Source of the DNA: Myxococcota bacterium
GTDB lineage: Bacteria; Myxococcota_A; JAVEVO01
NCBI GenBank assembly: GCA_034005005.1
Contig: JAVEVO010000010.1
Location: forward strand, 467 to 64,466
DNA: 64,000 nucleotides
Reading direction: 5' to 3'
Both the position numbers and the translations under genes were made by a program. How positions within the stretch are numbered: position 1 is the first letter of the stretch; each line of letters starts with the position of its first letter. Positions 1 to 64,000 of this stretch are shown in pieces. The notes beneath the pieces were generated by a model that had not been told where the DNA came from, did not search any database, and saw only the letters and a program-made list of their open reading frames with translations.

Positions 1-2374
1 TGACCAGGGCGAGGTCGGGACCCTTCCAGTACGGCTCGATCCACCGCAGGCGCTGGTCCTTGTACTTCGGCGCGGCACGACGCCAGTGGCCCCGCACCAG
101 GTAGCGGTGCATCAGGCTCCCGCCCCCGGGGCCGCGCTCGACCGACTGGAGCTGGCGGAGCCGGGAGATGGGGATGCGCCCGGGCAGCCGGTAGACGTGT
201 TCGGACGGCGGCGCGGCGACCGTCGGCTTCCTCCCGGCCCGGGGCTCCTCCCGGCCCCCTCTTTCCGCGGCCACGCCCGGGCTGGTGGCGTAGAGGATCG
301 CGTTGATCACGAGGTGCACGAGCCGGCGCAGGCGCGGCGAGGTGAAGAACGGGTCCCCCGGGGCCTGCTCCGCGTCGGGCGCCCGGCTCTCCAGGATGGC
401 GTCGAGCCGCGCGCCGGGCTCGAGCCAGAGGTCGCGGCCGACCAGATAGGGTCGCTGCCCATCTCGGGCGTCGAAGGTGAAGGCCAGCCGGAGGATCCGC
501 CCGTCCGGCCGTGGGACCTGCGTGACGTGCGCGGTCAGCACCTTCAGCATCCGGCCGCGGTGCGTCCCGGGCTCCTGGCCCAGCAGCCGCTCGCCGAGGC
601 CGAGGGTGTAGCGGTCGTCGAAGACGATGGCGAACGCGGCGAAGGGCGGGCGCAAGGCGTCCGCCTCGATGTCGAGCGTGGTGTGGTCGAGCTGCCAGGC
701 CAGCGACTCCTCGACCCAGAAGGTCTGGCGGTGGTGGAGCTCCCAGTTGACGATGGCGGCGAGGTGCTCGCCGAGCAGGTTGGCGTCGGCGACGGCGTCT
801 TCCGGCGGCACGCCGCGACGGGCCTCGGCCTCGGCCCGGCCGCGCAGGAAGCGCTGCACCGCCAGATCACGGGAAAGCTCCTCGGGGCCGACGACGGTCG
901 CCAGGTCGAAATCGGCTCTGGCTCGGACCCGCGTGGCGAGCGCCACCGCGAGATCCCCGAGCTCGGGCAGGAGCCGGAGCATCGCCTCGGCGCCGACAGG
1001 CAGCGGGCCAGGCTCCCGGCTGGGTGCATCCGGCTCCCCGGCGATTCCGAGCTCCTCCCAGAGCGGCGTCGGATCGTAGCCCGGCGCGTCCATGCCCAGC
1101 GCCCGCTGGTAGGCCAGCTCGAACTCTTTGAGCAGCGCGACGAGCCGGGGGCGCAGCGTGCTCGACCGCGCCGCGACGCGGGGCGTGGCTCCGTCGAGCG
1201 CGGGGACCGGTTCGTCGACCCAGCGGCGGTAGTAGGCCTCCAGGTGGGCGGCGGTGAACTGATCCAGCGCGTCGTCGTGCGGGACAGGTTTCGGCACAGG
1301 CCGATCTGCCTGCTCGAGCGCCGCCTGCCACGGATCCCGGAGCTGGGTGGCGCGGTGGCGCACCGCCCCTGGGGCGATCTGCTCCAGGAGCTGCTGGGCC
1401 CGGGCCGCGCGCTCCCGGGAGAGCCCTTCGTACAGCAGGAGCTCGCCTTGTAGGCGGAAGGTACCCCACAAGACGGTCGTCCCGTCGGGTCGGAGCGGCG
1501 CGCTCCAGCGATAGCTCTCCCCGTCCTCCTGCCGCTCGAGGCCGTCCGCCGCCTCGAGCGCCGCCACGAGCCGGTCCCGGTCGAGCACGGCGAACCGGCT
1601 CACGGCGAGGACCATCTCCTCGCCGTCGGTGGTCTGGAGCTGCGGGCGGTGAGTCAGCGGCCGGGTCCACTCGCCGTAGAAGCGGGGCGGCATCGTCGCC
1701 CAGAACTCGCTCTCCGCCAGGTCCGGATGGTCCTGGCGCCACTCGCCGAGCCCGTGGCGCAACGCCATCGCCAGTCCCGGCGCACCGTCCTGCGGGGACA
1801 AGGGGAACAGGCCGCCGTCCAGCTCTGGCCCTCCCGAGGGGCCGAGCGGGTTGACCCGTGCCGCCAGGATTGCGAACCGCCGCAGCGACTGTGACCCTGT
1901 GCGCTCCCGGACCGTCACCGTGCCGCCGTCGAGGATCTCGCGCAAGGTCACCGACTCGCCGGGGCGCACCGCGACGACCTCGTAGGCCCGCATCCGTGCG
2001 GAGGCCAGGCGCTGCAGGTAGGTGCGCTCGCCCGGGCCCAGGGCCGACCCGGCGAGCAGGTGGTCCACCGGCCGCCAGCCGTCGAGCAGCCGCCAGTCGA
2101 AGGCGAGCCAGGCCTGGAACGCGTCGTCGGCCATCTCCGCCATCCCGGGGGTGGGGAGGTCGGCCAGCCCGGGGCCCTCGGCGAAGAAGACGCCCTCCGC
2201 CTCCGCGCGCTTGCTGGCCCATCCCGGTGCGTCGAGGAGACTCCGGACCGCCTCCCAGGCCCTGGTCCGGTCCCCCGGCGAGATGGCCGCGCCGCTCGCG
2301 GTCGGTCCGCAGCACTTCTTGTACTTCCGGCCGCTTCCACACGGGCAAGGGTCGTTTCGGCCGATGCGCGACAT
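1..2374 (-). CDS. SEC-C motif domain protein, copy 1 (3' end outside window). N-terminal CPCGSGRKYKKCCG metal-binding motif; the remaining ~780 aa have no recognised domain
   Basis: Identical reading frame to 6213..8615. Start ATG at 2374 preceded by GGAGAGG RBS. SEC-C motif at residues 9-22. Track ORFs 86..1453(+) and 867..2348(-) are antisense or other-frame artefacts. Confidence 0.7.
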   Translation of the reverse strand, partial: MSRIGRNDPCPCGSGRKYKKCCGPTASGAAISPGDRTRAWEAVRSLLDAPGWASKRAEAEGVFFAEGPGLADLPTPGMAEMADDAFQAWLAFDWRLLDGWRPVDHLLAGSALGPGERTYLQRLASARMRAYEVVAVRPGESVTLREILDGGTVTVRERTGSQSLRRFAILAARVNPLGPSGGPELDGGLFPLSPQDGAPGLAMALRHGLGEWRQDHPDLAESEFWATMPPRFYGEWTRPLTHRPQLQTTDGEEMVLAVSRFAVLDRDRLVAALEAADGLERQEDGESYRWSAPLRPDGTTVLWGTFRLQGELLLYEGLSRERAARAQQLLEQIAPGAVRHRATQLRDPWQAALEQADRPVPKPVPHDDALDQFTAAHLEAYYRRWVDEPVPALDGATPRVAARSSTLRPRLVALLKEFELAYQRALGMDAPGYDPTPLWEELGIAGEPDAPSREPGPLPVGAEAMLRLLPELGDLAVALATRVRARADFDLATVVGPEELSRDLAVQRFLRGRAEAEARRGVPPEDAVADANLLGEHLAAIVNWELHHRQTFWVEESLAWQLDHTTLDIEADALRPPFAAFAIVFDDRYTLGLGERLLGQEPGTHRGRMLKVLTAHVTQVPRPDGRILRLAFTFDARDGQRPYLVGRDLWLEPGARLDAILESRAPDAEQAPGDPFFTSPRLRRLVHLVINAILYATSPGVAAERGGREEPRAGRKPTVAAPPSEHVYRLPGRIPISRLRQLQSVERGPGGGSLMHRYLVRGHWRRAAPKYKDQRLRWIEPYWKGPDLALV

Positions 2375-2918
2375 ACCTCTCCTCGTGCGGCGATCCACCC
2401 GTGCCGGCGACTCCAGGAGGACTCGGATGGTCTCGATGGAGGCGGGTGATGCGCCGGGGCGGTGTTCCGGCTCGCCAGCAGCCACCGGGGTGACGCGCAC
2501 TCCGAGCGTGTGTGCCTCAGAGCTGCCCTCGGGAGCACCCCGGAGCTGCTCGAACTCTACCATGGCCCGGGCCTGGTCGTCATCGTCGTGGACCGGCCAG
2601 GTCGGCACCGTTCACCTTCCTGCCTGCGGCCCCTGTGATGTCTCCAGCAACTTTGCCGCTGGACCGTGGCGTAGCGCTCGACCCCGTGGCCGTCGAGGCC
2701 CCGGGCCGCGTCGTGTCGAATCCTTCGAATGGCCGGCGACCCGCCCTGCTCAGTTCCCGGCTGGCCCCCTCTCCTCGTTGTCCCCCCAACACCCCCCAGG
2801 CACCCCGTAGAACCCCCAGGGACCCGGTCGTTGGCAAGCGCAACGTGCTGATTTCCTTTGTTTCTCTTCTACCTACGTCCCCTAAAGTCCGCGCTTAAAA
2901 TCCTCCGCCGCAAGGCAT

Positions 2919-2945
2919 GCGGGTTCGAGTCCCGCTCCGGGTACC
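2919..2945 (+). other. tRNA-like 3' fragment: T-stem GCGGG / loop TTCGAGT / CCCGC, 7-nt acceptor 3' strand TCCGGGT, discriminator A, then CC. No D-arm or anticodon arm could be folded upstream
   Basis: Resembles the tRNA/tmRNA consensus 3' end (GGTTCGAnTCC T-loop). Duplication identity stops 2 nt after it. Possible att-core remnant. Confidence 0.4.
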
Positions 2946-3377
2946 GCTGATTCGGTAGAGTTTCTGAATGGTTACGAGATTCTGTGGATTCGGTTCGCAA
3001 TCGGCCGACGCTGGCCAGGGGCGGTTGTTGGCAGCCCTGATTGCCACCCCGGGCCTTCCACCCGAGTCTCGGGCTGACAGCGAGCGGCTGAGCTGAAGAG
3101 CTCCGAGCCTCCCCCTGGCCTGCACATCTTCGCGTTCAGAAGTCAGAAGTGGGTCTTCGAGATCGTGGCCGGGCCCCTTGCGTCCGGCCCGCCCGCCCCG
3201 CTCGGCACGGACCTGTCATTTCGGCCGCAGGCCGTGGCCCGGAGACAGCTTGGTCGTGCCGGGTGAGCGTGCGCGTGCCCGTGCTCGTGGGAGCGTGTGT
3301 CGTGGGCACATGGGGCGCAGGAGCGTGGCCCTCGTCCCCGGGGGCTGCTCGGCTGCCGTCCGGGCACTCGGCGCCAA

Positions 3378-3396
3378 TTATGTCTTTACGACATAA
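3378..3396. promoter_or_regulatory. Perfect inverted repeat TTATGTC-TTTAC-GACATAA in a low-GC patch ~50 nt upstream of the ATPase start. Candidate operator
   Basis: Seen directly: 7-bp arms are exact reverse complements. Local AT-rich stretch in a 70% GC background. Confidence 0.3.
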
Positions 3397-3442
3397 TGTT
3401 TCTGCGACATGATCTCTTCTGGATGCTGCCGGAGGTGCCGGG

Positions 3443-4849
3443 ATGAAGCTGCCGTTTCTGGACCGTGAGGCCGAGTCCGCCCGCCTGCGGCGCTTCTTTG
3501 GCCGGCCAGAGGCGTCCCTGGCCGCGGTCTACGGTCGTCGCCGCACCGGTAAGTCCCGCCTGCTGCGCGAGGTGCTGCCTGCGGAGCGCACCGTGTACTA
3601 CGTGGCCGACGACCGGGACGCGTCGCTGCAACGGGTCGGGCTGGCGCAGGAGATCGACCGCGAGCTGCCGGGCTTTGGGCGGGTGCTGTATCCCGACTGG
3701 GACGCGCTGCTCCAGCGCTGGTGGTACCAGGCGCCGGCCGGGTCCGTGCTGGCCATCGACGAGTTCCCCGCGCTGGTCGCGCAGGCGCCGGAGCTGCCGA
3801 GCCTGCTGCAGAAGCGGCTCGACCGCCAGGACACGGCCGGGCCGCACCTGGTGCTCACCGGATCGTCGCAGCGCATGATGCTCGGCCTGGTCCTGGACCG
3901 GAGCGCGCCGCTGTTCGGCCGGGCCGCGGAGATCCTCCGCCTCCTGCCGCTCGAGGCCGGCTGGCTCCGGCGCGCGCTCGCCCTGGAGGACGACGCCCGG
4001 GTCATCGAGTCCTGGGCGGTGTGGGGCGGCATTCCCCGGTACTGGGAGCTGGCAGCCGACTTCCCCGACCTGACCAGGGCCGTGCGGGAGCTGATCCTCA
4101 GCCCCCTGGGCGTGCTGCACGAGGAGCCGGCGACGCTCCTGCTCGACGATCTGCGCGAGACCACCCAGGCTGCGTCCATCCTCAGCCTGGTCGGCCGCGG
4201 CTGCCACCGGCTGTCCGAGATCGCCGGTCGCCTGGGCAAGCCCGCCACGTCGCTGTCCCGGCCGATGCAGCGCCTCCTCGAGCTGGGCTTGGTGCGGCGG
4301 GACCTGCCCTGGGGCACCTCGACCCGGGACGCCAAGCGCACGCTGTACCGCATCGCCGACCCCTTCCTCCGCTTCTGGTTCGCGTTCGTCGAGCCGGAGC
4401 GCTCCCGGCTGGAGGCGGGGCAGGTGGACGCGGTGGCCCTGAAGATTTGGGGCAGCTTCTCGCACCACGTGGCGAGCCACTGGGAGGAGCTCGTGCGGGC
4501 GAGCATCCCCCGCGGCGAGTGGCTCGGTCGGCGCTGGAAGCCTGCGGCGTCCTGGTGGGGTGCGGGCACCGACGGCAAGCCGGTCGAGTTCGACGTGGTC
4601 GCCGAGAGCGAGGACGAGACAGCCCTGCTCGTCGGCGAGGTCAAGTGGGGCATGAAGGCAGACGTCGCGCGGCTGACCGCCGAGCTGCGTGCGCGGGCCG
4701 CGCGCCTGCCCACGACGGCCGGGCGGACCCTCTGCCTGGGGCTCTGGCTCGAGCGGCCTCCCGCCCGCAGCACCGGGGACGGGGTCGGCGTCTTCAGCCC
4801 TACCGAGGTACTCGGCTACCTCGGCGGCGATGTCGCGAGCCGGGAGTAG
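3443..4849 (+). CDS. AAA+ ATPase of the archaeal-type ATPase family (COG1672-like) with a C-terminal DUF234-like domain
   Basis: Walker A GRRRTGKS, Walker B LAIDEF. RBS GGAGGTG before the ATG. C-terminal region typical of DUF234-containing ATPases. Strong GC3 bias. Confidence 0.85.
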   Translation: MKLPFLDREAESARLRRFFGRPEASLAAVYGRRRTGKSRLLREVLPAERTVYYVADDRDASLQRVGLAQEIDRELPGFGRVLYPDWDALLQRWWYQAPAGSVLAIDEFPALVAQAPELPSLLQKRLDRQDTAGPHLVLTGSSQRMMLGLVLDRSAPLFGRAAEILRLLPLEAGWLRRALALEDDARVIESWAVWGGIPRYWELAADFPDLTRAVRELILSPLGVLHEEPATLLLDDLRETTQAASILSLVGRGCHRLSEIAGRLGKPATSLSRPMQRLLELGLVRRDLPWGTSTRDAKRTLYRIADPFLRFWFAFVEPERSRLEAGQVDAVALKIWGSFSHHVASHWEELVRASIPRGEWLGRRWKPAASWWGAGTDGKPVEFDVVAESEDETALLVGEVKWGMKADVARLTAELRARAARLPTTAGRTLCLGLWLERPPARSTGDGVGVFSPTEVLGYLGGDVASRE

Positions 4850-4929
4850 CGACTCGCTGCTCCGCCTCGGGGCTGCCCGGGGGAGTTCCCCAGAGGCGCT
4901 CGACCTCTGCCATCGTCCGACCGTGGTAG

Positions 4930-5338
4930 AATGCGTTCCGACGATCAGCAGGGCGAGGGCCACCGCGGAGGCCGCGGCCACGGTGGCCACTCCCACGATG
5001 CGGAGCAGCGGGAGCAGCCATTCCCAGACCTGGAGTTTCCCACCGGCCGCGACCTCGCGCTCGATGCGGCCGCGCAAGAACAGCAAAGCCACCTCCACGA
5101 AGAGCGCGGTCGCGGTCAGGCAGACCACCGCGTTCAGCACGAAGTTGGCTTCGGGCAGCAGTGTGCAGAACGCGAGCAGGCCCAGCGCCAGCAGGCTGCT
5201 CAGGGCGAGCCACTGGCCGAGCATCAGCCGGCTGGTCAGCCGACGCGCCGGGGAGAACCAGCCCAGCGGCTCCCGGAGCAGCGCATAGCGCAGGATGATC
5301 ATCGCGATCACGGCCAGCAGGATCGGCACGATGGGCAA
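4930..5338 (-). CDS. Putative small polytopic membrane protein, probably a 3'-truncated or disrupted gene. Coding signal for ~135 aa, then no in-frame stop until 3386
   Basis: ATG at 5338. Very high GC3 and 3-4 hydrophobic helices (MPIVPILLAVIAMIIL...LLIVG). Codon bias collapses after ~4930, where the frame runs antisense through the ATPase gene. Confidence 0.4.
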
Positions 5339-5464
5339 GAACCCCGTCAGCCCCGTGGCGAGCGCGACCGCTCCTGGATGCCCGTCGAGGGAGGCGGGGG
5401 CCCCGTGACGCCGCTGGCGGGGATGCAGCGGCGACCGAATGCCAAGGCAATTTCGGACAGGGTC

Positions 5465-5701
5465 CTACGCCCACCAGCGTCGCCGCTGCCACTCGTCGAG
5501 CAGCGCCTGACCGATGGAGGCCGCGTCCGTGACCCGGGGCCAGTCCAGGCCTCCTCCGCACTCGGGGCAGGCCGCGTGGCGCAGCAGCAGGGGTGCAGGT
5601 ACCCGCTCGGCACAGTGGGGGCAGCGTCGCCGCAGCATCAGGGCCCGCTGGTGCGCCTGCCGACTCCAGGGTGCGGGGGCAGCCAGCCGTGGGGCAGGCA
5701 A
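5465..5701 (-). CDS. Small zinc-ribbon protein (CPHC...CPEC), hypothetical
   Basis: 78-aa ORF with two CxxC pairs. Moderate GC3. No clear RBS. Confidence 0.35.
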   Translation of the reverse strand: MPAPRLAAPAPWSRQAHQRALMLRRRCPHCAERVPAPLLLRHAACPECGGGLDWPRVTDAASIGQALLDEWQRRRWWA

Positions 5702-6212
5702 GGCAGTGACGTGCTGGTCGCCGGTGCTCGAGGGCGTCCTCCTGGGAACCCCTCAATCCACCATCCAGACGTGCCGAGGGGGAACGCTCGGGCCCGGATG
5801 CATCTCCCGGAGCCGGACCAGCCCTCCGAGTAGCTCACCTCGGGTCCTGCCGCACCTTCTGCAAGACGCTCCTCCGGAGCCACTCCCACGGCGGTTCGCC
5901 ATGCCAGGAGCGCGTCCCGTAGCGCATGAGGGTCACGCGGACCTGCGTGGCCACCCGGAGCGGGCCCGGGAAGCGGCGGAGCACCTTCGGGGTGAGCTGC
6001 TGAGCGGGAGGACGCCATGAACAAGCCGACCACGGCCGTCGGCTACGACGCCGGCCTGGCAGCCGAGGCCCGCCGGCTGTGCATCTATACAGGAGCGGAC
6101 GGCCGCACGCACAGCTCGAGCTGGCGAAGCCTTGTCTCCAGCTCCTGATCCGTCAACAGCCCCGCTGAGCCGCGCACATCCCGCCCTGCGTGTCCCCGAC
6201 TCTGGTGCCGAC

Positions 6213-8615
6213 TCAAGGCACGAGCTGGTACTCCCGCTCGATGACCAGGGCGAGGTCGGGACCCTTCCAGTACGGCTCGATCCACCGCAGGCGCTGGTCC
6301 TTGTACTTCGGCGCGGCACGACGCCAGTGGCCCCGCACCAGGTAGCGGTGCATCAGGCTCCCGCCCCCGGGGCCGCGCTCGACCGACTGGAGCTGGCGGA
6401 GCCGGGAGATGGGGATGCGCCCGGGCAGCCGGTAGACGTGTTCGGACGGCGGCGCGGCGACCGTCGGCTTCCTCCCGGCCCGGGGCTCCTCCCGGCCCCC
6501 TCTTTCCGCGGCCACGCCCGGGCTGGTGGCGTAGAGGATCGCGTTGATCACGAGGTGCACGAGCCGGCGCAGGCGCGGCGAGGTGAAGAACGGGTCCCCC
6601 GGGGCCTGCTCCGCGTCGGGCGCCCGGCTCTCCAGGATGGCGTCGAGCCGCGCGCCGGGCTCGAGCCAGAGGTCGCGGCCGACCAGATAGGGTCGCTGCC
6701 CATCTCGGGCGTCGAAGGTGAAGGCCAGCCGGAGGATCCGCCCGTCCGGCCGTGGGACCTGCGTGACGTGCGCGGTCAGCACCTTCAGCATCCGGCCGCG
6801 GTGCGTCCCGGGCTCCTGGCCCAGCAGCCGCTCGCCGAGGCCGAGGGTGTAGCGGTCGTCGAAGACGATGGCGAACGCGGCGAAGGGCGGGCGCAAGGCG
6901 TCCGCCTCGATGTCGAGCGTGGTGTGGTCGAGCTGCCAGGCCAGCGACTCCTCGACCCAGAAGGTCTGGCGGTGGTGGAGCTCCCAGTTGACGATGGCGG
7001 CGAGGTGCTCGCCGAGCAGGTTGGCGTCGGCGACGGCGTCTTCCGGCGGCACGCCGCGACGGGCCTCGGCCTCGGCCCGGCCGCGCAGGAAGCGCTGCAC
7101 CGCCAGATCACGGGAAAGCTCCTCGGGGCCGACGACGGTCGCCAGGTCGAAATCGGCTCTGGCTCGGACCCGCGTGGCGAGCGCCACCGCGAGATCCCCG
7201 AGCTCGGGCAGGAGCCGGAGCATCGCCTCGGCGCCGACAGGCAGCGGGCCAGGCTCCCGGCTGGGTGCATCCGGCTCCCCGGCGATTCCGAGCTCCTCCC
7301 AGAGCGGCGTCGGATCGTAGCCCGGCGCGTCCATGCCCAGCGCCCGCTGGTAGGCCAGCTCGAACTCTTTGAGCAGCGCGACGAGCCGGGGGCGCAGCGT
7401 GCTCGACCGCGCCGCGACGCGGGGCGTGGCTCCGTCGAGCGCGGGGACCGGTTCGTCGACCCAGCGGCGGTAGTAGGCCTCCAGGTGGGCGGCGGTGAAC
7501 TGATCCAGCGCGTCGTCGTGCGGGACAGGTTTCGGCACAGGCCGATCTGCCTGCTCGAGCGCCGCCTGCCACGGATCCCGGAGCTGGGTGGCGCGGTGGC
7601 GCACCGCCCCTGGGGCGATCTGCTCCAGGAGCTGCTGGGCCCGGGCCGCGCGCTCCCGGGAGAGCCCTTCGTACAGCAGGAGCTCGCCTTGTAGGCGGAA
7701 GGTACCCCACAAGACGGTCGTCCCGTCGGGTCGGAGCGGCGCGCTCCAGCGATAGCTCTCCCCGTCCTCCTGCCGCTCGAGGCCGTCCGCCGCCTCGAGC
7801 GCCGCCACGAGCCGGTCCCGGTCGAGCACGGCGAACCGGCTCACGGCGAGGACCATCTCCTCGCCGTCGGTGGTCTGGAGCTGCGGGCGGTGAGTCAGCG
7901 GCCGGGTCCACTCGCCGTAGAAGCGGGGCGGCATCGTCGCCCAGAACTCGCTCTCCGCCAGGTCCGGATGGTCCTGGCGCCACTCGCCGAGCCCGTGGCG
8001 CAACGCCATCGCCAGTCCCGGCGCACCGTCCTGCGGGGACAAGGGGAACAGGCCGCCGTCCAGCTCTGGCCCTCCCGAGGGGCCGAGCGGGTTGACCCGT
8101 GCCGCCAGGATTGCGAACCGCCGCAGCGACTGTGACCCTGTGCGCTCCCGGACCGTCACCGTGCCGCCGTCGAGGATCTCGCGCAAGGTCACCGACTCGC
8201 CGGGGCGCACCGCGACGACCTCGTAGGCCCGCATGCGTGCGGAGGCCAGGCGCTGCAGGTAGGTGCGCTCGCCCGGGCCCAGGGCCGACCCGGCGAGCAG
8301 GTGGTCCACCGGCCGCCAGCCGTCGAGCAGCCGCCAGTCGAACGCGAGCCAGGCCTGGAACGCGTCGTCGGCCATCTCCGCCATCCCGGGGGTGGGGAGG
8401 TCGGCCAGCCCGGGGCCCTCGGCGAAGAAGACGCCCTCCGCCTCCGCGTGCCTGCTGGCCCATCCCGGTGCGTCGAGGAGACTCCGGATTGCCTCCCAGG
8501 CCCTGGTCCGGTCCCCCGGCGAGATGGCCGCGCCGCTCGCGGTCGGTCCGCAGCACTTCTTGTACTTCCGACCGCTTCCACACGGGCAAGGGTCGTTTCG
8601 GCCGATGCGCGACAT
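6213..8615 (-). CDS. SEC-C motif domain protein, copy 2 (800 aa, complete)
   Basis: ATG at 8615 with GGAGAGG RBS. Track ORF 6213..9086 extends 157 codons upstream through low-complexity R/G-rich sequence lacking codon bias. N-terminal SEC-C motif CPCGSGRKYKKCCG. Stop at 6213. Confidence 0.75.
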   Translation of the reverse strand: MSRIGRNDPCPCGSGRKYKKCCGPTASGAAISPGDRTRAWEAIRSLLDAPGWASRHAEAEGVFFAEGPGLADLPTPGMAEMADDAFQAWLAFDWRLLDGWRPVDHLLAGSALGPGERTYLQRLASARMRAYEVVAVRPGESVTLREILDGGTVTVRERTGSQSLRRFAILAARVNPLGPSGGPELDGGLFPLSPQDGAPGLAMALRHGLGEWRQDHPDLAESEFWATMPPRFYGEWTRPLTHRPQLQTTDGEEMVLAVSRFAVLDRDRLVAALEAADGLERQEDGESYRWSAPLRPDGTTVLWGTFRLQGELLLYEGLSRERAARAQQLLEQIAPGAVRHRATQLRDPWQAALEQADRPVPKPVPHDDALDQFTAAHLEAYYRRWVDEPVPALDGATPRVAARSSTLRPRLVALLKEFELAYQRALGMDAPGYDPTPLWEELGIAGEPDAPSREPGPLPVGAEAMLRLLPELGDLAVALATRVRARADFDLATVVGPEELSRDLAVQRFLRGRAEAEARRGVPPEDAVADANLLGEHLAAIVNWELHHRQTFWVEESLAWQLDHTTLDIEADALRPPFAAFAIVFDDRYTLGLGERLLGQEPGTHRGRMLKVLTAHVTQVPRPDGRILRLAFTFDARDGQRPYLVGRDLWLEPGARLDAILESRAPDAEQAPGDPFFTSPRLRRLVHLVINAILYATSPGVAAERGGREEPRAGRKPTVAAPPSEHVYRLPGRIPISRLRQLQSVERGPGGGSLMHRYLVRGHWRRAAPKYKDQRLRWIEPYWKGPDLALVIEREYQLVP

Positions 8616-9190
8616 GCCTCTCCTCGTGCGGCGATCCACCCGTGCCGGCGACTCCAGGAGGACTCGGATGGTCTCGATGGAGGCGGGTGATGCGCCGGGG
8701 CGGTGTTCCGGCTCGCCGGCAGCCACCGGGGTCACGCGCACTCCGAGCGTGTGTGCCTCAGAGCTGCCCTCGGGAGCACCCCGGAGTTGCTCGAACTCTA
8801 CCATGGCCCGGGCCTGGTCGTCATCGTCGTGGACCGGCCAGGTCGGCACCGTGCACCTTCCTGCCTGCGGCCCCCGTGATGTCTCCAGCAACTTTGCCGC
8901 TGGACCGTGGCGTCGCGCTCGACCCCGTGGCCATCGAGGCCTCGGGCCGCGTCGTGTCGAATCCTTCGAATGGCCGGCGACCCGCCCTGCACAGTTTCGT
9001 GCGGATCCCCCTCTCCTCTGTTGGCCCCCCAACTCCCCCCAGGCACCCCGTAGAACCCCCAGGGACCCGGTCGTTGGCAAGCACAACGTGCTGATTTCCT
9101 TTGTTTCTCGACTACCTATGATCCATTCCGTTCGCGCTTAAAATCCTCCGCCGCAAGGCATGCGGGTTCGAGTCCCGCTCCGGGTACCGC
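6242..9190. repeat. Copy 2 of the ~2.95-kb direct duplication
   Basis: See copy 1. Contains a diverged 24-nt patch (9111-9134 vs 2867-2890) and scattered indels in the last 250 bp. Confidence 0.9.
9162..9188 (+). other. tRNA-like T-arm/acceptor fragment, second copy (identical to 2919-2945)
   Basis: Same 27-nt sequence. Repeat identity ends at 9190. Confidence 0.4.
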
Positions 9191-9341
9191 CGACCTCTAC
9201 ACGGGCGCCACACGCGAGGGCAGACGTCCTGGCGTCGGCCCGCTATACTCTCCCTCCGGCCCCGACGGCTCGCGGGCCCCTGAGCGGGCTCGCGAGTAGT
9301 TCGAACGTCAGGGAAGAGTGTTCTCGTCCAGGAGGAAGGTC

Positions 9342-11420
9342 ATGATCCGAAGATTCGTGCTGGGCGCGGTGACGTCCGCCTCGCTGCTGCTGCTCGCCTG
9401 CAATCCGGCGGCCCCGCCGCCACCCGCCCCGACCACCGGGAGCACCCCGCCGGCCGTCACCCCGGCTGCGCCCAGCGCGCCCACCGCGGCCCCGACGCCC
9501 ACCGCGGCCCCGGCCCCGGCGTACGATCGGATCGAGCGGCTGCGCCTCAACCAGCTCGCCATCCGGCTGAACCTGCCCCTGTACTGGGTGCAGGACACGG
9601 ACGGGGACCGGGCGGTCGATCCCGCCGAGGTGGTGACCCTGCGCTTCTACCCCCGTGCTCCCCAGTGGACCGTGGGCGACCAGTTCACCCCCGCCTTCGC
9701 GGAGGCCTACGCGCAGCTCGTCGCGGCCGACGCCGCGCCCGCCGCCGCCGCCGACCTGCCCCCCGCGGAGCAGGAGCGGCGCCGGCTGGTGGTCGAGGAG
9801 CTCGACCAGGGCCGCCCGGCCCTGGTGCGCAACGACCTGCGTGGGCTGTCGGCCGATGAGCAGAAGATGGTCCGCCTCCTGCTCGATGCAGGGGACCTCA
9901 TCGACCAGCTCTACGCCCGGTCCACGGGCAGTCCCGCCCTCGCGGCCCAGGTGCCTGCCGACGACCTCGCCAGCCAGAGCCTCTTCCGGCGCAACTGGGG
10001 CCCGGGCTGCGTCTTTCCCAAGACCGAGGCCAACCCGGCCTGCAGCGCCATCCCGGGCGCGCCGAAGCCCAAGGTCGACGTCTACCCGGCCACGCTGGTC
10101 GACGACCGGGGCGCGTTCTGCAAGACTCTGGAAGCTCACCCCGACGCCAAGGCCCTGCTCTCGCCCTTCACGGTGGTGCGCCAGGTCGGTGAGCAGCTTC
10201 AGGCGGTGCCCTACACCGAGGCCTACGCCGAGCTCATGCAGGGAGTCGCGGCGAAGCTGCGCGAGGCCGCCGCGGCCGTGACCAGCCCGGACGAGGCCGC
10301 CTTGCAGGCCTATCTGCTCGCCACGGCCCAGGCCTTCACCGACAACCGCTGGGAGCCCGCAGACGAGGCCTGGGCCAAGATGAACGCGGTCAACTCCAAG
10401 TGGTACCTGCGGATCGGCCCCGACGAGACCTACTGGGAGCCGTGCAACCAGAAGGCCGGCTTCCACATGACCCTCGCCCGGATCAACAAGGACTCCCTCG
10501 GCTGGCAGCAGAAGCTGACCCCCTTGCAGCAGGAGATGGAGCAGCGCCTGGCTGCCCGGGCCGGCAAGCCCTACCAGGCCCGTGTGGTGACCTTCCACCT
10601 CCCCGATTTCATCGACATCGTCGTGAACTGCGGCGACGACCGCGACCCCATGGGCGCGACCATCGGTCAGAGCCTACCCAATTGGGGCCCAGTGGCCAAC
10701 GAGGGCCGCGGTCGCACGGTGGCCATGACCAACCTCTACACCGACCCGGACAGCCGGGCCGAGCGGCGGCGACAGGCCGAGAGCCTGCTGGCCGCGGCCG
10801 GGATGGAGAATTACGGCGGCGGGGACATGCCCGGTCTGCTCAACACGATCCTCCACGAGGCCACCCACAACTTCGGGCCCAGCCACGAGTACAAGGTCCA
10901 GGGCAAGACCGACGATCAGGTCTTCGGCGGGTCTCTGGCCACCTTGATGGAGGAGCTCAAGGCCCAGACCGGCGCGCTCTGGTACATCGCCTTCCTCGCC
11001 GAGAAGGGCGTGCTGACCCCGGCCGAGGCTCGCCAGACCTACACCGACGCGTTCCTGTGGAGCTTGGGGCACATCTCCCGGGGGATGTACACCGAGAGCG
11101 GGCAGCGCAAGCCGTACAGCCAGCTCTCTGCGATCCAGGTCGGCTTCCTCCTCGACAAGGGCGCGATCCGCTTCGATCCGGCCGTGAAGGCCGCCAACGG
11201 TACGGACGAGGGGGCCTTCGTGCTCGAACACGACAAGCTGCCCGCGGCCATCGACGAGCTGATGGGGCAGGTCGCCGGGATCAAGGCCCGGGGCGACAAG
11301 GCGGCAGCCGAGGCCCTGGCTGCCAAGTACGTCGATGGGAGCGTGGTCCCGGTCGCCCTGATCGGCGCGCGCCTCCTGCGCTACCCCAAGGTCAACTTCG
11401 TCTACAGCCTCGATCTCTGA
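9342..11420 (+). CDS. Lipoprotein, putative zinc metallopeptidase (HExxH)
   Basis: AGGAGG RBS. Signal plus lipobox LLLAC. HEATH motif in LNTILHEATHNFGPSHEY. 692 aa. Confidence 0.8.
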   Translation: MIRRFVLGAVTSASLLLLACNPAAPPPPAPTTGSTPPAVTPAAPSAPTAAPTPTAAPAPAYDRIERLRLNQLAIRLNLPLYWVQDTDGDRAVDPAEVVTLRFYPRAPQWTVGDQFTPAFAEAYAQLVAADAAPAAAADLPPAEQERRRLVVEELDQGRPALVRNDLRGLSADEQKMVRLLLDAGDLIDQLYARSTGSPALAAQVPADDLASQSLFRRNWGPGCVFPKTEANPACSAIPGAPKPKVDVYPATLVDDRGAFCKTLEAHPDAKALLSPFTVVRQVGEQLQAVPYTEAYAELMQGVAAKLREAAAAVTSPDEAALQAYLLATAQAFTDNRWEPADEAWAKMNAVNSKWYLRIGPDETYWEPCNQKAGFHMTLARINKDSLGWQQKLTPLQQEMEQRLAARAGKPYQARVVTFHLPDFIDIVVNCGDDRDPMGATIGQSLPNWGPVANEGRGRTVAMTNLYTDPDSRAERRRQAESLLAAAGMENYGGGDMPGLLNTILHEATHNFGPSHEYKVQGKTDDQVFGGSLATLMEELKAQTGALWYIAFLAEKGVLTPAEARQTYTDAFLWSLGHISRGMYTESGQRKPYSQLSAIQVGFLLDKGAIRFDPAVKAANGTDEGAFVLEHDKLPAAIDELMGQVAGIKARGDKAAAEALAAKYVDGSVVPVALIGARLLRYPKVNFVYSLDL

Positions 11421-11872
11421 CGCCGGGGGAGCGCCAAGCCGCTCGCGACCAGACCCCGAACGGGTCGGCGTCACGACACAGACCTCGCAGCAACGCTCGG
11501 TGAGGCTCCGCGATCTCCGGGGCCAACGCCCCTTCCTCCTCCTCTCCGGATGGCTGCCGGTCGGACCCGTCGCCAGACCAGGCGGTTCGATCCCTTCAGT
11601 CCAGCAGCCAGGAGGCGTCGGTCCCGCCTCCGACACCCCCTCACATTTCTGAGGGCCTCCCCGTCCTGGAGGCTGCTGCGTCCCGGTGTCCTCTCGCCGC
11701 GAGATCCCCGATCCCTGGCCAGAATCGGGCACATCTCACCCCGCCTCGGCGCTCCTCGTCCGGTGTGGTGGGCGTTGGCCCGGGAGATGCAATCCCCCTC
11801 GCTGCCCGGGCTGCCGGCAGGCTGGCATCCGCGTTGCCGCCGGGCGGCAGCCGCAGGCCAGGGAGGTTGGCG

Positions 11873-13393
11873 ATGGACGCTGGGAACCAGAGCCGTCCAC
11901 GATCGGGGAGGGGAACTGTGGCGAGCAGCCGGCGTGCCTTTCCGCGCACCCGGCAGGTCGGCCGGCGGGCCCTCGGGCTGCTGCTGGCCCTGTCGCTGTT
12001 CGGGTCTGGCGCGGCGGCCGGTGCCTGGCCCAAGGCCGAGGCGCCAGAAGCCCCGGAAGCCCCGGAGGCCCCCGCGGCGCGCTCCTCCCGGCCAGCTCCC
12101 GCGGCGGCGCGCTCGCTCCCGGCCCCTTCCGCGGCCCCCTTCGTCCCCACGGTCCCTCCCGCGGCCCCCTTCGTCCCCGCGGTCCCTCCCGCGGCCCCCG
12201 CCGTCCCCACGGCCCCCGTTGCCCTCGCCGCCCCCCTGGCCCCTCCCGCGCCGCCCACCACCGTCGGCCTCTCCCTGGAGATCGAGGAGCCCGCCGGCGT
12301 CCACCGGCCACGGGGCTCCCTGCTCGGCCCCGACGCGCTCGCGGGGTTCGTCGCCGCGGACCTCGCGCAGCCGTTGACGGTCAGTCGCCCGCTGCCCCCG
12401 GCGCCCGATCTGCCCCCCGACCGGGGGCGGCGGCTCGGGGGGCACCTCTTCCTCCCGTCGGAGCAGGTCCCCGGCCCCTTCGTCCTCACGGGCTTCGGCT
12501 CCCGGACCGGCGCGGCGCTCCAATCTCTGAGCTATGCGCAGGGCGACGGCACCCCCGGCGACCTCTCGGCGTTCTCCCTGTCGCAGGGCTTCGCGCTCGG
12601 TCTCGCCCTGCTCCCGCGCTGGGGGGTGGAGTTCGCCGGAGGCGGTGGCTTCTTCTCGGCGCAGGACAGCGCCGCGGCCTTCCAGAGCGGTCTCGAGGGC
12701 AGCTACCAGCTCGAGGGTTCGACCCGGCTGGTGGTCCTGGACGGCAGGCGGCTGCGCGTCGCCCTGCAGGCCTGGGTCGGTGGGGGTAAGGACTACGCGG
12801 TGGACATCGGCCCGGCGCTGAACGACGTCGAGCAAGCCACCCACGAAGAGGTCCAGCGCCTGCTCGAGGAGATCCGCGCCGGCCGGCTGGACGTGAACTC
12901 CCCGACGGTGCGGGAGCAGCTTCGCCAGCGGCTCATGGCGCCCGTGAACGAGGGGCTCCAGGAGCGCGACCTGCTCGTCAGCCGCCAGCACCGCGTCCTC
13001 GGCGGTGGCCTGCAACTGGCAGCGGCCCCGGCCCGTCTCCTCGGCCTGGTCGGCAGCCTCGACCTCGCCCACCTCCGGCAGGAGTGCGAGCCGGCAGACT
13101 CCCGGGATACCCCGACAGAGCTCAGCGGGGCGCAGCTTCGGGCCGGGCTGCTGCTCAGCCTCGATCTGCAGCCCGTGTCGCCCCTGCCCCTCGGGCTGTC
13201 GTTGCTGTATCAACACCGCCGACTGCTGCAGGGAGAAGCAGGGGCCGGGAGCTCCCGCTCCGGCGACACCTGGGGCGGCGGTCTCGCCTACACCGGCCGG
13301 GAGAACCTCGGCCTGGGGCTGGAGACCACCGCCTTGCTCGAAGAGGGCTCCTCGTCGCTGAACGGGACCCTGCGTCTTTGGTACTACTGGTAG
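11873..13393 (+). CDS. Secreted protein with Pro/Ala-rich repeats (PEAPEAPEAP, AAPFVP) and an outer-membrane beta-barrel-like C-terminus ending LRLWYYW
   Basis: GGGAGG RBS before the ATG. Signal peptide. C-terminal aromatic residue. The antisense 676-aa ORF 11471..13501 is low-complexity artefact. Confidence 0.55.
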   Translation: MDAGNQSRPRSGRGTVASSRRAFPRTRQVGRRALGLLLALSLFGSGAAAGAWPKAEAPEAPEAPEAPAARSSRPAPAAARSLPAPSAAPFVPTVPPAAPFVPAVPPAAPAVPTAPVALAAPLAPPAPPTTVGLSLEIEEPAGVHRPRGSLLGPDALAGFVAADLAQPLTVSRPLPPAPDLPPDRGRRLGGHLFLPSEQVPGPFVLTGFGSRTGAALQSLSYAQGDGTPGDLSAFSLSQGFALGLALLPRWGVEFAGGGGFFSAQDSAAAFQSGLEGSYQLEGSTRLVVLDGRRLRVALQAWVGGGKDYAVDIGPALNDVEQATHEEVQRLLEEIRAGRLDVNSPTVREQLRQRLMAPVNEGLQERDLLVSRQHRVLGGGLQLAAAPARLLGLVGSLDLAHLRQECEPADSRDTPTELSGAQLRAGLLLSLDLQPVSPLPLGLSLLYQHRRLLQGEAGAGSSRSGDTWGGGLAYTGRENLGLGLETTALLEEGSSSLNGTLRLWYYW

Positions 13394-13394
13394 C

Positions 13395-15899
13395 TCAGAC
13401 CCTGGCCAGCAGCTCCCGGACCTCCTCGATCCGGTAGGGCTTGGCCAGGATGCCGGCGAGCCCGTATCGCTGGTGCTCGGCGAGCACGGGGGCGTTGGCA
13501 TACCCGCTGGAGACGACGACCGGCACCGTGGGATCGAGCTGCCGCAGCTCCTCCAGGCACTCCAGCCCGCCCATCCCGCCAGGCACGGTCAGATCGAGGA
13601 TCACCAGCTCGAACGGCCGCTGTCCGGCGCGTGCCTCCTGGAGGAGCCGCAGGGCCTCCCGGCCCTCCCGGGCGCAGGCCACCTCCTGGCCGAGGAGCGT
13701 CAGGATCTGCTCGGCGACGCTCCGCACCCCCTCGTCGTCGTCCATGACCAGGATCCGTCGCTGGCGGGGTGGCTGCACGGGGCTGCTCGCCGGCGCGGGG
13801 GGGGCGAGGGGGAGCGCCGACGCGGGCAAAGCGACGTGGAAAGAGGTGCCGCGGCCGGGCGTCGACTCGACGCTGATCCGGCCGGCGTGCTTGCGGACGA
13901 TGGAGTAGCAGACCGCGAGCCCCAGACCGCTGCCCCCTTCCTTCGTCGTGAAGTAGGGATCGAAGATCCGGGCCTGGTCCTCCGGGGGGATGCCGCAGCC
14001 CCGGTCGCGGACCGTGAGGCGGACGTAGCGGCCCGGGGGGAGGGGGTCCAGGGGCGGTGGGTGGTGCTCGAGGTTGGCCGCGAGGATGCTCACCAGGCCG
14101 CCACCGGCCATGGCCTGGGACGCGTTGATGACCAGGTTCTGGACGACCTGGCCGATCTGGCTGCGGTCCATCTCCACGGGCCAGAGGTCGGCGGGGAGCT
14201 GGAGCTCCAGGGCCGTCTCCGAGCCCCGCAGGCTGAAGACCGCGGCCTCCTGGACCAGATCGGCCAGGGAGGCGACGAGCCGCACCGGCGCACCGCCCCG
14301 GGCGAAGGTCAATAGCTGCTGGGTCAGCTCGCGCGCCCGCATGGCCGCCCGCTCCGTCTCACCGAGGAGCCGCTGGAGCTCCGGGTCGGCCCCGGCGCGG
14401 CGCCGGGCGAGGGAGGCGTGACCCGTGATGCCCGTGAGGATGTTGTTGAAATCGTGGGCGATTCCGCCAGCGAGCAGCCCGACGGACTCCAGGCGCTCCG
14501 CTCGCTGGATCTCGGCCTCGCGGGCTCGTTGCGCGGTGACGTCGCGGAAGCTGCCCAGCAGGAGACGCTCGCCCCCGATGGTCACCGGCGAGGCGAGGAT
14601 GTCCGCGTAGAAGACGGCGCCGTCGCGGCGGCAGACCGGGACGTCGGTGCTCAGGGGCTGATCGCCGCTGATCTGGCGGGCGAAGTTCTCGAGGACCTGG
14701 GGGAGGTCCTCCGGCGGGTGGATGTCGTCGACGCGCAGGGTCGGCAAGTCCTCCATGCTGCAACCCAGCAGCTCGCACATCCGCCGGTTGCCCGAGTGGA
14801 ACCGGCGCGTCCCGGCGTAAGCCAGCAAGAACCCGTCCTGGGCGTTGTCGAAGACGATGCGCAGCATCGCGGCGGTGGAGCGGAGCTGCTCCTCGGCCTG
14901 CCGCCGCTCCGAGAGGTCCCGCACGATGGCCCAGTGGCCCGAGGTGCTGCCATCGGGCCCCAGGGCCCGGTAGACCGTCGTCTCCACGGGGAAGACCGTG
15001 CCGTCCCGGCGCACCAGCTCCTTCTCGAAGGGGGCAGCGCGCCCGTGACGATGTAGCTGCTCGCGCAGGGTCGCCCGCTCCAGCTCGTGCCAGCGAGGTG
15101 GCGTGATCTCCCAGAACGTCAGCCGGACGAGCTCCTCCTCGTCGTAGCCGAGCATCCGTCGCAGGGCGTGGTTGGAGCCCCGGAAGCGGCCGTGGAGATC
15201 GACGTCGCAGACGCCGTCCTGGAGGCTCTCGAGCAGGTCTTTGTAGCGGGCCTCGATCTTGATCCGGGCGAGCGCACCGCCGATCTGGGAGACGATCGCC
15301 TCGAGGGCCCGACGCGAGTCGGCCGGGATCGACTCGTGGGTGTGGGAGGCGACGTTCAGGCTGCCGATCAGCTCGCCCTGGTGGAGGACCGGCAGGGAGC
15401 AGAAGGCCCGGAGCCCTTCGACAAAATAGGGCAACTCGGGCTTGGCCCTGACGAGGGCCTGGAGCTCGGAGAAGTGGATGTAGACCGGCTCCCCCTGCAT
15501 CACGATCCGGCCGTTCTTGCTGTCCAGGGGGTAGCGGGTGGTCGCGGCGACGAACGCCGCGGACAGCCCCCGCTGCTGGGCGAGCCGCAGCTCCTTCGCG
15601 CGGCGGTCGATGAGGTAGACCCCGCCGCAATCGATCCCCTCCGTGGCGCAGGCCGCGGCCAGCACCGCCCTCAGGGAGCCGTCGAGGTCCGCGGAGCTGC
15701 CCAGCTCGATGGCCAGGTCCCGCTGGATCCGCAGCAGGCGCTCCGAGCTCTCCTCGGTCGACTCCGGCCCAGCGTCCGAGGGTTCGGCAGCGCCTGGCGA
15801 GCTGGGTTGCACGGACTCGACTCCCGCTGCCGCGCGGCCCCACATTGCCAACAAGGCACGAGGGCGATGGCGACAGATTTTGACCGAGCATACGCCCAT
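13395..15899 (-). CDS. Hybrid sensor histidine kinase: GAF - PAS - PAS - HisKA - HATPase_c - receiver
   Basis: H-box HDFNNILTGITG. Gly-rich ATP lid. C-terminal REC (ILVMDDDEG...DLTVPGGMGG). Start may be the second Met at 15845. Confidence 0.9.
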   Translation of the reverse strand: MGVCSVKICRHRPRALLAMWGRAAAGVESVQPSSPGAAEPSDAGPESTEESSERLLRIQRDLAIELGSSADLDGSLRAVLAAACATEGIDCGGVYLIDRRAKELRLAQQRGLSAAFVAATTRYPLDSKNGRIVMQGEPVYIHFSELQALVRAKPELPYFVEGLRAFCSLPVLHQGELIGSLNVASHTHESIPADSRRALEAIVSQIGGALARIKIEARYKDLLESLQDGVCDVDLHGRFRGSNHALRRMLGYDEEELVRLTFWEITPPRWHELERATLREQLHRHGRAAPFEKELVRRDGTVFPVETTVYRALGPDGSTSGHWAIVRDLSERRQAEEQLRSTAAMLRIVFDNAQDGFLLAYAGTRRFHSGNRRMCELLGCSMEDLPTLRVDDIHPPEDLPQVLENFARQISGDQPLSTDVPVCRRDGAVFYADILASPVTIGGERLLLGSFRDVTAQRAREAEIQRAERLESVGLLAGGIAHDFNNILTGITGHASLARRRAGADPELQRLLGETERAAMRARELTQQLLTFARGGAPVRLVASLADLVQEAAVFSLRGSETALELQLPADLWPVEMDRSQIGQVVQNLVINASQAMAGGGLVSILAANLEHHPPPLDPLPPGRYVRLTVRDRGCGIPPEDQARIFDPYFTTKEGGSGLGLAVCYSIVRKHAGRISVESTPGRGTSFHVALPASALPLAPPAPASSPVQPPRQRRILVMDDDEGVRSVAEQILTLLGQEVACAREGREALRLLQEARAGQRPFELVILDLTVPGGMGGLECLEELRQLDPTVPVVVSSGYANAPVLAEHQRYGLAGILAKPYRIEEVRELLARV

Positions 15900-15991
15900 C
15901 CGCGGCTCGAGCCAAGACCCCGACTGACGGCGCCGGCCGATTTCGCTACACTGGAGACCCGCGGTCCCGGGGAGTGGCCGAGGAGGCGACG

Positions 15992-17698
15992 ATGACGGCG
16001 AGCACGACGGTCCTCTGGCGCCGAGCCTTCCCGGCGTTGCTGCTGCCCTTGCTCGGGAACCTCTCCTGCCTCGGGGGGGACGATGAGGCGACCCTCACCG
16101 AGACCGGCGGACACGCGGACGCCGACGCCGGGGGAGGGGAGGGGCCGGCCGATGTGGGGGACCAGGTCGGAAAGGACCAGGGCGAGCAGCGGAGGGACCA
16201 GGGCGAGCTGGAGCCGGATCTCTCCGAGGATCCTCGCGATCTCGGCGGAGGTGGCGTCGATCTCGCCATGGACACGGGCCCCCCTGCCGACACCGACCCC
16301 CCGGCCGACTCGGGCTCCACCACCGACCTCGGCGGGGAGGTGGATTCGGGCGAGCCCTTCCTCGACGAGGACGGGGACCAGGTCCCCGACTGGCGCGACA
16401 ACTGTCCGACGACCGCCAACCCTGACCAGCTCGACGGCGACGGCGACCGGGTCGGCGACCTCTGCGCGCTCCAGGACGGCACGCCCGAGCATCCCCTGCT
16501 CCTCCCCCTCGCGCCGGCGACCCCCTCGTTCGTCGACGTCCGCAACACGTCGGCCGCCCCGTCGGATCGCTTCGACCGCTATCCGGGGGCCGACCAGGAC
16601 GAGTCGGGGCCCGAGTACGTCTACCGCCTGACCGCGGTCCAGCCGACGCGCCTCGTCGCGGTGCTGACCCGTCCCGAGCCGGCCGGGGTCGACGTCGACC
16701 TGCACCTGCTCTCCTCCCTGGATCCGCCGGTCCTCCTCGCTCGCAGTGACTCCCGGCTCACCTACCTGCTGCAACCTGGTACTTATTATCTGATCGCCGA
16801 CAGCTATGCTGGACGGGTTGGTCGCTACGAGCTACGCGTCGGCTCCCGGGTCGCGCCGGCGGGAGGCGAGCCGCTCTTCGACGAGTGGATCCTCGCGGCC
16901 GTGGACCATCTGGCCACCCACTGGCGGCTGCTCGGCTATGCCGACGAGGCGCTCACCCACGACCTGCCGTACGGTGACCTCGGCGTCGTCTCCGCGAGCG
17001 CGCCGCCCCATACCATGTGCGTGGCCGCGGTGCTCGAGGTGATCCTCACCGCGTTCGACCTGTACGCGCAGCAGACGGGCGACTCCACGATCTTCGACCA
17101 TCTGCCCCTCCGGAGCTGGCAGCGGCTGGGGACCAACGACATCCGGGCCCACATCTGGGTGAACTACGAGCTGAACTCCCTCGGCACGGCCGACGCCCTG
17201 TCGCAGTACGGGATCGGCGAGAACGTCCCCTTCGAGCTCCTCGCCCCGGGCGAGTTCGTCAACATCAACCGGACCACGGGCACGGGCCACGCGGTCGTCT
17301 TCCTCTCCTTCATCGACGAGGAGGGGAACGAGTACGACGTCTACAACGACCGGGTCATCGGCTTCCGGTACTTCTCCTCCCAGGGCGGCTACGCGGCCGG
17401 CGCGGGGGGCCTCGACTACCGCTATGCGATCTTCGCGACCGACGAGTACGAGGCCGGCGGCTACCCTCCCATGCCGTACAACCGGGACATCCACATCATC
17501 CGCAGCTCCAGCCAGCGGCTCCTCAACACCGGGCGGATGTTCGCCCGCAGCCACTGGGTCCCGGTGCCGGCCCCGGCGGGTGCGCCCGGCAAGGAGCCCG
17601 CAGGGGATCGCTACACCTTCGACAGCCGCACCTTCGACGGGGTCACCGTGGACGACGTGCCCGGCCCCGCGCTTGTCCTGGAGCAGGAAAACCGCTAG
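15992..17698 (+). CDS. Lipoprotein with thrombospondin type-3-like Ca-binding repeats (DxDxDG) and a pre-peptidase-C-terminal-like beta domain
   Basis: GAGGAGG RBS. Lipobox GNLSC. DEDGDQVPDWRDNCPTTANPDQLDGDGDRVGD. Confidence 0.75.
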   Translation: MTASTTVLWRRAFPALLLPLLGNLSCLGGDDEATLTETGGHADADAGGGEGPADVGDQVGKDQGEQRRDQGELEPDLSEDPRDLGGGGVDLAMDTGPPADTDPPADSGSTTDLGGEVDSGEPFLDEDGDQVPDWRDNCPTTANPDQLDGDGDRVGDLCALQDGTPEHPLLLPLAPATPSFVDVRNTSAAPSDRFDRYPGADQDESGPEYVYRLTAVQPTRLVAVLTRPEPAGVDVDLHLLSSLDPPVLLARSDSRLTYLLQPGTYYLIADSYAGRVGRYELRVGSRVAPAGGEPLFDEWILAAVDHLATHWRLLGYADEALTHDLPYGDLGVVSASAPPHTMCVAAVLEVILTAFDLYAQQTGDSTIFDHLPLRSWQRLGTNDIRAHIWVNYELNSLGTADALSQYGIGENVPFELLAPGEFVNINRTTGTGHAVVFLSFIDEEGNEYDVYNDRVIGFRYFSSQGGYAAGAGGLDYRYAIFATDEYEAGGYPPMPYNRDIHIIRSSSQRLLNTGRMFARSHWVPVPAPAGAPGKEPAGDRYTFDSRTFDGVTVDDVPGPALVLEQENR

Positions 17699-17756
17699 CG
17701 TCTGAGAGTTTGCATCAGGAGCTGGGCAGGGTGGCCCCGGGGCTCGAGGAGAGACG

Positions 17757-19298
17757 ATGACCACGATCCGCCGCACGTTGCTCGCCGGCCTGGGGCTGGC
17801 CCTCTTGCTGCCCGCGACCGCGCCGGCCCAGGTGGGACCGGCCTCGGCCAACCCGGCCCCGATGGCCCTCCCCGGCGCGGCTGCGCCGACGGTCGCCCCG
17901 GCCACGCCGGCTCCCGGCGCTCCCGGGGCGCCGGCGGCCGTGCCCGCCGAGGGGGTGGTCCCGAAGAACGAGGCCGGGACCGCGCCGGCCGACCCGGGCG
18001 CGGGGAAGCCCGTGGCCCGCACCAAGCGCCTGGTGCCCGACGACCCGAAGAAGGTCTACCTCTTCCTCGATCCGGTGAGCGTGCAGCCTCCCGAGGGGGA
18101 CCTGGGCGGGGACCTGGCTGCGGTGCTGACCCGCCTCGCCCGGGTCCGCATCAACCTGCTGGAGAGCGTGCGGCTGAAGACCTATCAGGAGATGCCCGAG
18201 GTCCCCGAGGTGATGGCCCGCTTCGGCGACCTCGAGAAGCTGGACCGGGTCTCCCTGATCGCGATCAAGAACCTCACGGGCTTCGACGGGCTGGTCCGCA
18301 TGACCTATGGCTACGAGGGGGACCAGGTCCACCTCCGGTTGACCTGCTTCGACTTCCGCAACGGCCAGATCGCGCGCAAGCGGGAGCTGACCGGACCCCT
18401 CGGCGCGGACCTGTTCAGCGTCGTCGAGGGGGACCTCACGGAGTTCGCCACCCTGGTGCGGCGCAGCTACCGGGTGACCCTCGAGGTGAAGTCCTCGCCG
18501 GAGGGGGCCACGGTCCGGGTGAACCAGCGCGTGGTGGGCAAGACGCCGCTCGTCCATGAGCTGCAGAGCGGGGAGTACACGATCAAGGTGGAGCAGGAAG
18601 GCTTCAAGCCCTTCGAGGAGCGCTACCAGCTCAGCGACTCCGACCGGCTGCACCTCGACGTGACGCTGTACAACCCGCTGGCGGCTCGTTTCCTCAATGC
18701 CGAGCCGGGCTTCCGCATCGACTCCCGGGAGCTGGACCTGGGCTACCAGTACGTCTTCCTCGACCTGGATCGCCCCGGCGTGACCGCGGTGCACTCGTAC
18801 ACCATGGCCTGGCTGCTGCGCTTCCTCGACTGGGACGTGGGCGTGAGCTGGGCGACGAGCCTCGGCACCGAGGGGGAGAACCGGCTGGACACGTTTCTGG
18901 GCGAGGAGGAAGGGCTGCAGCACTACGACATCAACCTGCAGCGCTTCCTGGCCGTCGTGAAGTACTCCTTGCTCGAGAAGTACTCCTTCGCCTCGCTGCG
19001 GCTCGGGGCCAGCGGCGGGATGGCCTATGCCTCCACCGACGACGGGGACCGTACCCTCACCCGGTGGACGCCGTCGGCCAGCCTCTTCCTCGAGCTGGTC
19101 TCCCAGCTCGTCCGGGGCGGCAACTTCAGCCTCGAGGCGCAGCTCGACCTCGGCGCGGCCTACCTGGGCCAGCTCCCCTACACCGAGCGGACCTTCAGCC
19201 TCTTCGGCGCGGCTCCGGCCGAGGAGCAGACCCGGGCCATGTTCGGGCCGATGGCCGCGATCGCCTTGCGCCTCGTGTTCTGGAACGGGATCTTCTGA
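17757..19298 (+). CDS. PEGA-domain outer-membrane protein
   Basis: GGAGAG RBS. Signal peptide. PEGA motif SSPEGATVRV...GKTP. C-terminus ends in F. Confidence 0.8.
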   Translation: MTTIRRTLLAGLGLALLLPATAPAQVGPASANPAPMALPGAAAPTVAPATPAPGAPGAPAAVPAEGVVPKNEAGTAPADPGAGKPVARTKRLVPDDPKKVYLFLDPVSVQPPEGDLGGDLAAVLTRLARVRINLLESVRLKTYQEMPEVPEVMARFGDLEKLDRVSLIAIKNLTGFDGLVRMTYGYEGDQVHLRLTCFDFRNGQIARKRELTGPLGADLFSVVEGDLTEFATLVRRSYRVTLEVKSSPEGATVRVNQRVVGKTPLVHELQSGEYTIKVEQEGFKPFEERYQLSDSDRLHLDVTLYNPLAARFLNAEPGFRIDSRELDLGYQYVFLDLDRPGVTAVHSYTMAWLLRFLDWDVGVSWATSLGTEGENRLDTFLGEEEGLQHYDINLQRFLAVVKYSLLEKYSFASLRLGASGGMAYASTDDGDRTLTRWTPSASLFLELVSQLVRGGNFSLEAQLDLGAAYLGQLPYTERTFSLFGAAPAEEQTRAMFGPMAAIALRLVFWNGIF

Positions 19299-19309
19299 GG
19301 GAGGGGCCG

Positions 19310-19894
19310 ATGCGCACCGTGACCCGTTCGCTCCAGCCACGCTCCCCGAGCTTTGGGGCGGGCTCGCCTCGTCGGCTCGTCCTGGCCTGCGCCGCGTGTC
19401 TCGGCCCGTTGCTGCTCGGCGGGAGCCTGGCTCTCCTGCTCGGTGGCTGCTCGGATGCGGGGGTCTCCGCCATGGAGGGCGGCAGCGAGTTCATCTACGA
19501 GAACACGATCTTCCCCGGGACGCAGCTCGTCACCGCCACGGCGCAGGTCAGCGACGACGCGGGGATGCCCCGCTTCTCGTGGGTCGCGACCAGCTACCGG
19601 CACGTGGTCTGCGCGATCTTCGACGAGCGGGTGGGCGTGACCGACGGTCTGATCACCAACCCGCACCGGATGCGCTGGATCTGGCACAGCGGGCTGTCCA
19701 CCGGCCGGGAGGGGAACGTGCTCTTCGAGCACGGCGTCTCCGATCCCCAGACCCTCGCCCCGGCGCGCACCTTGGCCGCCGGGACCTACTACTGGGCCGT
19801 CTGGGCGCTCGACGCCCAGGGGTTCCCGGTCGCCTCGAGCAAGGAGTACACCCTCGCGCTGCCGTTGTCGGTGACCCCGGTCGAGGAGCAGTGA
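19310..19894 (+). CDS. Lipoprotein, paralogue A of a tandem pair
   Basis: GGGAGGGG RBS. Lipobox LLGGC. Shares FIYENTIFPG / W(I/L)WHSGL / GTYYWAVWALD blocks with 19935..20444. Confidence 0.7.
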   Translation: MRTVTRSLQPRSPSFGAGSPRRLVLACAACLGPLLLGGSLALLLGGCSDAGVSAMEGGSEFIYENTIFPGTQLVTATAQVSDDAGMPRFSWVATSYRHVVCAIFDERVGVTDGLITNPHRMRWIWHSGLSTGREGNVLFEHGVSDPQTLAPARTLAAGTYYWAVWALDAQGFPVASSKEYTLALPLSVTPVEEQ

Positions 19895-19934
19895 GCCGGG
19901 CGGAGGCCAGGGGCCTCCCCGGAGGAGAGCGACG

Positions 19935-20444
19935 ATGAACCTGCGAGCCTCCGTGTTGTGGAGCATGAGTTCTAAAATCAGAGGCAGTCTGGTCCTTTGG
20001 TCCTTGCTGGCCTCCCTGCTGCTCATCGCCTGCGGCGGCGACGAGGCCGACAACTCGGCCGCGAGCGAAGATTTCATCTACAACAACGCCATCTTCCAGG
20101 GCGTCTCGGTGATGCAGGCCGCGGCGTCCGGCACGAGCCAGCAGCCCGATTTCTCCTGGCCCGCGACCACCCAGAAGCACGTCGCCTGTGCGGTCTTCCA
20201 GAAGCGGATCAGCGTGCGCCAGAACCTCATCTCCAATCCGCAGGACGTCGTCTGGTTGTGGCATTCGGGACTCGGGCGAGGACGGGACGGGAACGTCCTG
20301 TACGAGCACGGGGTGGGCAACGCGGACCTCGCCCCGCGGCCCGCCTCCCTGTCTCCCGGCACCTACTATTGGGCCGTCTGGGCCCTCGACGAGGAGGGGC
20401 TCCCCGTGGCGGCGACGCGCGAGTACACCCTCGACGTCTACTGA
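19935..20444 (+). CDS. Lipoprotein, paralogue B
   Basis: GGAGGAGAG RBS. Lipobox LLLIACGG. Confidence 0.7.
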   Translation: MNLRASVLWSMSSKIRGSLVLWSLLASLLLIACGGDEADNSAASEDFIYNNAIFQGVSVMQAAASGTSQQPDFSWPATTQKHVACAVFQKRISVRQNLISNPQDVVWLWHSGLGRGRDGNVLYEHGVGNADLAPRPASLSPGTYYWAVWALDEEGLPVAATREYTLDVY

Positions 20445-20465
20445 GCCGCGTTCCGGCAGTCGGCC

Positions 20466-22079
20466 TCAGTCGGTCTCGTCGACGCAGTAGAAGGCCGCGT
20501 GGGGGACCGAGAAGCCGCAGCGCTGGCCGCAGTCCGCGCAGCGGCGCCGCTGGACGGTCTCGTCGGCACACCAGACCGCATCGTCGCCGTCGCAGCGCCC
20601 CGTGAGGGTCTCCCCCTGGCAGGGGTCGGGCAGGCACCGGCGCGCGCTGGTGGAGTCGACCGCGCAGCGCTCACGGCCCACCTCGCACTCTTCGACTCGC
20701 ACCTGCTCGGCCTCGCACCAGATCGCCGTGTTGCCCGCGCAGCGGCCCAGCAGCGTCTCGCCCTGACAGGGGTCGGGCCGGCACCGGTGCTCGCCGTGGC
20801 GATCCGCCTCGCAGATCTCGTCGGGGGATTGGCACGGCTGCCGCTGGATCGTCCCCTCCTCGCACCAGACCGCGTCCTGGCCGTCGCAGCGCCCCGCGAA
20901 GGTCTCCGCCCCGCACGGGTCGGGCTGGCAGCGCTGGCGGCCCTGGGCGTCCGGGAGGCAGCGCGCGTCCCTGGTGGCGCAGTCATCGTGGTGGATCACA
21001 CCCTGCGCGCACCAGATCGCCACCGGCCCCTCGCAGCGGCCGGCGAGGGTCTCGTCGCCGCAAGGATCGGGGATGCAGGCCTGGCGGCCCAGGCCGTCGG
21101 CGCCGCAACGCTGGCCCGAGGTGGCGCAGTCCTCGCGGATCAGCCGCTCGCCCTCGCAGCGCAAGGCCATGGTCCCTTCGCACCGTCCCGTGGCGGGGAT
21201 CTCCGCGCAGAGGGGCACGTGTCCATCGAGGAACGCGCACTCCCGATCGACCCGCACGTAGTGGTCGCGGCCCGCGCAGAGCGTCTGCCCCCAGGACAGG
21301 GTGCCGATGACCTTGACGATCCCGTCGACGGGCCAGAGGCTCGGGCCGCCGGAGTCCCCGTAGCACACGCCGGTCTCGTAGTGGCCGTTGACCGTGAAGT
21401 CGACCTCGCTCAGGGCGCTGACCTCCTGCACGGCCCAGAGCTGCAGGGAGTTGGCCTGCCGGCCCCGCAGATCGGTGGCACCGTAGCCGACGTTCTGGAC
21501 CTGCCCGTCGAGCAGGGGCTGGCGCCCGATATCCTGGCAGTTGTAGGGGATCGGCTCCACTCCCGGTGCCTGCGCGCTGGCGGGCTCCGTGAGCTCGAGC
21601 ACCGCGATGTCGTGGGCCGCGGTCGCGGCGTCGGGGTCGTACTCGGGGTGGACATGGAGCTTGGCGAGCCGGTATCGGGCCACGGGCCGGCTGACGTCGG
21701 GGCCGATCCCGAAGCGGTAGTCCGTGGCCGGTCGGGCCTTGCCTCGCTCGTCGACGACGCAGTGGGCTGCGGTCACCACCCGGGTCGGCGAGACGAGGGT
21801 GCCGGTGCAGATGTTGGTGAAGCGGCCGCCGCCGAGGGAGGTCAGCAGGGCCCCGATGGCCAGGGCCTGCCCCTGGCTGAGGGCGACCACTTCCGGGTCC
21901 CAGGTGGGCTCGCCGTTGACCACGGCCGCCGAGATCTCGGCCACGGTCGGCCGCTCGTCGCCGCACACCAGGGGGAGCGGCGCGGGCGGCGGTGCGGTCT
22001 CGGGCTCCGCGAAGCAGGCGCCCAGGAGGGTGCTCGCGCCGAGGAGGCCCAGGCCGATCAGCAGTCGTCTCCAGCTCAT
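20466..22079 (-). CDS. Trypsin-like (S1) serine protease lipoprotein with five C-terminal Cys-rich repeats (PDPCxxETxxGRCxGxxAxWC)
   Basis: Lipobox LLGAC. TAAHC (His) and GDSGGP (Ser) motifs. Track ORF 20466..22910 over-extends the N-terminus. Confidence 0.85.
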   Translation of the reverse strand: MSWRRLLIGLGLLGASTLLGACFAEPETAPPPAPLPLVCGDERPTVAEISAAVVNGEPTWDPEVVALSQGQALAIGALLTSLGGGRFTNICTGTLVSPTRVVTAAHCVVDERGKARPATDYRFGIGPDVSRPVARYRLAKLHVHPEYDPDAATAAHDIAVLELTEPASAQAPGVEPIPYNCQDIGRQPLLDGQVQNVGYGATDLRGRQANSLQLWAVQEVSALSEVDFTVNGHYETGVCYGDSGGPSLWPVDGIVKVIGTLSWGQTLCAGRDHYVRVDRECAFLDGHVPLCAEIPATGRCEGTMALRCEGERLIREDCATSGQRCGADGLGRQACIPDPCGDETLAGRCEGPVAIWCAQGVIHHDDCATRDARCLPDAQGRQRCQPDPCGAETFAGRCDGQDAVWCEEGTIQRQPCQSPDEICEADRHGEHRCRPDPCQGETLLGRCAGNTAIWCEAEQVRVEECEVGRERCAVDSTSARRCLPDPCQGETLTGRCDGDDAVWCADETVQRRRCADCGQRCGFSVPHAAFYCVDETD

Positions 22080-22168
22080 CTCGCCCCTGCTCGCCAGCGA
22101 CTGGCGGTCACGCGTCTCGGGGGGGAGCTGGCCAGCCCGGTAGCCAGGCCCACCCCACCTCGTGGCGA

Positions 22169-22729
22169 TCATGCAGGAATCATGCCCCGCAATGGCTCCC
22201 GGCGCGGGGAGCAGCTCGTCGGGACCTCCGCCCGGGGCGTGGTCCCCGCGGCGCGGTGGCGCTGGCGGAGCTGGTCGAGGAGGATCGCCAGGTGCTCGGG
22301 TGCCAGCCGCGACGCCGACGGGGGCCGGACCAGCCGGCCGCATCCCTCCGCGGCGGTCGGCGGCGCCACCAGCCCGGCGAGTCCGGCCTCGGCCACGAGG
22401 GCCGCCAGCTCGCCGGGGTCGACCTCGGGGTGCAGCCGCCCGTCCGGCGTCACCTCGCCCGAGAAGACCAGCCCCTTCGCCGACGCCGGCGGGAGCTCGC
22501 CGCAGAGCAGCAGCAGCCCCACCGTGGCCGCGAGCTCGCATCCCGGCGGGAGTTCCGCTGCTCCTGCTCGCCGCTGCCCCGGCTCCCGCCCGCCCGCCCG
22601 CCCCGGCACCTGCCGGATCCGGGCCACCGGCGCGCCGCCGACCTGGCTCAGCTCCAGCAAGGCGAGCGCGGCCCGTCCCTGCGCGTCCCGACACCCGGCC
22701 AGCACCTCGACCTCGTCCCGTGCGTGCAT
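22169..22729 (-). CDS. Small protein with a Lon-protease/RadA/ComM-like (S16-type) domain
   Basis: GGAGGA RBS. ...CGELPPASAKGLVFSGEVTPDGRLHPV resembles the Lon-like proteolytic-domain fold. N-terminus uncertain. Confidence 0.45.
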   Translation of the reverse strand: MHARDEVEVLAGCRDAQGRAALALLELSQVGGAPVARIRQVPGRAGGREPGQRRAGAAELPPGCELAATVGLLLLCGELPPASAKGLVFSGEVTPDGRLHPEVDPGELAALVAEAGLAGLVAPPTAAEGCGRLVRPPSASRLAPEHLAILLDQLRQRHRAAGTTPRAEVPTSCSPRREPLRGMIPA

Positions 22730-22928
22730 CGTCGTCCTCCTTGCTCTCCCGGAGTCGGATGCGAGGGCCGTGCCAGATCAAAAGCCTAATGATTTCATGT
22801 AATTGCTGGTGGGGTGTCCGTCCGCCAGCCCGGATCGTCCGGCTGGCCGGACGCGAACGTCCGGCTGGCCGGACGACCCTGCCGGGCGGGGCCGCGGGCG
22901 ACCGGGCCACGGCGCGGGAGTCGTGGGG

Positions 22929-24956
22929 TCAGGTCCCCTCGGCTGCGGTCGGCGAGACCTCCGCCGGCGGGAAGACGAAGTGCCAGGGCCTCGTGACCAG
23001 GCGCACGAGCAGCAGGCGCAGCAACGTCCACGTCTCGCGGAAGCCCACCTGTCGGGACTCCACGGCCATGGCCAGGGCCAGCCCGAAGCTGACGCCGAAG
23101 TTGACGAACCCGATGACCGCGACGCCGCCGAGGACCTCCAGCAAGAAGGTCAGCGGGATCCCCGGGCCGAGCACCTGCACCCCGACGCCCACGTGGGCCG
23201 CGGAGAAGGCGATGTGCCGGATGTCGAAGGGGAGGCCGAGGATCGTGCCCAGGGTGCCCGTGGAGCCGAGGCAGATCCCGAGGAACACGTTGCCCGCGAC
23301 CGCGCCGAGCTGCGCGTCGACGCGTTGCGCCAGCCGCTGCGTCAGGGCCGGGCCGAGCAGGGAGTTGAGCCCGGGATGGGCGGCGAGGCGGTCCGCGATC
23401 CGGGCGTACAGGTTGCGGTTGTCGAAGTAGCCGGAGATCAGCCCGGTGCAGAAGAGGTAGACCCCGGCGACCCCGGCGTAGAAGGCCGCCCCGCTGGCCC
23501 AGGGGTGCTGGGCCGCGAGCAGGTACTCCGCCTTGGCGGGGGTCGCGGGCGCCAGGCCCGACAGGCCGAGCAGGTAGGAGAGCAGCCAGGCGATGGGGAA
23601 GGCCGCGGCGAGGTTGCCGACGAAGGAGACGAACTGGCTGCGCGCGACGCACACGATCAGCTCGGCGAGCGCGGGGACGTCGTGGCCACCGTCCCGGCGG
23701 TCCAGCGACCGGGCGATGGTGCTCGCGGTCATCGCCGGCTGTTTGGTCGCGAGGGCCGCACCGGTAGCCTGGATCAGCAGGAACGCGAGGGCGTAGTTCA
23801 GGCTGAACAGGATGGCGTCGCCCGCGAGGGAGAGGTCCAGCCCGTCGACGATCAGCTTGGCGATGGCGAAGAGGCCGACGATCAGGCCGCCGCCGAGGCT
23901 CGCGCGGAAGAAGGCGAGGTACTCCGGGCGGCTGGTGGTGATGTACTTGCTCCCGCGCCGGGCGGCGTGCTCGACCACCTGGTAGGAGAGCAGGTCGGCT
24001 CGCTGGCGGAGGTGGGCCCGCAGGCTGTTGCGGGTGTTCTCGGCCTGCACCAGGTCCCGGATCAGCTCGATGAGCGCGTCGTGGAACTGGTCGTCGGCCT
24101 CGGCGCGTGTCGTCTCCTCCCGGTCGTGGGTGCGCAGGATACGTCCGGTCATCCGCAGCAGGATGCCGAGGCGGTCGATCTGCTGCAGCAGCCGGAAGGA
24201 GAGGGAGGTGAGCTGCAGGCTGGTGCCGACCCGCTGCTTGCGCGCGCGGAGCTGCTCGACCGCCTGCTGGCACTCGCGCAGCGTCGCCTGGAGCGTGCCG
24301 AGCGCGGTCGACTCCGTGCAGGCCGTCGCGTCGGTGAGGCAGCGCGCATAGGACTGGGCCTCGTCGGTCAGCCGCATGAACGGTGAGCTCAGCTCGTCGA
24401 GCTCGGGCATCCGGTCGGTGATCTCGGGGGCGAGGCCGAGGCTGGCGATGTTGAGCGCCAGCAGCCGGATGGAGCCGATGAGCTCGCTGCACAAGATGTC
24501 GCCGGAGGTGGCGCCGAGCACGCGCAGGAGGCGTCGCCAGGTCAGCTTGCCGATCAGGGCGACCCACTCGTGATCGTGGCGGGAGGGGAAGAGGCGGCGG
24601 ATGACGGTGCGCAGGTCGCGCGGTGGGTCGACTTCGGGCAGCAGGGTGTGGGAGAGGCGACGCGCGGCCTCATCGAAGAAGCCTCGATCGGAGGTGATGC
24701 CGGACTCGGTGAACGCCGGCATCACCCGCACCCCGCAGAGCGCGTGGCAGAAGGCGGCGCTGAGCCGTTGCCGGCGCTCCTCGTCGGCCTCGAGCACCTC
24801 GCAGAGCTCGACCATCGCGTCGTCGAGCCGGCTGGGCGGCTGACGACGCAGCAGCTCGACCAGCCTCCCGAGCCCCGTGAGGAGATCGTCGGGGTCGGCG
24901 TCGAGCTGATCGAGGACGGCCTCGAACTCCGCTCGCAGGCTTCGCTTTTCGACCAT
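22929..24956 (-). CDS. Large membrane protein of unknown function: ~330-aa soluble N-terminal region plus C-terminal multi-pass TM region
   Basis: ATG at 24956 (in frame). GC3 bias. Several hydrophobic helices in the C-terminal third. The 1723-aa track ORF 22929..28100 is an artefact beyond 24956. Confidence 0.7.
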   Translation of the reverse strand: MVEKRSLRAEFEAVLDQLDADPDDLLTGLGRLVELLRRQPPSRLDDAMVELCEVLEADEERRQRLSAAFCHALCGVRVMPAFTESGITSDRGFFDEAARRLSHTLLPEVDPPRDLRTVIRRLFPSRHDHEWVALIGKLTWRRLLRVLGATSGDILCSELIGSIRLLALNIASLGLAPEITDRMPELDELSSPFMRLTDEAQSYARCLTDATACTESTALGTLQATLRECQQAVEQLRARKQRVGTSLQLTSLSFRLLQQIDRLGILLRMTGRILRTHDREETTRAEADDQFHDALIELIRDLVQAENTRNSLRAHLRQRADLLSYQVVEHAARRGSKYITTSRPEYLAFFRASLGGGLIVGLFAIAKLIVDGLDLSLAGDAILFSLNYALAFLLIQATGAALATKQPAMTASTIARSLDRRDGGHDVPALAELIVCVARSQFVSFVGNLAAAFPIAWLLSYLLGLSGLAPATPAKAEYLLAAQHPWASGAAFYAGVAGVYLFCTGLISGYFDNRNLYARIADRLAAHPGLNSLLGPALTQRLAQRVDAQLGAVAGNVFLGICLGSTGTLGTILGLPFDIRHIAFSAAHVGVGVQVLGPGIPLTFLLEVLGGVAVIGFVNFGVSFGLALAMAVESRQVGFRETWTLLRLLLVRLVTRPWHFVFPPAEVSPTAAEGT

Positions 24957-25190
24957 CGACCCCACCCCGGTCCGCCGTGGCGACGCGCACCGCCCCCGGT
25001 CTGGCCTACCTGGCTGGCGGCTCGTCCCGCGGGCCGCGTGGGTGCAAGATACGTCAGCCGGGGGCTCTCGCCAAGCGGCAGGCCGTCGGCATCCGGCGAG
25101 GGGATCCGCGCGGGATCTCCCACCCGAGGGGGCTTGGCTCCGGGCGGGCGAGCCGGTATCGTGCCGCGACCTCGTCGTGCTGGAGGAGCC

Positions 25191-26099
25191 ATGCGTCTCG
25201 CCCTCGCCGATCTGCACCGCCACCTCGACGGCTCCTTGCGGCCGTCGACCCTCCGGGAGCTCGCGGCGCGGCACGGCCGCCCGGTTCCCGGGGACCTCCT
25301 CTTCTTCCCGGGGATGGGGCTCGCCGAGGCCCTGGACCGCTTCTCCTTCACCCTCTCCTTGCTCCAGGAGCCCGAGGTCGTCTGCCGGGTCGCGGCCGAG
25401 ATCTGCGAGGACGCGGCCCAGGAGGGCGTGACGACCCTGGAGATCCGCTTCGCTCCCCAGTTGCACCGGGGCGCCGATCCCGCGTCGATCGTCGACGCCG
25501 CGCTCGCCGGAGTGGTCGGGCGTGCCGGCCTGGTCCTCTGCGGGCTCTACGGGGAGCCGCCGGCGGTCTTGCACGGGCTGGTGCGGCTGGCCGCGGACCG
25601 GCCCGGGGTCGTGGGCCTCGACCTCGCGGGTGGTCCAACGGGTGGTCCGGGCTGGTCCATGTGCGACTATGGTCCTGCATTTCGCGAGGCTGCTGCCCTC
25701 GGGCTGGGTCGAACGGTCCACGCGGGCGAAGGACGTCCACCTGCGGAGATCCGCACCGCGGTCGAGGAGCTCGGCGCCCAGCGCATCGGCCATGGCACGA
25801 CCTTGCTGCAGGACCCGTCCGTGCGCGATCTGCTCGTCGAGCGGCAGATCACCGTGGAGGCCTGCGTCACCTCCAACTGGCACGTCGGGGCCATCCCGGC
25901 GCCGGACGCGCATCCGCTTCCGGCCTGGCTGAAGGCCGGGGTGCGGGCCGGCGTCTGCACCGACAACACCTTGCTGTCCGCGGTGGACGCCGTCGAGGAG
26001 CATCGGCGGGTCGCGGCGCTCCCCGGCATGACCCCCGAGCTGCTGGCCCGGGCCGTGAGCTGGGGGCACGCGGGCGCCTTTCGCCGGGAGCTGCGCTAG
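25191..26099 (+). CDS. add: Adenosine deaminase
   Basis: GGAGGAG RBS. ADLHRHLDGSLRP, HAGE, RIGHG, VTSNWH, TDN motifs. Confidence 0.9.
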   Translation: MRLALADLHRHLDGSLRPSTLRELAARHGRPVPGDLLFFPGMGLAEALDRFSFTLSLLQEPEVVCRVAAEICEDAAQEGVTTLEIRFAPQLHRGADPASIVDAALAGVVGRAGLVLCGLYGEPPAVLHGLVRLAADRPGVVGLDLAGGPTGGPGWSMCDYGPAFREAAALGLGRTVHAGEGRPPAEIRTAVEELGAQRIGHGTTLLQDPSVRDLLVERQITVEACVTSNWHVGAIPAPDAHPLPAWLKAGVRAGVCTDNTLLSAVDAVEEHRRVAALPGMTPELLARAVSWGHAGAFRRELR

Positions 26100-27949
26100 G
26101 CTCCCGGGGTCTCGGCCGGGGGCGGCGCCTCGGCCGGGGGCGGCGGCGGCGCCGGGGGCAGCGGATCGAAGCGCACGCCCAGGTCGACCCCACGCGGTCG
26201 AGTCCGGGCGCCACCGGGACCAAAGGCCTGGATCACCTCGCCGAGCTGGTCCGGTGCGAGCTGCGGCTGCAACTCCCGCTGCCGTCGGACGTCCTCTTCC
26301 TGCTGCTCCTGGACGTGCACGGTCTGGGTCGGGAACGCGAACTCCACGCCCAGGTCCTGGGCCAGGCGCAGGATCTCCAGGTTGAGGTGGGTGCGGGTGC
26401 GCAGCTCCTCCTCCCAGTTGGGCGCCACCATGAAGCAGTAGACCAGGATGTCGAGCTGGGACGCGCCGAAGCCCTGGAACTCCACCATGTAGGAATCCTG
26501 GCGCATCCCGGGCACCGCCCGGATGATCGCCCGCACCCCCTCGCAGAAGGCCTGGACCTTCTCGGGGGGGGTGTCGTAGGTGAGGCCGAGGGTGGTGGAG
26601 TAGCGGCGGTACTGGCGGGCCCCGAGGTTGTCCACCGAGGCGTCGGCGACCTTGGCGTTGGGCAGGGTGATCAGGGAGTTGTACAGGGTGCGCAGCCGGG
26701 TCGAGCGGAACCCGACCTCCTCCACCGTCCCCTCGACGCCGCCGTCCAGCTTGACCATGTCCCCGATCTGGAAGGGCTTGTCGATGAAGATCATCACCGA
26801 GCCGAAGAGGTTGGCCACCGTGTCCTTGGCGGCCATCGCGAAGGCCAGGCCGCCCAGCCCGAGGCCGGCGAGCAGGGAGGCGACGTCGACGGACAGGTTC
26901 TGCAGGATGAACAGGCCGCCAATCAAGATCACCACGACCTTCAGGGACTTGCGAACCAGCGGGACGAGCTGATCGTCCATCTTGGTGGTGCTGCGCGCCG
27001 CCTTCTCGGCCATCCGATCGCCGAGGAGATCGACGAGGCGGTAGGCCAGCCAGACCACGCTGAACGCGGCCAGCAGCCCGATGGCCGTCGAGGCGATCCG
27101 GTTGACCCCGATGGGGAACTGCAGGATCGGGAAGCCGATGGCGAGCACGAGGGCCGAGGCCAGCCCGCCCAGGGGGGCCGAGACGACCTGGCTGACCTGC
27201 TGGATCAGCCGGACGTTGAGCCGGCCGAAGAGACGCTTCAGGTAGTTCCCCAGGGCCACCACGACGACCTTCTGCAGGGCATACGAGACGAGGAGCAGCA
27301 ACAGCACGCCCGCCAGTTGCCAGAGCTCCACCCCGAGCAGGCCGACCCGCAGCCAGGCGGGCATCACCTCGTGCAGGTCGTCGTGTCCCAGGGGGTAGGC
27401 CTCCCGGTAGAGCCGGGGGATCTGCTCCACCGTCGCGGCGGGGAAGACCCAGCGCCCGCCCTTGGCCACCAGCTCGACCTCCTTCAGGGTCCGCGGGAGG
27501 GGCTGGACGCGGGCGCGGCCCTGCTCGTCCTGGTAGTCGGCGTCTGCGGGGAGCTCGTCGGGCGACAGCTCCAGGCCGCGCGCATCGAGCACCTTCTTGA
27601 GCTGCTCGGCCAGGACCGGCGGCGTGCCCAGCTTCGCCTCCACGCGCTCGAAGCAGGACGCGGCTCGCACGGGGGAGTAGGAGTCCGGCTCCAGGTTGTC
27701 GACGAAGGTCTGCACCGCAGCCTGGGGCGAGCGGCAGAGCCTGGCCGCAGCCGAGCTCCGCTTGGGGGCCGGCTTCCCGCTCGTCGCGGCCGGGGGCTGA
27801 GCCGGCGAGCCCGGCGGGCTGGTGGTCGCCGGCGTGGGCGCCGGGGGAGGCTGATCCGCCGCCGGGGGCGTCTGGGACGCGGCCACCGGCAGCAGCAGCA
27901 CGGACAAGAGCACGATCACGGGCGATTGCCAGAGGACTCGTCGGGTCAA
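26096..27949 (-). CDS. MscS-family mechanosensitive channel with signal peptide
   Basis: TTG start preceded by GAGGAGG. MscS signature region LFGSVMIFIDKPFQIGDMV. Convergent 4-nt overlap with add. Confidence 0.85.
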   Translation of the reverse strand: MTRRVLWQSPVIVLLSVLLLPVAASQTPPAADQPPPAPTPATTSPPGSPAQPPAATSGKPAPKRSSAAARLCRSPQAAVQTFVDNLEPDSYSPVRAASCFERVEAKLGTPPVLAEQLKKVLDARGLELSPDELPADADYQDEQGRARVQPLPRTLKEVELVAKGGRWVFPAATVEQIPRLYREAYPLGHDDLHEVMPAWLRVGLLGVELWQLAGVLLLLLVSYALQKVVVVALGNYLKRLFGRLNVRLIQQVSQVVSAPLGGLASALVLAIGFPILQFPIGVNRIASTAIGLLAAFSVVWLAYRLVDLLGDRMAEKAARSTTKMDDQLVPLVRKSLKVVVILIGGLFILQNLSVDVASLLAGLGLGGLAFAMAAKDTVANLFGSVMIFIDKPFQIGDMVKLDGGVEGTVEEVGFRSTRLRTLYNSLITLPNAKVADASVDNLGARQYRRYSTTLGLTYDTPPEKVQAFCEGVRAIIRAVPGMRQDSYMVEFQGFGASQLDILVYCFMVAPNWEEELRTRTHLNLEILRLAQDLGVEFAFPTQTVHVQEQQEEDVRRQRELQPQLAPDQLGEVIQAFGPGGARTRPRGVDLGVRFDPLPPAPPPPPAEAPPPAETPGA

Positions 27950-28125
27950 GAGCGCCTCCTCGAGCGGCGGACCCTCGCCGCCAGGCCTGGGACGTGAGCG
28001 CACGGCGGCCCCCGGGGCCGTCGCGGTGCGAGCGGGGGCAGCCTATCACAACCCGGGGGAGTTCTCTTCCGTGGTCGCCGGCGCGACGATGGGGCCACAC
28101 ACGGCGACTCGTCGGAGGAGGAGAG

Positions 28126-29847
28126 ATGAGCTCACGCGTTCCCGGGCAGGCCCCGGCGACCGACCAGACCCTCGTCGATGGCGGTCCGGTGAGCAGTCCT
28201 GCGCCAGCGCTCGCGCAGACCCTCTCGCCCTCGCCGGGGGAAGGGCGCCGGACCCTCGTCTCGGCGCAGCGCCTGGCCGGCTCGGGCGCGTGGACCGCGG
28301 GGACCCTGGTCTCGGGGCGCTACCGGCTCCTGCAGACCCTCGGCCGCGGCGGGATGGGTGACGTGCTGTTGGCCGACGACCTGTTCCTGCGACGCAAGGT
28401 GGCGATCAAGACCTTGCACAAGGACATGGCCGCGGACCCGCAGGCTGCCGAGTGCTTCCGGGCCGAGGTGGCCATGGCCCACACCCTCAGCCACCCGGGC
28501 CTGGCCCGCACCTACGACCTCGGCGAGGAGGCTGGCGTCACCTACTTGACGATGGAGTACCTGGACGGGGTCACCCTGGCCCAGCGCCTCGAGGAGGAGG
28601 GACCGCTGGCCATCGATGAGGTCGTCCGGGTGGCCCTGCAGGCGGCCGCGGCCCTCGACGCAGCTCACCAGGCGGGGATCATCCACCGCGACATCAAGCC
28701 CTCGAACATCATGCTCGTGCCGGGCCGGGGGGCGGTGATCCTCGACTTCGGGGTCGCCGCGGCTGCGGACGAGGCGACCGGGGCGAATGGCGTCCACCTG
28801 TCGGGGAGCCACTCCGAGCTGATCCGATCCACCAGCTCGGCGGCCGGGACCCCGAAGTACATGGCCCCCGAACAGTGGCGGGGCGAGCCGCAGGGCGTCG
28901 CGACCGACATCTATGCCTTCGGCGGCGTGCTCTTCGAGGCCCTGACGGGGCGTGCCCCCTTCCTGGCCACGAACCGACAGGCCATGATGTGCGCGCACCT
29001 CGAGGAGAAGCCTCCGGCCTTGCGCACGCTCCGCCCGGAAGTGCCGGCGCGGCTCGAGCGGCTCGTGGCCGATTGCCTGGAGAAGGATCCGGCTCGCCGG
29101 CCGGCCTCCCTGGTCGAGGTGGGCCGCCGGCTGGTGGTGCGCCGGCTGAGCGAACGGCTGGCCACCGCGGGGCTGGCCCTCGCCTGTCTGGTGGCCTGTC
29201 TGGCCGCGGCCGGTGCGCTCTGGGGGGTCGGGTCGTCCCTGCTCTTGCGAGAGATGCGCCCGGCCGTGCAGCGGCTGGCCGAGAACCTGGCCATGCGCAT
29301 CGACGGGGCGGCCCTCGCCGCGGTGAAGGGGCCCGCGGACCTGAAGAGCGAGGCCTTCGAGAAGGTGCTCGTGCCGATGCGGCAGACCCGGCAGGACAAC
29401 CCGGAGGTCGCCTACATCTATGCGATGCGCCTGGAGACCCCGCCGACGGGCTGGATCCAGTTGGTGGACATCGACTACGAGGAGTTCGACCAGAACGGGG
29501 ACGGGGTGATCCAGGAGAACGAGCAAGGCGTCACTCCCGGCGATCCCTGGGACTCCACCGGCTACCCCCGTCTCTTCGAGGCCTACAAGACCAACCACCC
29601 GCAGGCCGACGACGAGTTCGCCGACACGATCTGGGGGTTGCTGCTGGCCGGCTATGCGCCCGTCGCGACGCCGGACGAGGAGCACTTCTACGTGGTCGGG
29701 ATCGACGTGCGCAACGGCCCGCTGCTGACCCTGCGCAACACCCTGTTCGGCGTCTTCCTGGTGCTCGGCCTCGGTGGTGCGGTCCTCGTGCTCGTCGTCC
29801 GTCGGCGCGCCGCGCAGACGTTGCCGGGGTTCATCCGGTCGGTCTAG
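28126..29847 (+). CDS. Hanks-type Ser/Thr protein kinase with a TM segment and extracytoplasmic C-terminal domain
   Basis: GGAGGAGGAGAG RBS. HRDIKPSNIM, DFG, GTPKYMAPE. Confidence 0.9.
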   Translation: MSSRVPGQAPATDQTLVDGGPVSSPAPALAQTLSPSPGEGRRTLVSAQRLAGSGAWTAGTLVSGRYRLLQTLGRGGMGDVLLADDLFLRRKVAIKTLHKDMAADPQAAECFRAEVAMAHTLSHPGLARTYDLGEEAGVTYLTMEYLDGVTLAQRLEEEGPLAIDEVVRVALQAAAALDAAHQAGIIHRDIKPSNIMLVPGRGAVILDFGVAAAADEATGANGVHLSGSHSELIRSTSSAAGTPKYMAPEQWRGEPQGVATDIYAFGGVLFEALTGRAPFLATNRQAMMCAHLEEKPPALRTLRPEVPARLERLVADCLEKDPARRPASLVEVGRRLVVRRLSERLATAGLALACLVACLAAAGALWGVGSSLLLREMRPAVQRLAENLAMRIDGAALAAVKGPADLKSEAFEKVLVPMRQTRQDNPEVAYIYAMRLETPPTGWIQLVDIDYEEFDQNGDGVIQENEQGVTPGDPWDSTGYPRLFEAYKTNHPQADDEFADTIWGLLLAGYAPVATPDEEHFYVVGIDVRNGPLLTLRNTLFGVFLVLGLGGAVLVLVVRRRAAQTLPGFIRSV

Positions 29848-29898
29848 TATCCATGGGCGACAAGGACCTGGTGGTGGGCAGGAGATAGGGCCGAAGGA

Positions 29899-31554
29899 CT
29901 AGCGCGGGGAGCCGGTCAGGTCGAAGGTCGAGGTCGTGGAGTAGCCCCGGACCATGACGTGCAGGACGGCCGGGCTGGTCAGCTCGACGGTGCAGCTCTC
30001 CTTGGAGCCGGAGCGGTACGGGCGGCAGTCGTACAGCTCGGCGGTCGGCGCGCTGCCGATGCGCACGTAGAGGTCGGCGTCGCCGGTGCCGGTCATCTCG
30101 AAGGCGTAGCCGCCCACGGGCAGCACCGGCGTCTCGGTCCGCCACTCGGCGCCCGCCGAGAGGGAGCCGGCCTGGCTCAGCCCCGCCCAGGGGGTCGTCG
30201 GCTCCACGGGCTCCTCGCCGCCCTCCTCGTAGCCGGGCACGTAGACGTTGTCGTGTTCGCCGGTGACCAGCACCACCTGGTGGGAGTCGATGTCGCGGAA
30301 CATCATCTCGTAGGTCCGGGGCGTGTCGTAGGCGAGCAGCCCGTCGACCAGGGCCATGGTCGCCTCGGAGTCCGAGTGGAAGTAGGCGGGCATCGCGTTG
30401 GTGACGAAGTCGAGGTAGCGGCTGCCCTCCGGATCGTCGGGGTTGAGCGCGGCCCGGGTCTGGGCGAGGGAGCCGTCCACGTACGCGAACGTGTCGCAGC
30501 CGTTCATGAACAGGATCAGGTACTGGCCGGAGACCCAGCTCCCCTTCCGGGCCAGGGCGCGCACGTTCTGACCCAGCCCGGCATGGCCGTTGTAGGCGAT
30601 GAGGTCCGCGCGGGTGGAGAGACCCTCGTAGCGGGCGTAGAAGTCGGGGGTGGCCGAGGCGACGTTGTCGACCAGCAGGGCGTTCACCTGCACCGTCCGG
30701 CCGTTGGCCAGCTTGGCGCGGAACTCGATGTCGGGCTCCGCGACGCCGGGGGAGGAGGGCACCGTGGCGGGGGTCGTCTCCAGCCCGAGGTTGCGCAGCC
30801 GCCCCTTCACCGTGGCGACGAACTCGTTGTAGGCCGCGATGCCCGCGTCGCCGGCCGTGGTGGCGCCGTCCTCGTACTTGCCGAAGACCGAGACCACGTG
30901 CAGGACGTCGTCTTCCCAGACCTTGTGATATTCCGGGTACTTCCCCGTGGTGTTCGCGGTCGAGACGACCGCCGAGGCGGTGATCTTGATGACGTCGGCG
31001 CCGGCCAGGGAGCAGCCACGCTGGTTCGGGCGGTAGTAGTACCACATGCTCCCCGAGTCCACGTCGTGCGCGTTCCAGTCGACGCAGCTATCCTTGTACT
31101 TCTTGGTGAAGGCCTCCTGGCCCGCGTAGCTGATGTCCAGCGGCAGGGTCAGCGCGTAGGAGGTGGGCAGGTTGGTCTTGCTGCCCCAGGCCACCGGCAT
31201 CTTGGCGTGGTAGTTCACGCGGGTCTTGCCGTCCTCCTGGGCGGTGGTGATGTCGGAGAGCTCCAGCTTGTCCAGCCGGCCCACCGAGTTGTTCCCGTTG
31301 AGGTGGCCGATGGTGTACAGCAACTGGTCCTGGACCACCCGGCGGGTGTCCCAGGCCGAGTCGGTGAGCAGGGTCCCATCGAACTCGAAGTCGAGCACCG
31401 TGGCGATGATGCTGCTGTCCTCCTTGCCCGGCTCGGCCTTGACCGTCTCGTCGGTGGCGACCGTCTCGGGGGGGGGCGTCTCCTCGCCGCAGCCCGCGAG
31501 GCCGAGGAGCGAGAAGAGGGACAGCAGCACGATGGTGCGTGACGACAGGCGCAT
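29899..31554 (-). CDS. Lipoprotein with a C-terminal pre-peptidase-C-terminal-like domain
   Basis: GGAGGA RBS. Lipobox LGLAGC. 551 aa. Confidence 0.8.
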   Translation of the reverse strand: MRLSSRTIVLLSLFSLLGLAGCGEETPPPETVATDETVKAEPGKEDSSIIATVLDFEFDGTLLTDSAWDTRRVVQDQLLYTIGHLNGNNSVGRLDKLELSDITTAQEDGKTRVNYHAKMPVAWGSKTNLPTSYALTLPLDISYAGQEAFTKKYKDSCVDWNAHDVDSGSMWYYYRPNQRGCSLAGADVIKITASAVVSTANTTGKYPEYHKVWEDDVLHVVSVFGKYEDGATTAGDAGIAAYNEFVATVKGRLRNLGLETTPATVPSSPGVAEPDIEFRAKLANGRTVQVNALLVDNVASATPDFYARYEGLSTRADLIAYNGHAGLGQNVRALARKGSWVSGQYLILFMNGCDTFAYVDGSLAQTRAALNPDDPEGSRYLDFVTNAMPAYFHSDSEATMALVDGLLAYDTPRTYEMMFRDIDSHQVVLVTGEHDNVYVPGYEEGGEEPVEPTTPWAGLSQAGSLSAGAEWRTETPVLPVGGYAFEMTGTGDADLYVRIGSAPTAELYDCRPYRSGSKESCTVELTSPAVLHVMVRGYSTTSTFDLTGSPR

Positions 31555-31792
31555 GTGCGTTCCTCCGCTGGGGGTGACCCGGCCGGTGGTCGGTCGGCTC
31601 CCCCGGAGTGGGGAGCGTCGCTACCGGCAAGTGGTCGGAATGCTAGCGGGCGGACCGGTCGAGGTCAAGGAGCCTGGCGGGCTCGTCGGCGGACCGCAGC
31701 CTCGGGAGGCTCTCCGGGGCGAAGCATTGACTTCCCCTGGCGACCTCTCAAGATAGGAGCCGATCTCACCGTGCGCGAAGAGGAGGACGACC

Positions 31793-33409
31793 ATGCGCAA
31801 GCCATCGCTCCTGGTGCCGGCACTCGTGCTGGCCAGCTTCCTGGTGCTGGGCAGCGGCTGCCGTGAGGACGGCGCCGGCAGTGAAGGGGAAGGCGAGGGG
31901 GAGGGCGCCGAGGGCGAGGGGAGCGAGGGTGAAGGGGAGGGCGCCGAGGGCGAGGGCGCCGAGGGCGAGGGGAGCGAGGGTGAAGGGGAGGGCGCCGAGG
32001 GCGAGGGTGAGGGCGCCACCGGCTTCGGGGCCTGCTGTCTCCTGGAGACGGGCAACGGCCCCTGCGGCGATCGCGTGGACAACGACGGGGACGGCAAGAC
32101 CGATTGCGAGGACTTCGACTGCACCAACAACCCGGCGGTGACGGTCTGCGGCCCCCAGGAGAACAGCGACGACCTCTGCAGCGACGGGCGGGACAACAAC
32201 AACAACCGCTACGTCGACTGCAACGACAACGGCTGCTTGCTCAGCAAGTGGGTGACGGTCTGCCCGGATAGCGAGAACACCGACGCTCGCTGCTCCGACG
32301 GGATCGACAACGACGAGAACGGCTACGAGGACTGCCGCGATTATAGCTGTTCCCGCAATCCTTTCGTCACGGTCTGCGGCGATCCCTGCGACAACCCGGC
32401 AGGCAAGTGCACGGGCTACGCACCCGCCGAGGGCGAGGGCGAGGGCAGCGAGGGCGAGGGCGAGGGGAGCGAGGGCGAGGGCGAGGGGAGCGAGGGCGAG
32501 GGTGAGGGGAGCGAGGGTGAGGGCGAGGGCAGCGAGGGTGAGGGCGAGGGCAGCGAGGGGGAGGGCGAGGGGAGCGAGGGGGAGGGCGAGGGCAGCGGGA
32601 CGCCCTGCGTCTCGGTCTGCGACTGCGATGCGGGGGAAGCCTGCGTCCTCGGTGAGTGCATCACCCCCGACTGGGAGAGCGGCGTCGAGATCCCCTACTG
32701 TTGCGAGGGGTTCGAGTGTCCCGAGGGGTCACCTTGCGAGCACGAGGCGGACGGCAGCCCCGGTTTCTGCGGGGACGACGAGCCGCGGGGCTGCGAGAAC
32801 GGCCAGCTCTGCCTGGACTTCGCCTTCTGCGAGCGGCCGGTGGGCGAGTGCGACGCCGACGGGGTCTGCACGCCCAAGCCCGAGGACTGCCTCCAGGTCT
32901 ACGAGCCCGTCTGCGGTTGCGACGACGAGACCTACGGCAACGACTGCCTGCGCCAGGCCGCCGGCATCTCGAAGAAGGCCGACGGTCCTTGCTGCATCCC
33001 GGAGGGCGAGACCGGCCCGGTGATCCCCGACGCGCCGGAGTGCTGCGGTGATCTGGTCAAGATCTCCTGCGACAAGCCTGCGGAGGATGGTCAGTGCCAG
33101 GGCTGCGACGGGGCCTTCGTCTGCGCGCGCTGCGGCGACGGCCTCTGCGGCCTCGGCGAGAACGCGTGCAACTGCCCTGCGGACTGCGCGACCGTGAACG
33201 ACTGCAAGGCCGAGGGCGAGAGCATCCCGGTGATCCCCAACCCGCCGCAGTGCTGCCAGGGTCTCACGCCCATCTCCTGCGAGCAGCCCATCGGCGGCGA
33301 GTGCCAGTCTCCGCTCGGCTGCGGCTCGCTCTGCACCCACTGTGGCGACGACCACTGCGGAACGGGCGAGAACTACTGCAACTGCCCGGCCGACTGTCCC
33401 GCACCCTGA
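31793..33409 (+). CDS. Lipoprotein with two (GEGEG[SA]E)n acidic linker blocks, Cys-rich DxDxDG repeats and a Kazal-like domain (CLQVYEPVCGCDDETYGNDC)
   Basis: GAGGAGG RBS. Lipobox LGSGC. Confidence 0.85.
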   Translation: MRKPSLLVPALVLASFLVLGSGCREDGAGSEGEGEGEGAEGEGSEGEGEGAEGEGAEGEGSEGEGEGAEGEGEGATGFGACCLLETGNGPCGDRVDNDGDGKTDCEDFDCTNNPAVTVCGPQENSDDLCSDGRDNNNNRYVDCNDNGCLLSKWVTVCPDSENTDARCSDGIDNDENGYEDCRDYSCSRNPFVTVCGDPCDNPAGKCTGYAPAEGEGEGSEGEGEGSEGEGEGSEGEGEGSEGEGEGSEGEGEGSEGEGEGSEGEGEGSGTPCVSVCDCDAGEACVLGECITPDWESGVEIPYCCEGFECPEGSPCEHEADGSPGFCGDDEPRGCENGQLCLDFAFCERPVGECDADGVCTPKPEDCLQVYEPVCGCDDETYGNDCLRQAAGISKKADGPCCIPEGETGPVIPDAPECCGDLVKISCDKPAEDGQCQGCDGAFVCARCGDGLCGLGENACNCPADCATVNDCKAEGESIPVIPNPPQCCQGLTPISCEQPIGGECQSPLGCGSLCTHCGDDHCGTGENYCNCPADCPAP

Positions 33410-33589
33410 CGCACCCCTACTCGCCCATCCTCCCCCCCTCGTCGTGGTGGGCCGCGATCGACCGGAGACCGCGGTTCTGCGCGATCCAGCCGGGGTGACC
33501 GCACTCGATCCCCTCGAGAGCCGCGACCGAACTTCGTGAGCGAAGAGCGCGCAGTCTCGTTCGTACTGCGCGGCGATTTTCGATGAAAG

Positions 33590-33830
33590 CCGTCCATTTT
33601 TTTGTGTGAGATCCATATTGTTTTTTTTGAAATTGTTGATTTTATATCTAGACAGGTGCAGGAAAAGGCGCGAAAAAATCTATATTTGTTTTTTAGGGTC
33701 TTCGATATCTTGAACTACGCAGGAAGAGGTGCGAAAGGGCCTTGATTCTTCATGCAGATATCCTATTATATGAAAGACGAATGGCTTTTGATTTCTTGGG
33801 TCGATATTCTGCTCGGGGAGCGGAAATTCT
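33590..33830. other. AT-rich island (<45% GC) in a 70% GC background. Contains two 18-nt imperfect direct repeats: GCAGGAAAAGGCGCGAAA at 33658 and GCAGGAAGAGGTGCGAAA at 33719
   Basis: Seen directly. Lies between convergent/divergent lipoprotein genes. Confidence 0.6.
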
Positions 33831-33910
33831 TCCAAGGGAACGCTGAGAAACCAGCGAGGAGCAGGGCGCTGAGGAGCCCGCGGCGCCGTGACCGGAGAGG
33901 GCCTGGAGGG

Positions 33911-33926
33911 TGGCATCGGCTTGGCT
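33911..33926 (+). promoter_or_regulatory. sigma54-like -24/-12 element TGGCAT-N8-GC ~45 nt upstream of GTG 33971
   Basis: TGGCATCGGCTTGGCT fits the GG-N10-GC spacing of the TGGCAC-N5-TTGC consensus with one mismatch in the -12 box. The upstream repeats could be enhancer sites. Confidence 0.3.
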
Positions 33927-33970
33927 TCTTCGTCGCACTCCATCGGGACATCAGCAGGAGGTAAGTCTCA

Positions 33971-34708
33971 GTGAAAAAGATCTTAATGGTTCTTTCGTTT
34001 GGGATCAGTACCACCTTGGTGGCTGGCTGCTGCAGCTTCGGCGGCTCCAACGTCAAGCTCGACACGGGCAAGATCGAAGGGCTACGCAAAGTGGCACTGG
34101 TCGGAGTCTGCCTGCAGAAGGACGTGAGCACCATCGCCGGGACCCAGAATACCGGGACCATCCGGGATGGCGGGAAGCTGCTCCTCGGGCCCCTGACCGA
34201 GAGCCTCAACGCCGCCCTGCCGACGCTCTGGACGGGCGTCGAGGTCGTGCCGCTCGGACCGGGCATCGAGGCCGCCGGGCGGACGGTCGGCGAGACGCGG
34301 GTCTGCGCCAACGACCACGACCCGATGCAGGCCGGGGGGTTCGTGGGGGCGCCGGACAAGGCCTATCTGGGCACGCTCGCGACCCGGCTGAACGTCGACG
34401 CGGTGCTCGTCATCTCTGGATATCCGGTGGTCCGGTTCTGGGACGGCAAGGGCGCCAAGCTCTATGTGGCCTCCGTCGGCGACGGCTTCCAGACGACGCT
34501 GGTGAACCGCCTCGGTGAGGAGACGGCGTCCATCCAGTTGCGCGACTTCGAGACCGCCTACTCTCCGGAGATCGCCAGCGCCAACAACTTCGTCGACGTG
34601 AAGCCCATGGGGGAATCCCTGGGCAAGCTGGTCGCCGAGGGGTTCGTGGCCAACGTGCAGTCCCGCGAGTGGAACCCGCCCTCCCGTCCCGGCCTGAGCG
34701 GTCTCTGA
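33971..34708 (+). CDS. Lipoprotein, hypothetical (lipobox LVAGCC). The 5' end has unusually AT-rich codons
   Basis: AGGAGG RBS. GTG start. Confidence 0.7.
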   Translation: MKKILMVLSFGISTTLVAGCCSFGGSNVKLDTGKIEGLRKVALVGVCLQKDVSTIAGTQNTGTIRDGGKLLLGPLTESLNAALPTLWTGVEVVPLGPGIEAAGRTVGETRVCANDHDPMQAGGFVGAPDKAYLGTLATRLNVDAVLVISGYPVVRFWDGKGAKLYVASVGDGFQTTLVNRLGEETASIQLRDFETAYSPEIASANNFVDVKPMGESLGKLVAEGFVANVQSREWNPPSRPGLSGL

Positions 34709-34744
34709 GCAGACCATCGGTCGACGGTCTGCTGCGGCTGTCGA

Positions 34745-35275
34745 CTACCGTTGCTTCCGGGCGTGTGGGCAGCCGCCCGCGGCGTCGGGGGGCGCTACCT
34801 TGGAGCTCGTCGCCGCGCCGCCGCAGGGCTTGCCGTCGGCTCCCGGGCCGTGGGGACAGGCGCAGGGCTTGCCGTCGGCTCCCGGGCCGTGGGGACAGGC
34901 GCAGGGCTTGCCGTCGGCTCCCGGGCCGTGGGGACAGGCGCAGGGCTTGCCGTCGGCTCCCGGGCCGTGGGGACAGGCGCAGGGTTTGCCGTCGGCTCCC
35001 GGGCCGTGGGGACAGGCGCAGGGTTTGCCGTCTCCGTGTCCGGCGCAAGGGCAGGCCTGGCCGTCCACGCCCCGGCAGTGCGGGCAGGGGCAATCCTCGG
35101 GGCATCCGCAGGGCTCGCCGTCGGCGTCCGGCGCGTCGGCCACCGCGGCTGCCCCGGACCCGTGGCCGCCCGCGGCCACCGCGGGGGGGGCCGCGAAGGC
35201 TTGACCGGCGAACAGCAACCAGGCGCAGGCTGCACCGAGTCCGGCCAGCGCGAGCGTTCCTCTCTTCCTCGACAT
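34745..35275 (-). CDS. Secreted Cys/His-rich repeat protein with five tandem KPCACPHGPGADG units; putative metal-binding
   Basis: AGGAGGAG RBS. Signal peptide ...AGQAFA. Confidence 0.7.
   Translation of the reverse strand: MSRKRGTLALAGLGAACAWLLFAGQAFAAPPAVAAGGHGSGAAAVADAPDADGEPCGCPEDCPCPHCRGVDGQACPCAGHGDGKPCACPHGPGADGKPCACPHGPGADGKPCACPHGPGADGKPCACPHGPGADGKPCACPHGPGADGKPCGGAATSSKVAPPDAAGGCPHARKQR
34827..35060. repeat. 39-bp tandem repeat: 4 perfect units, 1 near-perfect, 1 degenerate (GGCTTGCCGTCGGCTCCCGGGCCGTGGGGACAGGCGCAG)
   Basis: Seen directly. In-frame, 13 aa per unit. Confidence 0.9.
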
Positions 35276-35733
35276 CGTCTCCTCCTGTGCCGGCGCGTCG
35301 GCCGGGTGCTCTCCCGTGGGGCCAGGGCTCGGGGATCCACTCCCCGCTGGCCTGGTGGCCCGGTGGCTCTCTCTGGATAGAGGATCGTTGGTCAGAAAGT
35401 CAATAGGATTTGTGGTCTATCCTCGGAGGCCCGGTCCGGGCGGGCGCGCGTGGCCACGCGGTCCGCCGGGGCCGTGGGGCTCCTCCGCCTCGCCGGGCCC
35501 GAGCGGTCTGCCGGGGTCACGGGGTTCCCCCGCCTCGCCGGGCCCGAGCGGTCCGATGGGGCCACCGGCGGCGTTGTCACCCTGGTGATCTGCGCTGGTC
35601 GCGACTCTCCGTCCTCGGCGTGGTGCGGCTTTGGTCCTCGTGCGACCTGGTCTGTCGCAAGTCGGGGCTAGGTTCGAGGAGGAGCTGGCCACCAGGATTC
35701 GGCGTCATCGCCCTGGTCGGCGCTGGAGGAGAG

Positions 35734-35994
35734 ATGCCCGAGCTCGCAGCGACAGACCCCTCCCCGCTCCAGCGCTTCTTCGCTGGCTTGCCGCCTGGTG
35801 TGCCGCAGCTCCGGGCCCACCGGATCCGCGTGGGGACGAATGCCAGCCCCGGCTCGACGGAGGCGCGGGAGGTGCTGGTGGTCATTGGCGTGGTCGAGGA
35901 GCAGCACAAGGTGGCCATCTACCAGGCTGCGTGGGCTGCGGGCTTCGCCGAGGTGCTGCTGGCCCTGCGGGGAGGTCCGGGCGCCGCACGCTGA
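35734..35994 (+). CDS. Small hypothetical protein (86 aa)
   Basis: GGAGGAGAG RBS. Moderate GC3. Confidence 0.45.
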   Translation: MPELAATDPSPLQRFFAGLPPGVPQLRAHRIRVGTNASPGSTEAREVLVVIGVVEEQHKVAIYQAAWAAGFAEVLLALRGGPGAAR

Positions 35995-36021
35995 GCGCGG
36001 ACCACGGACCGGGCGGCGCTG

Positions 36022-36921
36022 CTACCGGGGGCGAGCGCAACGGAAGCCGGCCGCGGGGAAGTCGGGGTCCTCCCAGCCACGCAGGCGCGCGTCGAGGGAC
36101 TGGGCGACGTCACTGAACTTCCCGCCCCGCTGGACCTTGGAGAAGCAGATCCCGCCCCAGCTCGAGCCGTCCGCGGGGGCACCGTCATAGCCCTCGTGCC
36201 AGCAGTCCGCGACCCACTCGGCCGCGTTGCCGAGCAGGTCGCAGAGCCCCTGGGGGCTGTTGCCGGCTGGTCGGGAGCAGACGGGCTGGGGCGCAAGGAC
36301 GCAGCCCGAGCCGCCGCTGTGGACCGCCCGCTCGCAGCTCGGGGGGGTGGCGCCCCAGGGGTAGGCCTCGTGGCGACCCGCGCCGCGGGCCGCATACTCC
36401 CACTGGGCCTCCGTGGGGAGCGTGCCGCCCGCGAGCTGGCAGAAGGAGTTGGCCGCGAACCAGGTGATCCGGTCCACGGGCAGCTCGGCCCGGGCGGGAT
36501 CGCCGTCGTCCGAGGCCAGCGTGCCCTCGGTCGGGCGGGCGCAGGCGCCCGCCGCGATGCACCGCCGGAGCTGGCCGATCGTCACCTCCGTGCGGGTCAA
36601 GGCGAAGGGGGCCAGGCTCACGGGATGGACCGGGGAGGCTGTCGGCCGGTCGGCCTGCCCCATGAGGAAGCTGCCGCCCGGCAAGGAGACCCAGACAAGC
36701 CCGTACTGCCCCTCCTCCACCTCGGGCGAGTCGGTGCCCTGGTCTGCCGGGGATTCGTGACCTTGGTCATGGTCGGCGGCTCCATCCACCGGGGATCCAG
36801 TCCCCAGGTCACCCTGGGCCACGGTGCCGCAGCCGCCGAGCAGGCTGCCGGAGGCCAGGAGCAACAGCAGGAGGAGGAGCGGGAGCAGGGGCCGTCGTCG
36901 CAGGGGGGATCGCTGGATCAT
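36022..36921 (-). CDS. Formylglycine-generating-enzyme/SUMF1-family lipoprotein
   Basis: Lipobox LLGGC. RITWF...CQLAGGTLPTEAQWEYAARG...DLLGNAAEWV. Confidence 0.85.
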   Translation of the reverse strand: MIQRSPLRRRPLLPLLLLLLLLASGSLLGGCGTVAQGDLGTGSPVDGAADHDQGHESPADQGTDSPEVEEGQYGLVWVSLPGGSFLMGQADRPTASPVHPVSLAPFALTRTEVTIGQLRRCIAAGACARPTEGTLASDDGDPARAELPVDRITWFAANSFCQLAGGTLPTEAQWEYAARGAGRHEAYPWGATPPSCERAVHSGGSGCVLAPQPVCSRPAGNSPQGLCDLLGNAAEWVADCWHEGYDGAPADGSSWGGICFSKVQRGGKFSDVAQSLDARLRGWEDPDFPAAGFRCARPR

Positions 36922-37136
36922 GGGGCCTCCAGGGCGTTGACCGTGGCAACATAGCCCATCTCGCGACCGTCGTCAGGGGCGGGAGGCGGGCCGGGCCCTG
37001 CCGGTCGCGGCTTGACGGGCCAGGCGCGCTCCCCTATGCAGCGCCAGACGGAGCACCGGCATCGCCCCGCACCCGCCCAGACGCCTCTGGCGCGGTGCGC
37101 GAGCGCTGCTGCGAGTGTGCGAGGAGCGTTCGTCCC

Positions 37137-38225
37137 ATGCCAGAATCCCTGCTGGAGTCCTACGGGTGGACACCTTTCTTGGCCCAACGCTTCGCACCGC
37201 TCGAGGCGCAGGGCCTGCTCCCTGGCCGGATCTGCTCCCAGGCGTCGAACCAGCTCTTCCGGGTGGTGACCGCGGCGGGCGAGGTCCCCACGTCGCGCGC
37301 CGGCGTGGTGCGCGACCTCGACGGTGAGCCGAGCGGCCCGCCCGCTGTCGGGGACTGGGTCGGGGTGGAGCCGGTGCCGGGCCAGGACGAGGTCCGGCTG
37401 CGGAGGTTGCTGCCGCGCACCTCGGCGTTCGTGCGCCAGGCGGCCGGCCTCGCCAGCCGGGAGCAGGTCGTCGCGGCGAACGTCGACACCCTCTTCCTGC
37501 TCATGGGCGCGGACACGGACTACAACCTGCGGCGGCTCGAGCGCTACCTGACCCTCGCCTGGGAGAGCGGTGCCGCTCCCGTGGTGCTGCTGAACAAGCT
37601 CGATCTGCTCCCCGCGGCCGCTCCCCTGCTGGCCGAGGTGGCGCGCTGCGCGCCCGGCGTGCCGATCCACGGGGTCAGCGCGGTGACCGGGGAGGGGCTC
37701 GAGCTCCTGGAGCCCTACCTGCTGCCGGGGTGCACCGTGGCCCTGCTCGGCTCCTCGGGGGTGGGCAAGTCGACCCTCGTCAACCGTCTGCTCGGCAGCG
37801 CGCGGCAGGCGACCGCCGGCTTGCGGCCGGGAGACGGGCGGGGCCGCCACACCACGACCTCCCGGGAGCTGGTGCGGCTGCCGGGGGGAGCCATCCTGCT
37901 GGACACGCCGGGGATGCGCGAGCTGCAGTTGCTCGGCGAGGGGGAGGGCCTGGACCAGACCTTCGCGGAGATCGTCGCGCTCGCCGCGGGCTGTCGCTTC
38001 CCCGATTGCCGCCACGAGGACGAGCCCGGCTGCGCCGTCCTGGAGGCGGTCGCGGCCGGGGAGGTCCCGGCAGAGCGGCTCGCGGCCTACCAGAAGCTGC
38101 AGCGGGAGCTGGTCGGGAACGAGCTGCGCCACTCGGCCGCGCGCCGGGAGGAGGAGAAGCGGATGGGGCGGCGGATGGGCAAGATGATCAAAGAGATCAA
38201 GCAGTTCAACCCCAAGTGGCATTGA
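37137..38225 (+). CDS. rsgA: Ribosome small-subunit-dependent GTPase A
   Basis: GSSGVGKSTLVN P-loop. C-terminal CxFxDCxHxxEPGCAV zinc knuckle. Confidence 0.9.
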   Translation: MPESLLESYGWTPFLAQRFAPLEAQGLLPGRICSQASNQLFRVVTAAGEVPTSRAGVVRDLDGEPSGPPAVGDWVGVEPVPGQDEVRLRRLLPRTSAFVRQAAGLASREQVVAANVDTLFLLMGADTDYNLRRLERYLTLAWESGAAPVVLLNKLDLLPAAAPLLAEVARCAPGVPIHGVSAVTGEGLELLEPYLLPGCTVALLGSSGVGKSTLVNRLLGSARQATAGLRPGDGRGRHTTTSRELVRLPGGAILLDTPGMRELQLLGEGEGLDQTFAEIVALAAGCRFPDCRHEDEPGCAVLEAVAAGEVPAERLAAYQKLQRELVGNELRHSAARREEEKRMGRRMGKMIKEIKQFNPKWH

Positions 38226-38259
38226 CCGGGGCGCGGCTCACCGGGCCGTCGGGCGGGAG

Positions 38260-40068
<1,809 letters not shown>

Positions 40069-40092
40069 CCCTGTTCGCCTCCTGCTCGACGC

Positions 40093-41838
40093 TCAGTCCA
40101 CCCACACCCCGACCCGCTCCGGGTAGCGGCCCGCCTGGACACGGACCAGGCCCTGGTCGGTGATCTTCAGCTCCGGGATCACGGGCAGCCCCATGAAGGA
40201 GAGGGCGGCAGCCAGACGCTTCATGGAGGAGCCGAGGGCCTCCTGACAGAAGTCGTGCAAGGCCTGCTCCTCGAGGACGACGGATTCGAAGGTACCGTCG
40301 CTCATCAGGCCGGCGACCGGCAGGGGCAGCACGCGCTCCGCGGGGCCGGCCACGGCCACCTGCCCGCCGTGGAAGGCGGTGATCCGTTCGGCCGCGCGCC
40401 GGATGGACTCGTCGTCCATGCCCGCGACGATGATGTTGTGCGAGTCGTGGCAGACGGAGCTGCCCACCGCGCCCCGCTTCAACCCCAGGCCCTGGATGAA
40501 GCCCACGCCGAAGGCCCCGCTGTTGCGGTGTCGCTCGAAGACGCAGATCTTGGCGAGGTCCTGCGCCGGGTCGGGCTGCGCCCAGCCGTCGACGAGCCGT
40601 GGGCTCACCGTCGCTTCCCCGGTGAGGATCTGGCCGGGCTGGGCCGTGATGCAGCGCAGCTTCCGTCCGGCGACCGCGCGCACGGCGAGGGCCTCCACCG
40701 GTGGCAGGTCCGCGTTCATGGTGGAGCGGAGGTGGCTGCGCAGGGGGCGCCCCGCGGGGAGCTCCACCCCGTCCCGGATCACGAAGCGGCCGCTGCGCAT
40801 CACCGCGGTGGGCCGGAACTCGGTCAGATCGGGCGCCACCACCAGGTCGGCCAGGGCGCCGGGGAAGATGGCCCCGTGGCGGCTCAGCCGGAAGTAGGTG
40901 GCGACGTTGATCGTCGCCATCTGCAGGGCCCGGATCGCCGGGACGCCATTGGCCACGCAGATCCGCAGCATGTGGTCCAGGTGGCCCCGCTCGGCCAGGT
41001 CGATGGGGTCGAGGTCGTCGGAGGCCAGCAGGATCCGGGAGGAGTTGTGCTCGTTGACCAGGGGCAGGAGGTCCTGCAGGTTCGACTCGGTGCTGCCTTC
41101 GCGCAGCATCAGGTACATCCCCCGGTCGAGCTTCTCCTGGGCCTCCGCGACGCCGGTGCTCTCATGGTCGGAGGAGATGCCGAGGTAGATGTAGGCGTTG
41201 AGCGGCTTGCCGGACAGCAGCGGCGCATGGCCGTCGGCACGCAGGCCCCGGGCCTCGATGTCCGTCAGCTTCTGCAGCACCTTGGGGTCGCCGTAGATCG
41301 CCCCGGGCATGTTCATCATCTCGCCGAGGGAGACGAACCAGGGGTTGTTGAAGAACGTCCGCAGCTTGGTCGGCCCCATGTAGGAGGCGAAGGTCTCGAG
41401 CTCCGGGTCGGGGATGGCCGGTACGCAAGAGGGAATGCTGAAGTAGACGCTGAGTCTTTCGTTATGAGAAGCGGTATCTAGCTGGTACGAAACGCCCTCG
41501 AGAGACGCGACGTTGGCGATCTCGTGGGGATCGGCGAAGACCGCGGTCGTGCCGCAGCGGCTCATGGCCCGTCCGCACTCGGGGATCGTCAGCTTGCTCG
41601 ACTCGAGGTGGATGTGCGCATCCATGAGGCCCGGATAGACGTACTGCCCCTGCAGGTCGATCCGCTCCGCACCCTCGTACTCCGTGCCGATGCCGACGAC
41701 GTGGTTGCCCGCGATCGCGATGCTGACCCCTTCCTCGATGCGCCCGGACAGGACGTTGACCAGCCGGCAGTTGGCCAGCAGCAGGTCGGCCGGGCGACTG
41801 CCCAGCGCAGCTTCTCGGTGGGGGAAGTTGTCGGCCAT
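40093..41838 (-). CDS. ade: Adenine deaminase
   Basis: GAGGAGAGG RBS. YPGLMDAHIHLESS metal-binding motif. ~580 aa. Confidence 0.9.
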   Translation of the reverse strand: MADNFPHREAALGSRPADLLLANCRLVNVLSGRIEEGVSIAIAGNHVVGIGTEYEGAERIDLQGQYVYPGLMDAHIHLESSKLTIPECGRAMSRCGTTAVFADPHEIANVASLEGVSYQLDTASHNERLSVYFSIPSCVPAIPDPELETFASYMGPTKLRTFFNNPWFVSLGEMMNMPGAIYGDPKVLQKLTDIEARGLRADGHAPLLSGKPLNAYIYLGISSDHESTGVAEAQEKLDRGMYLMLREGSTESNLQDLLPLVNEHNSSRILLASDDLDPIDLAERGHLDHMLRICVANGVPAIRALQMATINVATYFRLSRHGAIFPGALADLVVAPDLTEFRPTAVMRSGRFVIRDGVELPAGRPLRSHLRSTMNADLPPVEALAVRAVAGRKLRCITAQPGQILTGEATVSPRLVDGWAQPDPAQDLAKICVFERHRNSGAFGVGFIQGLGLKRGAVGSSVCHDSHNIIVAGMDDESIRRAAERITAFHGGQVAVAGPAERVLPLPVAGLMSDGTFESVVLEEQALHDFCQEALGSSMKRLAAALSFMGLPVIPELKITDQGLVRVQAGRYPERVGVWVD

Positions 41839-42098
41839 CCGTCCTCTCCTCGGCGCTCGATCCGCGAAGAGTCATACCCGATCGCCCGCAGGGGCAGGAG
41901 GGGCTTTCTTGGGCGCGGCGTCCCGAGGCCGTTCGCTGCGTGGCACCGGCCCGCGGCCGGGTGGCGACCGACCTCCGCGTCGGTCGCTGCGCCCCTGCCG
42001 ACCACCAGCGCCGGGACCCGCGAGGGTGTCACGGCCGGTGCCGGTCCGGCTTCCGGCGCCTGGGCGGCCAGGCAGCCAGCCCCCCCTGAGGGTGACCC

Positions 42099-44273
42099 GT
42101 GGAGGTGTTCCTGGTAGGATGCCCAGGTCGTGGTGTCCGTGGCGAGGTGTCACGCGTGATCCCAGGCCCCGAGCAGGTGAGCGGTCCGCCAGCCCGTGCG
42201 GCGCGCCTGCGTCCTCGGCTGCGCGTGCGGTGGACGCCGTGCTCGCTGGGCCTGCTGGTCGCGGTCACCCTGCTGGTCGCGGTCGCTCCGCGCGCTGGCC
42301 GCGCCGGCCTCCCTGGCGAAGGCGCCTCCCCGGACGTCCTGCCCGCACTACCAGGCGCCCCGGCAGCGCTCGACCCGCCCCCGCCGTCCCCGCCGCCCCT
42401 GGCACCGGACCCCGCGGTCGAGCGGGGTGTGGACGGTGACACGGCGGCCCCGCGGGTCTCCCTCGATTTCTTGCTCGGCGGCCGGGGTCGGCTCAGCGCC
42501 GCGAGCCTCGTCCCCGGGCCCCGCGGGCAGGGGCTGATCCTCGCCGATCTGCAGGCGGCCGTGCCCGGGTGGGCCCTCTCGGGCGGGGCCGAGCGGGTCG
42601 AGGTCCCGGCCGGGGCGGCCGGGCCGGCGGTCCCGGCAGACGCGCCCGCGGAGGAGCCGGTGCGTCTGCTCCGCCCCCACCTCACCCTGGATCTCACCGG
42701 CAGCGGCCCCACCTCCGCAACGCGCCCGCCCGCTCTGGCCGGCCCGTCCTCGCCCGGCCCCTCCTCCTCGTCGCCTCCCCCTCTTGCGGCGGCCCGGCGG
42801 GCGCGTGCCGCGACCGTGGATGGGAGCCGGCTGGCTGGCGAGCGTGCCCGGATGCTCCTCGAACACCTGCTCCAGATCACGTCGCCCGCTCCACCCGCCT
42901 GGCTGCACCTGCTCCCCCCGCTCCAGCTCGTGCAGGGGAGCTTGCAGGTGGTGCTGCCCGGGGCACGGCTGCGCCTGGAGGAGTTGAGCGGGAGCCTGAC
43001 GCCTCAGGGGTCCTTGCTGCTCGCGGGCCGGCTGACGGGGCCCGGCGCCAGCCGGGGGGAGCTCAACCTGGAGCTGGCCTGGCCCCGGCGCACGGAGCAG
43101 GGGGAGCTGCTGCTCGCCGGCCGGGTCACGCTCCGTGATGGGCAGCTCTCCTCCCCGGCCATCGCCGCGCAGCCGCTGACCGGGCTGCACGGCGACGCGA
43201 CCTGGTCCCTGGTCTACGACCCCGGCCGGGCCACGGCCGTGATCGAGGTGGCGCCCTTGCTGCTGCAGGGGCTGCGGACCAAGCTGACCCTCACGGTGCG
43301 GCGGCTCGGCCAGGCTCCCCTGGCCATCGGCGTGGCCCTCGACCTGCTGCCCCAGCCCTGCCAGGCCCTCGTTCGCACCCTGCCGCCCGCCTTCGCCCCC
43401 CGGCTGCAGGGACTGCAGTTGACCGGAGAGCTGCGGGGACGGCTGCTGCTGGACCTCGACCTGCGCCAGCGCACGGAGCCCATCACCCGCCTCGATCTGC
43501 GGGGCCCCGGCTTCTGGAGCCGTTGCCAGGTCGGTCCCCTCGGCCCCGAGCTCGCGGTGGAGCGGCTGACCACCTCCTTCGTGCAGACGGTCCGGCCGCC
43601 CCGCCCGGAGCTGGCCGAGGTGCGGATCGGTCCGGGGACCTCGGGCTACGTGCCCACCGCGGACCTCCCCGCCCACGTGCTGCAGAGCATGCTGCTGACG
43701 GAGAACAGCTCGTTCTTCAAGCACGGTCCCCTCGCCTTTGGCCTGATCCGCAAGGCGCTCAACATCGACCTGCGGCAGGGCCGCTACGTCTACGGTGGCA
43801 GCACGATCACCCAGCAGCTCGCCAAGAATCTCTTCCTCGACGGTCGCAAGACCCTGGAGCGCAAGGTCGAGGAGCTCTTCGTCGCCTGGCGGATGGAGCA
43901 GCTCCTCGCCAAGGAGCGGATCCTCGAGCTGTACGTCAACTGCATCGAGTTCGCGCCCGGGATCTACGGGATCGAGGCCGCGGCTCAATATTACTTTGGT
44001 CATGGCGCACGGCTGTTGACTCCGGTGGAGGGGGTCTTTCTGGCTACCATCAAGCCCCTGCCCGCGGACGGCCCGCGCATGGCGCGCAACCGCAAGGTCG
44101 ACGGCTGGTGGATCAAGCGCGTCGGCGAGGTGATGCTGAGCCTGGAGCAGCTCGGCCTCATCACCGCGGCGGAGCGTGCGGCCGCCTACCCTTACCAGCC
44201 CGTGTTCCGTGAGGATTTCGTCGAGAACGCGCGCAAGCAGGTGCGTCGGGTCGGAGCTGGCCGGCCGCGCTGA
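42099..44273 (+). CDS. Membrane-anchored protein with a large N-terminal domain and a C-terminal GT51 peptidoglycan transglycosylase domain
   Basis: GGSTITQQLAKN, RKxxE motifs. N-terminal TM. Start uncertain (GTG at 42099 or 42225). Confidence 0.8.
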   Translation: MEVFLVGCPGRGVRGEVSRVIPGPEQVSGPPARAARLRPRLRVRWTPCSLGLLVAVTLLVAVAPRAGRAGLPGEGASPDVLPALPGAPAALDPPPPSPPPLAPDPAVERGVDGDTAAPRVSLDFLLGGRGRLSAASLVPGPRGQGLILADLQAAVPGWALSGGAERVEVPAGAAGPAVPADAPAEEPVRLLRPHLTLDLTGSGPTSATRPPALAGPSSPGPSSSSPPPLAAARRARAATVDGSRLAGERARMLLEHLLQITSPAPPAWLHLLPPLQLVQGSLQVVLPGARLRLEELSGSLTPQGSLLLAGRLTGPGASRGELNLELAWPRRTEQGELLLAGRVTLRDGQLSSPAIAAQPLTGLHGDATWSLVYDPGRATAVIEVAPLLLQGLRTKLTLTVRRLGQAPLAIGVALDLLPQPCQALVRTLPPAFAPRLQGLQLTGELRGRLLLDLDLRQRTEPITRLDLRGPGFWSRCQVGPLGPELAVERLTTSFVQTVRPPRPELAEVRIGPGTSGYVPTADLPAHVLQSMLLTENSSFFKHGPLAFGLIRKALNIDLRQGRYVYGGSTITQQLAKNLFLDGRKTLERKVEELFVAWRMEQLLAKERILELYVNCIEFAPGIYGIEAAAQYYFGHGARLLTPVEGVFLATIKPLPADGPRMARNRKVDGWWIKRVGEVMLSLEQLGLITAAERAAAYPYQPVFREDFVENARKQVRRVGAGRPR

Positions 44274-44306
44274 GCCCGCAGGCGAGGCCCGGGGGGGCGG
44301 CCCCGT

Positions 44307-45638
44307 TCAGGGATCGCGGTGGGGTGGTCCGTGGGGGACGGGCGAGCCGATCCAGAGCCTCTCCCGCACGCCGTCTGTCTGCAGCAAGGCCGGCCGGTCC
44401 GCGGGCGGCGCCGCGGCCGCGGCCCGGGTCAGACCCAGCAGCGCGGCCTTGTCAGCCTCGTCGGCCTCGTTCGGGACGAGGGGTCGGCCCATCAGTCTGG
44501 TGGCCAGCTCGGCCGGTGGCTCCGCCGGGGGGCCCGCGGGCAGGTCGGTGCGGCGGGGATCGAGGATCAGGTGCCGTTCCCAGGGGGAGACGTTGCGCCG
44601 GTACAGGAAGCTCAGCAGGTCCCCGACCACGGGCTGCTCCCGGGTCCATCGGGCCGCATGGGCCCAGAGGAGCTGCCCCGGCGCGTGGTGGTGCAGGGTG
44701 GCGACCAGCTCCGGGAGCACCCGGGCCAGGTCGTAGGCCACCACGAGGCCTGGGCCCGCGCTCGGTGCGAAGGGCGCGCAGGGGACGCCGAGCAGCTCGG
44801 CCGCGGCCAGGGCCAGGGTCTCGTTCTCGCGGTCGGGGAAGCTCAGGACCCGGGGAGGTGCCAGGGCGAGGGCCGACAGCACCCCCGCCAGGCGTGCCAG
44901 GGCCTGCCGGCAGCGGGTCTCGTCGTCCTCGCTCCGCTCCCAGCGGCCGCGGTCGCTGCCCGGGGTCCCGGGCGGCGCGGGCAGCAGCAGCAGCCCGCCG
45001 CTGATGACGAAGTGCCAGCCCCGCAGATCGTCGGCGTCCAGGGGGGTCACGGCGGCCACCACCTCGGCCCGGGCGAGCATCCCGGCCAGCCGGGCCTGGA
45101 GGAACCGCTCGGTGGCGTCCGCGGGGGGGCCGAGCGTGGTCAAGGCCTCCCGGGCAAATCTCAACTCACCCGCGAGCAGCAGGTTGAACGCGAGCAGGTA
45201 GCGGGTGAGGAAGGCGCCCGGCGTCCGGGAGGTGGACTCCTGGAGCAGCCGGGCTGCTTCCCGGTGCAGCCCCATGGTCTCCAGCGCGGCCACCTGCTCT
45301 TCGAGGAGCGCGAGCCGCTCCGGTTCCCGGGCTCGCGCCCGCGCCAGGGCCGCGACCGCCAGGCCCGGCAGCTCGGCTTCGAGGGCCGCCCGGGCGAGCT
45401 CGAGCAGCGGCGCGGGATCGTCGGGCCGGCTCGCGGCGAGCTGGCACCGTTCGGCGAGGGGCGGGGAATGGGTCTCGGCCGTCACGCGGGCCAGCAGCTC
45501 CAGCGCATCCGTCCACTGGCCGGGCTCGCGCAGGCCGTCCGGAGGATCGAGCAAGGGCAGCAGCAGCTCGAAGGCCCCCAGCGCGTCCTCGTAGCCGAGG
45601 GCCTCCTCGGCTTGCTCACGGACTTCCTCGAAGCGCAT
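44307..45638 (-). CDS. Hypothetical protein (444 aa) immediately downstream of the DUF4157 gene; candidate immunity or partner
   Basis: ATG at 45638 with GGAGAGA RBS. Helical repeat-like N-terminal half. Confidence 0.6.
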   Translation of the reverse strand: MRFEEVREQAEEALGYEDALGAFELLLPLLDPPDGLREPGQWTDALELLARVTAETHSPPLAERCQLAASRPDDPAPLLELARAALEAELPGLAVAALARARAREPERLALLEEQVAALETMGLHREAARLLQESTSRTPGAFLTRYLLAFNLLLAGELRFAREALTTLGPPADATERFLQARLAGMLARAEVVAAVTPLDADDLRGWHFVISGGLLLLPAPPGTPGSDRGRWERSEDDETRCRQALARLAGVLSALALAPPRVLSFPDRENETLALAAAELLGVPCAPFAPSAGPGLVVAYDLARVLPELVATLHHHAPGQLLWAHAARWTREQPVVGDLLSFLYRRNVSPWERHLILDPRRTDLPAGPPAEPPAELATRLMGRPLVPNEADEADKAALLGLTRAAAAAPPADRPALLQTDGVRERLWIGSPVPHGPPHRDP

Positions 45639-45706
45639 GGTCTCTCCGCGAAAAAGACGGTGGTGGTTGGGGGCGCGACCCGCTCCGGTCCGGCGGGCGC
45701 GGCCGC

Positions 45707-46954
45707 CTAGATGAAGATCCCCTCGGCCTCGTCGCAGGGGAAGTGCTGCACCGCGGGCCAGGCCGCGGCGACGGGGAGGTCCTCCTGGGTGTGGACCTTG
45801 CCCAGGTCGTAGGTGGTGCGGGTCTTGGAGATGTCGTCCACCTTGCTCGTGCTGTCGTAGACCGTGGCCTGCTCCCCCGCCTTCTTGGGGTTGGGGATCT
45901 GCTTCGGGCTCGCGCCGCGATAGCCCATGCCGATGGTCTGCTTGTGGTCGACCACCACCTCGTAGGAGCCGTAGAACTGGAGCATCTTGTCGGGGGTGGC
46001 GGCGTTCTTCTGGAAGCGCACGGGCAGCTCGCCGGTGGTGCCGGCCCGGGTCCCCTCGCTCCAGGTGACGATCGCCCCGCTCGCCTGGCTGAGCTGCTTG
46101 GCCAGGCCGGCCTTCGCCTTGTTGTCCGTGGAGGTCTTCAGCGCGTCCTTGGCCTCGACCAGCTTGGCGTAGAGCTGCTTGAAGGAGAGGACCGTCTTCT
46201 CGCGAGCGGCGGTGATCTTGGTCGCAGCGGCCTGGCGGGTCTTGAGATAGGCGTCGTAGGAGGTGAACTTCGTGCTGAGCCCGGGCGCCGGGACGAACGC
46301 ACCGTCGGGCGCGTAGCCCGTGGTCAGCCGCTCCTGCAGCTTGGCGTCCGTGACCTCGGGACCATGGCGTTTCAGGCTGTGCCCCTGGTCGCGGTCCTCG
46401 AGGGCCGTGGCGTCGACCTTGTCCTGGGCCTCGTCGCGCTGGATGGCCACGCCCGGTGAGCCTCCCCCTTGGATCATCCCGTCGAGCAGGGGCACGGCCG
46501 AGCGTCCGGCGGCGACCGTGCGGGCGACCTCCTCGGCGGCTTGCTCGTACTCGTCGCCGGCCTGGCCCACGCCGCCGGAGGGGATCAGCCCGTGCCGTTG
46601 CTGGATGACGTGCGCGGCTTCGTGGGCCGCCAGCGCGAGGGTGGGAGGCTTGGCGAAGAAGATCTCCTCGCCACAGGCCACCGCGTTGGCCCCTTGCGCG
46701 GTCGCGGCCGCGGCCGCGTCCGGCCCCTGGTGGACCCGGATCCGACTGACGTCGTGCTGCCCGAACGCCGGCGCGATGCGGGAGAGGAAGGGCAGCGGCC
46801 CACCCGCGTCCTGGGGCTGCAAGGCGTCGAGCTGATCCTCGTAAGGCAGGTCGCCCAGGCGGCGCCGGGACTGGGCCCCCTTGGTCTTGCCGGAGGCGGT
46901 GTCCGAGGCGTCGGGGAGCGCGGAAGACTGCGGACGCTGGCTCTGCTCTTGCAC
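45707..46954 (-). CDS. DUF4157-domain protein (HExxH: AHEAAHVIQQ) with a Lys-rich lower-GC C-terminal domain of unknown function; putative secreted toxin/effector
   Basis: GTG start with AGGAGAGG RBS. DUF4157-like block GQHDVSRIRVHQGPDA...AQGANAVACGEEIFF...AHEAAHVIQQ. C-terminal 250 aa has ~62-64% GC. Confidence 0.8.
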   Translation of the reverse strand: MQEQSQRPQSSALPDASDTASGKTKGAQSRRRLGDLPYEDQLDALQPQDAGGPLPFLSRIAPAFGQHDVSRIRVHQGPDAAAAATAQGANAVACGEEIFFAKPPTLALAAHEAAHVIQQRHGLIPSGGVGQAGDEYEQAAEEVARTVAAGRSAVPLLDGMIQGGGSPGVAIQRDEAQDKVDATALEDRDQGHSLKRHGPEVTDAKLQERLTTGYAPDGAFVPAPGLSTKFTSYDAYLKTRQAAATKITAAREKTVLSFKQLYAKLVEAKDALKTSTDNKAKAGLAKQLSQASGAIVTWSEGTRAGTTGELPVRFQKNAATPDKMLQFYGSYEVVVDHKQTIGMGYRGASPKQIPNPKKAGEQATVYDSTSKVDDISKTRTTYDLGKVHTQEDLPVAAAWPAVQHFPCDEAEGIFI

Positions 46955-47071
46955 GGGCCTCTCCTGGCCGGGAAGTCACTGAAAAAAATAGAGAGCAGCG
47001 TCGAGGAAGTCCAGGGAATGTGCGGGAGAGTCCCGTCGGTCGGGGGGGAGCGCCGTCGCCGCGGGGGTGTG

Positions 47072-47986
47072 CTACCCGAGGGACGCAACGAAGGCCGTGA
47101 TCCGCCGGGCGACCTCCGCGGGCTGCTCCATGGGGAGGAGGTGGCCCGTGCCCGGCACCTCCTCCACCCGGGCCGCGGGCAGGGTCCGGGCGAGCCGGCG
47201 CGCCGCCTCCCGGGTGAAGGCGGTGGAGGTCTCGCCGCGCAGGACCAGCAGGGGGAGCGAGAGGCGTCTCAGGGGGCCCCAGAGGTCGTCGGGAGTCGTG
47301 GCGAAGACCTGGGCCTCCCACTCCCGGGGGTAGGCCAGCCGCAGCACGCCCTCGGGCGTCTCCACCAGGCCGTGGTGGAGGTAGTCGTCCAGGCAGCGCG
47401 GGTCCCAGGACGCGAACAGCGGTCGCTGCCCGTAGTGGGCGCGGGCCTCGGCCCGGGAAGGCCAGGTCTCCCGGCGGCGCCGTGCACCCTGCACCAGGGG
47501 CAGCCGGCCGCCCCACCCGAGCCGCTTCAGGGCTCGCCAGAGGCGGGCTCGCCAGCCCGTGAAGATCACCGGGTCGATCAGCACCAGGGCACGGAAGAGC
47601 CCCGGGTCGGCGACCGCGGCGAGCAGGCTGAGCACCGCACCGAGGCTGTGGCCGACGCCGATCCCGGGTTGGGGATCGCCAGGTCGCAGCGCCTGGGCGA
47701 GGTCCGTGGCCAGCTCGTCCCAGCCCCGGAGCCGGGCGGGGTCGCTGCCGGGCCAGAGTGGGCGGGACGGCCAGGCGACCACCCGCCAGCTCCGGGCCAG
47801 CTCCTCGGCCAGGCGCGTGTAGGTCCCCGGGGGGAAGCCGTTGGCGTGGGCGAGGTGGAGCCGCAGACCGGTGCTGCCCCACTGCAAGGGGGGCGAGGCG
47901 ATCGGGCCCGGTGCGCTCGCTGGTTGGCCCGTTGCGTCCACGAGTCGGGTGGTCTTTGGTTCTTTGATACTGACGTCCTGCGTCAT
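47072..47986 (-). CDS. Alpha/beta-fold hydrolase
   Basis: GHSLG nucleophile elbow. ATGA start/stop overlap with the upstream gene. Confidence 0.85.
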   Translation of the reverse strand: MTQDVSIKEPKTTRLVDATGQPASAPGPIASPPLQWGSTGLRLHLAHANGFPPGTYTRLAEELARSWRVVAWPSRPLWPGSDPARLRGWDELATDLAQALRPGDPQPGIGVGHSLGAVLSLLAAVADPGLFRALVLIDPVIFTGWRARLWRALKRLGWGGRLPLVQGARRRRETWPSRAEARAHYGQRPLFASWDPRCLDDYLHHGLVETPEGVLRLAYPREWEAQVFATTPDDLWGPLRRLSLPLLVLRGETSTAFTREAARRLARTLPAARVEEVPGTGHLLPMEQPAEVARRITAFVASLG

Positions 47987-48789
47987 CTCCCGGGCTCCCG
48001 GGAGCCGGCGTCGGCCTGCCGGTGAGCCTCGTGGAGCTCCGCGCCCGGCCCTGGCCGGCGCAGGTCGTCGCCCTGGAGGACCGCGGGAACCTCCCCGGCG
48101 TGCAGCCCCCAGCCCACCAGGGCCTCGGCCAGGAGGGAGGCGTTCGTCGAGCGGTACCGGGCCTGGAGCAGCCGGAGGCCGAGCAGCCCGGCGAGAGCCA
48201 GCAGCCCATCGCCCAGCTTGGCGCCCAGGCGCTCCAGGGGACGAGGCTCCTCCCGGTCCGCACCAGTGATGATCGCCGGGCGCGCGATCCGCGTCTCCAG
48301 ACCGCTCGTCCGCAGTTCCTCCTCGAGCTGCCAGCGCGCCTGGAGGTAGGCCAGGCGAGAGTCCGGGCCGACGCCCAGGGCCGAGAGGAGGACGATCCGG
48401 GGAGCGAGTCCCGCCCGCCGGACGGCCTGCAGCAGGAGGTGGCTCAAGCCGTAGTCCACGGCCTGGTAGGACTCGGCGGCCGGCAGGCGGCCCGCCCGGC
48501 GGGCCTGGCGGGCCCTGGCCTTGGTCGTACCCAGCAGCAGGAAGACCAGGGTCGGCTGGGCCCGGACCAGGGCCGCGGCCAGGGCCTCCTCCTCCCAGGG
48601 GGTGGTGTCCACCCGGACGTGCGTGCCGAGGCTGTCGAAGCGGCTCGACCACTCGGTCAGCCGGGGCGAGTCGGGCCGGACATGGGCCCAGGTGACCACC
48701 CCGCGGGCCGCCAGGCTCTGGACCACCGCTCGCCCGACGTAGCCGGTGGCCCCTGCCACCCACGCCACCTGCGTCGCCACCTCGGCCAT
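47983..48789 (-). CDS. NmrA-like/atypical SDR NAD(P)-binding protein
   Basis: AGGAGG RBS. GATGYVGRAVV Rossmann motif. Confidence 0.8.
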   Translation of the reverse strand: MAEVATQVAWVAGATGYVGRAVVQSLAARGVVTWAHVRPDSPRLTEWSSRFDSLGTHVRVDTTPWEEEALAAALVRAQPTLVFLLLGTTKARARQARRAGRLPAAESYQAVDYGLSHLLLQAVRRAGLAPRIVLLSALGVGPDSRLAYLQARWQLEEELRTSGLETRIARPAIITGADREEPRPLERLGAKLGDGLLALAGLLGLRLLQARYRSTNASLLAEALVGWGLHAGEVPAVLQGDDLRRPGPGAELHEAHRQADAGSREPGR

Positions 48790-49042
48790 GATCGACCTCC
48801 TGCCTCCGATCGTCCCCCAACATCTTCGGCACGAACCTGCGGAAGACAACCGGCGCGGGGAGGTGATCGCCGGGAGGAGGCGCGTGTCCTCGATGCGTGG
48901 TCGTCGCCCTCCCGGTCGTTCGACGATCTTGACAAGCGGGAGGGGTGGCGCTTTCCTCTGGAGACTCGAACGAGATCGCTGCTGCGTCCCGACAGGGGGG
49001 TTGGCCTGGGGGGAGCGGCGGCTGGCCGTCGGAGGGAAGAGG

Positions 49043-50656
49043 ATGAATCGCTACGGTCTGCTTGCGAGCCTCTCGGGGCTGTTGCTGCTCTTCGCCGCTG
49101 TCGCCGGCTGCGACGATGGCGGTGGTGGTGGGACGGGAGAGGGCGAAGGAGAGGGCGAAGGAGAGGGCGAAGGAGAGGGCGAGGGCGAAGGTTCGGAGGG
49201 CGAGGGCGAAGGTTCGGAGGGCGAGGGCGAAGGTTCGGAGGGCGAGGGCGAAGGTTCGGAGGGCGAGGGCGAAGGGGCCGAGGGCGAGGGCGAGGGTTCG
49301 GAGGGCGAGGGCGAAGGGGCCGAGGGCGAGGGCGAGGGTTCGGAGGGCGAGGGCGAAGGGGCCGAGGGCGAGGGCGAGGGTGAAGGGGAGTGGACGCTGC
49401 TCGGGTCCGCCGAGTGGGAGGGAGACTGGATCGTCCTCACCCCCGACGAGGGCAACCTGGCCGGCGCAGCCTGGCACGCCGTCCCCCTGACCCTCGAGCG
49501 GGATCTGGTCGCCGAGTTCAAGGTGCACCTCGGCACCGACGATGCAGCCGAGGAAGGAGCCGACGGGCTGGTCGTGGTACTCGCCACCGAGGCGGTCGAG
49601 GCCGCGATCGGCGAGGGACTGGGCTACCAGGGGATCCTTCCCTCGGTCGCGGTGGAGCTGGACACCTTCCCCAACGACGGCGAGCACCTCGGCGACGATC
49701 AGGGGGATCCCCTCCTCGATCACCTCGCCGTCGACGTCGACGGCAGCGTCAACCACACCGACGGCGGACTGCCCCTGGTCGAGGTCGGCGAGGTCGAGGA
49801 CGGGCAGGAGCACACCCTGAAGATCGAGTGGCTGGCCGCAGCCCAGACCCTGAAGGTCTGGCTCGACGGGGGCGCGGAGCCCGACCTCACCTGGACCGAG
49901 GACATCGCGGGCACCTACCTCGCGGGGGCCTCCGTGATCCGGCTCGGCCTGACCGCTTCCACGGGTGCGTTCAGCAACCGTCATGCGTTCTTGCCCGTCC
50001 GCATCTCCCAGGGCTCGAGCGGTGAATGGGTGCTGGTCGGCTCGGCGGTCGAAGAGGGGGCGCGGCTCGTCCTGACCCCGGACCAGGGAAATCAGGCCGG
50101 TGCGGCCTGGCGCAAATCGCCGCTCGATCTCGCGGTCGACTTCTCGCTCCAGGCCCAGGTCTACCTCGGCAGCAAGGACGACGACGGCGCGGACGGGATC
50201 GTCTTCGCCCTGGCCACGGAGGAGGCGACGGCCGAGGTCGGCGAGGGCCTCGGCTTCCAGGGCATCACCCCCTCCTTCGGCATCGAGATCGACACCTACC
50301 CCAACGATGGCGACCACCTGGGCAGCGACATGGCCGACCCCCTGGCCGATCACCTCGCGTGGGTGGTGGACGGCAGCGTGGACCACCACGCGCAGCCCGA
50401 GGGCACCCTCGTCGAGGTGGCCAACCTCGAGGACGGCGGGGAGCACCTGCTGGAGATCGATTGGCTCGCGGCGACCCACACGCTCGTGGTGAACCTCGAC
50501 GCCTCGGCCCAGCCGCTCCTGGTGATCGTGGAGGATATCGCGACGACGCGCTTCGGCGGGGTCGGCAAGGTGCGCTGGGGCTTCACTGGCTCGACCGGCG
50601 ACGCGAGCAACCTGCAGTACGTCGTGCCGCTGGAGATCCCGGCCGCGGCGCAGTGA
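49043..50656 (+). CDS. Lipoprotein: (GEGEG[SA]E)n linker followed by two L-type (legume-like) lectin domains
   Basis: GGAGGGAAGAGG RBS. Lipobox VAGC. ADGLVVVLAT, VAVELDTFPND, DHLAVDVDGSV, LTASTG...H blocks repeated twice. Confidence 0.85.
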   Translation: MNRYGLLASLSGLLLLFAAVAGCDDGGGGGTGEGEGEGEGEGEGEGEGEGSEGEGEGSEGEGEGSEGEGEGSEGEGEGAEGEGEGSEGEGEGAEGEGEGSEGEGEGAEGEGEGEGEWTLLGSAEWEGDWIVLTPDEGNLAGAAWHAVPLTLERDLVAEFKVHLGTDDAAEEGADGLVVVLATEAVEAAIGEGLGYQGILPSVAVELDTFPNDGEHLGDDQGDPLLDHLAVDVDGSVNHTDGGLPLVEVGEVEDGQEHTLKIEWLAAAQTLKVWLDGGAEPDLTWTEDIAGTYLAGASVIRLGLTASTGAFSNRHAFLPVRISQGSSGEWVLVGSAVEEGARLVLTPDQGNQAGAAWRKSPLDLAVDFSLQAQVYLGSKDDDGADGIVFALATEEATAEVGEGLGFQGITPSFGIEIDTYPNDGDHLGSDMADPLADHLAWVVDGSVDHHAQPEGTLVEVANLEDGGEHLLEIDWLAATHTLVVNLDASAQPLLVIVEDIATTRFGGVGKVRWGFTGSTGDASNLQYVVPLEIPAAAQ

Positions 50657-50698
50657 GGTCGCGGCCCTCCCGGTTCAGCGCGTCGGCGACTCGCCTTC

Positions 50699-50902
50699 CT
50701 ACGAGACGCTAGTCTGAAGGTACTTGGATAGCTGGTACTTCTGGGCTACTGAGCGCCGCTCCTCGGGCGGCAGGGATGCGAGGTAGGCGCGGAACCCCGG
50801 GCACCAGCCCGCGTGCCAGCGCCAGAGCCGGCCGAGCAGGGAGCGGGGGTTGCGGTCGAAGCGCGCCCGCATCGGGCAGGTCGCACACTGGGGTTCGGGC
50901 AT
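50699..50902 (-). CDS. Small Cys-containing protein (67 aa), hypothetical
   Basis: High GC3. CxxC plus WC. ...SLPPEERRSV. Confidence 0.45.
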   Translation of the reverse strand: MPEPQCATCPMRARFDRNPRSLLGRLWRWHAGWCPGFRAYLASLPPEERRSVAQKYQLSKYLQTSVS

Positions 50903-51113
50903 GGTCTGCTCCTTGAAGCGGCCCGGGGTCCGGCTGCTCCCGCGAGGTCACGTCGGGTTGTAGCGAACGCCGTCCCTCCTTGTCCAGCCCGGGGAGGGGG
51001 GGCGCGCTCGTCTCGACCTGCGTGCCGGGCGATTGCTGTGCTGCAGATCGACCAGGAAGAGCACCGAGGTCGCCAGGCGCAGTGGCCGGCTCGACCTCGC
51101 GGAGGGGCGCCTC

Positions 51114-53378
51114 ATGGACGTACGGGAACCCTGTGACCGCTCCTCGCGTGCGCTGATCTGCGCGGGCTGTGGCGAGACGCTGGTGGGGCCGGTCACCGCG
51201 ACGCGACTCGACTGCCACCGCTGTGGCCGTCACCATGAGCTACCCCCGCGGGACGAACGGGCCGAGCTGGCCGCGGCCCGGGCTGCACGGGCGGGCCTGC
51301 GGGAGGAGGACCGGCTGGCCGGGCTGCTGGCGCAAGACGGTCAGGACCTGCCCACGCCGCCAGGGCTCGAGGACCTCGCCGGCACCGGCGTCCGGGCCGA
51401 CAACCACGCGGACGCCTTCGCGCGGTGGCAGCAGGCCCGGCTCCTGGTGGCCGAGGAGGGAGATCCGGCGGCCGCGGCCCGGCTCGCCTGGCTGTCCCGC
51501 ATCCTGCGCAGCTACTACTCCTACATCGACCATGACGAGCTGCGGGGCCGGGCCATCGTCGAGACCAGCCTGGATCTGTTGCCGGATCCGGTCGTCCGGC
51601 AGGTGCTGCGCTGTGCCCTCGCGCGGAGCGCGGCCAGCCGCGGGGACCTGGCTTGCGCGGAGGGCTGGCTGGCCGCGTGCGACCCGGATTCCCCCAGCCT
51701 GGACGCGGACACCCAGTATCGCCTGGCGCGGGCCTACCTGGCCACCCGGCAAGAGCGCTACCGCGAGGTCCTGCACCTGCTCGGGCGGCGGCTCGAGGAC
51801 GTCCCCCTCGCGGACACGGGCGATTTCCTGGCTGCGGTGCTGCGTGCCAACGCGCTGGAGCGCACGGGCCGGCTCGCCGAGGCCGCAGCCGGGCTCGCGC
51901 GGGTCATGGCCGGTGGCGGCGAGTCCAGCATCGCCCGGTGCGTCGCGTTCAATCCCGAGATCGATCCCTGTCCGCAGAGCCTCCCGCTGGCCCGGACGCT
52001 GCTGGCGAAGCGGCGGCGGCAGGATCGCTGGCAGTGGCTGGGCCGGGCCCTGGCACGACGCGGCGGTCACGTCTGGCTGATCGTGGGCTCGATCGAGGTC
52101 GCGCTGGGGCTGGTGGCGCTGGCCCTGGCCGCGCTGGCCCTGACCGTGGGAGGCCTCGAGTTCCTGTCTGCCGCCCCGCGCGGCGTGTTGGCCCTGGCCG
52201 GGCTGGTCCTGCTCCTCACGGGGCTCCCGTTGGGCGGCCTGGGCTTGCTCGCGCGCCATGGTGCGAAGCTGGAGCGCCGGCTGCGGCGGGAGGGCCGCCC
52301 GGCCAGCGCCCGGGTGATCAAGGCCTTCGCGACGGGGCGGCGAGCCGGCGGCCGTCCCGAGCTGGCCTTCGTGCTCTCGGTCCAGGCCGCGGGCGAGGCT
52401 GCCTACCGCACCCTGCACCGGGACGTCGTGCCCGTGGACGGGCTCGGACCGCTGGCCGGCGCCGTGCTGCCAGTCCGCGTCGACCCCACGGACCCGGGCA
52501 CGCTGACCGTGGAGTGGGAGGGGGCCCGGCCCGCGCCCGCTGGCCGCCGCGCGGACGCCCACGACCCCGAGCCGCCCCCGGACCTCGCCGCGGTGCTCGG
52601 CCAGCGCAAGGCCTTCGGCGCCTCGTTCGGTAGCGTATTGGCGGTGCTCGGGCCGCTGCTCGGCATCTTCGCCTTCGGGAACATGAGCACGTGCATGGGC
52701 TTCGAGGACGAGGCCCTCCGGCGGCTGCGGGCTTGCCCCGGGGCGGTCGAGCTGCTCGGCGCCCCCGTGGCGCGGGCTCGCCTCGGCCTGTCCTGCGGCT
52801 CGGCCGAGACTGGCGGTGGCCGGGGCAACGCGAGCTGGATGCTGCCCGTGCAGGGCAGCAAGCAGCGTGGCAGCTACAAGGTGGTCATGGAGGATCGCGG
52901 GAGCGGCTGGACCCTGCTCGAAGGGTATCTGAGCGTCGGAGAGGTCGAGCTCGACGTGGTCCAGTGCACGCTGGCCGCGAGCGGGCAGGGTGTGGCTACG
53001 CTCCGCAAGCTGTCCGGCGAGGTCGTCAGCGCGCTGGGATCCGCCCCTGTTCCCCCGGGCACCCCGTGCACGGTCGAGCTCGGCCCGGGGGGCGGCCCCT
53101 TCGGCTGTCGCGTGCAGGTCCGCTGTGGTGGCCAGCTCCTCTACGGTGGGGAGCACCTCGGGTTCGTGAAGTGTCGCCTGCAGCCCCGCCCGGACGGCCC
53201 TCCCGCGATCGTCGCCCAGGACCCCGAGGGGACGGCCACCAGCGGCGACCCCATCCTGGACTTCCAGGAGGCCCGTGGCGAGGTCCTGATCTCGGACCAG
53301 GGCGCGGCTGGCCTCTGGGCGCTCACCATCCGCCTGCCCCTGCCGCCGTCCGTGCCGGCCGAGGAGGCGGCGCCTTGA
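51114..53378 (+). CDS. Hypothetical protein: N-terminal double zinc ribbon (CAGC...CHRC), helical-repeat region, two TM helices, C-terminal domain
   Basis: GGAGGGG RBS. 754 aa. Confidence 0.7.
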   Translation: MDVREPCDRSSRALICAGCGETLVGPVTATRLDCHRCGRHHELPPRDERAELAAARAARAGLREEDRLAGLLAQDGQDLPTPPGLEDLAGTGVRADNHADAFARWQQARLLVAEEGDPAAAARLAWLSRILRSYYSYIDHDELRGRAIVETSLDLLPDPVVRQVLRCALARSAASRGDLACAEGWLAACDPDSPSLDADTQYRLARAYLATRQERYREVLHLLGRRLEDVPLADTGDFLAAVLRANALERTGRLAEAAAGLARVMAGGGESSIARCVAFNPEIDPCPQSLPLARTLLAKRRRQDRWQWLGRALARRGGHVWLIVGSIEVALGLVALALAALALTVGGLEFLSAAPRGVLALAGLVLLLTGLPLGGLGLLARHGAKLERRLRREGRPASARVIKAFATGRRAGGRPELAFVLSVQAAGEAAYRTLHRDVVPVDGLGPLAGAVLPVRVDPTDPGTLTVEWEGARPAPAGRRADAHDPEPPPDLAAVLGQRKAFGASFGSVLAVLGPLLGIFAFGNMSTCMGFEDEALRRLRACPGAVELLGAPVARARLGLSCGSAETGGGRGNASWMLPVQGSKQRGSYKVVMEDRGSGWTLLEGYLSVGEVELDVVQCTLAASGQGVATLRKLSGEVVSALGSAPVPPGTPCTVELGPGGGPFGCRVQVRCGGQLLYGGEHLGFVKCRLQPRPDGPPAIVAQDPEGTATSGDPILDFQEARGEVLISDQGAAGLWALTIRLPLPPSVPAEEAAP

Positions 53379-53450
53379 GCGACTCGCCGGCAGCCCCCGG
53401 GCCGAGCCGGTCGGCGAGGGGAGGGAGCCGTCCCGGCAGCGCTGCCGTCG

Positions 53451-54728
53451 CTACAGCCGCAGCTCCGCCGCGCACTCCTCTCCCAGGGTCACGGTCGGGC
53501 GCCGACGGAAATCCGCCGGCATCTCGCGGAAGGTGATCAGCCCCGACACGGGACAGACGAAGCTGCAGATCATGCAGCTCAGACACTTGTCCTCCAGCAG
53601 GCGGGGGCGCCGGGCCTCCTGATCCCACTCCAGGGCCTGACCGCCGGCATCGTGACAGCAGATGTAGCACTGGCCACAGCCGACGCAGCGGTCGAGGTCG
53701 TACTGGGCGATCCCCTGGCGCGCGAGGTCGAAGTCGCTGGTGTCGCAGATGTGGGGCAGGGCCCGGCCCACCAGGTCGGCCGCGCGCGCGACGCCCTTGT
53801 GGGCCAGGTAGTCGCTCAGCCCCTCGATCAGGTCTTCGACCATCCGGTAGCCGTAGCGGACGATGCCGGTGGTCACCTGGACGGTGCTCGCGCCCACCAG
53901 CAGGTACTCGAGCGCGTCGATCCAGGTCTCGATGCCGCCGATGCCCGAGAGGGGCAGGCCGAGGTCCGGGCACTTGGCGAGGTCGGTGATGAAGCGCAGG
54001 CCGACGGGCTTGATCGCGGGGCCCGAGTACCCGCTGATGGCGCCCTTGCCGAAGACGTTGAGCGCCGGCACCCAGTCGTCGAGGCCGATCTCGGCCAGAC
54101 CCCGCACCGTGTTGATCGCCGAGATGGCGTCGGCGCCCCCGCGCTTGGCGTAGAGTGCGGCCTCGGTCATGTCGGTGATGTTGGGGGTCATCTTCGCGAT
54201 CAGCGGCAGGGAGGTGGCCTGGCGCACGGTCGTGGTGAACTTCTCGATGAGCTCGAACGAGCGTCCGACCTTGTAGCCCGCACCTTCGACCGTCATGTGC
54301 GGACAGGAGAAGTTGAGCTCCAGCAGGTCGGCGCCGTTGTCCTCGCAGGCCTTGGCCAGCTTGGCCCACTCGTCGTTGGAGTAGCCCATGATGCTGGCCG
54401 CGACCACCCGGTCGGGCCAGTGCTTCTTGAGGTAGCGGATGTCGAGCAGGTTGTCCCGCAAGGGCCGGTCGGTGGTCTGCTCGACGTTCTGCAGGCCCAT
54501 CAGCCGCTTGGCCCCGTGGTGGTGGCCGTGCATGCGGGGGGAGGGGTGGATCAGGCTCCAGCCCTCCCAGTTGAGGGTCTTGTAGGCGACTCCGCCCCAA
54601 CCGGCATCGAAGGCCCGTCCGATCATCTCGGCGCAGTTGGAGACCGGGGACGAGGAGAGCAGGAAGGGGTTGGGGAACCGGACCCCGCAGAAATCGACTG
54701 AAAGATCGATGGGTTGGCTCATTGTCAC
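53451..54728 (-). CDS. preA: NAD-dependent dihydropyrimidine dehydrogenase subunit PreA (DHOD-like TIM barrel plus 2x[4Fe-4S])
   Basis: GGGGGGAG RBS. C-terminal CxxCxxCxxxCP motifs. Confidence 0.9.
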   Translation of the reverse strand: MTMSQPIDLSVDFCGVRFPNPFLLSSSPVSNCAEMIGRAFDAGWGGVAYKTLNWEGWSLIHPSPRMHGHHHGAKRLMGLQNVEQTTDRPLRDNLLDIRYLKKHWPDRVVAASIMGYSNDEWAKLAKACEDNGADLLELNFSCPHMTVEGAGYKVGRSFELIEKFTTTVRQATSLPLIAKMTPNITDMTEAALYAKRGGADAISAINTVRGLAEIGLDDWVPALNVFGKGAISGYSGPAIKPVGLRFITDLAKCPDLGLPLSGIGGIETWIDALEYLLVGASTVQVTTGIVRYGYRMVEDLIEGLSDYLAHKGVARAADLVGRALPHICDTSDFDLARQGIAQYDLDRCVGCGQCYICCHDAGGQALEWDQEARRPRLLEDKCLSCMICSFVCPVSGLITFREMPADFRRRPTVTLGEECAAELRL

Positions 54729-56062
54729 TCCCCCCGTGGTCCGAGCTGCGCGGCGATGGCCTGCGCAGCCCGCTTGCCATCTCGCACGGCCTGGACCACC
54801 AGCCCGGGACCGCCGACCAGGTCACCCCCAGCCCACAGGTTGGCCACGCTCGTCCGGCCGGTCTCGGGGGCGGCGATCACCAGGCCTCCCCGGGTGCGCT
54901 CCAGCCCGGGGATCGGTCCCGGTGAGTCGGGAGCCGGCTGGTTGCCGATGGCCTCGATGACCGCCGTCGCCGGGAGCAGCCAGCGCGTGTCGGGGAGCTC
55001 CTCGGGGCGGCGGCGGCCCGAGGCGTCCGGCGCGCCGAGGCGGGTGCGCACCAGCTCCACCCCCGTGATCCCTCCGGCCTCGTCCGTGCGGTAGCCCACC
55101 GGCTGGGTGAGCAGCAGGAAGTGGACGCCCGCCTCCTGCGCCGCGATCCGCTCGGCCCGCTCCGCAGGCATCTGCAGGTAGGAGCGGCGGTAGACGAGGT
55201 AGACGTCCTGCGCGCCGAGCCGCAGGGCCGACTCGGCGCAGTCCATGGCCACCGAGCCGCCGCCGACCACGACCACGTTGCGGCCGGCGATCTCGTCGCG
55301 CAGGGCCTCGGCCCCGCCGTCGCGCAGCCGCTCCAGGAACGCGACCGCACCGTGCAGACCCTGCTGGACCCCCGCCCCGAGGCCGAGGGTGGCCGCTTGC
55401 CAGAGACCGGTGGCGAGGTAGATCGCGGCGAATCCCTGGTTCGCGAGATCCTGGATCCCCGCTATATTGCATACTTTGGTACCACAGCGAAAGACGACGC
55501 CGAGGTCGCGGATCGTCTGCAGCTCGCGCTCCAGGAAGGGGCGATCGAAGCGGTAGTCCGGCACGCCGTACCGGATGACGCCGCCGGGCTCGGCCCGGGC
55601 CTCGAAGACCGTGACCGCGAAGCCCTGTCGGGCGAGCATCGCCGCGCAGGTCAGCCCGGCAGGCCCGGCACCGACGATGGCCACCCGCTCCGGCCGGGGC
55701 GGACCCGCGGCGACCAACCGCAGCCCTCGCTGCCAGCCCTGCTCCACCAGGAAGCGCTGGACCGCGCCGATGCGGATCGGTCGGTCGATGCTGGTCGCGG
55801 CGCAGCCGGCCTCGCACAGCCGGGCGGTCGGGCAGAGCACGCCGCACGCCCCGCCGAGGGGGTTGTTCTGCTGGATCGTGCGGATCGCGCCGGTCAGGTT
55901 GCGCAGGCGCAGCTTGCGCAGGAACGCCCCGGGATCGGTCCCTGCCGGGCAGGCGGCCGAGCAGGGTGGATCGTGGCAGAGCAGGCAGCGGTCGGCCTCG
56001 GCCACGGCCAGGCTCTGGTCGATGCCCCGCGGCATGGTCGCGGCCTCGTCTCGTCGGTCCAT
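54725..56062 (-). CDS. preT: Dihydropyrimidine dehydrogenase subunit PreT (GltD-like FAD/NAD oxidoreductase)
   Basis: GGGAGGGG RBS. N-terminal Fe-S Cys cluster. IVGAGPAG dinucleotide motif. ATGA overlap with preA. Confidence 0.9.
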   Translation of the reverse strand: MDRRDEAATMPRGIDQSLAVAEADRCLLCHDPPCSAACPAGTDPGAFLRKLRLRNLTGAIRTIQQNNPLGGACGVLCPTARLCEAGCAATSIDRPIRIGAVQRFLVEQGWQRGLRLVAAGPPRPERVAIVGAGPAGLTCAAMLARQGFAVTVFEARAEPGGVIRYGVPDYRFDRPFLERELQTIRDLGVVFRCGTKVCNIAGIQDLANQGFAAIYLATGLWQAATLGLGAGVQQGLHGAVAFLERLRDGGAEALRDEIAGRNVVVVGGGSVAMDCAESALRLGAQDVYLVYRRSYLQMPAERAERIAAQEAGVHFLLLTQPVGYRTDEAGGITGVELVRTRLGAPDASGRRRPEELPDTRWLLPATAVIEAIGNQPAPDSPGPIPGLERTRGGLVIAAPETGRTSVANLWAGGDLVGGPGLVVQAVRDGKRAAQAIAAQLGPRGE

Positions 56063-56398
56063 CGGCCCCTCCCACCGACCCGAGCAGCGACGGGTTGCCC
56101 GCGCCGTCCGGGGAAGATCGTCATCACGTTCGAGACAGCAGCATAGCCCGGAGCGGCTCCCGAGGTCCAGGGGGGGCTGACGGGACGTGGGCTGCCGCGC
56201 GGCGTCGCCCGTGGCGCGGTCGGGTTGGCCCGTTGGCCGTTCGGTGCGTCGGAGAGAGGCCCCGGGCGGGGGTGCGCACTCCGCGGCTGGAACCGTCGTC
56301 GTCGGCAGCCTACAATCGGACCAGGGTGCGCCTTCGGGCCCGGACCAACGGTGGTCCAGGCCGGGGAGGAGGGGGCGCCTGGTTTCGGAGAGGACGGA

Positions 56399-57610
56399 AT
56401 GCCACACGATCTCGCCCCGGGCGCTCGCGGCGACACCACCCAGGGGCAGCGGAGCGGGGGGCTGCAGAACTCCACCAACCTGGCCCGGCTGCGCGCCAAG
56501 CTCGCGGGGCTCCCCTACGAAGAGCAGCAGAACCAGCTCCAGGGCGACGGTGAGCTCCAGTCGGGGGCCCCGGACGGCGAGAGCTCCGGGCAGGGAGCGC
56601 CCCTGGCCCCGCCCGACGTGACGGAACCGGGCGACGGGCTGGCGCGCGTCCACGGCCGCACCCTCGGGCCCTTCGCCGGGGATTTCAACGGGCGGAGTCG
56701 GGCCTCGGTCATCGAGGAGCGGCTGTTGACGGTCGACGCGGGGGCGCTGGCCCGCGCGGAGCTCGTGATCCAGGGCAGCACCTACCGGATCCAGGTCGGC
56801 GAGGTGCAGTTCCAGATCACCCACGCCGATCTCGGGCTCAACGCCACCGCCTTCCCCGAGACGGCGAACCGCTACCGGGCCGTGGCCTCGCACTTCCTGA
56901 CCCAGCTCGGCGCCCCCGTGCCCGAGATCTCCCTCGCGGACGAGCGGGGCGAGGCCGCGGCCAAGTCGGCCCAGCTCGAGTTCGAGCGCGGCGTGGCGCA
57001 GCACGGCGAGGGCAATAGCTGGGAGACCGCCGGCTCGAACAAGGGCCCGCTGGTCAACGAGTACAAGCAAGCCAACAACGCCGGGGGCAACAACACGAGC
57101 TGGGAGTGGTGCGGGATGTTCGTCGGCTACAACTACATGAAGGCCGGCATCCGCACGGAGATCCTCCAGAACCTGGTCTTCTGGTCCGCGCCGCGGCTGG
57201 AGCGCTTCTTCGAGTCGGGGGGCTACGTCGCGACCTCCCAGGCCCAGGCCGGCGACTGGTGGCAGTCCCACCAGACCCTCGACGTCGGCGGACTCACCGG
57301 GGAGACCCGCAAGGCCCAGCTCGACGCGTTCCAGCCACGCGCCGGCGACGTCGCGCTCTTCGGCACCGACCGGGAGCACGTCGGCATCGTCGTCTCCTAC
57401 GACTCGGCCACGGGCAACCTCGAGCTCATGGAAGGCAACCTCGGCAACCGGGTCCAGGCCACCGCCTACGGCACGGGCAGCGACGAGGTCTCGTTCCTCG
57501 GCCGCTTCAACGACTCCGACTACCAGCCGAACGGCGAGGTCGACGCGGACCTCACCAGCGCGGCCCAGCCCAACGTCACCCATGGAGCGGGAGGCGGCAG
57601 CACGCACTGA
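56399..57610 (+). CDS. CHAP-domain (Cys/His amidohydrolase-peptidase) protein with a disordered N-terminal leader; putative cell-wall-targeting effector
   Basis: GGAGAGG RBS. CHAP Cys in SWEWCGMFVGYNY and His in REHVGIVVSYD. Confidence 0.8.
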   Translation: MPHDLAPGARGDTTQGQRSGGLQNSTNLARLRAKLAGLPYEEQQNQLQGDGELQSGAPDGESSGQGAPLAPPDVTEPGDGLARVHGRTLGPFAGDFNGRSRASVIEERLLTVDAGALARAELVIQGSTYRIQVGEVQFQITHADLGLNATAFPETANRYRAVASHFLTQLGAPVPEISLADERGEAAAKSAQLEFERGVAQHGEGNSWETAGSNKGPLVNEYKQANNAGGNNTSWEWCGMFVGYNYMKAGIRTEILQNLVFWSAPRLERFFESGGYVATSQAQAGDWWQSHQTLDVGGLTGETRKAQLDAFQPRAGDVALFGTDREHVGIVVSYDSATGNLELMEGNLGNRVQATAYGTGSDEVSFLGRFNDSDYQPNGEVDADLTSAAQPNVTHGAGGGSTH

Positions 57611-57646
57611 GCGCGGGCCGCCGATCAGAACCCCCGTGACGGGGAG

Positions 57647-58078
57647 CTAGGGCTGGCGAGGGGAGTGGAAGGGCACCAGCAGGATCAGGGCGATGGCCGG
57701 GACCGCGGCCACCAGGACGTAGCGTGCGTCCTGGCTGATGAACGTGTAGACCAGCCCGAACAGCGCTCCCGACTCGATCAAGGCCAGGGCCAGGATGAAC
57801 TGGGTCAGGCGGGGGTTCGTGCCGGGGCGGGGTGAGCCCTCGGACGGAGCGCCCAGGAAGCCGGGGAGCTTCTGCAGCCCGCCGAGCAGGTAGCCGCCGG
57901 CCATGTCGATCGCGGCCATCCCGAGCAAGACGGCCAGCAGCAGGGTCTGCTGTTGGTCTTCGGGGACCCAGGGGCGGGCCCAGTCCGGCGCCCCCTGGGT
58001 GGCGAAGCCGATGACGACGTAGACGACCACGGAGGAGGCCAGCGCGACCTGCAGGATGCGCCAGAGCGGCATAGGCAC
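57647..58078 (-). CDS. Small membrane protein (4 TM), hypothetical
   Basis: GAAGGAG RBS. Confidence 0.7.
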   Translation of the reverse strand: MPMPLWRILQVALASSVVVYVVIGFATQGAPDWARPWVPEDQQQTLLLAVLLGMAAIDMAGGYLLGGLQKLPGFLGAPSEGSPRPGTNPRLTQFILALALIESGALFGLVYTFISQDARYVLVAAVPAIALILLVPFHSPRQP

Positions 58079-58163
58079 TCCTTCGCCGCACGAAAGCGGC
58101 GGCTGGTTGCAGATAGCTGGTGAGTGTAGGGGATCACCGGTGGCGGGGCAATGAGGCGGGCGA

Positions 58164-58853
58164 CTACTTCTCGACTGGCCGGATCAGCCGGTAGGCGCCA
58201 GCGCCGAGGAGCCCACCGATGATGGGCGCCACCCAGAAGAGCCAGAGCTGGCTCAGGGCCCAGGACCCCTGGAAGATGGCCACACCGGTGGAGCGCGCGG
58301 GGTTCACCGAGGTGTTGGTGACGGGGATGCTGATCAGGTGGATCAGGGTCAGGCCCAGGCCAATGGCGATGGGGGCGAAGCCCGCGGGCGCGGCCTTGTC
58401 GGTGGCCCCGAGGATGATCAGCAGGAACATCGCGGTCATGACGATCTCGGTCACCAGGGCCGCGACGAGGGAGTAGCCGCCCGGGGAGTGCTCCCCGAAG
58501 CCGTTGGAGGCGAACCCGGCCGCCGCGTCGAAGCCAGCCTTCCCCGAGGCGATCAGGTACAGCACCGCCCCTGCGAGGATCGCCCCGAGCACCTGCGCGA
58601 CGATGTAAGGCCCGAGCTCCTTGGCCGCGAAGCGGCCCCCGGCCCAGAGCCCGACCGAGACCGCGGGGTTCAGGTGGCAGCCCGAGATGTGGCCGATGGC
58701 GTAGGCCATGGTCAGCACGGTCAAGCCGAAGGCCAGGGCGACCCCGACGAAGCCGATGCCGAGCTCCGGGAATCCGGCCGCGAGCACTGCGCTGCCACAG
58801 CCGCCGAGGACTAGCCAGAAGGTACCGAACAGCTCTGCGATGTATTTCTTCAT
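58164..58853 (-). CDS. aqpZ: Aquaporin Z
   Basis: GGAGGAG RBS. Two NPA boxes (HLNPAVS, NPARS). Confidence 0.9.
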
Positions 58854-59172
58854 CTCTACTCCTCCGAGCAGTGGGGAGAGGTCCTCCCCGGTGGTGCGAA
58901 CGCTCCGGCCCGATGCCGGAGCCCCTTGCGGCTGGTCGCGCGTCATCCTCGAGCTGAGCAGTGGGGCCGGGCCCCGTCAGACGTCACCAGATGTCGTCCC
59001 GCGAGCATCGAACTCCGATCCGCGGATGTCAACCGCCGAGCGGGGAACCATGCTCCGAGCCGGTCGCGGACGTGAGCGGCTTTTTGGGGGGCAGGATGGA
59101 GCCGGTGCCGGCCTGGCCTCGGGAGACGCGTCGAGGGTGGCAGCGGACGCGGATCCGTGCGATACTTCGCCC

Positions 59173-62100
59173 ATGTCGAAAAAACAGCCCGCGGGTGGCC
59201 GGGGGGCCACCTCGTCCGCCGTGCTCGCACCGTGCCCTCCGGCGCCCGGTGCGAAGCCATCTGCCCGGCTCTCGTGGGTGCTGCTGGCCCTCGTCTTGGG
59301 CGGTTGCACGAGCTGGCCGGATCCCGACGTCCACCCCGAGCCGGGGCAGGACACGGGCGGCTCCGGGCCAGCCGACGCCGGCTCGCCGCCTCGCGACGGC
59401 GGCCCACCGCCCCGGGACCTCGGGGGAGGGGAGGATGCGTCCGACCGCGACCTGAGCCCGATCCGGGACCTCTCCTCCGGCGAGGACCTCGCCGGGGCCG
59501 ATGGCGGGGCCGACCGTGACCTCACCCCCGCGGACCAGGGCGGCGCCGACCCCGACCTCACCCCCGCGGACCAGGGCGGGGCCGACCGTGACCTCACCCC
59601 CGCGGACCAGGGCGTTCCCGTGGACCTGGCCGATCGGGACTTTGGTTCCAGAGACCTGGGCCCAGTCGAGGATGGTCCGTCGCCCTTGCCGGACGGTCAG
59701 GTGGGCGATCTTTACCCCGTGACGGACCTGGGGCCCTTGGCCGACGCGGCGGGGCCCTTGGATGCGGCCGACGCCGGTGCCCTCGGGCCAGTGCTCGATC
59801 CGTCGCGGTGCACGGTCCACGTCCAGCCCGCGGCCGGGGTCCTCGCGGACGGGCTCGCCGAGGCCGAGATCACGGTCCGGCTGTTCGACCTGGAGGGCCG
59901 GCCGGTGGTCGGCGAGGCCGTCCGGCTCGTGGCCAGCGGCACGGGCAACCGGCTGGATCCGGCGGCAGGGTTCACCGATCCGTCGGGGACCTTCGTCGGT
60001 CGGCTGTCGTCGACGCGCGCGGAGCGCAAGCAGGTCGGTGCCCTGGTCGGCCCCGGTGCGGCCGCAGTCTCCCTGCCGGTCGTCGCCGAGGTCGAGTTCG
60101 TGGCCGGGCCGGCCGCCGCGCTCGTCGTCGTCGATTTCCCGGCGGAGGCCCTGGCCGGAGAGCCGTTCGTCCTCACCGTGGCCGCGCTCGACGCCTCGGG
60201 GAACCCGGTCTCCCTGGCCGATCGGCCCGTCTTCGTCTCTCTGGTCGCGGGGCCTCCCGGCGCGTCCCTGTACGGGCGTAGCGCCGTCCTCGATCCCGCC
60301 GGGACGGTCAGCTTCCCGGAGTTGATGCTCACGGTGGCCGGGGAAGGCTACGTGCTCGAGGTCCGGGCGTTCGGACTCCCCGCCCTGACGACGCCCCCCC
60401 TGAGCATCCTGCCCAACGCTCCGCAGACGCTGCGGTTTTTCACCCAGCCCGGGGCGGTCCGGGCCGGGCAGCCCTTCGACCCTCCGGTCGAGCTCGAGGT
60501 GCTGGACGCCCACGGCAACCCGACGGACGGTGACCAGCCCGTGCGCCTCTCCCTGCTCGGGCGTCCCGTGGACGGGACGGGCCTGCTCGGGACGTGGGAG
60601 CTCTTGCCGGTCGACGGCCGGGCGCGCTTCGGGGACCTGCGGCCGACCCTCGCGGGGGCCGCGCAGGTGCTGCAGGCGGACTGCCTCGGGCTGCCCACGA
60701 CGCACTCCGCACCCTTCGCCGTCTTGCCGGGCGGTCCGCAGACCCTGGTCTTCTCCGTGCAACCCACGGATGTCGACGTGGGCTCCGCGATCACCCCCGC
60801 ACCTCGGGTCGAGGCCCGGGACGAGTATGGCAACCGCTCCCCGGGGAACGGGCTGCTGACGGTGCAGCTCGCGCTCTCGGGTGGGCCGGCCGGAGCCGAG
60901 CTCCTCGGGAGTCTGGCCGCGCCGCTCAGGGACGACGCGGTCTTCGCGGGCCTGCAGGTCAGCACCGCGGGCGCTGGCTACCGGCTCGTGGCCACGGCCG
61001 AGGGGCTGACGGCCGCGCTGAGCGACGCGTTCTCCGTCCGGACGGCTGAGCTGCGGCTGGTCCTGGGCGAGCTGCCCGCCTCGCTGCCCGCGGGCGCCTC
61101 CTTCGACCTCACGGTCGCGCTCGTGGGCGAGGACGGCTTGCCCGTCCTGGGCCGCGACCGGGCCGTCACCCTGAGCTTGGAGGGCCCGGGGGGGCTCTAT
61201 CCGTTTCCGCCGGGCCCCCGCCCGACCCAGGGGGGCACCGTCACCTTCCGCTCCCTGGTGATCCGGGTGGCGGGGGAGGGCTATCGTTTCCGGGCGACCG
61301 CGACCGACGCGGCCCCCGCGCAGAGCGACCCCTTTTCCGTGCTCCCCGGCCCCGCGAGCAGTCTGGCATGTCTCGATATCCCGGCTTCTGTGCAATCGGG
61401 CGAGATTTTTTTGATGAATGTGGACGTGCTCGATGCCTGGGGCAACCGCTGCTCGGGGCCCGAGACGGTGAAGTTGACTCCCGGCGCCTGCTCCGGCGTG
61501 CTCGCCGGCACCTTCCAGCGCATGGGCGCCCCGCCGATCTCCTTCGATGATCTGTCGCTCACCGGTGGCGAGGGGGGGAGCTGCACGGTGCTCGCCGGTC
61601 TCGTGGGGACCGCGATCACGGCTTCGTGCCCGGCGATCCGGATCTCGGCCCCGCCGAGCTGCGGTCTGCGCTTCGCCTCCCTGCCGGCCGTGGTGACCGC
61701 CGGCCACCCGCTCCCCGTGGAGATCGCCGTGCTCGACGACTCCGGCGAGGTCCTCTCGGAGCAGGAGGCCGTGGTGCAGATCGCCCTGGCCGAGGGGCCG
61801 CCGGGGGCGATCCTGCACGGCAGCCTCGCGACCCTCACCGTGGACGGCCTGGCCCAGTTCGACGATCTCCACCTGGAGCAGGCCGGTAGCTACCGGCTGG
61901 TCGCGACCTCCGGCGAGTGCACCGCGGCGACCTCGGCCTCGTTCGAGGTCCTGCCGGACGCGATCGCCCGCCTCGCCCTGGACTCCTTCACCCCGGAGGT
62001 CGAGGCCGGGCTGCCCCCAGCCTCTCCCTTCGTGGTCCGGCTGGTCGACCGGTTCGGCAACACCGTCCCGCAGCCCCCGCAGGAGCTGCAGCTCTCCCTC

Positions 62101-64000
62101 GAGGGCCCGGCCGTGCGCGGAAGCGGCCTCGGGACGCGCACCACCAGCCTGGGCGGCCTCGTGCTGGACGACCTGATCGTCCACGAGCTGGCCGAGGGGC
62201 TGGTGCTGCGGGTCGAGGCCGCGGGGCTGCCCCCCCTGCTGAGCCCCCCCTTCGCCAGCGTGCTGCCCGCGGGGGCGCGGCTGGCCTACACCAGCGCCCC
62301 GCAGGTCGCCCGGGCCGGCCTGCCCCTGAGCCCGGAGGTCGCCCTGCTGCTGCTCGATCCCCTCAACCGCACGGTGCTGCTCGATGGGCTGACCGTCTCC
62401 CTGGCCCTCGCCGGGGGACCGGCCGACGCCCTGCTCGGCCCGACCACGGCCAGCACCGTCGACGGGGCGGTGAGCTTCGCCGGGCTCGCGGTGACCGCGG
62501 TCGGGCGGGTCCAGATCGTCGCCACCGCGCCGGAACTGGCGCCGGTGGGCAGCTCTTTCTTCACCGTGCAAGCCGGCGTCCCGGTGGCCCTCGGCTTCGT
62601 CAGCTTCCCCCCCGAGGCCAGGACCTGCGAGAAGCTCTATCCCTACCCGGTCGTCGGCCTGTACGACGCCTGGGGGCACCAGCACACCGAGGTCGTCGAT
62701 CCCCCGATCCCGCTCGTGGTGACGCTCGGCGAGCACCCCGCGGGCGCGACCCTCGGCGGGACCACCTCCACCCAGATCAACGTCGTCGCCACGGTGACCC
62801 TCGGCAACCTCGTCCTGTCGATGCCGGGCCGGACCTCCCTGGTGGTGAGCAGCCCCGGGCTGGCCGCCGCGCTCTCGCCTGCTTTCACGGTGCAGCTAGG
62901 TGCGCCGAGCGCCTTGCACTTCCGGACTCCGCTCACCGAGGTTTGGGCCGGTGAGCCCCTGCCCACCTCGAGGGTCACCGCGGAGGACTGCGCGGGCAAC
63001 ATCGTAACGGATTTCGTCGGCAACGTGACCGTATCACTGCAATATGACAGCAGCAACAGTCTGGCGGGGACCCTGCAACGCCCGCTGGTCGCAGGGGTGG
63101 CCCTCTTCGACGATCTCCATGTCCGACGGATCGACGACGACTGGCGACTGGTTGCGACGGCCTCGGGGATCGGCGCGGGCACTTCCGAGCCGTTCCGGGT
63201 GGTGCCGGGGCCCGCGGCGAGCTACGCCTCCTGGCTCTCCGGCTCGGTGAAGGCGGGAGTCCCCTTCACGGCCAGCGTCAGGGTGAGCGACGCGTTCGGC
63301 AACCCGGCTCCCGATGGGCTCCCCGTCACGGTCTCCCTGGTCGAAGGCCCGGCCGCGGCGGTGCTCTCGGGCACGCTCGAGCAGGCGGTCCAGTTCGGCA
63401 CGGCCCGCTTCCCGGACCTGGTGCTCGATCGCGCCGGCGAGGGCTACGTGCTGCGCTTCCAGGCCTCCGGGGGCGGTTCGGGCGATGGCGCTCCCTTCGC
63501 GGTCCAGCCGGGCAGCCCCGCGACCGTCCGCTTCAAGGTGCAGCCTGGCGACACCGCGCCCGGGGCCATCCTCCTCCCGGCCGTCGAGCTGGAGGTCCTC
63601 GATCAGGGCGGGGCCCTGGCCACCAACGCCTTTGGGACGCTCGAGCTCCGCCTGGCCGGGCCGCCACCCGGGGTGATCCTCAGCGGCGGCACCGGGCGGC
63701 TGGTGCAGCAGGGAGTCGCGTCCTTCGGGGCGCTCTCCGTCAACAAGCCGGGCGCGGGGTTCGCGCTCGTCGCCCGCTACGTCGACTCTGCGGGCGGGTA
63801 CGCGCTCGAGGCGACCTCCGCGCGGTTCGATGTCGGCGAGGCCGCGAGCCTGGTCTTCCTCGACCAGCCGAGCTGCGCGATCGCGGGCTCGCGCCTCGTG
63901 CCCGACCTGCGCGTCGAGCTGCGGACCGCGGACGGGCAGCCGTTCCGCGGGGCGACGGTGCCCGTGAGCATGAGCCTGGAGGCCGACCCGGGGGAGCTCT
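59173..64000 (+). CDS. Giant lipoprotein of >=17 tandem ~95-aa Ig-like (Big/invasin-like) domains. 5' partial; continues past the window end
   Basis: ATG at 59173. Lipobox LVLGGC. Uniform GC3 bias over 4.8 kb with no stop. Absent from the ORF track because no stop lies in the window. The 1235-aa antisense ORF 59029..62736 is an artefact. Confidence 0.8.
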   Translation, partial: MSKKQPAGGRGATSSAVLAPCPPAPGAKPSARLSWVLLALVLGGCTSWPDPDVHPEPGQDTGGSGPADAGSPPRDGGPPPRDLGGGEDASDRDLSPIRDLSSGEDLAGADGGADRDLTPADQGGADPDLTPADQGGADRDLTPADQGVPVDLADRDFGSRDLGPVEDGPSPLPDGQVGDLYPVTDLGPLADAAGPLDAADAGALGPVLDPSRCTVHVQPAAGVLADGLAEAEITVRLFDLEGRPVVGEAVRLVASGTGNRLDPAAGFTDPSGTFVGRLSSTRAERKQVGALVGPGAAAVSLPVVAEVEFVAGPAAALVVVDFPAEALAGEPFVLTVAALDASGNPVSLADRPVFVSLVAGPPGASLYGRSAVLDPAGTVSFPELMLTVAGEGYVLEVRAFGLPALTTPPLSILPNAPQTLRFFTQPGAVRAGQPFDPPVELEVLDAHGNPTDGDQPVRLSLLGRPVDGTGLLGTWELLPVDGRARFGDLRPTLAGAAQVLQADCLGLPTTHSAPFAVLPGGPQTLVFSVQPTDVDVGSAITPAPRVEARDEYGNRSPGNGLLTVQLALSGGPAGAELLGSLAAPLRDDAVFAGLQVSTAGAGYRLVATAEGLTAALSDAFSVRTAELRLVLGELPASLPAGASFDLTVALVGEDGLPVLGRDRAVTLSLEGPGGLYPFPPGPRPTQGGTVTFRSLVIRVAGEGYRFRATATDAAPAQSDPFSVLPGPASSLACLDIPASVQSGEIFLMNVDVLDAWGNRCSGPETVKLTPGACSGVLAGTFQRMGAPPISFDDLSLTGGEGGSCTVLAGLVGTAITASCPAIRISAPPSCGLRFASLPAVVTAGHPLPVEIAVLDDSGEVLSEQEAVVQIALAEGPPGAILHGSLATLTVDGLAQFDDLHLEQAGSYRLVATSGECTAATSASFEVLPDAIARLALDSFTPEVEAGLPPASPFVVRLVDRFGNTVPQPPQELQLSLEGPAVRGSGLGTRTTSLGGLVLDDLIVHELAEGLVLRVEAAGLPPLLSPPFASVLPAGARLAYTSAPQVARAGLPLSPEVALLLLDPLNRTVLLDGLTVSLALAGGPADALLGPTTASTVDGAVSFAGLAVTAVGRVQIVATAPELAPVGSSFFTVQAGVPVALGFVSFPPEARTCEKLYPYPVVGLYDAWGHQHTEVVDPPIPLVVTLGEHPAGATLGGTTSTQINVVATVTLGNLVLSMPGRTSLVVSSPGLAAALSPAFTVQLGAPSALHFRTPLTEVWAGEPLPTSRVTAEDCAGNIVTDFVGNVTVSLQYDSSNSLAGTLQRPLVAGVALFDDLHVRRIDDDWRLVATASGIGAGTSEPFRVVPGPAASYASWLSGSVKAGVPFTASVRVSDAFGNPAPDGLPVTVSLVEGPAAAVLSGTLEQAVQFGTARFPDLVLDRAGEGYVLRFQASGGGSGDGAPFAVQPGSPATVRFKVQPGDTAPGAILLPAVELEVLDQGGALATNAFGTLELRLAGPPPGVILSGGTGRLVQQGVASFGALSVNKPGAGFALVARYVDSAGGYALEATSARFDVGEAASLVFLDQPSCAIAGSRLVPDLRVELRTADGQPFRGATVPVSMSLEADPGEL

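Follow-up and report, generated by a model that had tools for sequence, protein, structure and literature searches.

A candidate effector and its downstream partner in a Myxococcota bacterium: a DUF4157 protein with an unannotated toxin-type C-terminal domain and a large TPR protein

The window analysed here is a 64-kb stretch (64,000 nucleotides) of a Myxococcota contig, and it contains two adjacent genes, termed gene A and gene B, on the minus strand. Their features, in window positions, are as follows.

45707..46954, minus strand: gene A, encoding a 415-aa effector-type protein (ORF GC3 0.94; RBS-like AGGAGAGG ahead of a GTG start)
46790..46954, minus strand: N-terminal region of gene A, residues 1-55, Q/S/P/D/G-rich by direct reading and without a signal peptide
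46589..46789, minus strand: DUF4157/eCIS_core, gene A residues 56-122 (Pfam PF13699 at 56.9 bits, the cut-off being 22; E=2.4e-15)
46610..46624, minus strand: HEAAH, gene A residues 111-115, a zinc-metallopeptidase-type HExxH motif, intact by direct reading
45710..46408, minus strand: C-terminal toxin-type domain of gene A, long form, residues ~183-415
46055..46258, minus strand: predicted helical hairpin of gene A, residues ~233-300 (modelled by AF2, pLDDT 64-82, as two helices spanning 61-102 and 106-128 in C-terminal fragment numbering)
45639..45706, minus strand: intergenic spacer of 68 nt, with GGAGAG ahead of the gene B ATG
44307..45638, minus strand: gene B, encoding a 443-aa partner, the candidate immunity protein (ORF; 51 homologues besides itself; AF2 pLDDT 92.5)
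45057..45638, minus strand: N-terminal TPR domain of gene B, residues ~1-194
44409..45026, minus strand: C-terminal alpha/beta domain of gene B, residues ~205-410 (AF2 model, family conservation)

Gene A is ordered as a disordered-looking N-terminal region, DUF4157, a linker and the C-terminal toxin-type domain. The original prediction had assigned DUF4157 from the sequence, and this assignment was borne out by the PF13699 match together with the HEAAH motif; an HExxH motif has been described for DUF4157 (PMC8213781). Disorder of residues 1-55 was judged by their low-complexity, polar composition. By analogy with Cgo1 and Cgo2 of AlgoCIS (architecture in bioRxiv 10.64898/2026.05.27.728243), these residues may sit where characterised eCIS cargo carries its disordered loading sequence.

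The C-terminal domain (residues ~183-415) had no match in Pfam, NCBIfam, PADLOC or PDB sequences, whether searched as a single sequence or with profiles, and AF2 with a four-sequence alignment gave a poor model (pLDDT 55.5). Its near-invariant residues are G191, H192, R196, H197, G198, P199, R209, G213, S227, F230, T239, R240, G344, H404 and P406, and the GHSLKRHG stretch pointed out previously spans residues 191-198. The domain is rich in Lys and Thr and uses host-like codons. Its reported Lys-richness was evident: Lys makes up 9.5% of the domain, against 1.7% of the N-terminal part and 0.2% of gene B. The GC content, however, had been given as ~62-64% and was measured at 68.3%; windows of equal size with GC as low or lower made up 10.7% of the 64 kb, so the domain is no outlier. 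GC3 was 96.7%, against 90.1% in the N-terminal part, and Lys was encoded by 22 AAG codons and one AAA. With GC1 at 0.63 and GC2 at 0.46, the lower GC is attributable to amino-acid composition rather than to foreign codon usage. Composition was therefore rejected as a sign of a swapped domain (GC3 of 97%, a tenth of windows as low in GC). The proposal of a swapped toxin domain lost its compositional argument in this way (68% GC, host-like GC3), and what upholds it is the set of domain architectures found elsewhere.

A word-indexed search with this domain returned three relatives only, and family size was taken from an exhaustive HMM search, which yielded ~320 cluster representatives (50% identity) at E<1e-3 and 201 at E<1e-10. 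Among 94 members of the family, N-termini comprised DUF4157 in 28, WXG100 in three, RHS in two and PT-HINT in one. The domain was almost always at the extreme C-terminus, ending within 30 residues of it in most members. A terminal position behind these four N-termini is characteristic of polymorphic-toxin domains, and the C-terminal region of gene A is thus a portable toxin-type module, as had been proposed. The family occurs in two forms, a compact one and a long one with a ~70-90-aa helical insertion, to which the predicted hairpin (~233-300) belongs. This insertion is missing from compact forms, and motif spacing is bimodal across the family. Members are spread patchily over phyla, including Chloroflexota, Clostridia, Acidobacteriota and Myxococcota. 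A plasmid search with the compact domain matched nothing.

Sequence comparison suggests a distant relationship between this family and the bacterial RNase A-like toxins (PF18431), typified by the Yersinia kristensenii CdiA-CT (Ykris; PDB 5E3E). A Ykris segment beginning LIDRHVGKTEAELLNRVSTGN... was rebuilt from primers in PMC5435912 and confirmed to be residues 4-35 of 5e3e_B. When aligned to the family HMM, it fell exactly on RH...R..TG, and 32 of 5000 shuffles scored as well (p ~0.006). The H, R and G aligned to the segment are invariant across the family, and the catalytic residues H175 and R186 of Ykris correspond to the invariant H197 and R209 of gene A. The C-terminal Ykris fragment GYKIITGYPTP gave no significant match to the family HMM. 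The invariant T276 of Ykris, in its T-x-[YF]-P strand, is not kept in gene A, where the equivalent motif reads Q403-H404-F405-P406; Q403 is near-invariant and H404 invariant in the family. Ykris Y278 is often F in homologues (PMC5435912), which fits QHFP in place of TGYP.

The two families are alike in several further respects. Both serve as C-terminal warheads with RHS, WXG100 (T7SS) or PT-HINT N-termini, both contain the block RH-x(10-11)-R-[VL]-[ST]-T-G followed by S-x-x-F, and in both the C-terminal strand ends in [IV][IV]-x-x-[YF]-P. In contrast, no HMMER-level match connects them: PF18431 was not matched at E<=1 by the window protein, at E<=10 by ten compact members or at E<=0.001 by the 94 members, and 5e3e had no significant sequence match to the gene A domain. 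The gene A family also has Gln for the invariant Thr of RNase A-like toxins, followed by an invariant His, and it carries an additional invariant His (H192), an RHGP motif and an 8-residue loop insertion (APDGxFSP). Its long form additionally has the helical hairpin of ~70-90 aa as well as the tail QHFPCDExEGI. [quoted passage not shown]

Gene B encodes 443 residues, one fewer than the 444 given originally, in which the stop codon had been counted. Its alpha/beta domain had no Pfam or PDB sequence match. Family-conserved residues in this region are D204, L205, R206, G207, W208, H209, G231, R232, D238, Y302, Q322, D340 and W353. A Foldseek search of the modelled C-terminal domain against PDB gave weak matches of the OGT/SPY type, which combine TPR with a Rossmann-like domain (E ~3e-4, TM 0.29), and we take this resemblance as a lead only.

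Gene B follows gene A on the same strand at exactly the 68 nt claimed. No terminator-like site was found on the minus strand of the spacer, and a scan for sigma-70-type promoters returned no sites. A B homologue lay directly after the toxin gene in all ten long-form loci with downstream sequence (the window, L001/L002, L003, L004, L036, L093, L101, L102, L103 and L104), overlapping it by 4 bp in two. Genes upstream of the pair vary from locus to locus, and the linkage holds in unrelated contexts with GC from 0.49 to 0.75. Among ten compact-form loci, nine had a small conserved gene downstream and none had B; the small immunity-like proteins showed no similarity to B. The downstream gene thus co-varies with toxin form, B following the long form and a small protein the compact form.

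The B family as a whole is found mostly without the toxin, which was absent from ~95% of its loci: two of 50 metagenomic loci with at least 1 kb of upstream sequence had the toxin, and three loci from Microbispora (L005, L006 and L008) had none. In a neighbour-joining tree, the seven distinct toxin-linked B sequences grouped apart from all 71 stand-alone ones. Toxin-linked sequences kept 72% of the residues conserved in their stand-alone relatives, which hints at an intrinsic function of B beyond toxin binding. They also differed systematically at positions invariant in the stand-alone relatives (S221A, M229x, Q347x and S436x). The original prediction had proposed the downstream gene as the immunity partner and had named its conservation in toxin-free genomes as evidence to the contrary. 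Such toxin-free occurrence was found at the family level, but toxin-linked and stand-alone B are separate in the tree, so these loci do not cleanly refute the pairing. The conserved partnership stood, with ten of ten long-form loci. B itself proved atypical for an immunity protein, being a 443-aa protein of TPR and alpha/beta domains. Dedicated immunity proteins usually have 80-200 aa, and gene B exceeds the typical size three- to fourfold.

Pfam scans of the ~30 window ORFs detected no eCIS, T6SS, T7SS or Rhs genes, in agreement with the earlier statement that delivery genes are lacking here, and gene A accordingly lies outside any eCIS operon within the 64 kb. The loci L102 and L104, which carry homologous pairs, likewise showed no delivery apparatus nearby. 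The genes flanking A and B are ordinary metabolic or envelope genes, and neither tRNAs nor meaningful flanking repeats marked mobile-element boundaries around the pair. PADLOC matched no defence family to either protein.

We favour, with a probability of roughly 0.6, the explanation that gene A is an effector of the polymorphic-toxin or eCIS-cargo type with an RNase A-like warhead, and that gene B is its cognate partner, most likely an immunity protein. The N-terminal region and DUF4157 with its HExxH motif would serve in trafficking or processing, and residues ~183-415 would form the toxic warhead. H197 would act as the general base and R209 as the transition-state stabiliser, corresponding to Ykris H175 and R186 respectively. 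Q403-H404-F405-P406 would stand in place of Ykris T276-G277-Y278-P279, with H404 a possible proton donor. Judged by its position and linkage, gene B is probably the antidote, which would bind and block the long-form toxin inside the producer cell; its TPR domain might plausibly grip the helical-hairpin insertion specific to the long-form subfamily. Delivery would depend on an eCIS encoded elsewhere.

The role of gene B admits other readings. It might not confer immunity at all and might instead help the long-form toxin, as a TPR chaperone or adaptor, to stay folded or loadable, or be an enzyme of a widespread family that reverses or repairs toxin damage, with strict immunity absent or otherwise provided. 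We consider this rather unlikely, although TPR is a common chaperone and adaptor module, the invariant D, R, H and W of the alpha/beta domain are kept in toxin-linked copies, the B family is mostly toxin-independent, OGT and SPY, which it weakly resembles in Foldseek, are TPR-plus-Rossmann enzymes, and an accompanying immunity gene is lacking for many eCIS toxins (PMC8213781). The position directly downstream, at times with a 4-bp overlap, is nevertheless the classic immunity position; in compact-form loci the same slot is filled by a small gene of the typical immunity-like kind, which suggests that this is an immunity slot, and toxin-linked B sequences form a cluster of their own with the four systematic changes given above. 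A related idea, which we regard as rather unlikely, is that B belongs to a widespread TPR and alpha/beta family with an activity of its own and was captured by the toxin lineage. The helical insertion of the toxin would then have evolved as a docking site, and B would be an enzymatic or regulatory partner, acting for example in repair or reversal of RNA damage or in gating toxin activation. If so, the stand-alone B proteins would be a pointer to a cellular pathway, so far unrecognised, that the toxin targets.

Two further readings carry less weight. Defence systems often combine TPR sensors or RNase effectors, and A and B might form an intracellular toxin-antitoxin or abortive-infection-type system, with nothing exported, in which a TPR sensor, B, restrains an RNase-like A until a phage or stress signal releases it. 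Such a system would account for a gene A without a signal peptide and for the lack of secretion genes in the window and near homologous pairs. It is very unlikely given that PADLOC matched neither protein, that the C-terminal domain occurs in fusions with the export-associated WXG100, RHS, PT-HINT and DUF4157, and that DUF4157 shows high specificity for eCIS loci (PMC8213781). Finally, host-like codon usage, ordinary flanking genes and the lack of mobile-element boundaries would also suit a locus without any conflict system, in which gene A is a DUF4157 metallopeptidase whose C-terminal domain is an uncharacterised housekeeping one and gene B an unrelated TPR neighbour. This seems most improbable, because the toxin-B linkage was complete over unrelated contexts, the C-terminal domain recurs behind varied N-termini for toxin delivery and its family is patchy over phyla.

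If the preferred reading, a toxin with a cognate partner, is correct, the pair is probably a known type of bacterial weapon with an unusually large TPR partner and an unannotated warhead family. A toxin-domain family of considerable size (~320 clusters at 50% identity), for which Pfam and NCBIfam lack a model, would be defined and, tentatively, set next to the bacterial RNase A-like toxins. Its active-site variant, with His for Thr-x-Tyr, would sit where the second catalytic His of RNase A and angiogenin superimposes. One toxin fold with two structural forms, each having a dedicated downstream partner family, would offer a natural experiment on the rewiring of immunity specificity. A widespread 440-aa TPR and alpha/beta family would also be flagged, with toxin linkage as its sole functional handle so far. 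For annotation, DUF4157 proteins distant from eCIS loci would still be recognisable as effector-partner cassettes.

Tri1, an immunity protein to the T6SS toxin Tre1, is a DraG-like ADP-ribosylhydrolase with an enzymatic or dual mode of action. By analogy only, the gene B family is similarly broad, occurs far from toxins and keeps its conserved residues; the toxin chemistry is different, however, and gene B is not known to have an enzymatic activity or an assigned fold. Classical polymorphic cassettes, reportedly described by Zhang and colleagues in 2012, include CdiA-CT/CdiI, Rhs-CT/RhsI and LXG/Imm. Like these, A and B combine a toxin domain at the extreme C-terminus with a partner directly downstream, sometimes overlapping, and the partner family switches with toxin subtype; unlike the usual dedicated partner of 80-200 aa, gene B is large and comes from a mostly toxin-independent family.

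Gene A resembles the DUF4157 eCIS-associated toxins (EATs; Geller et al. 2021, PMC8213781), among which DUF4157-toxin fusions have been described (PMC8213781), and AlgoCIS Cgo1/Cgo2, in having an N-terminal DUF4157 with HExxH that is joined by a linker to a C-terminal effector domain of variable type. A disordered-looking stretch likewise precedes DUF4157, judged in gene A by composition. It differs from EATs in lying neither in nor beside an eCIS operon, none being present in the 64-kb window or near the homologous pairs, and in having a conserved downstream partner, which many EATs do not. As in most predicted DUF4157 EATs, its C-terminal domain is unannotated; 983 DUF4157 EATs have been reported without a second annotated domain (PMC11297309). 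PF13699, which Pfam had named DUF4157, now bears the name eCIS_core. An identical gene A protein was called in JGI contigs.

The pair lies on the minus strand of the window, whose GC content is 72%:

45707-46954, minus: gene A, 415 aa, GTG start after AGGAGAGG, GC3 0.94
gene A residues 56-122: DUF4157 domain (Pfam PF13699, now named eCIS_core; E=2.4e-15), with HEAAH at residues 111-115
44307-45638, minus: gene B, 443 aa, ATG start after GGAGAG

The Pfam search confirmed the DUF4157 module that the original prediction had read in A, and the same-strand gene downstream was spaced as described (exactly 68 nt), although its length had been overstated by one residue (444 aa). Gene A was also called on JGI metagenome contigs, and NCBI holds an identical copy of B, annotated as a hypothetical protein from a Myxococcota MAG.

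The C-terminal domain of A had no match in Pfam, NCBIfam, PADLOC or PDB sequences, and a word-indexed search of 5.8 billion proteins returned only three relatives (36-42% identity). Using an exhaustive HMM search seeded with the alignment of these three, we recovered 320 cluster representatives at E<1e-3 and 201 at E<1e-10, with a core of ~165 aa. In nearly all representatives (protein lengths 144 to 2355 aa), no more than 30 residues followed the domain. Among 94 members scanned with Pfam, the N-terminal modules included DUF4157 (28/94), WXG100 (3/94), RHS repeats (2/94) and PT-HINT (1/94), while none of the 94 had a match over the C-terminal domain itself. The domain is portable, and its C-terminal position behind varied N-termini is, as read from these sequences, what defines a polymorphic-toxin warhead. 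It is this pattern, not composition, that upholds the proposal of a swapped toxin domain in A. The GC content put forward for the domain (~62-64%) was incorrect: residues 173-415 measure 68.3% (GC3 96.7%), and 10.7% of equal-sized windows have a GC content at or below this value. Despite its richness in Lys (9.5%) and Thr (9.9%), the domain is fully host-adapted in codon usage (22 AAG to 1 AAA for Lys). As its codons are host-like and its GC unexceptional, composition is uninformative about a recent swap.

The nearly invariant warhead residues are G191, H192, R196, H197, G198, P199, R209, G213, S227, F230, T239, R240, G344, H404 and P406. Because this motif resembles bacterial RNase A-like toxins, we tested a link to the CdiA-CT toxin of Yersinia kristensenii (Ykris; PDB 5E3E). 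We rebuilt 32 Ykris residues from mutagenesis primers (PMC5435912) and checked that they match residues 4-35 of 5e3e_B. The warhead HMM aligned this fragment at RH...R..TG, with a score equalled in 32/5000 shuffles, placing catalytic H175 on invariant H197, R186 on invariant R209 and G190 on G213; in the block that comes next, SASSF parallels LSTKF. The C-terminal KIITGYP of Ykris parallels KVVQHFP, the consensus of the compact warheads described below (AVQHFP in A); the C-terminal Ykris fragment alone was not significant against the warhead HMM. In RNase A-like toxin homologues, Y278 is often Phe, and effectors of the CdiA, Rhs, T6SS and WXG100/T7SS types carry the domain (PMC5435912), in line with the N-terminal architectures of the warhead family. 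HMMER found no match between this family and PF18431, the Pfam family of Ykris, or 5e3e, and the Thr invariant in PF18431 is replaced by Gln. The warhead is thus probably a distant RNase A-like-fold nuclease with its own active-site variant (probability about 0.55-0.6), in which H404 would occupy the place of angiogenin His116 and Ykris T276/Y278. We would not assign it to PF18431.

The spacing from GHSxxRHG to QHFP was bimodal, at 133-167 residues in 65 members (compact form) and 207-262 in 35 (long form); five further members had spacings of 308-404. Gene A is of the long form: AF2 models its insertion as a helical hairpin (helices at residues ~233-300, pLDDT 64-82), and its tail reads QHFPCDExEGI. 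Another long-form toxin, P0004 (L004:408-1631), lacks DUF4157 and carries at its N-terminus a LQAALGNRAVRRSL motif, which resembles one often seen at the start of DUF4157/eCIS-associated proteins.

A B homologue lay directly 3' of the toxin gene in all ten long-form loci with downstream sequence. These were the window; L001/L002 and L003, which share a 4-bp overlap of the two genes and a B protein of 37-39% identity; L036 and L093; L101, L102, L103 and L104 (E from 1e-39 to 1e-106); and L004, where just a 42-aa B fragment is left (14.2 bits, reached by 0/2000 shuffles). As the long-form loci range in GC from 0.49 to 0.75 and have unrelated upstream genes, A-B is the conserved unit. The B homologue at L001:787-2114 is split over two frames but intact in the near-identical L002, reflecting a frameshift or assembly error.

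No B homologue was found in ten compact-form loci from genomes (Herpetosiphon, Clostridia, Pseudomonadota, Algicola, Sumerlaeaceae and Bryobacterales). Instead, nine of them, from five phyla (L009-L012, L014-L018), had a small conserved gene with no kinship to B directly 3' of the toxin (e.g. L011:6564-7010, L014:4465-4854, L015:1723-2076). Its products, of ~112-150 aa (209 aa in L012), share the motif Y[LI]xxVTxxWFxxxDLPPE and are likely a dedicated immunity family. Compact and long forms are therefore followed, at the position typical of immunity genes, by different partner families. In Herpetosiphon, a second gene (L009:7191-8465, L010:7184-8458) lies ~700 nt 3' of the first pair; its N-terminus (MGAEIVQAQYDQL...) is similar to those of WXG100 type in the proteins P0090 and P0097, and more small ORFs follow, an arrangement that would amount to a tandem polymorphic-toxin array.

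B itself belongs to a large family, of which one motif scan of metagenomes returned 222 relatives. The toxin was present in just two (L036 and L093) of the 50 B-family loci that had 1 kb or more of upstream sequence, and L005, L006 and L008 (Microbispora) had none. In one lineage, ~18 stand-alone homologues (L072-L098) share a downstream histidine-kinase-like gene in conserved synteny, which could hint at the family's native role. Conservation of B without the toxin, which the original prediction had named as counter-evidence, is therefore real for most of the family, but the toxin-linked proteins stand apart: in a neighbour-joining tree, their seven distinct sequences formed two basal groups outside a single stand-alone clade (n=71). 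Of the residues conserved in that clade, 72% are also present in the toxin-linked sequences, which show systematic differences at S221, M229, Q347, S436 and the C-terminal Phe. Most simply, one branch of a B family that already existed would have been recruited as the long-form toxin's partner. Weighing the many toxin-free relatives against the invariable position behind long-form toxins, we consider it rather unlikely that B is instead a chaperone, adaptor or repair enzyme.

As an exported effector, A would use its N-terminal region and DUF4157 for loading or processing, and its C-terminal domain would cleave RNA in the recipient cell. In AlgoCIS, loading needs the disordered N-terminal region, and DUF4157 is dispensable for it (bioRxiv 10.64898/2026.05.27.728243). 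B would bind the toxin in the producer as its immunity protein, its TPR groove plausibly holding the hairpin insertion. Of this picture, the domain layout, the portable warhead and the toxin-B linkage are seen directly in the sequences; catalysis, immunity, docking and the route of export are inferred. Delivery genes had been said to be absent from the window, and Pfam scans of ~30 ORFs across the 64 kb indeed gave no eCIS, T6SS, T7SS or Rhs components. An intracellular toxin-antitoxin or defence module would fit this absence, but not the secreted-effector modules fused to warhead relatives, and we regard it as improbable; a pair without any conflict role, set beside the same architectures, is very hard to credit.

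Predicted EATs without a second annotated domain number 983 (PMC11297309). Fusions of DUF4157 to a C-terminal toxin domain without annotation are common, so this kind of protein is already known. New here are the definition of the warhead family, with a tentative RNase A-like affiliation and altered active site; the existence of two forms, compact and long, that are followed by different partner families; and a partner of 443 aa that combines TPR and alpha/beta domains and whose family mostly occurs without the toxin.

Upstream of A, genes for an alpha/beta hydrolase and for an NAD-binding protein lie on the same strand; a convergent transglycosylase and an adenine deaminase lie 3' of B. The Pfam scans also identified genes of varied, unrelated function: sensor kinases, a trypsin-like protease, an MscS channel, a Ser/Thr kinase, RsgA, lectin and EGF lipoproteins, dihydropyrimidine dehydrogenase and an aquaporin. 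No tRNAs or meaningful flanking repeats marked a mobile element around the pair. A PF10136 site-specific recombinase (E=5e-175; ~22929-24870, minus) lies ~20 kb away, and no tie to the pair was found. Two predicted lipoproteins (38260-40068, minus; 48746-50656, plus) have long acidic (GEGEGx)n linkers, one with MopE/EGF Cys-rich repeats and the other with tandem legume-lectin domains; these repeats account for a strong GC-skew excursion at 49000-49500. Two large, paralogous-looking proteins (1-2611 and 6213-9137, both minus) had a SEC-C motif as their sole Pfam match.

Follow-up and report, generated by a model that had tools for sequence, protein, structure and literature searches.

Two genes in a stretch of Myxococcota DNA encode proteins with different catalytic domains and similar N-terminal leaders. 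We asked whether this likeness reflects a common signal and what such a signal might serve. The stretch analysed, hereafter the window, is 64 kb long, and an earlier note on it had suggested a shared export or loading signal, possibly for a contractile injection or other non-Sec system. The features concerned are the following.

45707-46954, minus strand: DUF4157/eCIS_core toxin-like gene, 415 aa, with disordered leader, HExxH domain and C-terminal domain
46877-46954, minus strand: pre-motif segment, residues 1-26, polar and disordered, MQEQSQRPQSSALPDASDTASGKTKG
46808-46876, minus strand: leader copy 1, residues 27-49 of the DUF4157 protein, AQSRRRLGDLPYEDQLDALQPQD
46589-46789, minus strand: DUF4157 (eCIS_core, HExxH metallopeptidase-like) domain, residues 56-122
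45710-46462, minus strand: presumed toxin domain, C-terminal, residues about 165-415
44307-45638, minus strand: 443-aa gene downstream of the DUF4157 toxin gene, candidate cognate immunity or partner gene
56399-57610, plus strand: CHAP/NlpC-P60-like putative peptidoglycan hydrolase gene, 403 aa, with leader and without DUF4157
56483-56551, plus strand: leader copy 2, residues 29-51 of the CHAP-like protein, ARLRAKLAGLPYEEQQNQLQGDG
56936-57583, plus strand: papain-like catalytic domain (CHAP/NlpC-P60 superfamily), residues about 180-395

The two leaders in the window are copies of one motif

We scanned the window in six frames with a regular expression and found exactly two matches to LPYE[DE]Q, at 46832-46849 (minus strand) and 56510-56527 (plus strand), each about 40 residues into its gene, one in the DUF4157/eCIS_core gene and one in the CHAP/NlpC-P60-like gene. 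The count expected by chance from six-frame residue frequencies was 0.0003, and none of 300 residue shuffles yielded any match. An independent HMM, built only from the leaders of 18 DUF4157 proteins of other organisms, was then run on the 818 six-frame ORFs of the window. The CHAP-like protein ranked first (12.9 bits) and the DUF4157 protein second (12.7 bits; i-E 0.004-0.005 for the two), while no other ORF exceeded 2.3 bits and no reversed sequence 3.2 bits. The scan and the window-excluded HMM agree with the earlier note that the motif is common to both proteins; its residue numbers (31-47 and 28-48) were also right, and its DNA coordinates, off by one base, become 46814-46864 and 56480-56542.

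Scored with the 23-position leader HMM, copy 1 reached 25.8 bits and copy 2 25.2 bits. With the leader-only profile A2, of which copy 1 is itself a member, the values against 1.84 billion (1.84e9) protein representatives were 47.4 bits (E=1.3e-7) and 38.3 bits (E=9.4e-5), respectively. Copy 1 has AQSR in place of the family's VQLK, and copy 2 has Gly in place of the terminal Pro; each leader is a copy that has diverged from the 23-residue consensus. Their DNA differs at synonymous sites, indicating that the likeness is maintained at the protein level and ruling out recent duplication as its source.

The proteins that carry the leaders

The 415-aa protein matched Pfam eCIS_core/DUF4157 at residues 56-122 (E=2.4e-15, 56.9 bits, cut-off 22), with HEAAH at residues 111-115, and an identical gene call was found in JGI metagenomes (P0001). 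In the AF2 prediction, residues 1-32 had pLDDT<50, residues 38-44 formed a short helix, residues 50-160 were mostly above 90, and the C-terminal domain was of moderate confidence. The first 35 residues had a Kyte-Doolittle mean of -1.40, and we found no hydrophobic h-region in the N-terminus. The presumed toxin domain had no sequence match in Pfam, NCBIfam, PADLOC or PDB, and Foldseek against PDB gave no informative match; this domain is kept in P0002-P0004 (41-44% identity over 86-88% of the query). In P0002, whose N-terminus is different, a partner gene lies directly downstream of the toxin gene as in the window, and its product is 37% identical (E=2e-58) to the 443-aa protein. The latter's gene call is supported by JGI data, a Pfam search with it returned no match, and this conserved pairing makes it a candidate for the toxin's cognate immunity or partner protein.

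The 403-aa protein has a near-identical JGI counterpart of equal length with a precomputed CHAP hit (P0059). Its own matches to NLPC_P60 (E=0.0078, 16.6 bits, cut-off 23) and TIGR02594 (E=4e-8) lay below the cut-offs. Its catalytic domain is 53-61% identical to that of PG_binding_1/3-bearing proteins passing the CHAP model (P0060; Pfam CHAP 29.1 bits, cut-off 26), and Cys238 and His327 are invariant in the catalytic-domain alignment A4. AF2 gave pLDDT 70-90 over this domain and <50 over most of residues 1-176 (1-28, 35-105 and further segments), and no hydrophobic h-region was found in the N-terminus. In CHAP homologs without the leader, PG_binding domains stand at its place.

The motif recurs on effector-type proteins of Myxococcota

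Profile A2 matched 106 protein clusters at E<=1e-3, nearly all at residues about 20-70. The leader HMM was specific, with 25 matches of at least 10 bits among 12,969 ORFs and none in the reversed control (maximum 7.4 bits). The consensus is V-Q-L-K-x-x-L-R-G-x-[SD]-[FY]-x-x-[QG]-x-A-x-L-x-P, usually followed by VQxKGG. The earlier wording, a basic stretch and then LPYE[DE]Q, had picked out a genuine motif and under-described the unit, which spans 23 residues (VQLKxxLRGxS[FY]xxQxAxLxP). Over 80 instances, the start position is 31 (5-95%: 25-38), and the most conserved columns are L19 (100%), P21 (96%), Q2 and L7 (92% each), [FY]12 (91%) and G9 (90%). From [SD][FY] to Pro the chain probably folds into a capped helix of two turns, exposing the aromatic side chain and the invariant Leu. 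VQ[LR][KR] and VQxKG elements often flank the motif, and some proteins contain two copies (P0006, P0008, P0066, P0073).

In the carriers, the motif is preceded by a polar, disordered stretch of about 30 residues with many Ser, Ala, Thr, Pro, Gly and Gln. What follows it, usually after VQxKGG, is either DUF4157 with a variable toxin domain behind it or, with no DUF4157 between, a toxin or hydrolase domain. The first 35 residues are hydrophilic (median KD -0.75), residues 6-21 are slightly positive (median +1), and an aromatic residue within the first eight is found in just 14 of 78 carriers. The 15-residue hydropathy maximum over the first 70 residues did not exceed 1.1 in the 80 instances, so a Sec-type hydrophobic region is absent. 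Together with the low pLDDT and the fixed position, this bears out the disordered, non-Sec N-terminus described earlier.

DUF4157 was present in 47 of 95 new carriers, with polymorphic toxin C-termini (ART, EndoU, NleD-like). The other 48, which include three repeat-protein false positives and several short fragments and leave about 40, had other or unassigned domains, e.g. CHAP, VanY and ADP-ribosyltransferases. Domains recorded among carriers were VanY, ADPrib_exo_Tox, XopAI-like, SpvB-like, DUF922, ART, Peptidase_M91 and EndoU; the leader is modular, as its presence on two different catalytic domains had suggested. Occurrence in cytoplasmic housekeeping proteins, named in the earlier note as evidence against a signal, was not observed: no housekeeping family was found among the carriers, which look like effectors or toxins. 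All named carriers came from Myxococcota MAGs, several of which hold more than one (CALHXW01: L004, L006, L008; JAXLYZ01: L005, L033, L059; JACKFA01: L016, L044), and Bradymonadales MAGs contribute L009, L012, L061 and P0139. We found no model of the motif in Pfam or NCBIfam and no report of a conserved loading sequence in the eCIS literature; the earlier note had not recognised it either, and we found no previous description. The tag is real, modular, N-terminal and non-Sec, and it sits on effector-type proteins; very probably it is a genuine effector-specific delivery tag. One tag would then stand at a fixed distance from the start on more than 100 toxin clusters in predatory myxobacteria.

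Genomic context of the carrier genes

We searched the window for CIS (including structural), T6SS and other secretion genes and found none. Around about 30 carrier genes examined, phmmer with Afp1-16 and precomputed Pfam annotation of neighbours revealed no sheath, tube or baseplate genes within 10 kb, and no recurrent gene family adjoined the carriers. The same phmmer search detected such genes in 27 of 80 metagenome AAA+ loci, which served as a control; the motif was absent from all 80 (maximum 5.6 bits), including the 27 with eCIS structural genes, and from IMG/VR contigs. The shared N-terminal leader stands, while the suggested link to contractile injection found no support in these neighbourhoods.

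Afp15-like AAA+ genes (E 1e-60 to 1e-69) directly adjoin DUF4157 genes in seven Myxococcota loci, and none of the seven DUF4157 proteins has the motif. Standalone AAA+/DUF4157 cassettes were also found, with no CIS genes nearby. In other lineages, DUF4157 cargo beside eCIS genes has common N-terminal motifs of its own, which also start h-Q-[RL]-[KR]. Related DUF4157 genes occur in Haliangiales MAGs; published scoring was eCIS-negative for Haliangium (0/2 genomes) and Sorangium (0/19) (PMC8213781 supplement). Within Myxococcota, eCIS clusters are present and expressed (PMC11937823; PMC8213781 supplement).

A probable loading or export tag, and the proposed machine

Most likely, the motif is a signal for loading or export by an injection machine whose genes lie elsewhere. 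Among domains that mark eCIS, DUF4157 ranks first (odds ratio 2614; PMC8213781). In AlgoCIS, cargo enters the tube lumen only with a disordered NTD, after which DUF4157 may or may not follow, and with the AAA+ protein Alg15; DUF4157 itself is dispensable, and such NTDs are alike within one system and not between systems (10.64898/2026.05.27.728243). By analogy, the machine may be an eCIS; this is the leading reading, at slightly below even odds. The complete reading, an eCIS mechanism plus a delivery tag particular to Myxococcota toxins and effectors of which the two window leaders are diverged copies, would be about an even bet. A delivery tag on effectors is well supported; since every carrier gene examined is an orphan, its assignment to an eCIS is only the leading candidate. 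By analogy with AlgoCIS Cgo1/Cgo2, PVC and Afp cargo, an Afp15/Pvc15/Alg15-type AAA+ ATPase would recognise the free unstructured N-terminus and the motif in the producer cytoplasm. The particle would then carry both window proteins, CHAP hydrolase and DUF4157 toxin, into the cells of prey or competitors, and the 443-aa protein, encoded downstream of the toxin, might protect the producer.

The main rival, which we consider unlikely, is that the tag serves as an export signal or chaperone-binding region for another non-Sec route, the leading candidate being the 'needleless' type-3-like apparatus (T3SS*) which, with a Kil/Tad pilus, serves contact-dependent prey killing and lysis in predatory Myxococcota. 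T3SS effectors usually have a secretion signal and then a chaperone-binding region, and the carriers have a Ser/Thr/Ala/Pro-rich disordered stretch of about 30 residues and then a conserved element at residues about 30-55. Like many T3SS effector genes, theirs are dispersed as orphans. Cell-wall hydrolases (CHAP, VanY) are among the cargo, together with families characteristic of T3SS effectors (XopAI-like, SpvB-like, ExoS-type ADP-ribosyltransferases, NleD-like Peptidase_M91), although these toxin domains are generic polymorphic-toxin modules. T3SS* is needed for prey lysis by M. xanthus and its effectors are not yet identified (PMC12075869), but no carrier is on record from the group in which T3SS* was defined (M. 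xanthus and other Myxococcia). Both T3SS* and Tad systems occur in Bradymonadia (PMC11509652), and Bradymonadales MAGs carry the motif; however, no T3SS genes were seen near carriers, and half of the carriers have DUF4157, for which statistics and experiments show a link to CIS cargo, not to T3SS.

Less likely again is a function outside transport, for example as a short linear motif on which a chaperone or inhibitor docks to hold the toxin in an inactive state, or as a propeptide that proteases, perhaps of the DUF4157 type and acting in cis or in trans, remove at the VQ-[KR] sites on either side. The VQ[LR][KR] and VQxKG elements bracketing the motif, the proteins with two copies and the HExxH peptidase signature of DUF4157 favour it, but DUF4157 is absent from about 40 carrier clusters. 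AAA+/DUF4157 cassettes that stand alone would also fit; however, no conserved partner gene is linked to the carriers, a strictly fixed N-terminal distance is more typical of terminus-dependent threading or export than of internal docking, and the equivalent AlgoCIS region is needed for loading while DUF4157 is not.

T6SS typically have orphan-encoded effectors whose N-termini bear lineage-specific markers, and DUF4157 has been grouped with toxins of both eCIS and T6SS (PMC12210884). A T6SS marker like MIX, FIX or RIX that sends orphan effectors to the machine is nevertheless very improbable, since searches limited to Afp8 and Afp10 queries found no VgrG- or PAAR-like genes near carriers and Bradymonadia are reported without T6SS (PMC11509652), yet Bradymonadales MAGs hold several motif proteins. 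Chance likeness of two compositionally biased, disordered N-termini is already refuted by the hexamer expectation and the shuffles, by the window-independent HMM selecting exactly these two ORFs, and by the 106 significant matches with near-invariant columns at a fixed position.

Comparison with known systems

The preferred eCIS loading tag resembles the NTD of AlgoCIS Cgo1/Cgo2 (Alg15) and the PVC/Afp 'signal peptides' (Pvc15, Afp15) in being a disordered, hydrophilic, non-Sec N-terminus that precedes a variable effector domain and, where present, DUF4157, common to different cargo of one organism and differing between lineages. Unlike them, it has a sharp 23-residue consensus at a fixed position in more than 100 clusters, whereas the literature on those systems gives no conserved sequence. 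Known eCIS cargo genes almost always lie within 10 genes of the core operon (PMC11297309), whereas the tag carrier genes examined are orphans with no CIS operon beside them. The tag carriers share the hydrophilic, slightly positive character reported for eCIS signals; the aromatic residue reported in the first eight positions of such signals is absent from most of them.

The 415-aa protein is a bona fide PVC-metallopeptidase/DUF4157 polymorphic toxin (PF13699, eCIS_core) with a variable C-terminus and a linked downstream partner gene. The PF13699 definition does not cover the tag, which precedes DUF4157, can occur apart from it and is found on about 40 DUF4157-free clusters as well, including that of the window CHAP protein.

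With T3SS signal and chaperone-binding regions the tag shares a polar, Ser/Thr-rich, disordered extreme N-terminus, position dependence and scattered genes; it differs in its association with DUF4157, which is not a T3SS feature, and in its sharp consensus, since classical T3SS signals are not known to have one. Compared with the T6SS markers MIX, FIX and RIX, it is far shorter, at 23 residues versus about 100 or more, lies in a disordered region, has no T6SS linkage that we could find and occurs in a class reported without T6SS. Like them, it is N-terminal and common to otherwise unrelated effectors, many of them orphan-encoded, and N-terminal markers of this sort are useful for effector discovery.

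Two window genes with a common N-terminal leader

A six-frame regular-expression scan of the window found exactly two matches to LPYE[DE]Q, where six-frame residue frequencies predict 0.0003, and none of 300 shuffles contained a match. Chance similarity of the two leaders was excluded. The matches and the genes that contain them are:

46832-46849 (-), first LPYE[DE]Q match
45707-46954 (-), gene containing the first match, 415-aa DUF4157/eCIS_core toxin-like protein, leader at residues 27-49
56510-56527 (+), second LPYE[DE]Q match
56399-57610 (+), gene containing the second match (CHAP gene), 403-aa CHAP/NlpC-P60-like putative hydrolase, leader at residues 29-51

The earlier note had described a motif common to these two N-termini, and the scan confirmed it; the residue numbers of the note were correct, but its DNA coordinates were off by one base.

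The product of 45707-46954 matched Pfam eCIS_core/DUF4157 (PF13699) at residues 56-122 (E=2.4e-15, 56.9 bits, cut-off 22) and contains HExxH as HEAAH at residues 111-115. JGI metagenomes hold an identical gene call. The CHAP gene product had no DUF4157 match in Pfam, gave nothing at E<=1 against the Pfam CHAP model, and fell below the curated thresholds of NLPC_P60 (16.6 bits, cut-off 23) and TIGR02594 (33.5 bits, cut-off 70.6). Among its homologs, P0059 has a precomputed PF05257 match on record, and P0060, which is 61% identical to the window protein, passes the CHAP model (29.1 bits, cut-off 26). The catalytic half of the window protein is 53-61% identical to CHAP-model-passing proteins with PG_binding_1/3 domains, and Cys238 (WCGMF) and His327 are invariant in the CHAP-domain alignment. 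On the basis of this identity and the two invariant residues, the product of 56399-57610 is predicted by homology to be a peptidoglycan hydrolase of the CHAP/NlpC-P60 superfamily.

Consensus, position and spread of the leader

Many homologs of the window DUF4157 protein showed a related N-terminal element. A 23-position HMM of the leader, built from 20 instances, gave 25 matches of at least 10 bits in 12,969 six-frame ORFs from 82 sources, while the reversed control gave none (maximum 7.4 bits). An exhaustive search of 1.84 billion representative proteins with a leader-only profile gave 106 matching proteins at E<=1e-3, in almost every case at residues ~20-70; three were repeat-protein false positives. 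A search with the same profile in a space of 5.8e9 sequences returned no matches, because its E-values were scaled to 5.8e9 sequences. The motif is thus recurrent and broader than the two-protein similarity originally seen, and no housekeeping families were seen among its carriers.

Across 80 instances, the motif started at residue 31 (5-95%: 25-38) with the consensus V75-Q92-L84-K72-x-x-L92-R58-G90-[MQLK]-[SDG]-[FY]91-[ADE]-x-[Q72/G27]-x-A71-[AM]-L100-[AST]-P96, in which the numbers are percentages. It is often followed by V-Q-x-K-G-G-G, and the ~30 residues ahead of it are enriched in Ser, Ala, Thr, Pro, Gly and Gln. None of the carriers shows a hydrophobic stretch of Sec type, the maximum 15-residue hydropathy in the family being <=1.1, and no Pfam or NCBIfam model describes the motif. 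Among the genome loci, and among the cluster members with a named source, nearly all are MAGs of Myxococcota (Kofleriaceae, Haliangiales, Nannocystaceae, Polyangia, Bradymonadales); the cluster-member listing gave uncultured MAG sources only. Several carriers occur per genome or MAG, with two in the window, at least two in OW818691.1 (9.29 Mb) and at least three in GCA_016931535.1 (Bradymonadales).

The window copies are divergent members of this family, with AQSR or ARLR in place of VQLK and, in the CHAP protein, Gly instead of Pro. When 818 ORFs were scored with an HMM trained without the window sequences, the two window proteins took the top two places (12.9 and 12.7 bits), with the next ORF at 2.3 bits. 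The DNA of the two copies differs at synonymous positions, indicating that conservation is selected at the protein level; a recent duplication of leader DNA was rejected on the same grounds. Both N-termini had pLDDT<50 in the AF2 models, which place a short helix across the [FY]xxQxxxL portion of the leader, and the mean KD hydropathy of the first 35 residues was -1.40 and -0.87. A Tat signal, hinted at by 'SRRRL' in gene 45707-46954, was rejected, as no hydrophobic stretch follows SRRRL and the family consensus is VQLK. Foldseek comparison of both AF2 models with the PDB gave nothing at E<=1e-3 (weak CHAP endolysin and helical-hairpin matches only), PDB sequence searches with the window proteins were empty, and PADLOC assigned the window proteins to no defence system.

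The window carriers lie ~9.5 kb apart. In MAG JACKFA01, two further carriers without DUF4157, L016:17502-19157 (+) and L044:13266-14489 (+), lie a few kb from DUF4157 carriers of the same MAG, mirroring the window spacing. In one of these two, the C-terminus is CHAP/NlpC-like as judged from motif inspection alone, with no Pfam match at E<=1; the other appears to be helical.

Cargo domains and modularity

DUF4157 was present in 47 of 95 new carriers and gave no match in the other 48, of which ~40 remain after removal of 3 false positives and several fragments. Most of these DUF4157-less carriers have no known domain; also among them are VanY, ExoS-type, XopAI-like and SpvB-like ADP-ribosyltransferases, and proteins with DUF922 or TPR. 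The C-termini of the DUF4157 carriers are polymorphic (ART, ADPrib_exo_Tox, Peptidase_M91, EndoU, PG_binding). The leader is modular, since CHAP homologs have PG_binding domains where it would be.

Modularity also shows in P0002: at 44% identity it is the nearest full-length homolog to the window toxin, but its N-terminus is a different one. The gene downstream of P0002 is 37% identical (E=2e-58) to a window gene just downstream of the DUF4157 toxin:

44307-45638 (-), 443-aa protein without a family match

This homologous downstream gene is kept beside P0002 despite the different N-terminus, so 44307-45638 (-) is a candidate immunity gene whose product would represent a new family.

Search for a linked machine

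Pfam analysis of ~32 window genes revealed no secretion-system or phage-tail genes, among them no sheath, tube, baseplate, PAAR, DUF4255 or AAA+ gene. The window is ordinary chromosomal DNA of myxobacterial type, with kinases, PEGA, MopE, lectin, adenine deaminase, PreA/PreT-like genes and an aquaporin. Other features seen in it are:

48746-50656, gene for a protein with two legume-lectin domains
49136-49381 (+), 12-nt and 21-nt tandem repeats in that gene, encoding a (GEGE)n/(GEGEGSE)n acidic linker
1-2611 (-) and 6216-9137 (-), large proteins (>870 and 974 aa) whose sole recognised domain feature is a 19-residue SEC-C motif near the N-terminus

We then compared all fetched loci with Afp1-16 from plasmid pADAP by phmmer. 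Within 10 kb of any of the 79 Myxococcota DUF4157 loci, this comparison revealed no gene for sheath, tube, baseplate, VgrG, PAAR or DUF4255; as a positive control, the same queries detected eCIS structural genes in 27 of 80 metagenome loci seeded with Afp15-like AAA+. Precomputed Pfam annotation of ten further contexts agreed, showing no such machine genes, and all-against-all clustering revealed no recurring neighbour families at carrier genes except Ser/Thr kinases. The leader motif was absent from the 80 AAA+-seeded loci, including the 27 with eCIS structural genes. The shared non-Sec leader on effectors proposed in the earlier note is right in kind, and the contractile injection system that it names as possible is a candidate machine; no CIS genes were found in the window or within 10 kb of the other carriers.

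In seven Myxococcota loci (L027, L040, L041, L050, L060, L063, L070), an Afp15/Pvc15-like AAA+ gene directly adjoins a DUF4157 gene, and the pair stands alone as a cassette. Their AAA+ proteins match pADAP Afp15 at E 1e-60 to 1e-69, and that of L063 is WHD-variant plus AAA in Pfam. The two cassettes scanned with Pfam, L027 and L060, are flanked by housekeeping genes (glmS, ccm). None of the seven has sheath, tube or baseplate genes within 10 kb, and their DUF4157 proteins lack the leader motif. AAA+ alone also occurs in many GC-rich metagenome loci.

Two degenerate DNA patterns for the leader gave no true matches on IMG/VR contigs; a single 15-bit match was rejected as out of frame within a 1298-aa gene. 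Two related IMG/VR contigs encode DUF4157 proteins with a GKVTLT-type motif at the N-terminus. On L084, an apparent genuine myophage, a 1259-aa ORF (9239-13015) lies in the head module, between portal/methyltransferase-XkdF protease genes and the major capsid gene. On L082, an 831-aa ORF (6959-9451) lies upstream of tail sheath and tape-measure genes. These DUF4157 proteins may be virion-packaged or ejected.

Possible roles of the leader

We consider it very probable that the leader is a genuine N-terminal tag, modular in nature and specific for effector/toxin proteins in Myxococcota. The constant spacing between it and a free, disordered N-terminus suggests that recognition or threading depends on that terminus. 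By analogy with known cargo, the most likely machine, held with a little under even confidence, would be an eCIS-type particle into which tagged proteins are loaded via an Afp15-like AAA+. The carrier genes are orphan, so that either eCIS cargo can lie far from its machine in this phylum, or the DUF4157 toxins take another route there.

The main rival, to which we assign a low probability, is that the tag belongs to the needleless T3SS*/Kil predation apparatus. This apparatus is needed for prey lysis and its effectors are not yet identified (PMC12075869), T3SS* has been found in Bradymonadia (PMC11509652), and T3SS*/Kil would be compatible with a polar N-terminus, orphan carrier genes and lytic/ART cargo. 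It is similarly doubtful, though conceivable, that the motif serves as the long-sought address on effectors which predatory Myxococcota send into prey via the Kil/Tad pilus and T3SS*, or via another undefined machine. If so, scanning with it would give contact-dependent predation by myxobacteria its first list of effectors, among them cell-wall hydrolases, ADP-ribosyltransferases, nucleases and numerous toxins of new fold, and DUF4157 would not be CIS-specific. A non-transport role of the tag, such as processing or chaperone docking, is possible but improbable. A T6SS is unlikely, because Bradymonadia are reported to lack T6SS (PMC11509652), yet Bradymonadales MAGs bear the motif.

CIS loading signals have so far been described as disordered and polar, without a consensus, which limits effector prediction and the engineering of these systems as protein-delivery tools. 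What is new here is a sharply defined consensus, the first for a probable signal of cargo loading or export: 23 residues, compact, at a fixed N-terminal position, in >100 protein clusters with or without DUF4157. If it is a true loading or export signal, it would be a marker by which sequence searches could uncover the effectors, mostly of uncharacterised toxin fold, of predatory Myxococcota, which are largely uncultured, as well as a minimal tag for loading heterologous cargo and a handle on the recognising component via peptide pull-down. Its uses would lie in effector discovery in predatory myxobacteria and in cargo engineering.

Comparison with known systems

Carriers differ from proteins with T6SS markers (MIX/FIX/RIX) in that VgrG/PAAR-like genes were not found near them and in that they occur in Bradymonadales MAGs. 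With T3SS effectors, the likeness seen is one of composition, in the N-terminus. We also compared them with the signal features of Danov et al. 2024, namely hydrophilicity over the first 35 residues, a slight positive charge between residues 6 and 21, and an aromatic residue in the first 8. Median hydropathy was -0.75 and median charge +1 (weak), and an aromatic residue was present in the first 8 residues of 14 of 78 carriers, neither window protein among them.

In other lineages, DUF4157 cargo beside real eCIS genes has its own shared N-terminal motifs, LQRKCACG...C..C or LQ+xxGNxAV, also starting with h-Q-[RL]-[KR]. Such motifs were seen in AAA+-seeded metagenome loci, most holding eCIS structural genes (L164, L149, L156 and L147; L099, L114, L125 and L129): tandem DUF4157 cargo genes in one eCIS locus share a Cys-rich LQRKCACG..C..C....LQR+, and other loci have LQ+xxGNxAVxRL. 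A further N-terminal type, 'PGK+TLT..L..VQR+', occurs in many Myxococcota proteins. Comparison of these N-termini suggests several classes of system-specific tags, most with an h-Q-[RL]-[KR] element.

Among eCIS marker domains, DUF4157 is the strongest (PMC8213781), and eCIS clusters are known in Myxococcus, Plesiocystis, Stigmatella and uncultured marine Myxococcota, being highly expressed in the latter (PMC8213781; PMC11937823). The eCIS operon of M. xanthus DK1622 encodes a DUF4157 protein, MXAN_4488. In AlgoCIS, the cargo proteins Cgo1 and Cgo2 each combine a disordered NTD with DUF4157 and a C-terminal domain; for loading into the tube lumen, the NTD and the AAA+ Alg15 are needed and DUF4157 is dispensable, and NTDs are alike within one system and unlike between systems (10.64898/2026.05.27.728243). 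Compared with PVC/Afp/AlgoCIS cargo, the sole defining feature that fails is location, within ~ten genes of an eCIS core operon, as no eCIS structural or AAA+ gene was found in the window or within 10 kb of the other carriers. Like that cargo, the window leaders are disordered, hydrophilic N-terminal stretches of ~50 residues without a Sec or Tat signal, and the leader is common to the carriers of one organism and missing where other-lineage AAA+ loci have other cargo motifs. The window architecture closely fits this picture.
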